Origin: an uncultured Verrucomicrobiota bacterium
Lineage (GTDB): Bacteria; Verrucomicrobiota; Kiritimatiellia; CAIVKH01
Length of the DNA: 32,000 nucleotides
NCBI GenBank assembly: GCA_937996795.1
Contig: CALKUH010000012.1
Span: 84,144-116,143 of the forward strand
Direction: 5' to 3'
Part shown: positions 1-32,000 of the stretch, one piece after another
How the letters are laid out: every line of letters begins with the position of its first letter
How positions within the stretch are numbered: the stretch's first letter is position 1
Notes under the pieces: generated by a model
Seen by the model: only the letters and a program-made list of their open reading frames with translations
Told to the model about the DNA's origin: nothing
Databases searched by the model: none
Program-made: the position numbers and the translations under genes

Positions 1-1010
1 TATTCGCGCCTCAACGCGCGCGCGCCGCGCACCACCTCGCGGGCGCTCGTCCAGTAGTTGACGGGCGGGTGCAGCCGGTTGCGCGCGGAGCTGGCCCACG
101 CGTTGATGGGCTGCGCGGATTTTTCATCCCAGAGCCAGATGTCGCGCGGCGGCGGATAATCCGGCGCACGGGCGGGATCAGCGCGCAGGCGCGCCTCGCG
201 GATCGGATGCCGGTAGCGCCGGCTCCAATCGTGGAACGCATACCGGGCGCGATGAAAGGCCAGCGCCCGCTTGAATCCGTCGGGCGGCGGCTCACTGAAA
301 TAGATTTCCACGAAGACGCGCAGCAGGTCGGTCGGCAACCAGAGGCGGGAGAGATCGCGGGCGCGCCACTTCAGCGGCACGGGCCCGTTCGGGAAGAGCC
401 GGGCGCGGTTGAGGTCCACGAAACTGACGTCGCGCCACTCGCCCGCGCGCACGCGGCGCAGCAGGATGTTCTGGTTGCCGAGATCGCCGTGGAACACACC
501 GGCGGAATGCATGGCGCGGATCGCGGGCGCCACCACCTCCAGCAGCGCGATGACCCGTCCCGCATCGGGGTCCTGGCGGAACAGGTGGCGCAGTTCGTCG
601 CGCAGCGAGGACACGCCCTCGATGCGGCGCGTGATGAAATGGCTTTCCACGCAGCGCTCGTGATCCCAACGCTCCAGCCACGCCACGGGTTCCGGCGTGC
701 CGACCCCGCGGGACTGGAGTTTGAGCGCCGCACGCCACGCACGCTGGGCCGCGGTGCCCCATCGGCGGTCCGCCCACGGCTTGAGCCGGCCCTCCGCGGG
801 CGGATGAGATTTCACCACCAGCGGCAGCACGCCGCCGCGCCACGGCGCATCAAGCGCGCGCAACCGTGTCCCGCCCTGCCCCGGCGTCGCATCCGCCGCG
901 GCGTGTTCGCGCAGCCGCGCGAGCCAGGCCAGCAGATCGGCCTCCTCGAACGCGGGCGCGATCGCGCCTCGGTAGTCGCCGCAAACCGGGGTGGAGGAAG
1001 GAAGGCCCAT
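1..1010 (-). CDS. Lipopolysaccharide kinase (Kdo/WaaP/InaA family), C-terminal end cut by window edge
   Basis: Absent from the ORF track because it has no in-window stop. Manual minus-strand translation from ATG (1010..1008) gives 336 uninterrupted codons: MGLPSSTPVCGDYRG...LPLVVKSHPPAEGRLKPWADRRWGTAAQRAWRAALKLQSRGVGTPEPVAW...MHSAGVFHGDLGNQNILL...VSFVDLNRA. HGDLxxxNIL is the catalytic loop of the LPS-kinase fold. The + strand ORF 69..1127 is an Arg/Ala/Gly/Pro-rich antisense shadow. Confidence 0.8.
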   Translation of the reverse strand, partial: MGLPSSTPVCGDYRGAIAPAFEEADLLAWLARLREHAAADATPGQGGTRLRALDAPWRGGVLPLVVKSHPPAEGRLKPWADRRWGTAAQRAWRAALKLQSRGVGTPEPVAWLERWDHERCVESHFITRRIEGVSSLRDELRHLFRQDPDAGRVIALLEVVAPAIRAMHSAGVFHGDLGNQNILLRRVRAGEWRDVSFVDLNRARLFPNGPVPLKWRARDLSRLWLPTDLLRVFVEIYFSEPPPDGFKRALAFHRARYAFHDWSRRYRHPIREARLRADPARAPDYPPPRDIWLWDEKSAQPINAWASSARNRLHPPVNYWTSAREVVRGARALRRE

Positions 1011-1032
1011 GGTGCTCACGAAGGCGCGCGGG

Positions 1033-1815
1033 TCACGCGGACGGCGGCTTGTTCCGCTGGCTGTATTCGAGTTCCCACAATTTCGCGTATTTCATGCAGA
1101 CGCCAAACGCGCTCACGAGCGCAATGAGGAACCCGCGCCGGCCGTCGAGAAAACCCCCGCGCATCACGAACGCCTTGAAGAAGCGGAACGGCGGGCGGAG
1201 CAGGAAATCGGACCAGCGGAAGCGCGATTTCGCGCGGAATTTCTCCTGCGCCGTGATGCTGGAAAAGCGATTCATCGTCTCCAGGTGGTCGTGCAGGCCG
1301 TCATAGGTGTAGTGGTACAACTGGCCGCTCAGTCGCTTCACATCGCCATTCACGAACACCTGGTCGTGCGGTTCCTGCCCGCCGCTGCGGCCGCGGTCCT
1401 TGCGGAACAGGCGGAGCTTGATGTCCGGATACCACTCGCCGTGGCGGATCCAACGCCCGATGTAGTTCACCATGCGCGGAAATTCATAGCCGGCGATGGC
1501 GCCGTCGTTCGCCGCCAGCTCGCGCTGGATTTCCTCGCGCAGCTCGGGCGACACCTCCTCGTCGGCGTCAACGAAGAGGATCCAGTCGTGGCTGGCCATT
1601 TTGCGGATGAGATTCTTCTGGCCGATGTAGCCGAGCCACTCGTGCTGGTACACGCGGTCGGTGAACTCCTTGCACAGTTCGATGGTGCGGTCGGTGCTGA
1701 AGCTGTCGACGACCACGATCTCGTCGCACCAGCTCAGGCTGCCGAGACAGCGCCGGATGTTGTGCTCCTCGTTGAAGGTCGTGACGCAGGCGGACACTTT
1801 GGGACGTTCGTTCAT
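1033..1815 (-). CDS. Family 2 glycosyltransferase (LPS core type, WaaE/KdtX-like)
   Basis: 260-aa ORF. It has the GT-A N-terminus VSACVTTFNEEHNIRRCLGSLSWCDEIVVVDSFSTDRT and a DxD-type FVDADEEV. Its start codon (1815..1813) abuts the stop (1818..1816) of the upstream GT9 gene. Confidence 0.85.
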   Translation of the reverse strand: MNERPKVSACVTTFNEEHNIRRCLGSLSWCDEIVVVDSFSTDRTIELCKEFTDRVYQHEWLGYIGQKNLIRKMASHDWILFVDADEEVSPELREEIQRELAANDGAIAGYEFPRMVNYIGRWIRHGEWYPDIKLRLFRKDRGRSGGQEPHDQVFVNGDVKRLSGQLYHYTYDGLHDHLETMNRFSSITAQEKFRAKSRFRWSDFLLRPPFRFFKAFVMRGGFLDGRRGFLIALVSAFGVCMKYAKLWELEYSQRNKPPSA

Positions 1816-2841
1816 TCAGGGCATCTCACCGCGGTGCAGGAGGCTGCGCAGCTCTCCGTATATCCGCTCCGGGGAAAGCGCGGCCAGTCTTTTCTCCGCC
1901 GCCGCATCGTCGCGGGCGATGGCGCGGGCGCGGGGTCCGTCGTCCTGGACCACGCGGGCACGCGGACCGAGCGGCCCGGTGACGGACGGATCGGTTGCGC
2001 CGAAGACGGCGACCACCGGGCGCCCGAGCGCGGCCGCGAGGTGCATGCCGCCGCTGTCGTTGCACACCACGGCGTCGCACGCGGCCAGCGCGGCGGCCCA
2101 CTCGGCCAGCGCGGTGCGCCCGGCCAGATTGAGCCCCTCCCCGACTCCGCGCAGGATCTCTTCAGCGAGCGGGATGTCGCCCGGTGCGCCCATCGCCACC
2201 ACACCGCCTCCGGTCTCCGCGTGCCAGCGCGCGGCGACAGCGGCGAAATGTGGCGCGGGCCAGCGTTTGGCCGGACCGCGCGCGGCGCCCGGCATCACGC
2301 CGAGCAGCGGCCGGGGCAGGGACGCCAGCACGGCGGTCTGCGCGGCGGCGACCTCCGCCGGCACCGCGAGCAACGGGTGTTCGACCGCGCCCGCGGGGCG
2401 CGGCACATCGAGCAGATCGAAATACTCCAGCGCCTGGTGCGCACGGTTCACGGGCGCGGGCTTCACGCGGGTCAGCAGCGCGCGGCGCCAATGACCGGGG
2501 CGCCCCACCCGCTCCGGCACGCGCGCGAGAAAAGGCGGCAGCGCGGAGCGAAACGAATTTGGAAACATCACCGCGCGGTCCGGCGCGATCGCGCGGATCG
2601 CGCGGGCGGCGGCGCGCAAGGCGGCAAACGGTTCGGTGTACACCTGCACGGCGTCCGGCGCGGCGTGCATCCGCCACAGCGGCGCGAGCCCCGGGCGCAC
2701 CAGCAGGGTCAGGCGCGCGGAGGGATGGGCGCGGCGCCACGCCTGCAGGGCCGGCATGCTCATGATGGCATCGCCGATCCAGTTGACGCCGACGACCAGC
2801 CAGTGGCCGTTATTTGAAGCAGATGCGGTTGATCCAGGCAC
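1816..2841 (-). CDS. Family 9 glycosyltransferase (ADP-heptose:LPS heptosyltransferase, RfaF/WaaC-like)
   Basis: 341-aa ORF. It has the N-terminal WLVVGVNWIGDAIMSMPAL motif and the C-terminal NDSGGMHLAAALGRPVVAVFGATDP motif typical of GT9 heptosyltransferases. The annotated start overlaps the lpxK 3' end by 32 nt, so the start is uncertain. Confidence 0.85.
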   Translation of the reverse strand: MPGSTASASNNGHWLVVGVNWIGDAIMSMPALQAWRRAHPSARLTLLVRPGLAPLWRMHAAPDAVQVYTEPFAALRAAARAIRAIAPDRAVMFPNSFRSALPPFLARVPERVGRPGHWRRALLTRVKPAPVNRAHQALEYFDLLDVPRPAGAVEHPLLAVPAEVAAAQTAVLASLPRPLLGVMPGAARGPAKRWPAPHFAAVAARWHAETGGGVVAMGAPGDIPLAEEILRGVGEGLNLAGRTALAEWAAALAACDAVVCNDSGGMHLAAALGRPVVAVFGATDPSVTGPLGPRARVVQDDGPRARAIARDDAAAEKRLAALSPERIYGELRSLLHRGEMP

Positions 2842-4033
2842 GGAATTCCTCGGCCCCGGTCAGCATTTCGATTTCGACGCGCAGGAAAAACATCGGCAGG
2901 TCGCGGCGCTCCAGCATCGGGAACCGCACCGCGTCCTTCTCCGTGGTGACGACGATCTTCGCCCCGCGCTGCAGGCCCTTGTTGATCACGTCGATGATCT
3001 CCTGCTGCGTGTAGCGGTGGTGGTCCGCGAAGCGCTTGTGATACAGCACGCGCGCGCCCAGGCGGATGAGTTCGTCCTCGAACCCCTTGGGCGACGCGAT
3101 GCCCGACACGGCGGCGACGGGCAGGTCTTTGATGTAGTCGAGCGGCACGCGTTCCTTCGTGAAGATGTCCTGCAGGTATTTCGCCTGGTGGCGGCATTCG
3201 GAAATTTCCGCGTCCGGGTTGTGCTGGCGCAGGATCGGGACCAGCTCGGGCGCGCCGTCGCCGTTGGATTTCGTGATGAAGATGAACCCGGCGCGTTTCA
3301 GGTTGCGCACCGGTTCGCGCAGGATGCCGCGCGGCAGGAGGCGCCGGTTGCCGAAGGGATTCGTGCGATCCACCAGCACGATGTCCAGCCGGTGCTTCAG
3401 GTGCAGGTACTGGAAGCCGTCGTCGAGGATCAGCGTGTCGCACCCGAGCTGCTGCACGGCGTATTTGCCGGCCTTCACGCGGTCCGCGTCCACGATCACC
3501 GCGACATCGGGCAGGTTCTGCGCCAGCATGAACGGCTCGTCGCCGGACAGGGCCGAGTCGAGCAGCAGGTGTTTGCCGTCGGACACCACGCGGGGGGGCG
3601 AGTCCGTGTAGCTGAACGTCAGGCGTTTCCAGAGGCGCTGCAGGAAGGGGTCCTCCTCCTTGCGGTAGCCGCGGCTCAGGATCGCGACCTTTCGCCCGCT
3701 CTGCTGCAGCGTGCGGGCGAAGACCTCCACGATCGGCGTCTTGCCGGTGCCGCCCACGGTGAGGTTGCCGATGCTGATGACCTGGCTGCCCAGCGCGTGC
3801 GGGCGGAAGATGCCCACGCGGTAGAGCCAGAGGCGGAACTGGACGAGCGTGCGGAAGATCAACGAGAGGACGTGCAGGAAGACGCGCATTGCCGTCGCGC
3901 CCCTGCCCTGCAGGCGATCCTCAATAACGCCGAGGATGTACGCCTCGGACCGTTCCAAAAAGTTGCGAAATGACATGCCGTGCCGTCCGCCTGCCGCGCC
4001 ATTTGACACGTTCAGGACGGGCGATGCTGCCAT
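2810..4033 (-). CDS. lpxK: Tetraacyldisaccharide 4'-kinase (lipid A biosynthesis)
   Basis: 407-aa ORF with the diagnostic P-loop SIGNLTVGGTGKTP, plus ILSRGY and VVTTEKDAVRF. The true start could be the internal MSFRNFLE Met about 19 codons downstream. Confidence 0.9.
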   Translation of the reverse strand: MAASPVLNVSNGAAGGRHGMSFRNFLERSEAYILGVIEDRLQGRGATAMRVFLHVLSLIFRTLVQFRLWLYRVGIFRPHALGSQVISIGNLTVGGTGKTPIVEVFARTLQQSGRKVAILSRGYRKEEDPFLQRLWKRLTFSYTDSPPRVVSDGKHLLLDSALSGDEPFMLAQNLPDVAVIVDADRVKAGKYAVQQLGCDTLILDDGFQYLHLKHRLDIVLVDRTNPFGNRRLLPRGILREPVRNLKRAGFIFITKSNGDGAPELVPILRQHNPDAEISECRHQAKYLQDIFTKERVPLDYIKDLPVAAVSGIASPKGFEDELIRLGARVLYHKRFADHHRYTQQEIIDVINKGLQRGAKIVVTTEKDAVRFPMLERRDLPMFFLRVEIEMLTGAEEFRAWINRICFK

Positions 4034-4074
4034 TCCCCGCCGCCGCGCGTCAAGGAACAGGACGGCTGGATTTT

Positions 4075-5991
4075 CTATGAATGGGGAGGGGCGGCGAGGC
4101 GGCTGCGCAGGAACTGGATGTTGAGTTCGATCTGCTCGCTGCCGCCCATCGCGCGGGCCTTCTCGAAGACGTCCAGCGCCTCCGCATCGCGGCCCATGCC
4201 GCGGAGTTGCAGGCCGAGCTCGACCCAGTAGTCCCGGTGATGCGGCGTGAGTTCCACCAGTTGCCGGAAGGTCTCGAGGGCCCGCTCGGATTCGCCGCGC
4301 AGGTTGTGGAGGCGGCCGATGCCGAAGACCACCGCCGTGTCGCGCGGGTTGAGTTCCCGCGCCCGCTGCAACGCCGTCATGGCCTCCTCAATCTGGGCGC
4401 GCTTGGTTTCGCGGTCCAGATTCCAGAAGGCTTGCAGGCTGAGCGCCTCGCCCAATCCGCGATGGGCGGCGTGATGGCCGGGGTGGATGCGGATCGCGCG
4501 GCGATACTGGTCGGCGGCCTCGTCGAGGCGCATCTCCTCGCGCAGGAAATCACCGCGGAGCGCATAGGCGTAGGTCGCCACGGCGCGGCCGGTGAAGAGC
4601 GCGAGCAGGAGCGGCACGAGGACCAGCAGCGCCCCGCGACCGGGCACACGTTCAATCCAGCGCGGCGGCTCCAGGTGCCCGCCCGCATACAGCGACGCGG
4701 CGGTGATGCCGCCCAGCGCCGCGAGCATCTGCACGTTGCCGTACAGGTGGAAGTTGTAGTCGAAACAGGCGTGCACGGCGCAGGTGGCGCACGCGCCGAG
4801 GAAACCGGCGATCAGCAGGGCGCCGCGCTCGCTCTCCCCGCCGCGCAGGATGGCGATCATGCGCACGACCGCATACCCCAGCGCGCCGAGCAGCAGGCCG
4901 GCGCCGAGCAGGCCGAATTCCGCGACGAGGTGCAGGTAATCGTTGTGCGCGAACTGCGGGTTGATGTAGATCGCGAGGTGATGCCAGTAGTGGGGATAGA
5001 CCCACAGGTAGCTGGCGGGGCCGAAGCCGAGCAGCGGACGGTCCGCAATCATCGCCAGCGTGTCGCGCCAGAGGTTGAGGCGCACGTTGCCCTGGAGCGC
5101 ATCCGCGACGCGCTCCTGCATCATCGGCGAAAAGGCCCAGACCGCCGCGCCCAGGCCGGCCAGCAGCAGCGGGGTCACCAGCAGCAGCACTACGGCGCGA
5201 CCGGCGCTGCGCCGCAGCCCGAGCAGCGCAATCGTCGTCGTCACCCCGGCGATGACACCCAGCCACGCGCTGCGCGAGCCCGACAGGTACAGCGGGGGCA
5301 GCATCACCAGCACCGCATAGCCGGACAACAGCCGCAGCGGGAACCCCGCCGCGGGCAGCAGCGCGAGCGCGACCGCCATCGGGATCAGGAGGGCGAGCAG
5401 GTTTGCGAAATGATTGGGGCAGAAATACGCGCCGCTCGCGCGCATGCCATACTGGTCCGGACGCTCCAGATTCAACACCATGCGCGACTCATGCGCGTGC
5501 AGGATGATGGCGTACCACGCCATAAACGTCGCGGTGAGCAGGAGCAACGCGAACAGCCAGCGCCAGCGGCCCTGTTCCCCGGAGAGCCCGACCCATACGA
5601 GGAATGCCGCCACATAGCTCGCGTATTGCGCCATCTCCACCGCCGCATCGTACGGAACGGCGGCGCGCGGAATCATCAGCGCCCCATAGGCGAGGAAGGC
5701 GACCAACCCCGTCATCGCGGGCGGCCAGCGAACGGTCTCGGCCCGCGCAAAGAGAAGCGGCCGCAGCAGATAGAGCGCGGCGCCGATAAATACGAGGAAG
5801 GACAGCGGGCCGACGGACCACAACCGCACGCCGCCAAACAACCAGGGACCGAGGATCGCGCTCACGCCGACGAGGGCAAGCGCGGCCCATTCGTACACGC
5901 TGCGGGAACGCGGCAGGGGGGAACGGCGGCGCGGACGCGAAGCCGTGTCCGGCGCGGGATCAGAAGATGCTGCGGGGAACCCGGATGACAT
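4075..5991 (-). CDS. O-antigen ligase/polymerase-like (Wzy_C domain) polytopic membrane protein with C-terminal TPR domain
   Basis: 638-aa ORF. The first ~450 aa are multi-TM, with the Wzy_C-like stretch LSGSRSAWLGVIAG...FGPASY and HNDYLHLVAEFGLLG. The last ~170 aa are TPR-like (AADQYRRAIRIHPGHHAAHRGLGEAL...ALETFRQLVELTPHHRDYWVELGLQL). The mirror ORF 4081..5988 (+) is an antisense shadow. Confidence 0.8.
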   Translation of the reverse strand: MSSGFPAASSDPAPDTASRPRRRSPLPRSRSVYEWAALALVGVSAILGPWLFGGVRLWSVGPLSFLVFIGAALYLLRPLLFARAETVRWPPAMTGLVAFLAYGALMIPRAAVPYDAAVEMAQYASYVAAFLVWVGLSGEQGRWRWLFALLLLTATFMAWYAIILHAHESRMVLNLERPDQYGMRASGAYFCPNHFANLLALLIPMAVALALLPAAGFPLRLLSGYAVLVMLPPLYLSGSRSAWLGVIAGVTTTIALLGLRRSAGRAVVLLLVTPLLLAGLGAAVWAFSPMMQERVADALQGNVRLNLWRDTLAMIADRPLLGFGPASYLWVYPHYWHHLAIYINPQFAHNDYLHLVAEFGLLGAGLLLGALGYAVVRMIAILRGGESERGALLIAGFLGACATCAVHACFDYNFHLYGNVQMLAALGGITAASLYAGGHLEPPRWIERVPGRGALLVLVPLLLALFTGRAVATYAYALRGDFLREEMRLDEAADQYRRAIRIHPGHHAAHRGLGEALSLQAFWNLDRETKRAQIEEAMTALQRARELNPRDTAVVFGIGRLHNLRGESERALETFRQLVELTPHHRDYWVELGLQLRGMGRDAEALDVFEKARAMGGSEQIELNIQFLRSRLAAPPHS

Positions 5992-6646
5992 CGCCGGACT
6001 CTATCATGACGTCGAGCTTGGGGTCGCGTTCAATGTCGCGCATGTTGATCGTCCGCGCGATCCCCGCGCGGGTCAGCGTCACCCGGCGCGGATCGGCATA
6101 ATCGTTGTAGCCGCCCGCCGCCGCGATGGCCTGCAGGATGGTCATGCCGGTGACCAGCGGATAGCGCTGGGGCGCGCGGACCTCGCCCTGCACGAAAAAG
6201 CTCTGCGACGGCATCACCACGCTCACGGTGACGGACCGGTAGATTTCGCGCTCGATGTACACCTGCTGGATGTGGCGCTCGAGCTCGGAAACCGTCTTGC
6301 CTGACGCCATCACGTCGTCGATGTAGGGAAGCGTGACGTAGCCTTTTTCATCGACGATGTCCTGGACCTCGTCGTCGCGCGGCAGGATGCCCCGCAGGTA
6401 GATCAGGACCGGGTCGCCGGGCCGCAGCCGGTAGGGCGCATGGGAATCGACGGTGCCCACCGCGCGGAGATCGCCCGGACGCACGGCAGGCGGCGGAACG
6501 CTGGTCGGCGAGGCGGCGAGTTGCGGGCGCGGTTTGTTGTCCACCACCAGCCCGCTGCCGCCCCTGGGCTTGGCGCACCCGGACGCCAGCAACGCCGCGG
6601 CGGCGAGGCAGACACCCGTCTTTGCGATCCGTTTCAGTCCGCGCAT
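5960..6646 (-). CDS. Short Wza-type outer-membrane polysaccharide export (OPX) lipoprotein with one Poly_export and one SLBB module
   Basis: The ORF track gives 5960..6763, but its first ~35 codons (MIITTIIIPTIRI...) are the reverse complement of the Wzc Tyr-cluster codons. The likely start is MRGLKRIAKTGVCLAAAALLASGC (ATG at 6646, lipobox LASGC) or MLCRIM at 6661. Motifs are YRLRPGDPVLIYLRG (Poly_export) and FVQGEVRAPQRYPLVTGMTILQAIAAAGG...IESGDVIRVP (SLBB). Confidence 0.8.
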   Translation of the reverse strand: MRGLKRIAKTGVCLAAAALLASGCAKPRGGSGLVVDNKPRPQLAASPTSVPPPAVRPGDLRAVGTVDSHAPYRLRPGDPVLIYLRGILPRDDEVQDIVDEKGYVTLPYIDDVMASGKTVSELERHIQQVYIEREIYRSVTVSVVMPSQSFFVQGEVRAPQRYPLVTGMTILQAIAAAGGYNDYADPRRVTLTRAGIARTINMRDIERDPKLDVMIESGDVIRVPRSIF

Positions 6647-6650
6647 GATT

Positions 6651-8780
6651 CTACAAAGCATCCTTCCCCTGGCCCGTATGAGCGGCCACTTCGGTGGCCG
6701 GCTTCGAGTCGGGTGACTGATCGTAATGCGAATAGTAGGAATGATAATAGTAGTAATTATCATCGCGCAGGATGTTGATGTTGTTCAACACCACGCCCAG
6801 CACCTTCGCGCCGACATTGTCGAGCATCCGGCGCGCGCGGGTGGAGATGTCGCGCGGATACTTGCGGTATTGAACGACCAGCAGCACGCCATCCACCTCG
6901 CTTGCCAGGATCGAGGCGTCGCTGACGCCGACGATGGGGGGCGAGTCGAAGAAGACCACGTCGTAGCGGGCCTTCAGGTTCTTGACCAGTTCGCGCATGC
7001 GCTGCGAGTCGAGCAGGCCCAGCGCCGCGCGGGGCAGTTTGCCGCTCGGCAGGAAATGCAGGTTCGGCACGGAGGTCGCCTTGATCGCCTCCTCCACCGC
7101 GGTCTCGCGCAGCAACACATTGGTGAGGCCGTAGCGGTTTGAAATGCCGAGGAACGTGTGCTGCACCGGGCGTCGCAGGTCGGAATCCACGACCAGCACC
7201 TTGTCGCCGAGCTGGGCGCAGACATAGGCCAGATTGAACAACGTGGTGGATTTTCCCTCGCCCGCGCCGCCGCTGACGACGGCAAACGCGCCGCCCGGCC
7301 CGCCGGTCTTGCGGGCGAACTGCATGTTGGTGCGCAACACGCGATAGGCTTCCGCATGCGGACTGTCAGGCCCCTCCTCCATCAGGGAACGCACCTTCTG
7401 CGGGATGACGCCGAGCACGGGCAGGCCCAGGTGGCGCTCCACGTCGTCCACCGTCTTCACGGACGTGTCGAGGTATTCGATAAAGAACGCGAGGCCGATG
7501 CCGGCCACGAGGCCGATGATGCCGCTGAGCAGGATGTTGAACATGTACCGCGGGCTGACGAAGCGCTCTTCGCTCGGCGGTTCGGCCGGCTCGATGACTT
7601 CCACCGGGGTGCGCGGGACTTCCATTTCGATGCCCTGCTGCGCGACGCGCGCGCGGAGGGCCGTGAGGATTTCGCGTTGGATTTCCACGTTTCGCTGCGC
7701 GCGCTCGAACGGGAGATATTGCTCGCCCTCCGACTGGATGTCGGCGTCCCGCACCGTGGCCAGCTCCGCCTCCAGCGCTTCATACTTCGCCTTCGCGACG
7801 GCAAAATCCGCGCGGATGCCCTTCTTGAGACCGTCCAGCGCGGCCGAGATCTTGACCTTCAATTCATCCAACCCCGCCTGCAACCGGCGGACTTCGGGGT
7901 GGTTCACGCCGAAATTCTCCAGCAGGAGCTTGAGTTGGATCTCGGAATCCACCAGCTGCTTCCGCATCGCCAGCAGGGACTGGTCGTTGACGATGTAGGC
8001 GGAGGAATCGATCAACTCCTGCCCGCTGAGCGCCTCCAGTTCGTCCAGCCGCGCCTTGCGCATCAGCATGTCCACGCGCGCGGCGATACGGTCGGCTTCC
8101 AGCGACTGGAGCCTCACCTTGTCCACCCGGAACCCGCGCTGCAGCATGCTCACGCCGCCCTCGCGGCGGATGCGCTCGAGCTCCTGCTCGGCGGCATCGA
8201 CTTTCTCCTGCTGCTTGCGCAATTCGTTTTCGAGCGCGTCGACGCCGCGCTGCACTTCGCGCCGCTTCAGCGACAGGCGCTGTTCGCGATACACGTTCGC
8301 CACCTCGTTCGCGATGCGCGCCGCCTCGTTGCGGTCTTCGCTATACACCTGGATATCGATCAGGTTGGTGTCGCGAAACTGGCTGACGCGGATCGATTTC
8401 GCCAGGATCAGGTAGGCCAGTTCGCGGCGGAGCACGCCGCCCTCCTGCCCGTACTTTTCCGCCCATTTCTGCTGCAGGTCCAGGTTCTGGATCACCTGGT
8501 AGAGGATGGGGCGCGACTGGATGATTTCGTACTGCGTCTTGAGGAAGAACGGATTGTAGGAGGACAGGTACTGCCGCTCAAACACCGGCACATCCAGCGC
8601 ATCCTCCTTCACGGAGATGCGCGCGTTGGCCATGTACACCTTCGGCATCGTGATGGTGTAGCCGATGCCGGTCAGCACGACGAGGAGCAGGACCGCGAGG
8701 ATGATTTCCTTGCGGGACTTAATGACCCGCCAGTAGTCGAGGAAGTGGAGCTTGTTATCGAGTTGTGGTTCGGCCGACAT
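6651..8780 (-). CDS. Polysaccharide co-polymerase / bacterial tyrosine autokinase (Wzc/GumC-type PCP-2a)
   Basis: 709-aa ORF. It has an N-terminal Wzz domain (LHFLDYWRVIKSRKEIILAVLLLVVL), a long coiled-coil periplasmic region and a second TM. The C-terminal CpsD/CapB ATPase carries Walker A GGAGEGKSTTLFNLA, Walker A' VLVVDSDLRRP and Walker B VVFFDSPP, followed by a terminal Tyr cluster. Confidence 0.9.
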   Translation of the reverse strand: MSAEPQLDNKLHFLDYWRVIKSRKEIILAVLLLVVLTGIGYTITMPKVYMANARISVKEDALDVPVFERQYLSSYNPFFLKTQYEIIQSRPILYQVIQNLDLQQKWAEKYGQEGGVLRRELAYLILAKSIRVSQFRDTNLIDIQVYSEDRNEAARIANEVANVYREQRLSLKRREVQRGVDALENELRKQQEKVDAAEQELERIRREGGVSMLQRGFRVDKVRLQSLEADRIAARVDMLMRKARLDELEALSGQELIDSSAYIVNDQSLLAMRKQLVDSEIQLKLLLENFGVNHPEVRRLQAGLDELKVKISAALDGLKKGIRADFAVAKAKYEALEAELATVRDADIQSEGEQYLPFERAQRNVEIQREILTALRARVAQQGIEMEVPRTPVEVIEPAEPPSEERFVSPRYMFNILLSGIIGLVAGIGLAFFIEYLDTSVKTVDDVERHLGLPVLGVIPQKVRSLMEEGPDSPHAEAYRVLRTNMQFARKTGGPGGAFAVVSGGAGEGKSTTLFNLAYVCAQLGDKVLVVDSDLRRPVQHTFLGISNRYGLTNVLLRETAVEEAIKATSVPNLHFLPSGKLPRAALGLLDSQRMRELVKNLKARYDVVFFDSPPIVGVSDASILASEVDGVLLVVQYRKYPRDISTRARRMLDNVGAKVLGVVLNNINILRDDNYYYYHSYYSHYDQSPDSKPATEVAAHTGQGKDAL
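6723..6758 (-). other. C-terminal tyrosine cluster of the BY-kinase (NYYYYHSYYSHY, 8 Tyr in 12 residues)
   Basis: Read directly: the reverse complement of gtaatgcgaatagtaggaatgataatagtagtaatt gives N Y Y Y Y H S Y Y S H Y. This is a local AT-rich patch in a GC-rich gene. Confidence 0.85.
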
Positions 8781-8865
8781 GCGTCACCCGGCGCCTTCGG
8801 GACGAAAGCAAAACCGGGCCCGTCCGACGTGGAGCGGACCCGGATGCTGTTCGTCCTGTTGGAAA

Positions 8866-10047
8866 TTACAGCTGCGTTCTCCAGCCCAACTCCACGCGGG
8901 TGCGATCGAAGTCGTTGCGGAGATCCGAGTTGAAATCAAGATACTGGATGGACGCTTCCAAGTAGTTCTTACGGTTCAGCATATAGCTCAACCGCGCGCT
9001 GCCCTGCATGACATCCTCATCCCCGTCCGTCGGGACCGTGTTCGGGTCGTCGATGGTCTGGTCGCCGTCGTATTGGCTGTTCTGGTAGCTGCCCGCAAGG
9101 AACAGCTGGATGCGTGCCGTCAGGTCGTGCGACAGGCTGATGTAGCTGAGCAGGCGGTCCTGGCTCGCGAACGGGAACACGTCGGCCTCAAACATCGAGT
9201 ACCCAACGCCGCCCGTGATGCGCGTCTTGGGCGACGGCAGATAGGTGAGGCTGATGTCGCCGAACGGCGCATTTTCGTCATCAATCGCGTCGTCATCGAA
9301 CGACTTGCTCTGGATGCCGCCGCGGACCGACCCGACCAGGTTGGGCGAGAAAATCTGCTCCAACCCGCCGCCGACAAAGATGCTCTCGGAACTGCGGTTT
9401 TCGGTGTCCGTATAGTCCGTCTGCTCCAGGCGCAGGTCGCCGGACAGGGCCGTCTCACGCTGCAACTGATGGCGCAACGTCACGCCCGCCGCCGCGATGT
9501 CGTAGTCGTCGGTCTCCGCCACCGCGTCCTCGTCATAGCGCAGGATCGTGTAGCGCCCGCCGACCTCGACGCGGGTCGGATCGCTCAAGCGATAGCCCAG
9601 CACGCCGTCGATGAGGTTGTAGGTGTAGTCGTCTTTTTCACGGACCACGGTGCCACGGTCGATCAACTCGGGCAGTTCGGCGATGCGCAGCGTGTTCTTT
9701 GCGTTCAGGGACAGGCGCGGGGTGAAATTGTGCGCGAACACGAGATCCGCCTCATGGTGGAAGTCCGTGTCGTCCGGATCGCGGTCGCCCCAGAAAATGA
9801 AGGTGGGGCGGTACCGGGCGCCAAAGAACGTCTGCTCCATGTCCATGTTGAGGAGTAGCTCGAGTTCCTCAATGATCTTGAAGCTGTCGGTTTTGTCCTT
9901 CTCGACCTCATAGACGTTGTCGTCCCAGCCGACGCGGAAGCGGTTCTTGATCTGGAAATTCTGCGCCGTCTCGGAGGCGGCAAAGCCGATCTGCGAGAGC
10001 ATCGCGCCGGTCAGCACGCCAGCGGCCGCGGTGGTAAGCCATTTCAT
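8866..10047 (-). CDS. Predicted outer-membrane beta-barrel protein associated with the polysaccharide export genes
   Basis: 393-aa ORF with signal peptide MKWLTTAAAGVLTGAMLSQIGFA. It is rich in alternating hydrophobic/polar strands and Asp/Gly/Asn turns (e.g. RLSLNAKNTLRIAE, RVEVGGRYTILRY, ALSGDLRLEQTDY). No enzymatic motif was seen. It ends RVELGWRTQL rather than with a canonical terminal Phe, so the barrel call is moderate. Confidence 0.6.
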   Translation of the reverse strand: MKWLTTAAAGVLTGAMLSQIGFAASETAQNFQIKNRFRVGWDDNVYEVEKDKTDSFKIIEELELLLNMDMEQTFFGARYRPTFIFWGDRDPDDTDFHHEADLVFAHNFTPRLSLNAKNTLRIAELPELIDRGTVVREKDDYTYNLIDGVLGYRLSDPTRVEVGGRYTILRYDEDAVAETDDYDIAAAGVTLRHQLQRETALSGDLRLEQTDYTDTENRSSESIFVGGGLEQIFSPNLVGSVRGGIQSKSFDDDAIDDENAPFGDISLTYLPSPKTRITGGVGYSMFEADVFPFASQDRLLSYISLSHDLTARIQLFLAGSYQNSQYDGDQTIDDPNTVPTDGDEDVMQGSARLSYMLNRKNYLEASIQYLDFNSDLRNDFDRTRVELGWRTQL

Positions 10048-10090
10048 ACGCCTGTCTCCTGGTCTGAAACCTGTCGTTTTCTCAAATCGC

Positions 10091-10795
10091 TCAGTTCGGG
10101 GTCATCGGGGGCGGCTCCGGCGGACGGCTGGGCCGGTTGATGATGGGCGGGATCTGGGGAAGATCGCGCTCGGTCAGCACGCGGCCCGACACGCGGCCCA
10201 ACGTCGAAAGGTCGGCGCCGATCTGCTGGTTGTCCGGCGGGTTGATGCGGGACAACTTGCCCAGCGGGTCCGTCGAGGTCACGATCGCCTCGGGTCCGAC
10301 CGGCTGCGGCAGCGGCTCCAGATTCTCAACAGCTTCACCGATGGTGCCGAAATCAATGCCGACGCTCTTCAGGTAGTTCACCCACGACTCGTCGTCGTCC
10401 GGGTTCTGCACTTCCGCCTGCTTGCCGAGCGCCAGCACGATGACGCGGGCGAGGTTGCCCATCGTCACGGTGCGTTCCTGGCTCCAGCCCTGCTTGGGCG
10501 AAATGCCGTTCTGCATCAACACCTGGAAGCACTCGAGGTCCGTGGGGGCGGCCGGCAGGAATCGCGAGAGGCCGAGCACGCGAACGAGCCACTGGGCAAA
10601 CTCGCCCTCGGTAACCAGCTTGGCGCGTTCTTCTTCAACCGGCGGCGCCGCTTTCTTCCGGGTGGACTTCGCCTTTGGCTTTTCGGCCTTTTCGGCTTTT
10701 TTCTCGTCCGCGGCGGGCGCCTCTTCCGCACGAACCGGAAGTCCGAGGGAAATCCCGCACACCGCAACCATCAGCCACGTCAAAAATCGCTTCAT
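10091..10795 (-). CDS. Secreted hypothetical protein with a Lys/Glu-rich N-terminal linker and a Pro-rich C-terminus
   Basis: The track ORF starts at 10825. The Met at 10795 (MKRFLTWLMVAVCGISLGLPVRA, a signal peptide) is preceded by AAGGAG (reverse complement of 10804-10809) 8 nt upstream. The protein has a low-complexity stretch EEAPAADEKKAEKAEKPKAKSTRKKAAPP and the tail INRPSRPPEPPPMTPN. Confidence 0.7.
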   Translation of the reverse strand: MKRFLTWLMVAVCGISLGLPVRAEEAPAADEKKAEKAEKPKAKSTRKKAAPPVEEERAKLVTEGEFAQWLVRVLGLSRFLPAAPTDLECFQVLMQNGISPKQGWSQERTVTMGNLARVIVLALGKQAEVQNPDDDESWVNYLKSVGIDFGTIGEAVENLEPLPQPVGPEAIVTSTDPLGKLSRINPPDNQQIGADLSTLGRVSGRVLTERDLPQIPPIINRPSRPPEPPPMTPN

Positions 10796-11001
10796 GGCCT
10801 GCTCTCCTTCACAATAAAAACCCATTCCGCACCACGCTTCGCGGCAGTTGGATAAACTCTACCCAAGATGACTGTGAACGTACAGCCCGGCGGAGGGAGG
10901 GGTCAACGCTTAAATCCGCCTGAAATTTAGGGATTTGTGAGGGAAGTGCCCGATTCAACGCAGGTTGCTATAACCGTGCAGTTCTGTTAGCGTGCCGCTC
11001 C

Positions 11002-12018
11002 ATGTCGAAAAAGACGTCGTACACCTTCCCGCTGAACCCGGAACAGCAAAAACGCTTAACCGAAGTGTTGCGTTCGGGCAATTACCGACCGCGCGAGACG
11101 CCCTATACGACCTTGTCCGTGGAGGGGCCGGATTGCAACATCGCGCTCTACACGAGCGGCAAGTGCGTCGTGCAGGGACAGGGTGCGGAGGACTGGGTCA
11201 CGTATACGCTGGAGCCCGAGGTCCTACAGGAAGCCCGGCTCGGCTACGAAACGGTGCATACCCCGGAGATGTTCCAGCCCCACCTCGGCGTGGACGAAAG
11301 CGGCAAGGGCGATTTCTTCGGACCGATGGTCATCGCCGCCGCCTATACCGATGAACGCATCGTGCCGGTTTTCCAGAAGCTCAATGTGCGCGACAGCAAG
11401 CAAATCACCAGCGACAGGAAGGCGGAGGAGCTGGCGGACGCCATCGCGGACGTGCTCGGCGACCGCTACGCGCTGGTAACCATCGGGCCGCGCGCCTACA
11501 ACCGCCTGTATGCGAAGATGCGCAGCGTGAACCGCATCCTGGCCTGGGGCCATGCGCGCGCCATCGAGGACCTGCTCGCCAAGGTGCCACATACGCCGCG
11601 CGCCGTGTCGGACCAGTTCGGACCGACGGCGCAGATCGAACGCGCGCTGCTGAAGAAGGGCCGCGAAATCAAACTGGAGCAGCGCCCGCGCGCCGAGTCC
11701 GATCCCGCCGTCGCCGCGGCCTCCATCCTGGCGCGCGCCGCCTTCCTGCGCGCGCTGCGCGACATGCAGAAGAAATTCGGCGTCGTGATTCCCAAAGGCG
11801 CGTCGGCGCAGGTCCGTGAGACCGCGCAGGGCATCGTGAAGCAGCACGGCGCAACCGCGCTGCTCGACATCGCGAAATGCCACTTCAAAACGGCGGATGA
11901 CGTGCTCGGGGCCGTCGGCCAGTCGCGCGCGGCGCTCGGGCCCGAAGGCGCGGCGACTTCCCAGCCGAAGGCCGACTGGGCCGCGATCCGCAAGAAGCAG
12001 CGGGAGGCCGGCGCATGA
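11002..12018 (+). CDS. rnhC: Ribonuclease HIII
   Basis: 338-aa ORF. It has an N-terminal RNase HIII-specific domain (FPLNPEQQKRLTEVL...CNIALYTSGKCVVQG) followed by the catalytic motif HLGVDESGKGDFFGPMVIAAAY and DSKQITS. Its stop overlaps the start of the next gene (ATGA at 12015). Confidence 0.9.
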   Translation: MSKKTSYTFPLNPEQQKRLTEVLRSGNYRPRETPYTTLSVEGPDCNIALYTSGKCVVQGQGAEDWVTYTLEPEVLQEARLGYETVHTPEMFQPHLGVDESGKGDFFGPMVIAAAYTDERIVPVFQKLNVRDSKQITSDRKAEELADAIADVLGDRYALVTIGPRAYNRLYAKMRSVNRILAWGHARAIEDLLAKVPHTPRAVSDQFGPTAQIERALLKKGREIKLEQRPRAESDPAVAAASILARAAFLRALRDMQKKFGVVIPKGASAQVRETAQGIVKQHGATALLDIAKCHFKTADDVLGAVGQSRAALGPEGAATSQPKADWAAIRKKQREAGA

Positions 12019-12872
12019 AACTGGTTCGCTTCGGCGATCCCGGGCAGGAGCGGCCGGGCGTATGGCTCGAGGACCGCGGCACGCCCGAGATCCTTGACGT
12101 GCGCGGCATGGCGTTCGACATCGCCGACTATGACGCCCATTTTTTTACACACTGGGGCCTCGACCGCGTGCGCGGCCTGCTGCGCGAGCACCAGCAAAAA
12201 CGCATCCCCGCCGCCGGCGTTCGCCTCGGCCCTCCGGTGGCCCCGCCCGCAAATCTCATCTGCGTCGGAAAGAACTACGCCGATCACGCGGCAGAGTTCG
12301 ACGGCAAGCCGCCGACCGAGCCGATCCTCTTCGCGAAGGCCCCCACCACGCTCATCGGCCCGCACGACACCATCCGCCTCCCGGAGGGATTCACCGACGT
12401 GGACGCCGAGGCCGAACTCGCCGTCGTCATCGGCGCGCCCGCGCACCGGGTGGCGGAGGCGGACGCCCTTCGCCATGTCGCCGGCTATACCGCGCTCAAC
12501 GACGTCACCGAGCGGCGCGCCCAGCGCGCGGCGGGGCAATGGTTCCGCGGCAAGAGCTTCGACACCTTTTGTCCGCTCGGCCCCTGGCTGGTCACCGCCG
12601 ATGAACTTCCCGACCCGCAGACCTTGCGCGTCGCCTCGCGTCTCAACGGAACCCTCCTGCAGGACGGCCACACGCGCGACATGCTCTTCCCCGTCGCGCA
12701 CCTCATCGCCTACATCTCCGCCACGCTGACCCTGCACCCCGGCGACGTCATCGCCACCGGCACCCCCGCCGGCGTCGGCTTCGCCCGCACCCCGCCCGTG
12801 CTGCTGCGCGGGGGCGACATCATCGAGATCGACGTTGAGCGGGTGGGCGTCTTGCGGAACCGGGTGGGCTGA
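12015..12872 (+). CDS. Fumarylacetoacetate hydrolase (FAH) family protein
   Basis: 285-aa ORF: MKLVRFGDPGQERPGVWLEDRG..., ICVGKNYADHAAE, EAELAVVIG, YTALNDVTER, GKSFDTFCPLGPWLVT, GDVIATGTPAGVG. This is the typical FAH-fold C-terminal domain. Confidence 0.88.
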   Translation: MKLVRFGDPGQERPGVWLEDRGTPEILDVRGMAFDIADYDAHFFTHWGLDRVRGLLREHQQKRIPAAGVRLGPPVAPPANLICVGKNYADHAAEFDGKPPTEPILFAKAPTTLIGPHDTIRLPEGFTDVDAEAELAVVIGAPAHRVAEADALRHVAGYTALNDVTERRAQRAAGQWFRGKSFDTFCPLGPWLVTADELPDPQTLRVASRLNGTLLQDGHTRDMLFPVAHLIAYISATLTLHPGDVIATGTPAGVGFARTPPVLLRGGDIIEIDVERVGVLRNRVG

Positions 12873-12881
12873 ATCTTTGTG

Positions 12882-12902
12882 GACGCGACCGCTGGTCGCG
12901 TT
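12882..12902 (+). terminator. Weak hairpin downstream of the FAH gene
   Basis: CGCGACC-gct-GGTCGCG (7-bp GC stem, 12884-12900) followed only by TTCC, a poor U-tract. Confidence 0.3.
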
Positions 12903-12932
12903 CCGACGCGGTCACTCCACGCTTAAATGCGA

Positions 12933-12958
12933 AAGGGATGACGTTGCCGTCATCCCTT
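12933..12958 (-). terminator. Perfect 11-bp hairpin in the convergent gap between the FAH gene and HU, the likely HU terminator
   Basis: AAGGGATGACG-ttgc-CGTCATCCCTT read directly, lying 23 nt beyond the HU stop codon. The trailing sequence on the minus strand (UUCGCAUUUAAG) is only moderately U-rich. Confidence 0.5.
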
Positions 12959-12980
12959 GCGCACTTAACCAGCGATCGAC

Positions 12981-13262
12981 TTACTTCTTGCCGAGGATCG
13001 CATCCTTCGCGGCTTTCGCCACGCGGAACTTGACGACCTTCTTGGCCGGAATCTTGATCGCTTCGCCCGTCGCCGGGTTGCGGCCCATGCGCGCCTTGCG
13101 CTGAACCAGCACCAGCTTGCCCAGGCCCGGGATCACGAAGCTGTTCTTCGCTTCCTTGTAGGCCAGCGTGGCCAGCGCTTCAAAAAACGCGCCCGCCTGC
13201 TTCTTCGTGATGCCAACCGATTCGGCCAACTTGGCCGCGGTCTGCGATTTGGTCAGTGCCAT
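12981..13262 (-). CDS. hup: HU/IHF-family DNA-binding protein
   Basis: 93-aa ORF: MALTKSQTAAKLAESVGITKKQAGAFFEAL...RKARMGRNPATGEAIKIPAKKVVKFRVAKAAKDAI, the canonical HU arm motif. AGGAGG lies 9 nt upstream of the ATG. Confidence 0.92.
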   Translation of the reverse strand: MALTKSQTAAKLAESVGITKKQAGAFFEALATLAYKEAKNSFVIPGLGKLVLVQRKARMGRNPATGEAIKIPAKKVVKFRVAKAAKDAILGKK

Positions 13263-13316
13263 GTGTACTCGCCTCCTGTTTCGTTAGATCGCGTTTTTGC
13301 GTCTAAACTCGCGCTC

Positions 13317-13362
13317 ATATTGCGCGCGCGCCCCTGTAAAACAAGCGTTTTTTTTGATTTTT
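13317..13362 (-). promoter_or_regulatory. Putative sigma70-type promoter of the HU gene with an upstream A-tract (UP-element-like)
   Basis: The minus strand reads AAAAATCAAAAAAAACGC-TTGTTT-N16-CAATAT. The -35 is at 13339-13344, the -10 at 13317-13322 and the A-tract at 13348-13362. This is a hexamer match by eye only. Confidence 0.3.
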
Positions 13363-13384
13363 GCGGGGAGCGGCGCGGAGAAAA

Positions 13385-13927
13385 TCACGCCAGCAAGCCG
13401 GCGGCCACACGTTGCGCCGTCGCCGCGCTGTCCACGCGCCGCACAATTTCCAGCGCAAAGGCCATGCTCGTTCCGGGCCCCTGGCTGGTGATGAGATGAT
13501 CGTCCACCACGACGCGCTCGTTCACGCGCTTCGCCGCGGTGAGTTGCTCAGCGGCGGTCGGATAGCACGTGACGCGGCGCCCCGCGAGGATGCCGGCCTC
13601 CTGCAATACCAGCGGCCCCGCGCACACGGCGCACACCCATCGACGCGCCTGGTGCATCGCGCGAATCGCGTCGAGCACGCGCGGATCCGCGCTCAATTTG
13701 TGCACGCCGCCCAGCCCGCCGGGCACAACGATCGCATCGAAATCCAGCGGATTCACCGCATCCAGCGCCGCATCGGGCACGAGCTTCACGCCGCGCGACG
13801 CCGTCAGCGCGCCGTCCCGCAACCCCGCGGCCACGACCTGGAACTCCGCGCGGCGCAACACGTCGATCACCGTCACGGCTTCGATTTCCTCACACCCCTC
13901 GGCCAGCAACACGAGTGCTTTTTTCAT
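13385..13927 (-). CDS. DJ-1/PfpI (ThiJ/YajL) family protein
   Basis: 180-aa ORF: MKKALVLLAEGCEEIEAVTVIDVLRRA..., FDAIVVPGGLGG, and the nucleophile elbow VCAVCAGPLVL. Confidence 0.9.
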   Translation of the reverse strand: MKKALVLLAEGCEEIEAVTVIDVLRRAEFQVVAAGLRDGALTASRGVKLVPDAALDAVNPLDFDAIVVPGGLGGVHKLSADPRVLDAIRAMHQARRWVCAVCAGPLVLQEAGILAGRRVTCYPTAAEQLTAAKRVNERVVVDDHLITSQGPGTSMAFALEIVRRVDSAATAQRVAAGLLA

Positions 13928-13936
13928 GGCCCCAGT

Positions 13937-15133
13937 CTACAGGATTCGCACCGTCACGTCGCGCTCTTCCTTCCGCGCCCGCTGCGGGGCGGCAGCCGCC
14001 GACGGCTTGCCCGGCGCCATCACCACGTAGCCGGGATCGAACGTCCACGCGGGAAACGTTCGCACGCGTTCGCGCTCCTCCGCACTCAGCGGCATCATCG
14101 TAAAGAGCGGAAGAATCGGCCGCCCATTCGCCTCGACGGGATACTGCACACCCTCCTGCTGCAACAGCAGCACGCCGCCCACGCGGCCGCCCGGATGCTC
14201 GCCGACCAGGATGTCGATGCGCGTCGGCTGGTCATCCGGCAGCGCGACCCAATCGCCGTACACGAGCGGCTTGCCTGCGAAACAGGGGTGCGCGTCCACA
14301 AAATCCGAGGGCGCCCACGGACTCGGATCGCCGGTCCACAGGAACTCCAGCACGGTGCGCCCGTTGATCGCCACCACGAGCAGGTCGTCGAACATGCCCA
14401 CGAAGCGGAACCGTCCGCCGGTCCGCGGCTGGAGTTCGCCCGTGTAGTGCACCACCCACTGCGTCGGCTCCATGAGATCCTGCACGCCGAACGCCGCCGG
14501 GCCCGTCGTCGCGGCGCTGTAGGGCACAAACAAATGCGAGAGATAGAGGCGGCGCGGCAACCGGTGGAAACCGGAGAAGGCCTGCGGCTTCATGCGGCCG
14601 CCCAGGATCGTGCGCACGTCTTCCACATACGACCGGCTGACGCGCAGCGCGCCTTTGGCATCGCGTTTCAAATCATACATCGTGCCGACCAGGTCGCCCT
14701 CCAGCCGATCGCTGAACCCGAACGCCGTGCCGCCCTTGCGCGCGTCGACGGCCGCCCATGACGCATCCGGAACCAGCGGCAGGTCGGACAACACGCGCCG
14801 GGAAATTTCCACGTCGCTCTGCAACGCCGGCGCTTCGATCTCGGACTCCAGTGCGACGGCGAGTTCCGGCGGACGCGGCAGCTCATCCAGATTCCGGGGC
14901 GCCTCCTCCGGGCTGGGTTCCGGCGCGGGATCCAACGCGAACAGCTCGTCCTTCACATAGTCGAACTCGACGTCCGGCTGCGGCGTCAGCGTCCCGCGCG
15001 CCACCGCGAAGCGGATCAGCACGAGCGCCAGCACCGCATGAAACAGCACGGAAACCGCGCCGGGCAGCGCCCGCTTCAGGCGCCCGCGCCACACCGGCCG
15101 GCCCGCGTTCACAGGCATCGCATGGTCCGTCAT
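13937..15133 (-). CDS. Membrane-anchored protein with a C-terminal PA14-like beta-sandwich
   Basis: The track ORF (13937..16363, 808 aa) has a spurious N-terminal half antisense to the WbaP gene. The real start is MTDHAMPV (ATG 15133) with AAGGAG 6 nt upstream. It has one TM (AVSVLFHAVLALVLIRFAV), an acidic/Pro linker, then WVVHYTGELQPRTGGRFRFVGMFDDLLVVAINGRTVLEF, which matches the PA14 core pattern. It lies 9 nt upstream of the DJ-1 gene. Confidence 0.7.
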   Translation of the reverse strand: MTDHAMPVNAGRPVWRGRLKRALPGAVSVLFHAVLALVLIRFAVARGTLTPQPDVEFDYVKDELFALDPAPEPSPEEAPRNLDELPRPPELAVALESEIEAPALQSDVEISRRVLSDLPLVPDASWAAVDARKGGTAFGFSDRLEGDLVGTMYDLKRDAKGALRVSRSYVEDVRTILGGRMKPQAFSGFHRLPRRLYLSHLFVPYSAATTGPAAFGVQDLMEPTQWVVHYTGELQPRTGGRFRFVGMFDDLLVVAINGRTVLEFLWTGDPSPWAPSDFVDAHPCFAGKPLVYGDWVALPDDQPTRIDILVGEHPGGRVGGVLLLQQEGVQYPVEANGRPILPLFTMMPLSAEERERVRTFPAWTFDPGYVVMAPGKPSAAAAPQRARKEERDVTVRIL

Positions 15134-15241
15134 GTTGGTCTCCTTAACAGGACAACGCGCGAGCCGCCGATTCCTTGGAACTTTTTTGCCGGACCCGGCC
15201 CGCGCTTTCCCATGTTCGCGCGGGCGGCAACTCGCTAGACT

Positions 15242-16660
15242 GTGGGGTTTATGCGAACACGGGACAGCTTTGACGCCAAAACCAGCCTTGTGGCCGTCGT
15301 CGCCGACGCCATTGCCGTCTTCGCGGGCTTCCTGCTCGCGGTGTGGATCCGCTTCGATTCCGGCTGGCTCGAGGTCACCCGCGGGCATCCCCCGCGCCAC
15401 ATGTATCTCTATGCCGCCATCGTGGTGACCATCCTGCTGCTGTTCATCTTCCGCTCGCTGGGGCTCTACCAGCGGCCGCAGTACGGCCACTTCATCGACA
15501 AGATCCCGCGCATCGTGCGCGCCTGCGGCTTCGGCGTGCTGCTTGCCATGGCGCTCGCGTTCGTCATCCAGATCGACCCGCCGTTCTCGCGTCTCGCCAC
15601 CGCCATCGCGCTGGCGACGGTCACGCTGTTTGTCGTGCTCGAACGAAACATTCTCTTCGCCTGCGAGCGGCATTGGGCGAAATACCAGGCCGCCAAGCGG
15701 CGCATCGTCCTCATCGGCGCCGGCCCGCTGGCCGCGCGCCTGCGCCACAAGCTGGAAGGCGAACCGCGCCGGCGCTGCCGCGTCGCGGCGTGCATCGCGC
15801 TGCCCGGCGAAACGCCGGATCCGGATTTGCCGTCCTCCCTCGTCACCCCCTCGCTGGAGCACCTGCCCGCGCTGCTGCAACAGGAGGCCGTGGATGCCGT
15901 GGTGGTGACCCGCCCCTCCGCGCTTTCGCAGGAGCAACTGGTCGACCTCATGCTGCACTGCGAGCGGAATCTCGCCGACTTCCTGATGGTGCCGGACCTG
16001 TTCCGCCTGCTCACCAGCCAGGTGGACATGCAAAACGTCGATGAAATCCCGCTGATCGGCGTCGGCAAATGGCCGCTCGACCATTTCTGGAACCGCATGC
16101 TGAAACGCGGCGAGGACATCGCGGGCGCGCTCACCGGCCTCATCCTTTCGGCCCCGGTCATCGCGTTCGCCGCCGCGGCCATCAAGGCGACCTCGCCCGG
16201 CCCCGTGTTCTACAAGCAGGAGCGCTGCGGCGAAAAGGGCCGCGTCTTCACGCTCTACAAACTGCGCACGATGCGCGTGGACGCCGAGGCGGAAACCGGT
16301 CCTGTGTGGACGGCGCCCGACGATCCCCGCCGGACCAAACTCGGCGCCTTCCTCCGCCAGCACAACATCGACGAGTTACCGCAGTTCTGGAACGTGCTGA
16401 AAGGCGAGATGAGCCTCGTCGGCCCGCGCCCCGAACGCCCGCATTTCGTCGAGCAGTTCAAGGACGACATCAACCGCTACATGTGGCGCCACGTCCACAA
16501 GCCCGGCGTCACCGGCTGGGCCCAGGTCAACGGCTACCGGGGCCAGACCGACCTGCAGAAACGCATCGAGCTCGACCTCTGGTACCTCGAAAACTGGTCC
16601 CTCGCCCTCGACTTCAAAATCCTGCTCCGCACCTTCTTCGCGAAGAAGAACGCGTACTGA
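15242..16660 (+). CDS. Polyprenyl-phosphate hexose-1-phosphate transferase (WbaP/EpsB-type initiating phosphoglycosyl transferase)
   Basis: 472-aa ORF. It has N-terminal TM helices, a central Rossmann-like [11 protein letters not shown], and the C-terminal bacterial sugar transferase domain [31 protein letters not shown]...[24 protein letters not shown]...[12 protein letters not shown]. The track start is GTG at 15242; ATG at 15251 is an alternative. Confidence 0.9.
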
Positions 16661-16702
16661 GTCCCGCGCGCAATCCGCAATCCGATATCCGGAATGGTTT
16701 CG

Positions 16703-19700
16703 CTATTGCGGCAACCCGACGCGGATCTGGTAGGTGCGGTTGCTGGCGGCGGCGGGATGCGGCGTGGTGAGGATGCCGTCGTCAATCCACGTCAGGATGC
16801 CGCCGGTGCCCGGGATTGCATTCGTCGTGGCCTGGGTCCAGGCCGCGTTGAGCGGGCCGCTGTTGGCGTACCACACGTGGTATTCGCGCTGCGCCTTGCT
16901 CGGGAATCGCACGACCATTCCGTTGTTGGTCGGACTGGTCGCGTTCACGCGGAAGTAATCGGCGGCGTCGCCCGGATTGGTGTTTGAAATCCATTCCGCC
17001 GCGTTGTTCATCGTGTCGCCGTCCTGGTCGCCCGCGGCATCCGCGTTGTTGGTCGCGCTGAGGAAGCCATACTGGTCCTCAACCGTGTTCGGGATGCCGT
17101 CGCCGTCCCAGTCGGACATCATCGCGCGGAAGCGGAGGTCGAAGCTGAACGTGCCCGTGCCGAACAATTCCACCTGGTGAGTCTGCGCCTGGTTCCGCAT
17201 CTGGCGCGTGAAGAACAGGTTCCCGTCATCATCCACGGCATTCGTGTTCGCATTCGCGCTGTTGCCGGCGTCGGCATAGCCGATCTCGGCATTCACGGTG
17301 AACGCGTAGCTCGTGTTCGCAAGCCGCATCACACCGCCCGCATGCTGCTCGGCGCCGAGCGTGCGCTGGCCGTTCAGCAGCAGGTCGTACAGGTTCGGCG
17401 AAAGCCCGTTGCGCAGGTACAGCGTCTGGCCGTTCATGCCGCCCGCGAGCGCGTACTGCACGCGGAAGGCCCAGCTCTTCGGCGCCAGCGTGATCGTCTT
17501 GGTGATGTCGCCGTCGGCTGACACCGCACGCCAGCCGTTCGTCCAGTTCGTAAACGTGTACAGGTGGTTCACATAGTTCGTGCCGCCGCCCTTCGTGGCG
17601 TACCAGTCCTTGAGGCCCGATGTGCGATAGGCGCGCACGTTGCCGTTCGTGAAGTTGTTGAACTCGCCCTCCCACTCGCTCTCCGAACCGGAGTAGCCGG
17701 CCGGGTTGCCCACGACCTGGAAGATGCGGCCGCTCAATAAATCGCGCGTCCACGCCCCGACCATGCGTCCGCCGATGCGCTCGAAGATCGCGAACACGCG
17801 GTCGTTGTAGAGCACGTATTCATCCTCGCCGTCGAGGTCCACGTCCTCCGCCAGCGCCTGCGGCGTCGTCACGGAGCCCGCGAACGCGGCCCACGCGTCC
17901 ACGCGCTGGAACTTCCGCGCGAACCGCGTCTGCGACTGCGCATGACGCGAGAAGGATGCCAGGTTGTCGAACGTCGTGTCGGGCGACACGTAGGTGCCGA
18001 TGCTGAACCGCTCGAGGTTGTTGTTGTCCTCGTCGTGGAACGCGGTCTGGAACGCGGACGCGTGCATCACGCCGCGCGCGAGCTTGCCGAGGTTCGTGTC
18101 CGCCACGTTCTGCACCTGCGCCCACGCCTGCGACACGATGCCGCCGAAATAGAGCATGCCGTATTCCGTACCGAGCTTGACGCCGGGCCGGATGTCGAAC
18201 CGGTTGGTCTGCAACCCGTGCTCGGCGCCGGAGAGCCCGACGTACCAGTTGTCGAAGTCGTTGCGCGCCGCGTGCTGGATGTAGTTGTGGCTCAGCTTGT
18301 TTGTCGCCACGTTGCCGCGCTCGACGACCCACCAGTTGTCGCCAAACCCGTCGCGGTTCAGGTCCACCTGCCCGGTCAGCACATCCTCCAGCGCGACCAC
18401 CTCAATCCACGGGCGGTTTGCGATCCAGCGCAGGTTCCGGTCGTACGCATCGGCGTTCGCCTGCACCCCGAAGTCCTCCCAGTTGCTCAGCAGCACGAGG
18501 ACCTGGTCCTGCGCGCCCGCGCGGGCGCGGCGGTTGAAGATGCCGCGCAGTGGCATGTTCATGCCGTTGTCGTTGTTCTGGAACCGGTAGTTCGACGCGA
18601 AGTTGTTAATCACGAACGTCTTCGTGCCGTTGATCCGGTTGATCATGTAGCCGCCCTGCTCCAGCGAGGCGGTGCGGCCGAGCCAGTAGAACAGATGCGT
18701 GTCCTGGTCCACCAGCGTCGCGTCGTAGCCCATCTGCGCGATCTTGTTGAACGAGTCGCCGTCGAGCACACGCTCGGGCGGCCAGAAGATCGAGCTGCTC
18801 GTGAGGTCCACGCCGTAGATGTGCTCGAGGAACTCGCGCGCGAGGTTCGCGTTGTCCACGTTGTACTGCGGCGTGTAGTACGGCAGCACGTGGTCGGAGA
18901 AGGTGCTGCCCATCAGCCGCACCACGCCGTCGTCCGCGAGGCCCGCGATCCACTGGTTGAACGCCGGCCCGTCGCGCCACGGCGTGCCGTGCACGGGATC
19001 AACCGACGCCCACTGGATGGCCGACGCGAGCGTGGGCGTGATGTGCAGGTTCACGGGCTCGCCGTAGATTTCGTGGATCAACAGCATGCGCTGGTAGCCG
19101 GCGCCCGCGCCGTTGTTGATCAGTTTCTGGATCTCGCTGCCCGGCTGGATGTGCTGGTTGGCGTGCGCCACGAAGGCGACCTTCGCACGGCCCGCGAACG
19201 TGCCCTTGTTGTAGTAGTTCACCAGCGCGTTCTGGATGCTGCCCTGCGCCTGCCAGTAGTCCTCCGCGACGTGGTCGTCGTAGATCGTGTCGCGCACGTC
19301 GTTGCGACCGCCAATGTCGCCGGCGCCCGGCGTGCTGCCCGTGCCGCAGGAGTTGCAGGTGCCGTCCTTCGTGCTGAACACCTGGAAGTTCAGCGAATTG
19401 ATGTTGCCGTTCCAGCCCGCGTCGATCAGCGCCTGGCGGTTGATGCTGAACTCGACGGCGTCGAGTTCCGAGTTGTAGTAGGACGCGCGGAATCCGGTCG
19501 AATGGTTCTGGTCGCGCCGCTCGACGCCGAACGCCGTCAGGTTGCCGCCGTGCGCCTGGATGGTCGAGTTGCTCCCCGGGTTCGTGTCCACGTACACCGC
19601 GCCGGAACCCGACTGGTACGCCGCCACCACCACCTCCCAGCGGCTGCTGGTGATGAGGTCCACATCGTCCGGCAGCGCCATTTCGCCCGACAGAGGATTG

Positions 19701-22700
19701 CCGGTGTCGATGACCACGTACAGGTCGAGGAACCCCTCCTCCGCCAGCGGCTGCAGGTCGTGCATATCCACGCGGAAGTAAAACTCGCCCGTGTCCGGTC
19801 CGCCGTCGCGCGCATAGAACGCCACGATGTCGCGCGAGGTGTCGAAGCCATCCCACCCGAGATACAGGTCGCCGCCCTGGTTGTTCGGGCCGTCGCCTTC
19901 GTACTCATCGAGCACGATCAGGTCGTCCCACTCCCAGTCGATGAACTCGCCGTAATTCGTCACGCCGTTCACGACCCCGAGCACGTTCGTGCCGCGGCCG
20001 ATGATGATGGAGCCTTCCGGCGGCGGCCCGCAGTTCTCCGCCTGCCGCGGGTTCGTGCCGTTCACGAATTCCAGCAGGTTGTAGTACGCGTTGGTCGTGT
20101 TGCAGATCACGTCGCCGTCCGGATTGCCGAACGCGCCGTTGTCGGTGTTCGCGATGATCCCGCCGGTGCGCATGTTCGTGTGGCCGATCGTGCCGTTGTC
20201 CCACGGATCGAGCCCGTACTGGACCTCCCAGCCGTCCGGCAATCCATCGCCGTCCGTGTCCTTGTTCAGCGGATCGGTCTCCGTCCACAACTCCCCGGCA
20301 TTCCAGATACGGTTCGAGTTGCTGTCGCCGTCGATGCGCCCGTTGAAGTTCTTGTCCTCGCCCCAGCCGTCGCTGAGCCCATCCTCGTCCGAATCGTTTT
20401 TCGTCGGGCTCGTCTCGGTCCAGGTCTCACCGGCATTGATGAGGTTGTCCGGCCAGTTGCGCGCGAGCCACGGATCCCAGGTGGGATCAATGGGAGCGCC
20501 GTCGCCATCCACCCAGCCGTTCCGGTTCGCGTCCTCCACGCCATCCGGGATGCCGTCGTAATCCGAGTCGGGGTTGTTCGGGTCGGTCATCGTCCCGCGC
20601 ACGAGCCGCGTGCGGTCGCCTCCCTCGTTCTGGCTGTTGACGCCGGGCACCTTGCCGAAGTTGTCGAGCGTATTGAAGAACGGCGGGTCGAGGTCGGACG
20701 CAAAATTGCGCCAGCCGTCGCCGTTCGTGTCCACATTGGTGTCCGTCGCGCTCAGCGGCGCGCGCCAGCCGCTTTCGAGGCCGTCCGGCAGCCCGTCGCC
20801 ATCGGAGTCCGGCATCAGCGGGTCGGTCTTGCCATAAATCCGCCAGATGTGGACATCGGAGTTGTCCCACGTTTCCGAGTTCGTCGGCGGCAGGTTGGTC
20901 GCGCTGTTTTCGGCGTCGTCGTACAACCCGTCATCGTCGTCATCCAAATCGTTGGTGTTGCTGTTCACCGACTGGCGGAAGACCACGGTCGCGTTGCGCG
21001 TGGCGCTGGCCTCCACCGTGCCGACGTTGTTGTTCGTGTCCACGCGCGCGAAGATCGTGTAGCTGCCCGGCGCGGTGATGTTGGTCCACATGAAGTCCCA
21101 CTTGAGCCGGTTAGCGTTCACCTGCCGCGGGTTCGGGTCCACGCGGAACGCGGTGAGGTTGGTGGCCGTCGCGCCCGGGTAGCCGGCGGTCAGCACCGCG
21201 TTCGTCGGGTTGAGCACCTGCGCCACGGCGAGGGTGTGCGTCGTGATCTTCACGCTGCTGCCGGTCTGCAGCTCCACGTCGAGGCGCGGCTGCAACAGCG
21301 CGGCGACATTCGTCACCGAATTGGTCGGGAACGGGTCGGCGATGTAGAGCTGCGTCTGCGACACGACCTGCGTGACCGTCAGGTTGAGCCCGGCGATGCG
21401 GATGGTGTTGCCCGCGCGGATGTCGTTGGTGAAGGTCGTGCCGCTGCCGGAGACCAGCGTGTTCGATTCGGTGACCGAGACGTTGCCCAGGCTCTTCGCG
21501 CGGGCAACGACGAGCGTGCTGCCGTTGACCACGTCGATCCACCCGGCCACCGGGTTCTCAACGGACGTCAGCTTGTAGGCGCTGCCCGCGTTGTTCGCGA
21601 ACTCGATCCAGACCTCCTTCGCGTTGAGGTCCGTGTCCACCTGGATCGGATAACTCCGCTGCTCCGGCGCCGGCGACGCGACATCCGGCAGCACGATCAC
21701 ATACGGCTTGCCGACGGAATCCACCTCGGGAGGATTCACGATCGACACGAACGCGCCCGTCGCCTCGGAGAACGCGCGGATGATGCGGAACGCCTCCAGC
21801 AGCACGTTGCCGCCGGTCAGGTGCGTGACCTCGATGCTGTGCAGGAAGTTGGTGTCGCCGTTGAACAGGTCCGGCAGCGTGAACAGCAGGTCGTGCGTAT
21901 CCGCCGTCGTGTTCCAGTCCACCGTGAAGTTCTTGGGCTGCGCGGAGCCGTTGATGCGGACGAGGAAGCGGCTCTTCAGCGTGTCCTCGCTGATGCTGTC
22001 GGCGAGCGACTTGCTGAAGCGCACGCGCATCACATAGTCCCACTGGTCGTTGATGAGCTGGCCGTCCGTCTGCGGGAACGCGACGAACATCGACTGCGTG
22101 GGGCCGGCGGTGTTCACGATGCGGTTCAGCGTGCGGAACCAGCCGTTCGAGTCGTTCAGCGTGAGGTTCGTGGACGACGAGATTTCCGCGAGCCGCACCT
22201 GCACCGTCGCGACGCCCGCCGCCGGGATGTTGCGGTAGGTGAAGCGCCACTCGTCGGGGAACTCGCTCTGGATGTTCAGGCTCGGCGTGACGCCGTTCGC
22301 CTTCACCCATGCGAGCTGGCCGAGCGCATTGGTGCCGTTGCCGTTCGGGTTGCCGGTGTTCGCGTCGTCGTTCAGCGGGTTGGCATCCTGGATGTTGAAG
22401 TAGACGTCGCGCGCCGTCGGGTCGGTGCGGACGACGAAACCGTATTCCTGCGACGGCAGCGTGTCGCCGTCCGCCGCCGCGAACACGATGCGGCCCGTCG
22501 GCGGCTGCGTATCGTAGTAGAACGTCTGGACAAAGGTGTTGAAGAGCGACGCCTGGCTGGTGCGCTCGAGGAAGGCGCGCCCGCGCAGGACATGGAATCC
22601 TTCGTTCAGGCCGACCTGCGTCGCGCCGTAGTCAAAGTGCGGCTTGTGCGCCACCGCCGCCGCGTTGAAGTTCGTGACCTCCCACTCGCCGAGCAACCGC

Positions 22701-25366
22701 TTCTTCAGGCTCACCACGGAGGCGTTGACCGGATACGGCACATACCACGCCGCGTTGCCCGATCCGTCCTGCCGGCGGTACATCCCGATCTTGTAGCGCA
22801 GCACCGTGCCGTTCGGCATCGCCGGCAGCGTCGCGCGCCACCAATCCACGTTGCCGTCCGGATTGTCGGCCGCCACCCAGAACATCTCGGCAACCTTCGT
22901 ATTGCCGACGCCCTGCCCCGCCGCACCCTCCGGGAAAGAGGTCCCGTCAGTGGTGTAGTAGACGTACGCCTTGTTCGCGTCGAACTTGTATCCCGCCTTG
23001 ACCCAGATATCCACCGGGTCGCCATCCGCGTCCTCCGGCGGGGGCGTGAAGTGGGTCTGGGGCGACTGGTTGGTCGCGGTGATAAAGGCCGCGGGGTCGT
23101 GGAAGGCGAACTCGACCGACTCGGCGTCCGACCAGTCATTCGTGCCGGTGCCGGCAAAATTCGTCACGCCCGCCGTGCCGATCACGGCCTGGTAACTCTC
23201 CGACCCGGGCGAGCCATACTGGTTGCGGTTGGAATCCTTCGCCGCGAACTTTTCGCGCCCGACCGTGCGCTGCACAAACTGCGCGGTCTCATACCCGAGG
23301 TACACGTCCGTCGCCTTGCCCGGCCGGTTCTCGCGGTTCAGCGCCCAATCCGCGTTGTTTGTCTCGCCAATGCCCATCTGCGAATTGATGTTGATGCCGC
23401 CATCGAGCTTCATCAGCACGTCCTTCGCCGAGCCGTCCACGCGCACCGAGAACCGCAGGTTCGTCCCGGAGGTGATCCGCGGCACGGTCCAGGTGTACTT
23501 GAAGTCGCCGGCCGTGTCGCCGGGCACGCCGTAGGGATTGAAGTTCGCGTCGCCGCTCGGCCCGTCGCGCCGATCGTAGGACACCGTCGGCGCGCGCGCG
23601 CCGTTCTGGTAGATCTCGACCGGCTTGCCGCCGATCGTCCGCCACGCGTCGGACTCCTCCGGCGTGCGCGGCGCGAAGGCGAAGTAGCCGCCCGGCGGCA
23701 CGATCACGGAATTGAGCTGCGAGGCATAGACGTAGAACCCGCCGCCGTAGGTCGAGTAGTTGTAGAGGTACGTGTCATCCACAAACGGTGTCTTGCCGAA
23801 CTGCACGTTGCCGACGACGGAGCGCGAGGCGCCGGCGGAATAGTTGTCGTTCATCATGAACAGCAGCGTCGCCCAGTCCTTGCCGTTCGACCCGCCCTCG
23901 CGCTTGTCGATGCGGTGATAGGCGAGGAAATCGTTGTCGCCCCACACGCCCCACTGCTCGCCGCGCGCGAAGTGGTTGTGGATGTAGACGAGGTTCGGCA
24001 GGCGCTGGTCGCCGAACTGGCCGAGGAAGGCGGTGTTCGCGTGGCGCGGGAACGCGCCGCCGGATTGCGCGAGCGTTTCCGACTGGTAGTTGCCGTCGGA
24101 ATAGACGTTCGGCAACCCCGCGCGGGTCATGTAGAAGGCGTACTGTAGCTCGCGCGCCTTGGCGTAATCGCTGTCGTGGCTGTGTGCAAACTGGACGCCT
24201 TGACCCGCGCTGAACATGCTGCCGCCGCCGGGCTGATCGAGTCCCGAGAGATTACCCCATGATTCTCCCAGAATGCCGTTGAGGTGGTCTCTCAGCGGCG
24301 CATCCTTGAGGCGCATGCCTGCATCAATGTAGCCGAAAAATCCTGGCGGCTGGGCAAGATGCTCGCCGAACATCATCGCGTCGTCGCGCGGAACCTCGGT
24401 GTCGAACACCGAGTTGCGGTGGTTGTTGTCCAATCCGTCACCATTGAACCCGCGCGCGCGGTTGAACGCGACCTGCGCCTGTCCGCAATAGCCCGCGTCG
24501 CTCTCATCCTTTCCGATGCCCGACTGCTGGCCGAAGAAGAAGTCCGGCACATGTTTCACCGCATCAAGACGAAGGCCGTCTGCCTTTGAAATCTCCATCA
24601 GCCAGCGCACCGAGCGCATCAGGTAGCCGCCGACATCCTCGGAATAAAAGGACTGGTTGCTGTTGATCAGGCCCGTCGTGATGTTCGTATTGCCGAAGCC
24701 CAAATAGCCGAGCGTCGGGTGGAAATCGTAGTACTCGGGATTGTTCGGATGTCGAACGAAGCTGACCTTCGGATAGGTGCCGCCTTCGAACCGGCCGAAG
24801 TTCGCATTCGGCGATTCCTGCGCGATGTCGATCAGGTCCGAGAAGTTGCGGTTCTGCAACTGCCAGGCGTCATTCCAGTCGGCCACATTGTCCCACTTGC
24901 GATAGAACCCGTCCTCCGTCACACGCAGATGGAAATCCTCCGGCACCATGCCGGGATACAAATCAATCGGCGTCGTCTCGTTGTACCCGGGGATGTCGAA
25001 CGCCCGGTGGTTCATGATGTTGTCGATGTAGATGCGGATGCCGAACCGCTGCGCCGTCTGCACCATGCGGAGGAACTCCGCCTGCGTGCCGTAGCGCGTG
25101 CGCACCGTGTTGCGCTGGTCCTTGCCGCCCAAGTCGAACGGGTCCCAGAGATCGTAGCCCACCGACAGCCCGCCGCTGCCCTTCGTCGGCGGCGGAATCC
25201 AGATCGACCCGTAGCCGACCTCCGCCAACTCCGGCATCTTGTCGATCATGTCGCGCCAACTCGTGTTAAAGAGCTGGATCATCACTTCCGCGCGCCCCAA
25301 CATCGGAAGCGCCAACAGAAACAAGGCCAGCATGCGCAATTTGCTGCCGAAGACTCTCATCATCAC
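16703..25366 (-). CDS. Giant secreted multidomain alpha-glucan-active protein (2887 aa): GH13 amylase, unassigned beta-rich region, TSP3 repeats, GH57-like module, C-terminal TSP3 pair and tail
   Basis: Single uninterrupted ORF with a signal peptide, balanced amino-acid composition and recognisable motifs throughout (see sub-features). The 2068-aa + strand ORF 17942..24148 is its Arg/Val/Ala/His-rich antisense shadow. Confidence 0.9.
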   Translation of the reverse strand: MMMRVFGSKLRMLALFLLALPMLGRAEVMIQLFNTSWRDMIDKMPELAEVGYGSIWIPPPTKGSGGLSVGYDLWDPFDLGGKDQRNTVRTRYGTQAEFLRMVQTAQRFGIRIYIDNIMNHRAFDIPGYNETTPIDLYPGMVPEDFHLRVTEDGFYRKWDNVADWNDAWQLQNRNFSDLIDIAQESPNANFGRFEGGTYPKVSFVRHPNNPEYYDFHPTLGYLGFGNTNITTGLINSNQSFYSEDVGGYLMRSVRWLMEISKADGLRLDAVKHVPDFFFGQQSGIGKDESDAGYCGQAQVAFNRARGFNGDGLDNNHRNSVFDTEVPRDDAMMFGEHLAQPPGFFGYIDAGMRLKDAPLRDHLNGILGESWGNLSGLDQPGGGSMFSAGQGVQFAHSHDSDYAKARELQYAFYMTRAGLPNVYSDGNYQSETLAQSGGAFPRHANTAFLGQFGDQRLPNLVYIHNHFARGEQWGVWGDNDFLAYHRIDKREGGSNGKDWATLLFMMNDNYSAGASRSVVGNVQFGKTPFVDDTYLYNYSTYGGGFYVYASQLNSVIVPPGGYFAFAPRTPEESDAWRTIGGKPVEIYQNGARAPTVSYDRRDGPSGDANFNPYGVPGDTAGDFKYTWTVPRITSGTNLRFSVRVDGSAKDVLMKLDGGININSQMGIGETNNADWALNRENRPGKATDVYLGYETAQFVQRTVGREKFAAKDSNRNQYGSPGSESYQAVIGTAGVTNFAGTGTNDWSDAESVEFAFHDPAAFITATNQSPQTHFTPPPEDADGDPVDIWVKAGYKFDANKAYVYYTTDGTSFPEGAAGQGVGNTKVAEMFWVAADNPDGNVDWWRATLPAMPNGTVLRYKIGMYRRQDGSGNAAWYVPYPVNASVVSLKKRLLGEWEVTNFNAAAVAHKPHFDYGATQVGLNEGFHVLRGRAFLERTSQASLFNTFVQTFYYDTQPPTGRIVFAAADGDTLPSQEYGFVVRTDPTARDVYFNIQDANPLNDDANTGNPNGNGTNALGQLAWVKANGVTPSLNIQSEFPDEWRFTYRNIPAAGVATVQVRLAEISSSTNLTLNDSNGWFRTLNRIVNTAGPTQSMFVAFPQTDGQLINDQWDYVMRVRFSKSLADSISEDTLKSRFLVRINGSAQPKNFTVDWNTTADTHDLLFTLPDLFNGDTNFLHSIEVTHLTGGNVLLEAFRIIRAFSEATGAFVSIVNPPEVDSVGKPYVIVLPDVASPAPEQRSYPIQVDTDLNAKEVWIEFANNAGSAYKLTSVENPVAGWIDVVNGSTLVVARAKSLGNVSVTESNTLVSGSGTTFTNDIRAGNTIRIAGLNLTVTQVVSQTQLYIADPFPTNSVTNVAALLQPRLDVELQTGSSVKITTHTLAVAQVLNPTNAVLTAGYPGATATNLTAFRVDPNPRQVNANRLKWDFMWTNITAPGSYTIFARVDTNNNVGTVEASATRNATVVFRQSVNSNTNDLDDDDDGLYDDAENSATNLPPTNSETWDNSDVHIWRIYGKTDPLMPDSDGDGLPDGLESGWRAPLSATDTNVDTNGDGWRNFASDLDPPFFNTLDNFGKVPGVNSQNEGGDRTRLVRGTMTDPNNPDSDYDGIPDGVEDANRNGWVDGDGAPIDPTWDPWLARNWPDNLINAGETWTETSPTKNDSDEDGLSDGWGEDKNFNGRIDGDSNSNRIWNAGELWTETDPLNKDTDGDGLPDGWEVQYGLDPWDNGTIGHTNMRTGGIIANTDNGAFGNPDGDVICNTTNAYYNLLEFVNGTNPRQAENCGPPPEGSIIIGRGTNVLGVVNGVTNYGEFIDWEWDDLIVLDEYEGDGPNNQGGDLYLGWDGFDTSRDIVAFYARDGGPDTGEFYFRVDMHDLQPLAEEGFLDLYVVIDTGNPLSGEMALPDDVDLITSSRWEVVVAAYQSGSGAVYVDTNPGSNSTIQAHGGNLTAFGVERRDQNHSTGFRASYYNSELDAVEFSINRQALIDAGWNGNINSLNFQVFSTKDGTCNSCGTGSTPGAGDIGGRNDVRDTIYDDHVAEDYWQAQGSIQNALVNYYNKGTFAGRAKVAFVAHANQHIQPGSEIQKLINNGAGAGYQRMLLIHEIYGEPVNLHITPTLASAIQWASVDPVHGTPWRDGPAFNQWIAGLADDGVVRLMGSTFSDHVLPYYTPQYNVDNANLAREFLEHIYGVDLTSSSIFWPPERVLDGDSFNKIAQMGYDATLVDQDTHLFYWLGRTASLEQGGYMINRINGTKTFVINNFASNYRFQNNDNGMNMPLRGIFNRRARAGAQDQVLVLLSNWEDFGVQANADAYDRNLRWIANRPWIEVVALEDVLTGQVDLNRDGFGDNWWVVERGNVATNKLSHNYIQHAARNDFDNWYVGLSGAEHGLQTNRFDIRPGVKLGTEYGMLYFGGIVSQAWAQVQNVADTNLGKLARGVMHASAFQTAFHDEDNNNLERFSIGTYVSPDTTFDNLASFSRHAQSQTRFARKFQRVDAWAAFAGSVTTPQALAEDVDLDGEDEYVLYNDRVFAIFERIGGRMVGAWTRDLLSGRIFQVVGNPAGYSGSESEWEGEFNNFTNGNVRAYRTSGLKDWYATKGGGTNYVNHLYTFTNWTNGWRAVSADGDITKTITLAPKSWAFRVQYALAGGMNGQTLYLRNGLSPNLYDLLLNGQRTLGAEQHAGGVMRLANTSYAFTVNAEIGYADAGNSANANTNAVDDDGNLFFTRQMRNQAQTHQVELFGTGTFSFDLRFRAMMSDWDGDGIPNTVEDQYGFLSATNNADAAGDQDGDTMNNAAEWISNTNPGDAADYFRVNATSPTNNGMVVRFPSKAQREYHVWYANSGPLNAAWTQATTNAIPGTGGILTWIDDGILTTPHPAAASNRTYQIRVGLPQ
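16706..17116 (-). other. C-terminal TSP3 pair and ~90-aa terminal domain of the giant protein
   Basis: DWDGDGIPNTVED and DQDGDTMNNAAEW are followed by ADYFRVNATSPTNNGMVVRFPSKAQREYHVWYANSG...RTYQIRVGLPQ, which is beta-strand-like with no recognised sorting motif. Confidence 0.5.
17132..19189 (-). other. GH57-like module (about aa 2060-2745) including a DUF1926-like C-terminal beta-sandwich
   Basis: By-eye alignment to the five GH57 conserved regions. Region I is VAHANQH (vs HQHQP). Region II is GVVRLMGSTFSDHVLPYY (vs GQLEIV..PYYHP). Region III is FWPPERV (vs WLTERV, nucleophile E2198 at 18773-18775). Region IV is SNWEDFG (vs DDGEKFG). Region V is ASAFQTAFH (vs AQCNDAYWH). DVDLDGEDEYVLYNDRVFAIFERIGGRMVGAW resembles the DLDGDG..E..L.N start of the GH57-associated C-terminal domain. 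Confidence 0.55.
20192..20950 (-). repeat. Thrombospondin type-3-like calcium-binding repeat region (about aa 1473-1725)
   Basis: Repeated DxDxDG-type motifs: DLDDDDDGLYDD, DSDGDGLPDGLE, DTNGDGW, DSDYDGIPDGVED, DSDEDGLSDGWGED, DKNFNGRIDGD, DTDGDGLPDGWE. There are three copies of a longer unit of the form (S/G)E(T/L)W...DP...D(S/T)DGDGLPDG. Confidence 0.8.
23657..25288 (-). other. GH13 alpha-amylase-family catalytic domain (about aa 27-570) with the full catalytic triad
   Basis: All four GH13 conserved regions were read. Region I is IYIDNIMNH (D115 at 25022-25024). Region II is DGLRLDAVKH (nucleophile D268 at 24563-24565). Region III is MMFGEH (acid/base E335 at 24362-24364). Region IV is FAHSHD (D398 at 24173-24175). 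Confidence 0.85.
25289..25366 (-). other. Signal peptide of the giant protein (about aa 1-26)
   Basis: MMMRVFGSKLRMLALFLLALPMLGRA-EV: a basic n-region, a Leu-rich h-region and an A-x-A-like cleavage site. Confidence 0.7.
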
Positions 25367-25533
25367 ACCCCATCATTCGCGAAACGCCCAGAGCACCCAA
25401 TGCAGCTAACCAATACACCGAGATGCAGGCCAATCTAGTACAGAATTACACAGCCGTAAGAATTGGGTAAAGATAAAACGTTTTACTTGATTGGGGTCAG
25501 CGCCCTCGTTTATACGGCGTATACAGTACCGCT

Positions 25534-27345
25534 ATGCTGGAAAAAGATAACCCATTACCCACAAGGGAGGCGATATGGGTCCTCCTCGTCGGCGTCGGGG
25601 TCCGCGCTTCGTTTTATTTTATGGGCCCGGCTTGGGATCCGCTGTTCGGGTGGCCCACAAATGATGAGGGCTATTATTTGCGGAACGCCGTCCGGATGGC
25701 TGAAGCCCTGATTGCCTCAGACACATGGCAGCTCCCGTTTTGGCTGCCGCCGGGATGCACCCTGATTTATGCGGGGTTGATCACGCTGGGCTTTACTGTA
25801 AAGGGCATGATCCTCCTACAGCACGCCATCGGCTTGCTTAATACGCTACTCGTGTTCGTCATTGGGCGCACGATGTTTCCGTCGGCTGCGCCATGGAGGG
25901 CGGCAGGCGCAGCCCTCCTGTTCACGCTCTGTCCGCCGGTGCTGTACTACGAAACCAAACTCCTAAAACCGGTCTGGTCCCTTCTTTTTCTTCTCGGCGC
26001 ATTGTGGCTGCTGGCACGAGGGCCGACGCGATCCCGCAGCGCGGGCTCGGGACTGCTGCTTGCGGCGCTCACCCTGGTGGAGAGTTCCTTTGTGCTGTTC
26101 GTGCCGATTTGGGCGTGGCGCATGCGCCGGCACGCGACGGCGCTGCTCGTGGTGTATGCCGCCTGCCTGGCACCCGTGATTTGGGCGAACTCGCGCGCGG
26201 CGGAGCGGCCGATGTTCGTTTCGGCCAACGGCGGTATCAACTTATTCCTGGGGAACAACCCCGCGTGGATTGACACCTTCAACATGATTCCGGGCTGGCG
26301 CTGGTCGGCCTTGGTGAATAAGTACGAGGTGCCATCGCATGAAGCCTCGCCGCGTTTTGCGCGGGAAGTGCTCACATATGTCCAGGAAGACCCCGTCGGA
26401 TTCGCCAGTGGGATCGGCGCAAAAACAGTCCTGACCCTGTCCAGCGGCGAATTGCCGCGCGACAACGGCATCCCCTGTCCCGCCGCGTTGCTCCCGTGGT
26501 CGCACGCACTGAACGCCCTCGCGGTGGCGGGCCTTGCCCTGCTCGCGTGGCGCGCCGGCGACCGCGCCTCCCGCACGCTCCTGATGCTCGGCCTGCTGGT
26601 GGTGGCCATCAATGTGGTGTTCTTCCCCACCTCGCGCTACAGATTGCCGTTGCTGCCCCTCGCATTTGTCGGGCTGTTGCACGCTCCCTGGAACCGCACA
26701 ACCGGCGTGATCGTCCTGCTGTCCGCGGCCGGCAGCTTCGCCGCCAATATCCCGGCGGCACGCTGGGTGAAACATGAGGATTGGGCGGCGTTCCAGGAAA
26801 AAGAAACCGGATTGCGCCTCATGGCCCAAGGGCGGCACGAGGAAGCCGGCGGGCGATTTGAAGCGTCGGTCGCGAGAACTCAATTGCTGGAAAATATCCA
26901 CATCCTGGCCCACTACCGCCACGACGTGCAGGGCGATTCCGAGGCCGCGCTCAACCTTTTTCGCGACTGCATCCGGATCGAACCCAAATGCCCCGAGCCG
27001 TATTTCTTCGCCGCCATGATCTTGCTCAAAAAAGGTCGCGCCACCGACACGATCGATTTGCTGGACCGCTACCTTGACGCGCGCCATGCGCGGGCCTACG
27101 GCAACGAGGTGGATCCCGAGACACTGGTGGCCGCCCTGTTCCATCGCGCCATGCTGACCGGCCCTTCGAATTCCGCATTTTTTGAACCGGGCCAACTCGG
27201 CAAGCTGCGCCGGCACATTGCCTCTCGCACCGCCCCCCCCCCTGCTCGCGAGGAACTTTTGCACCGTCTGGACGAAATTGAAAAGCGGATGCCGCGCGCG
27301 CCAGGGACGACAAGCCAAGCACAACACCCGCCGGTCGCGGAATAG
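25534..27345 (+). CDS. GT-C fold membrane glycosyltransferase (GT39/GT83, ArnT/PMT-like) with C-terminal TPR domain
   Basis: 603-aa ORF. It has about 10 TM segments, a first-loop acidic motif WPTNDEGYYLRNA (DE..Y of ArnT/PMT-type enzymes) and a TPR-like tail (GRHEEAGGRFEASV..., ALNLFRDCIRIEPKCPEPYFFAAMILLKKGR). The antisense ORF 26242..27471 is rejected. Confidence 0.75.
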   Translation: MLEKDNPLPTREAIWVLLVGVGVRASFYFMGPAWDPLFGWPTNDEGYYLRNAVRMAEALIASDTWQLPFWLPPGCTLIYAGLITLGFTVKGMILLQHAIGLLNTLLVFVIGRTMFPSAAPWRAAGAALLFTLCPPVLYYETKLLKPVWSLLFLLGALWLLARGPTRSRSAGSGLLLAALTLVESSFVLFVPIWAWRMRRHATALLVVYAACLAPVIWANSRAAERPMFVSANGGINLFLGNNPAWIDTFNMIPGWRWSALVNKYEVPSHEASPRFAREVLTYVQEDPVGFASGIGAKTVLTLSSGELPRDNGIPCPAALLPWSHALNALAVAGLALLAWRAGDRASRTLLMLGLLVVAINVVFFPTSRYRLPLLPLAFVGLLHAPWNRTTGVIVLLSAAGSFAANIPAARWVKHEDWAAFQEKETGLRLMAQGRHEEAGGRFEASVARTQLLENIHILAHYRHDVQGDSEAALNLFRDCIRIEPKCPEPYFFAAMILLKKGRATDTIDLLDRYLDARHARAYGNEVDPETLVAALFHRAMLTGPSNSAFFEPGQLGKLRRHIASRTAPPPAREELLHRLDEIEKRMPRAPGTTSQAQHPPVAE

Positions 27346-27453
27346 AGCCGTTCCCACGTTGCACAGAAGGCCGGGCTGGATTCCAGTTTCCGGTCGGGAT
27401 ATCGTAGCAGGGTCCTGCGCTTGAGGCATCCGATTCAGGAGGAGGCGGACGGA

Positions 27454-28128
27454 ATGAAATTCACTGCTCACGCGTTGATTGCACTGGCTCTAGTCGCGGG
27501 GTCAAGTGCGATCACCAGATGGTTAACCCTGAGGGCAAACCCACAGCAGCCGGCCCCCATAACGTTTGCGACAGAAACCGATTCAAGAGACTCGGAGATT
27601 ATTCAGCTGCGAAAAGAGGCGGATTCCTTGCGACGCCAGTTAAACCAGCTTCAACGAGATCGCCCATCAAACACCGTTGCGCCTTCGCCCAAAGAAATTT
27701 CGCAACCCACCCCCAGCCCGTCCGAAGATACTGCCCACGCGCGCCAACAAGCCCTGCTGCTCGAGTTTGACCGGAACATGGATCGGGAATTCGCGAGACT
27801 CGAAATCTGTTTGCGGAATACAGACACTAGGGAACAAACCATCGTCACCAATCTCATGAGCAGCCTGAAGGCGCTCGACGCTGCATGGATCAAAGTGGAC
27901 TCAGCGCAGGATGAGGCGACGCGCACGAAGGGTCGCCAGGAAGCGCAGCAGATCATGGGCAGCGTCATCGCCCTCGGGGCCGCGCACCGAAACTACCGTT
28001 TGGGCGAGATCGCCCGCCGCTACGGCATCACCGACGATGCGACCATCGTCGCCTTCACGCGCGACACCGAGGCTGCCATGCGAGAGACCCATTTCGACTG
28101 GAGTAAAATTTTCAATCGTGGACAGTGA
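27454..28128 (+). CDS. Hypothetical exported or membrane-anchored coiled-coil protein
   Basis: The track ORF starts at TTG 27421. ATG 27454 (MKFTAHALIALALVAGSSA) follows AGGAGGAGG. The protein has a heptad-like segment (EIIQLRKEADSLRRQLNQLQRD), a Pro/Ser linker and an alpha-helical C-terminal half. No family was recognised. Confidence 0.65.
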   Translation: MKFTAHALIALALVAGSSAITRWLTLRANPQQPAPITFATETDSRDSEIIQLRKEADSLRRQLNQLQRDRPSNTVAPSPKEISQPTPSPSEDTAHARQQALLLEFDRNMDREFARLEICLRNTDTREQTIVTNLMSSLKALDAAWIKVDSAQDEATRTKGRQEAQQIMGSVIALGAAHRNYRLGEIARRYGITDDATIVAFTRDTEAAMRETHFDWSKIFNRGQ

Positions 28129-28204
28129 GGCAGCTGGGACGCCGTTCGTTTTGATCCGGCTTGGATTGACGCCAAATGGTCCCTTTCGCGGGTCGGAGCA
28201 CTGC

Positions 28205-28897
28205 TCACGGCGTCCGGTTGATTTCCGGGAAAGGAACCTGATCAACAAGCGCGTCATTCACCTGCTGGGGCTTTTCTTTCAGCAATAAATCCGCTAGGTC
28301 GTTCACAGCTTGGGTACGCCTGTCCATCGCCAAGCGATCTCGCATCTGATCCAGAACATGCGGCGGAACATTGGAAACATCGCCGCTGCGCCCCATGCGA
28401 GCCAGTTCTTCCTGCGCGAAGGCGTCAACCTCCTCGTCGGTCACCGAAAACATGTCGCGACCTAGTCCGCGGGATGCAAGATAAGCCTCCACAAGCATTT
28501 CCACCTCGGTCATGGCGAGTTGATATTCCATGAAAGCCTTCTTGGTCTCAACACGCGAGGCAATTGCGCGTTTCAGATCGGCGTCTTCAGCCACCTCCGA
28601 AGCCCGCGCTTCTACATACAACACCATGCGGCGCATGAACTGGCGAAAGACCTCTCGCCGGACCTCAGGTCCCTCCCCATATCGAAAGAACGACGAGCGA
28701 AACTCGTGCAAGAACCACGGGTACGGAACCTCCACACCCGCGATGTCTGCCACCACGTTGGTGCGTCCTGATAAATCTCCTGAAGATCGAATGTCGGCCA
28801 CCGCGGCGCCACTGACACTGGAATCCGAATCCTGCCCGAGAGCAGCAGATAGCCCGCAGCCGAGCAGCATCGCACACAACAATCTTAACGCCCTCAT
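28205..28897 (-). CDS. Lipoprotein with possible SurA-N-terminal-like chaperone domain (no PPIase domain)
   Basis: 230-aa ORF. MRALRLLCAMLLGCG has a lipobox (LLGC), and AGGAGGAG lies upstream of the ATG. The helical body (FMRRMVLYVEARASEVAEDADLKRAIASRVETKKAFMEYQLAMTEVEMLVEAYL) resembles the SurA/PpiD N-terminal domain; the functional call is weak. Confidence 0.55.
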   Translation of the reverse strand: MRALRLLCAMLLGCGLSAALGQDSDSSVSGAAVADIRSSGDLSGRTNVVADIAGVEVPYPWFLHEFRSSFFRYGEGPEVRREVFRQFMRRMVLYVEARASEVAEDADLKRAIASRVETKKAFMEYQLAMTEVEMLVEAYLASRGLGRDMFSVTDEEVDAFAQEELARMGRSGDVSNVPPHVLDQMRDRLAMDRRTQAVNDLADLLLKEKPQQVNDALVDQVPFPEINRTP

Positions 28898-28924
28898 ACA
28901 AACTCCTCCTGGTCGTCCGCGCGA

Positions 28925-28959
28925 TAAAAGGAAGAGGGCGGGAACACCCGCCCCCTTCC
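28925..28959 (-). terminator. Rho-independent terminator of the CBM21-like gene
   Basis: The minus-strand RNA reads GGAAGGGGGCGGG-UGUU-CCCGCCCUCUUCC-UUUUAU. This is a 13-position stem with one mismatch, 16 nt beyond the stop codon. Confidence 0.7.
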
Positions 28960-28974
28960 CTCAACATCACCCGC

Positions 28975-29463
28975 TCAATTGCACCACTGCGATCCCTGCC
29001 CGCACGAATCATTGAACGAATCCACATGGTCGCATCCACCGCCAACCTGTACAGAGTAGTTCCAGCCGTTGTTGTTATCCCAGTACCGCGTCCCGCCCGC
29101 ATCCACATAAAGCGCGTAGTAGAAGGTCGTGCTGCCAGGATTCGGATTATTGTCCGCGCCATATAGCATCGTGAACCAGCGCTCATCCCAGTTCCCGTAC
29201 GGGCCCTGCTGATTGTAGCACCAAGCGCCCGTGGACCAGTTCACCGTGTTCCAGCCGTCTTCAGTCCAAACAGAGCCCGTGGAATGACCCGAAGCAACCG
29301 GCCACACACCAAACTCTACTTTGCCCCAAGCCATTGCCGCGCAGTTGCCATACACACCCTGTTGGCGAGCAAAATGGCATATCTTCCAGATTGTTTCTGC
29401 TTGAGCCAAATTTGACATCGCAATCAAGCCGGCACACGCTAACACCGCTATTTTGTTTTTCAT
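28975..29463 (-). CDS. Small secreted Cys-rich protein consisting of a CBM21/CBM53-type starch/glycogen-binding module
   Basis: The track ORF starts at 29574. Met at 29463 gives the signal peptide MKNKIAVLACAGLIAMSNLAQA. The mature ~140 aa contains VWTEDGWNTVNWSTGAW...WDERWFTMLYG...TTFYYALYVDAGGTRYWDNNNGWNYSV, and WDNNxGxNY is the hallmark C-terminal motif of CBM21/CBM53 starch-binding modules. The mature part has six Cys. Confidence 0.7.
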   Translation of the reverse strand: MKNKIAVLACAGLIAMSNLAQAETIWKICHFARQQGVYGNCAAMAWGKVEFGVWPVASGHSTGSVWTEDGWNTVNWSTGAWCYNQQGPYGNWDERWFTMLYGADNNPNPGSTTFYYALYVDAGGTRYWDNNNGWNYSVQVGGGCDHVDSFNDSCGQGSQWCN

Positions 29464-29873
29464 GTTATCCCCACTTTTTACTTTGCCTGCACCCTTCCGC
29501 AGCCACACGGCCGTCGGAACCGCGATCAATGGCGCGGCCCATAGTTTTTGCCACGCCGAGAACGGCGATATCATCTGTATTGAGACTAAATCGTTCAGTC
29601 AACATCAATATGACCGAACCCGCGACGACAATTTAGCCCGTAAGCGCCGCGCATTTATGTACGGCGCAAGTTTTGAAACATATCCGATGGCTCTCTCCCC
29701 CGGGCGGAACTAGAGCGCCAATGCGGTGAGACCACACAGAACGGGGCTCACACATGGCACGCACAGGTCGTCGCCCAAACCACTCAACTATGACTCAACC
29801 CGCACAACGCCCAATAGGGCTTCAGACATCACCGACACTCGACAAGATGCTGGATTCCCTCTATACGCATCGC

Positions 29874-30506
29874 ATGGACGCTGTTGTTGAGATCCGGCAC
29901 CCCCTCGTTCAACACCACCTTTACCGGCTGCGCGACGCCAACACGCCTTCCGCTGAATTTCGACGCCTCACCCGCCGCCTCTCCATCCTGCTGGCCTATG
30001 AGGCCACCAAGGATCTGGATCTGACGGAAACGTCCGTCAAAACGCCACTTACAACAACCACGGCCCGCGTGCTGGCCCAGCGGATCGGGCTTGTTCCCAT
30101 CCTGCGCGCGGGGTTGGGCATGGTGGACCCGGTGTTGGAGTTGATTCCCGACGCGGAGGTCTGGCACCTCGGGTTCTACCGGGACGAAAAGACGCTGCGC
30201 CCGGTGGAGTACTACAAGAAGCTGCCGGCGGACAGCGCGGTGGACGTCGCTCTCGTACTCGACCCGATGCTCGCGACCGGCGGCTCCGCCGTCGCCGCGC
30301 TGGAAGCCGTCCATAGCTGGGGCGCCCGCAAAACGAAACTGCTCTCCATGATCGCCGCCCCCGAGGGCCTGCGCGTCGTCCGCAAGGCGTTTCCCGATAC
30401 GCAGATCTACGTCTGCGCCATCGATGACCACCTCAACGATCACGGCTACATCGTCCCCGGCCTCGGCGACGCCGGCGACCGCACGTTCAACGCGCGCGCG
30501 GTGTAG
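29874..30506 (+). CDS. upp: Uracil phosphoribosyltransferase
   Basis: The track ORF starts at 29754, but the Met at 29874 (MDAVVEIRHPLVQHHL) gives the usual ~210-aa length. Motifs are VPILRAGLGM, VLDPMLATGGSA (PRPP loop) and YIVPGLGDAGDRTF. Confidence 0.9.
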   Translation: MDAVVEIRHPLVQHHLYRLRDANTPSAEFRRLTRRLSILLAYEATKDLDLTETSVKTPLTTTTARVLAQRIGLVPILRAGLGMVDPVLELIPDAEVWHLGFYRDEKTLRPVEYYKKLPADSAVDVALVLDPMLATGGSAVAALEAVHSWGARKTKLLSMIAAPEGLRVVRKAFPDTQIYVCAIDDHLNDHGYIVPGLGDAGDRTFNARAV

Positions 30507-30547
30507 AGCGGATTCTTAACCACAAAGACACGGAGAAGACCTGCGCT

Positions 30548-30574
30548 TCGTCGTCGTCCTCGTCGTCGTCCTCG
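30548..30574. repeat. Intergenic tandem 12-mer (tcgtcgtcgtcc x2, plus tcg)
   Basis: Read directly between upp and the SGNH gene. There are only two copies. Confidence 0.6.
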
Positions 30575-30595
30575 AAACCGACTATCCTCCCCCGC

Positions 30596-32000
30596 ATGTC
30601 CCCGGCCCGTTCAATCCTGCGCAAGCGATGGCTCCTGCCGCTGCTGGTCCTGGCCCTCGTGCCGCTCGCGGAACTTTCGCTGCGCGCCCTCGGGGTTGGC
30701 CAGCCACGCACACCGTTCCTTAAGGAGGACGGATTCGTCCGCGACAATCCGTACTTCGGGCTGCTCGCGTTCCCACGCCAGCTCGCGCGGCACGCGCCGC
30801 ACTTCCGCATCGCGCCGGACGCCGACACGTTCCGCGTCGTCGTGCTGGGCGAGTCCGCCGCGATGGGCGACCCGGCGCCCGCGTTCGGCCTCGCGCGCCA
30901 GCTCGAGGTCCAACTCGCCGCGCGCCTCACCAACGAACCCGTCGAGGTCATCAACGCCGCGATGACGGCGATCAACTCGCACCTTGTCCGCCGCATCGCC
31001 GACGACCTGCCGCTGCTGCGGCCCGATGTGGTCGTGCTCTACATGGGCAACAACGAGGTGCTCGGCCCGTTCGGTCCGGGCAGCCTGTTCGGCCGGCCCG
31101 CGCCGGCGTGGTGGGTCCGCCTCCAGCTCCGCGCGCGCGGCACACGGATCGGCCAGACGCTCATTCGCGCCGCCGATCGCATGAGCGGACGCGAATCGTC
31201 CGCGCGCCGCTGGCACGGGCTCGGCCTGTTCGACGAGCGCCGATTCGGGGAGAACGACCCCACGCTGCGCGGCGTGTACCGGAACTTCGACCAAAACCTG
31301 CGCGCGATCCTTCGCGCGGCGGACGCGGCGGGGGCCCGCGTCGTGCTCAGCACCGTCGCGGTGAACGAGACGATGGCGCCGTTCGCCGGCGACAGCGCCA
31401 ACGCACAGTGGCGGCAGGCGCGCGCACTCGCGCAACAGGGCAGCAACGACGCGCGCGCGGCCTATCGCCGGGCCGTGGACCTCGACACGCTGCGGTTCCG
31501 CGCCGACGCGCGCATCAACGACCTGATCCGCGCCGCCGCCGCGGATACAGGCGCGCAGCTGGTTGAATCGGACCGCATCCTCGGCGCGGACGCGCGGGCC
31601 TTCGTCGACCACGTCCACCTTTCCTTCGCGGGCAATCACCGGCTCGCCGCGCAAATCGCCCACGCCATCGCCCCCGGCGCGTCGGTGGACGAAGCCGGCA
31701 TGGCGCGCCAGCTCGGCTACACGCCGATGGACGAGGCGCGGATGCTCCAGCAAATCGCCGCGCGGATGGCGAGCCGCCCCTACACGGAGCAAGCCGACCA
31801 CGCGGAACGCCTGCGCGGCATCGACGAGCGGCTGCGCGTGCTCGCCGGACAACCGGACCTGCGAAGCGAACACCGGGACCGCATCGCCACCGCGCATGCC
31901 GCGCGGCCCGCCGATGTGGAACTCGCGTTGCGCCGGGGCCAGTGGCTGGAGGAACAGCAGCGCACGGCGGACGCCGCGACGGTCTATCGCGGCGTGCTCG
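30596..32000 (+). CDS. SGNH/GDSL-type hydrolase with a helical (TPR-like) C-terminal extension, truncated by window edge
   Basis: Absent from the ORF track because it has no in-window stop. Manual translation from ATG 30596 gives 468 uninterrupted codons: MSPARSILRKRWLLPLLVLALVPLAEL (signal/anchor), FRVVVLGESAAMG (block I, Ser nucleophile), VVLYMGNNEV (block III), FVDHVHLS (block V, DxxH). The minus-strand ORF 30611..31897 is an antisense shadow. Confidence 0.75.
   Translation, partial: MSPARSILRKRWLLPLLVLALVPLAELSLRALGVGQPRTPFLKEDGFVRDNPYFGLLAFPRQLARHAPHFRIAPDADTFRVVVLGESAAMGDPAPAFGLARQLEVQLAARLTNEPVEVINAAMTAINSHLVRRIADDLPLLRPDVVVLYMGNNEVLGPFGPGSLFGRPAPAWWVRLQLRARGTRIGQTLIRAADRMSGRESSARRWHGLGLFDERRFGENDPTLRGVYRNFDQNLRAILRAADAAGARVVLSTVAVNETMAPFAGDSANAQWRQARALAQQGSNDARAAYRRAVDLDTLRFRADARINDLIRAAAADTGAQLVESDRILGADARAFVDHVHLSFAGNHRLAAQIAHAIAPGASVDEAGMARQLGYTPMDEARMLQQIAARMASRPYTEQADHAERLRGIDERLRVLAGQPDLRSEHRDRIATAHAARPADVELALRRGQWLEEQQRTADAATVYRGVL

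Follow-up and report, generated by a model that had tools for sequence, protein, structure and literature searches.

A conserved 2887-residue protein of the PVC group that joins a GH13 alpha-amylase module to a remote GH57-like module

A single uninterrupted reading frame in the window (the whole stretch of DNA that was analysed, 32,000 nucleotides) encodes a protein in which a GH13 alpha-amylase module is followed, some 1500 residues later, by what appears to be a true but remote relative of the GH57 family, with predicted calcium-binding TSP3 repeats in the region between them. The initial annotation had proposed just such a secreted fusion, and the fusion is genuine: it recurs, intact, in 55 orthologues. 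The two modules have fared differently. The GH13 module retains its complete catalytic machinery; the GH57-like module keeps the equivalent of the GH57 nucleophile, and the canonical proton donor is gone. We lean, somewhat, towards a secreted calcium-binding multi-domain protein that acts on alpha-glucans and whose GH57-like module is mainly non-catalytic. The coordinates of the features are collected in Table 1.

Table 1. Features of the gene, its product and its convergent neighbour (positions in the window)
Feature	Residues	Position	Strand	Basis or remark
Whole gene	1-2887	16703..25366	(-)	2887 codons and stop TAG at 16703-16705; ORF list and translation
Signal peptide, MMMRVFGSKLRMLALFLLALPMLGRA followed by EV	1-26	25289..25366	(-)	read from sequence; predicted
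GH13 alpha-amylase module	27-600	23567..25288	(-)	Pfam, NCBIfam, AF2 model, Foldseek
GH13 catalytic nucleophile	D268	24563..24565	(-)	56/56 alignment sequences; 46/46 database homologues
GH13 general acid/base	E335	24362..24364	(-)	56/56 alignment sequences; invariant among database homologues (A3)
GH13 transition-state stabiliser	D398	24173..24175	(-)	56/56 alignment sequences; invariant among database homologues (A3)
Beta-rich domains	601-1259	21590..23566	(-)	conserved in orthologues; common to ~1400-aa short paralogues
Lineage-specific insertion	1260-1420	21107..21589	(-)	67-83% gaps in 56-sequence alignment
TSP3-type repeat region, predicted calcium-binding	1471-1725	20192..20956	(-)	PF18884, NCBIfam, loop search
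Beta-sandwich before GH57-like barrel	1780-2040	19247..20029	(-)	AF2 model m3a5cb9f1e35e, strands at residues 21-226
GH57-like (beta/alpha)7 barrel and helical region	2055-2500	17867..19204	(-)	AF2, Foldseek, hhalign, Pfam
Equivalent of GH57 nucleophile (TLGT E123)	E2198	18773..18775	(-)	hhalign; 56/56 together with R2199
Residue at GH57 proton-donor Asp position (TLGT D214)	N2295	18482..18484	(-)	hhalign, hmmalign
C-terminal beta-sandwich of GH57-like module	2501-2745	17132..17866	(-)	DUF1926 / AmyA-gluTrfs_C type; begins DVDLDGEDEYVLYN
TSP3-type loop (DWDGDGIPNTVE, from aa 2752) and looser D-rich stretch (DQDGDTMNNAAE)	2750-2795	16982..17119	(-)	
C-terminal beta-sandwich-type domain	2800-2887	16706..16969	(-)	consensus in A1 and A4 alignments
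WbaP-type gene (PF02397)		15242..16660		convergent with the megaprotein gene; 42-nt gap

The reading frame is real. Its GC3 is 0.91, uniformly along the gene, against 0.59 for a 2068-aa antisense shadow frame; a Sec-type signal peptide opens it, as already noted in the initial annotation, and every orthologue has a comparable basic and hydrophobic leader, ending directly before E[VA]M[LI]Q[YL]FNTSW. (The true start of the protein may be ATG codon 2 or 3 instead of the first ATG.) The C-terminal module has relatives in GTDB species genomes, encoded by no fewer than 403 stretches. Among 79 loci that were inspected, 58 have a frame with a GH57-like match that is uncut by a contig end, and 55 of these hold one intact frame of 2638-3089 aa, colinear with the 2887-aa protein; in the three other complete loci (L016, L017 and L019) the frame is shorter or broken. 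The uniform GC3, the signal peptide and the 55 intact orthologues together mean that the protein is neither a chimera nor unique. That two genes were joined by chimeric assembly or by a read-through artefact might be suspected from the protein-database homologues of the C-terminal module, all of which have 1355 aa or fewer, and from assemblies in which the region is called as two to four genes, but these split calls follow the whole protein colinearly, frame changes in the assemblies concerned being the only difference, and full-length representatives of 2800-3179 aa are found in the 50%-identity library. Conservation across 55 independent GTDB genomes, each with one intact frame, rules this explanation out, and we give it practically no weight.

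The orthologues belong to Kiritimatiellia, Verrucomicrobiota and Lentisphaerota among the GTDB species genomes, and in a 56-sequence alignment they are conserved along their full length except at aa ~1260-1420. The architecture is not rare, 55 of the 58 uncut loci carrying it intact. Its parts also occur separately, the N-terminal half as a 1412-aa protein of Luteolibacter luteus (P0117, covering aa 12-1277) and the GH57-like core as a stand-alone protein; one relative (P0368) has an alpha-glucan water dikinase Ig-like N-domain. The full-length homologues are named in their sources as "alpha-amylase family glycosyl hydrolase", "glycosidase" or "hypothetical protein" and nothing else. Neither these names nor the full-text literature searched yielded a characterised enzyme of GH13, GH57 and TSP3 architecture, and no GH13-GH57 chain was found in that literature, in keeping with the initial remark that no characterised enzyme was known to combine the two.

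The N-terminal module had been read as an intact GH13 domain, and the reading is borne out. All four conserved regions are legible, as DNIMNH (115-120), GLRLDAVKH (264-272), MFGEH (332-336) and FAHSHD (393-398); the Asp/Glu/Asp triad is invariant in the 56-sequence alignment and so are H120, R266, H272 and H397. The segment scores 40.1 bits with PF00128 (cut-off 22) and matches an NCBIfam alpha-amylase model at 5e-33. Its AF2 model (pLDDT 82.9) has the (beta/alpha)8 barrel, domain B and domain C, and the best Foldseek matches (3bc9, 8xc9, 6gxv, 1hvx, 1bli and 1mwo, E ~1e-17 to 4e-18) head a list of which the top 24 are all GH13 alpha-amylases. For aa 1-1000 the best structural matches include the Termamyl-like, liquefying amylases of Bacillus licheniformis (1BLI) and Geobacillus stearothermophilus (1HVX), together with Halothermothrix orenii AmyB (3BC9) and the Pyrococcus woesei alpha-amylase (1MWO). 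The conserved regions and the triad are common to the Termamyl-like enzymes and to this module; the identity to them is 15-20%, and, unlike them, the protein continues for more than 2200 residues. The NCBIfam matches are of the PRK09441 type, with a score of 114 compared with an equivalog cut-off of 516, so the module is no orthologue of those enzymes. On the evidence of its residues and predicted fold, it is best described as a Termamyl-like GH13 alpha-amylase with the triad intact.

The proposal that TSP3 repeats link the two modules holds in part. The repeats are there (PF18884, 26.8 bits against a cut-off of 25, in three stretches, with additional matches to the NCBIfam CglD and MtsD TSP3 families), but they do not make the connection by themselves: ~850 residues of beta-rich domains lie between GH13 and TSP3, and a further ~260-residue beta-sandwich separates TSP3 from the GH57-like barrel. 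The AF2 model of aa 600-950 consists largely of beta-strands, and aa 601-1259 have no Pfam match even at E<=10. L007 and L008, the closest relatives, also have the DNA of the insertion that follows (aa 1260-1420). The sandwich at aa 1780-2040, likewise with no Pfam match, is kept in orthologues and in some stand-alone relatives. A regex search of the whole protein finds the strict TSP3 loop pattern (of the D-x-D-x-D-G-x-x-D-x-x-E type) five times and the looser D/N-x-D/N-x-D/N-G ten times; eight of the looser loops fall within aa 1475-1711 (beginning at 1475, 1520, 1546, 1600, 1612, 1658, 1671 and 1703) and one more lies at aa 2752. A loop of the looser pattern at aa 2335 sits inside the GH57-like module, outside the TSP3 regions. 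The Asp and Gly columns of the TSP3 region are invariant in 13 distant orthologues and the mean column conservation is 0.62-0.76, which marks the region, to judge from the alignments, as a conserved element and not a loose linker. The loop at aa 2752 also has a weak PF18884 match (12.4 bits, E 0.15) and there is an NCBIfam MtsD match at aa 2744-2800; the accompanying D-rich stretch was read from the translation and matched neither loop pattern. The last domain has the consensus ...FPT..R.Y......L...W......G.G......D.G.....RFYR..V..P and is found again at the end of P0117 and P0114, short paralogues of ~1400 aa; aa 2800-2887 have no Pfam match.

Bacterial TSP3 repeats are shared with CglD and MtsD of Myxococcus, and this brings up a quite different function: a surface adhesion or cohesion protein whose glycosidase folds would chiefly be lectins, used to attach cells to one another or to particles and not for nutrition. 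Besides the NCBIfam matches over the TSP3 regions (CglD 2e-15, MtsD 3e-8), the strong conservation of these regions, the very large size of the protein, the terminal beta-sandwich that it has in common with its paralogues and the missing proton donor of the GH57-like module would all suit such a role. The similarity is confined to the repeats, however, with scores far under the family cut-offs (55.6 against 400 for CglD, 32.2 against 800 for MtsD), and CglD and MtsD have no glycosidase modules. The complete GH13 catalytic machinery in 56 of 56 sequences argues for real hydrolysis, and the gene clusters with GH13 genes and sugar transporters. We regard adhesion as an improbable main function.

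The second glycosidase module is harder to place. Its AF2 model is a confident one (pLDDT 89.7, pTM 0.90), and the best Foldseek match is the Thermococcus litoralis GH57 4-alpha-glucanotransferase (TLGT, 1k1x/1k1w; E 2e-19 over 789 columns), after which come other GH57 and GH38 structures. At the level of sequence the signal is fainter. PF03065 (GH57) gives 18.7 bits for the complete protein and 21.3 for the segment taken by itself, borderline with respect to its cut-off of 21.2; it matches 9 of 13 full-length orthologues at E<=0.01, the best at 2.1e-8. An hhalign comparison of alignment A1 with the GH57 profile reaches 82% probability (E 1e-5). The stand-alone relatives bridge the gap between the fused module and GH57, since one of them, P0413, matches both the core HMM (E 9.5e-95) and Pfam GH57 (3.5e-14); by way of these relatives hhalign aligns 487 columns with the GH57 4-alpha-glucanotransferases (98.65%, E 4.9e-16), covering TLGT residues 6-565. 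The GH57-associated C-terminal sandwich, which the initial annotation had recognised, is indeed present alongside the catalytic and helical parts: Foldseek extends the match to 1k1x through it, hhalign pairs DlDxDGexEyVLxN with TLGT DVDFDGRAEIMVEN, as far as TLGT residue 565, and the relative P0365 has a weak PF09095 match (17.5 bits). The module thus has the three-part build of TLGT, (beta/alpha)7 barrel, helical region and C-terminal beta-sandwich, at an identity of 12-13%, and fold prediction and profile comparison identify aa ~2055-2745 as a genuine, if remote, relative of GH57, of the T. litoralis 4-alpha-glucanotransferase type.

A match to all five conserved sequence regions (CSRs) of GH57, as initially claimed, does not survive comparison. 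Only CSR-3, WPPERV (2195-2200), which bears the nucleophile and aligns with WLTERV, is canonical. CSR-1 is HANQH (2068-2072) in place of HNHQP, CSR-2 is GVVRLM (2147-2152) in place of GQLEIV, its Glu not being kept, and CSR-5 is ASAFQTAFH (2436-2444) in place of AQCNDAYWH. CSR-4 reads LSNWEDFGVQ (2293-2302) against HDDGEKFGVW, and the GH57 proton donor is the Asp at its third position (PMC6037648), here Asn. In the 56 fused proteins this column is variable (N in 16, D in 12, M in 6, P and A in 4 each, R in 3, and others) and the first Asp of the DD pair is lost as well, being Ser in 42 of them; the fused proteins read x-S-x-W-E-[DE]-F, whereas the stand-alone relatives keep the canonical donor, as FDDWEA[YF] in hmmalign. 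By these alignments the canonical donor has been lost specifically in the fused clade. The pocket still appears to be under constraint: H2068, E2198, R2199, D2220, Q2221, H2224 and H2444 are found in 56 of 56 sequences.

With the canonical donor absent and its column variable, two active amylolytic catalysts in one chain are not the default reading. A second active catalyst is nevertheless the alternative that we take most seriously, unlikely as we judge it to be. It would call for an acid/base relocated to E2297 or D2298, in a short helix after beta-7. In its favour are the invariance of E2198, R2199 and six other pocket residues and the presence of Asp or Glu at 2298 in 51 of 56 fused proteins, where the DD-bearing stand-alone relatives mostly have Ala, a substitution suggestive of compensation; none of the fused sequences is without an acidic residue somewhere in 2295-2298. 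It is also the case that the predicted donor of a GH57 alpha-galactosidase does not superpose structurally, so that a donor position can be uncertain (PMC6037648). On the other hand, no acidic position in this stretch is universal (D/E2295 in 13 of 56, E/D2297 in 48, D/E2298 in 51) and in five fused sequences E2297 is the sole acidic residue; the first Asp of the DD pair has gone too, and donor-less '-like' groups of GH57 are held to be non-enzymes (PMC6037648). Were the module active, it would add a glucanotransferase, debranching or exo activity to the endo-amylase, an extension that we consider equally unlikely.

The closest published parallel to a mainly non-catalytic module is with the '4AGT-like' GH57 proteins (Martinovicova & Janecek 2018), in which the nucleophile is kept and the donor lost, as in the WLPERV and PPEGLWVAAV of Marinithermus (PMC6037648). 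The module resembles them, as far as its sequence goes, in keeping the one (in the same W-x-x-E-R-V motif as TLGT) and losing the other. TLGT and the 4AGT-like proteins, in contrast, stand alone at ~620-670 aa; here the module lies towards the C-terminus, behind GH13, in a secreted protein of 2887 aa, its Pfam GH57 score is at or under the threshold and its CSR-1, -2 and -5 diverge. A term search of the supplementary table for the CAZy-based set of 1602 sequences in that work found no Verrucomicrobia, Opitutus or Coraliomargarita entry; the sole Opitutaceae entry has 479 aa and unrelated CSRs, and so no member of the present clade was traced in that set. It is conceivable, although we hold this with more doubt than conviction, that the fused clade is an undescribed PVC-wide GH57 subfamily, possibly a family of its own, in which the active site was rewired after fusion to GH13, either by moving the acid from the DD of CSR-4 to E2297/D2298 on the helix that follows, which would make a GH57 catalyst of unusual mechanism, or by co-opting a dead GH57 as a large alpha-glucan-binding module, and that it provides the first GH13-GH57 single-chain machine, its parts kept together by a conserved thrombospondin-like calcium region.

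Multi-catalytic amylolytic enzymes are familiar, among them the GH13-GH13 amylopullulanases and the GH14-GH13 beta/alpha-amylase of Paenibacillus. The principle here is the same, two alpha-glucan-active folds tethered in one secreted chain, but the second fold is of GH57 type and has no canonical acid catalyst.

The surroundings of the gene had suggested either a scavenger of starch and glycogen or a remodeller of a self-made exopolymer. The second idea, that the protein remodels an alpha-glucan-containing exopolymer made by the adjacent Wzx/Wzy-type locus (WbaP-type transferase, Wza, Wzc, Wzy_C-TPR and a beta-barrel porin), draws on the end of the gene lying 42 nt from the WbaP-type gene, a distance and a convergent orientation that had been correctly given, on an EPS/LPS cluster at 1033..10047 of the window, and on the return of a convergent WbaP neighbour in L016, L018, L025 and L051. 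That makes just 4 of the 79 loci, and the adjacency is missing from L007 and L008, which are the closest relatives (~80-85% nucleotide identity). The two genes, being convergent, are not co-transcribed; RNase HII, a fumarylacetoacetate-hydrolase-family (PF01557) gene and two unrelated frames (13385..15130) part WbaP from the other EPS genes; and there is no sign that the EPS is an alpha-glucan. Conserved linkage with Wzx/Wzy-type EPS genes was not found across the 79 loci. One neighbour alone recurs widely: in 23 of 57 loci a GH13-like gene of ~1130 aa lies on the same strand, a median of 75 nt downstream, and L001, L005, L071, L083 and others have additional GH13 genes and MFS or SBP transporters. 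No alpha-glucan uptake genes lie in the window, where the gene adjoins exopolysaccharide genes. Since WbaP adjacency is rare and the recurrent neighbour is GH13-like, starch/glycogen scavenging is the better supported of the two, and exopolymer remodelling seems to us very unlikely.

Our preferred reading, of an alpha-glucan-active protein with a mainly non-catalytic GH57-like module, may be put together as follows. The Sec signal peptide would direct export, and the Termamyl-like module would cut alpha-1,4-glucans outside the cytoplasm; starch, glycogen and maltodextrins are candidate substrates by reason of family membership and of the neighbouring genes. The GH57-like module, with its nucleophile Glu and most of its pocket kept and the canonical CSR-4 Asp lost, most probably does not work as a further hydrolase of the conventional kind. 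A likelier role is to hold or position alpha-glucan chains, as a '4AGT-like' pseudo-enzyme serving as a binding module; alternatively it may have at most a weak or non-canonical transfer activity. There are counterpoints to the binding role: invariance of the Glu and Arg in 56 of 56 sequences exceeds what pure binding obviously needs, and D/E2298 could be a relocated acid/base, meaning an active module. The TSP3 region and the beta-sandwich domains would form a rigid calcium-stabilised spacer, and the terminal beta-sandwich, which the shorter paralogues also have, may have a part in anchoring the protein or in sorting it.

No major concept is changed by this: both kinds of domain, multi-catalytic CAZymes and '-like' GH57 proteins were already known, and the family is an uncharacterised one assembled from known parts. 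There is a caution for metagenome gene catalogues in that the gene is split into two to four apparent genes at frame changes in some assemblies, and present annotation displays the family merely as "alpha-amylase family" or "hypothetical". The separate occurrence of the N-terminal half and of the GH57-like core provides a Rosetta-stone link that gives the stand-alone GH57-like relatives an alpha-glucan context. If our proposal is right, the family would offer a GH57 fold whose canonical acid catalyst was lost only once the fold had been fused, a clean system for studying the origin of a pseudo-enzyme or the relocation of a catalytic residue. Members of the PVC group (Verrucomicrobiota, Kiritimatiellia and Lentisphaerota) are plentiful in soil, water and guts as degraders of polysaccharides; they would then share a conserved extracellular amylase of ~2800 residues.

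The 2887-codon gene of the window is a single minus-strand ORF with a GC3 of 0.91. It starts with GTG, with two ATG codons directly after, and its product begins with a basic and then a hydrophobic stretch (MMMRVFGSKLRMLALFLLALPMLGRA, followed by EV), a putative signal peptide. Leaders of orthologues are equivalent and end right before E[VA]M[LI]Q[YL]FNTSW. The single ORF with a signal peptide of the initial annotation is borne out by translation, GC3 and these leaders. The stop codon does lie, as had also been stated, 42 nt from that of the convergent PF02397/CoA_binding_3 (WbaP-type) gene; a scan of the gap region for terminators and promoters gave no match. The 2068-aa antisense ORF, with a GC3 of 0.59 and a GC1 of 0.93, is not a gene but the shadow of one with high GC. 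Since intact, colinear orthologous ORFs exist at 55 loci, an assembly chimera is excluded, as is uniqueness of the gene, and the chance that it is an artefact is vanishingly small.

A first search of the protein database gave the impression of a rare fusion, because all matches of the C-terminal GH57-like module (C-module) were of 1355 aa or less. That rarity is rejected: the matches are contig-truncated or frame-broken pieces, which the database held because orthologues are split by frame changes in metagenome assemblies. The GH13 genes that seem to lie separately upstream run colinear with the window protein, frame changes in those assemblies being all that splits them off. Scanned with one genome per species, GTDB has at least 403 stretches coding for C-module relatives. 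Of the best 79 loci (designated by L-numbers), 58 have an ORF that no contig end interrupts. At 55 of these 58 the ORF is single and intact, 2638-3089 aa long, collinear with the window protein over aa ~1-2887 and in each case provided with a putative signal peptide; at L016, L017 and L019 it is shorter or broken in frame. Carriers belong to the Kiritimatiellia, the Lentisphaerota/Victivallales and the Verrucomicrobiota (Chthoniobacterales, Opitutales, Verrucomicrobiales), named ones being Brevifollis gellanilyticus NBRC 108608, Luteolibacter and Prosthecobacter; a Methylacidiphilales MAG and the isolate "Kiritimatiellaeota bacterium B1221" also have full-length versions. The closest relatives, L007 and L008, are Kiritimatiellia-type MAGs with ~80-85% DNA identity across the gene. 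The family is already present in sequence databases, where full-length members are called "alpha-amylase family glycosyl hydrolase", "glycosidase" or "hypothetical protein". Some genomes seem to carry two copies, since pairs of loci come from one MAG (L032 and L074; L009 and L023; L013 and L036).

Coordinates of features in the window and, where an L-number is given, at other loci
Feature	Sequence	Residues (aa)	Nucleotides	Strand	Remark
GH13/GH57-like gene	window	1-2887	16703-25366	minus	
Antisense ORF	window		17942-24148	plus	
WbaP-type gene	window		15242-16660		
Beta-rich domains	window	601-1259			no Pfam match even at E<=10
Insertion, ~160 residues	window	1260-1420	21107-21589		mostly gaps in 56-sequence alignment
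Beta-rich domain	window	1780-2040			no Pfam match even at E<=10
Terminal ~90-aa domain	window	2800-2887	16706-16969		consensus end ...RFYR..V..P; no Pfam family
Envelope-polysaccharide (EPS/LPS) gene run	window		1033-10825	minus	
Two ORFs in one frame	window		13385-15130	minus	
Low-GC block	window		25534-29574		
Orthologue annotated as 2-4 genes	L001		4902-13423		frame changes
Orthologue annotated as 2-4 genes	L004		5278-13588		frame changes
Orthologue annotated as 2-4 genes	L005		4418-13049		frame changes
Orthologue annotated as 2-4 genes	L006		5208-13576		frame changes
~1130-aa GH13-like gene	L083		9518-12910		
~1130-aa GH13-like gene	L001		13446-16823		
~1130-aa GH13-like gene	L005		13069-16542		

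The window protein is a fusion of an N-half and a GH57-like core, each of which also occurs alone. The N-half is represented by the 1412-aa protein P0117 (P-numbers denote proteins of a representative library) of Luteolibacter luteus, in which a match to aa 12-1277 is followed directly by the RFYRV tail; no GH57-like gene lies beside its gene in that complete genome. The core alone, with canonical catalytic residues, makes up stand-alone relatives of ~700-1200 aa, which come from a search of 1.84 billion representative proteins and match the core HMM at 1e-42 to 1e-176. Those with an FDDWE motif (P0365, P0368, P0370, P0402, P0413, P0443 and others), mostly missed by Pfam, are an uncharacterised GH57-related group of their own. 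The library counts (37,726, 10,274 and 884) are unusable as family sizes, because the TSP3 columns of the profile draw in unrelated repeat proteins.

An intact GH13 domain and TSP3 repeats had both been proposed, and both stand. For PF00128, with a Pfam cut-off of 22, the whole protein scores 34.8 bits and the segment aa 1-620 scores 40.1 bits, and NCBIfam alpha-amylase models match down to 5e-33, far under their equivalog cut-offs. An AlphaFold2 model of aa 1-1000 (46 homologues; pLDDT 82.9) has its best PDB matches among liquefying-type GH13 alpha-amylases (3bc9, 8xc9, 6gxv, 1hvx, 1bli, 1mwo; E ~1e-17 to 4e-18), with CGTases placed below them. The four GH13 regions read DNIMNH, GLRLDAVKH, MFGEH and FAHSHD, and the triad D268, E335 and D398, together with H120, R266, H272 and H397, is invariant in an alignment of the window protein with 55 full-length orthologues (the 56-sequence alignment). 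The TSP3 model PF18884 passes its cut-off of 25 with 26.8 bits; eight D/N-x-D/N-x-D/N-G loops lie at aa 1475-1711 and a further one at aa 2752, after which the translation has a looser D-rich stretch. The TSP3 region ranks with the better-conserved parts of the protein (mean column conservation 0.62-0.76), its Asp and Gly positions being invariant across 13 distant orthologues; it is a structured element and not a loose linker.

Sequence alone gives borderline evidence for GH57. With a cut-off of 21.2 bits, PF03065 reaches 18.7 on the whole protein and 21.3 on aa 2050-2760, its match being confined to profile positions 94-196. Neither the C-module nor a 47-sequence profile of it found a PDB match by sequence, even at E<=10, so that homology had to be sought by structure and by profile-profile comparison. 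An AlphaFold2 model of aa 1775-2750 (47 sequences; pLDDT 89.7, pTM 0.90) matches best, among PDB structures, the GH57 4-alpha-glucanotransferase of Thermococcus litoralis (TLGT; 1k1x/1k1w) at E 2e-19, over 789 aligned columns with 13% identity; ranked next are GH38 mannosidases and further GH57 structures. For profile comparison the TLGT sequence was confirmed against the PDB and further GH57 glucanotransferases were gathered. In hhalign, a profile of the fused clade (proteins with both modules in one chain) aligns weakly with the single TLGT sequence (22% probability) and, with a 25-sequence GH57 profile, at 82% probability and E 1e-5 over conserved sequence regions (CSRs) 1 to 3, ending before CSR-4. 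Mapping of CSR-4 was secured solely through the stand-alone relatives, some of which are matched significantly by Pfam GH57 (P0413, 53 bits, 3.5e-14; P0443, 34 bits) and one weakly by PF09095 (P0365). Their profile aligns with GH57 glucanotransferases at 98.65% probability and E 4.9e-16 over 487 columns (TLGT 6-565), a span that takes in the C-terminal beta-sandwich, which the initial annotation was right to assign. Structural match and profile alignment through the stand-alone relatives together show the C-module to be a genuine, if remote, relative of GH57, of the 4-alpha-glucanotransferase type with three domains.

The hallmarks of GH57 are a Glu nucleophile in CSR-3 (beta-4) and an Asp proton donor in CSR-4 (beta-7), and the CSRs of TLGT are HNHQP, GQLEIV, WLTERV, HDDGEKFGVW and AQCNDAYWH (PMC6037648). 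CSR-3 of the window protein is WPPERV; E2198 aligns with the nucleophile and, like R2199, is kept in 56/56 sequences. CSR-4 is LSNWEDFGVQ, with N2295 at the proton-donor position, a column occupied across the alignment by N (16), D (12), M (6), P (4), A (4), R (3) and others; the preceding Asp is replaced by Ser in 42 of the 56 fused proteins. Stand-alone relatives retain the canonical FDDWEA[YF], the DD aligning with TLGT D213-D214, so that loss of the proton donor is specific to the fused clade. The pocket is still under constraint: H2068, D2220, Q2221, H2224 and H2444 are all invariant (56/56). A true dual catalyst, its GH57-like module working with a relocated acid, is a possible but rather unlikely reading. 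An acidic residue is found at 2298 in 51/56 fused proteins (mostly Ala in the stand-alone ones); within 2295-2298 no acidic position is universal among fused proteins. The C-module fits the description of "4AGT-like" GH57 proteins, which keep WLPERV, have no donor and are regarded as probably not typical enzymes (PMC6037648).

Precedents exist for both folds, for multi-catalytic CAZymes, for TSP3 repeats and for GH57 "-like" proteins that lack the donor. Full-text literature searches found no characterised or described GH13-GH57 chain, and a search for terms in the supplementary table of the GH57 census of 2018 (1602 sequences; PMC6037648) yielded no Verrucomicrobia-type entry. The 'Opitutaceae' GH57 sequence in that paper is rejected as a described member, being 479 aa long with unrelated CSRs.

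At E<=10, Pfam gave no match to the intervening domains (aa 560-1430 and 1780-2050); aa ~1800-1900 may resemble glucodextranase-type beta-sandwich modules, a candidate lead. L007 and L008 also have the DNA of the ~160-residue insertion, in which two ~45-residue segments look alike by eye, ...GNTIRIAGLNLTVTQVV... and ...GSSVKITTHTLAVAQVL.... The terminal domain, which also ends short paralogues of ~1400 aa (P0117 and P0114 among them), may serve in sorting or anchoring; the C-terminal sequence has no PEP-CTERM-type sorting signal. That the whole is a surface adhesin, using its glycosidase folds as lectins, is very improbable; the GH13 triad is among the residues kept throughout.

Farther from the gene than its WbaP-type neighbour, the window has a run of envelope-polysaccharide genes encoding GT2, GT9 (heptosyltransferase-type), LpxK, Wzy_C with C-terminal TPRs, a Wza-type exporter, a Wzc-type chain-length/tyrosine-kinase protein, a BBP2_2 beta-barrel porin and an unassigned 244-aa ORF; it holds no other alpha-glucan genes. 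Of the two ORFs separated by one stop codon, one (~400 aa) has an N-terminal hydrophobic segment and no Pfam match, and the other (180 aa) looks by eye like a DJ-1/PfpI family member. The low-GC block (GC 0.55-0.60, ~0.65 elsewhere) encodes a 603-aa TPR protein and three ORFs without Pfam match; since the UPRTase gene is directly upstream of the big gene in L008, the block appears to have been inserted between these two genes.

The WbaP neighbour recurs in only 4/79 loci and is absent at L007 and L008. The sole recurrent neighbour encodes a ~1130-aa protein (PF00128 ~28 bits), found at 23 of the 57 loci with enough DNA, on the same strand and a median of 75 nt downstream; this looks like a conserved partner gene. 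Beside the gene in the window it is absent. Several loci have additional GH13 genes and MFS or ABC-SBP transporters, and the stand-alone relative P0368 has an alpha-glucan water dikinase Ig-like N-domain. Together with the scarcity of the WbaP neighbour, these observations point to alpha-glucan scavenging outside the cell more than to the remodelling of a polymer that the cell makes itself, and we regard an EPS remodeller as very improbable. On the reading that we prefer, with modest confidence, the protein would be a secreted, calcium-stabilised amylase in which the GH13 module cuts, while the donor-less GH57-like module would hold or position alpha-glucan chains or have, at most, a weak non-canonical activity.
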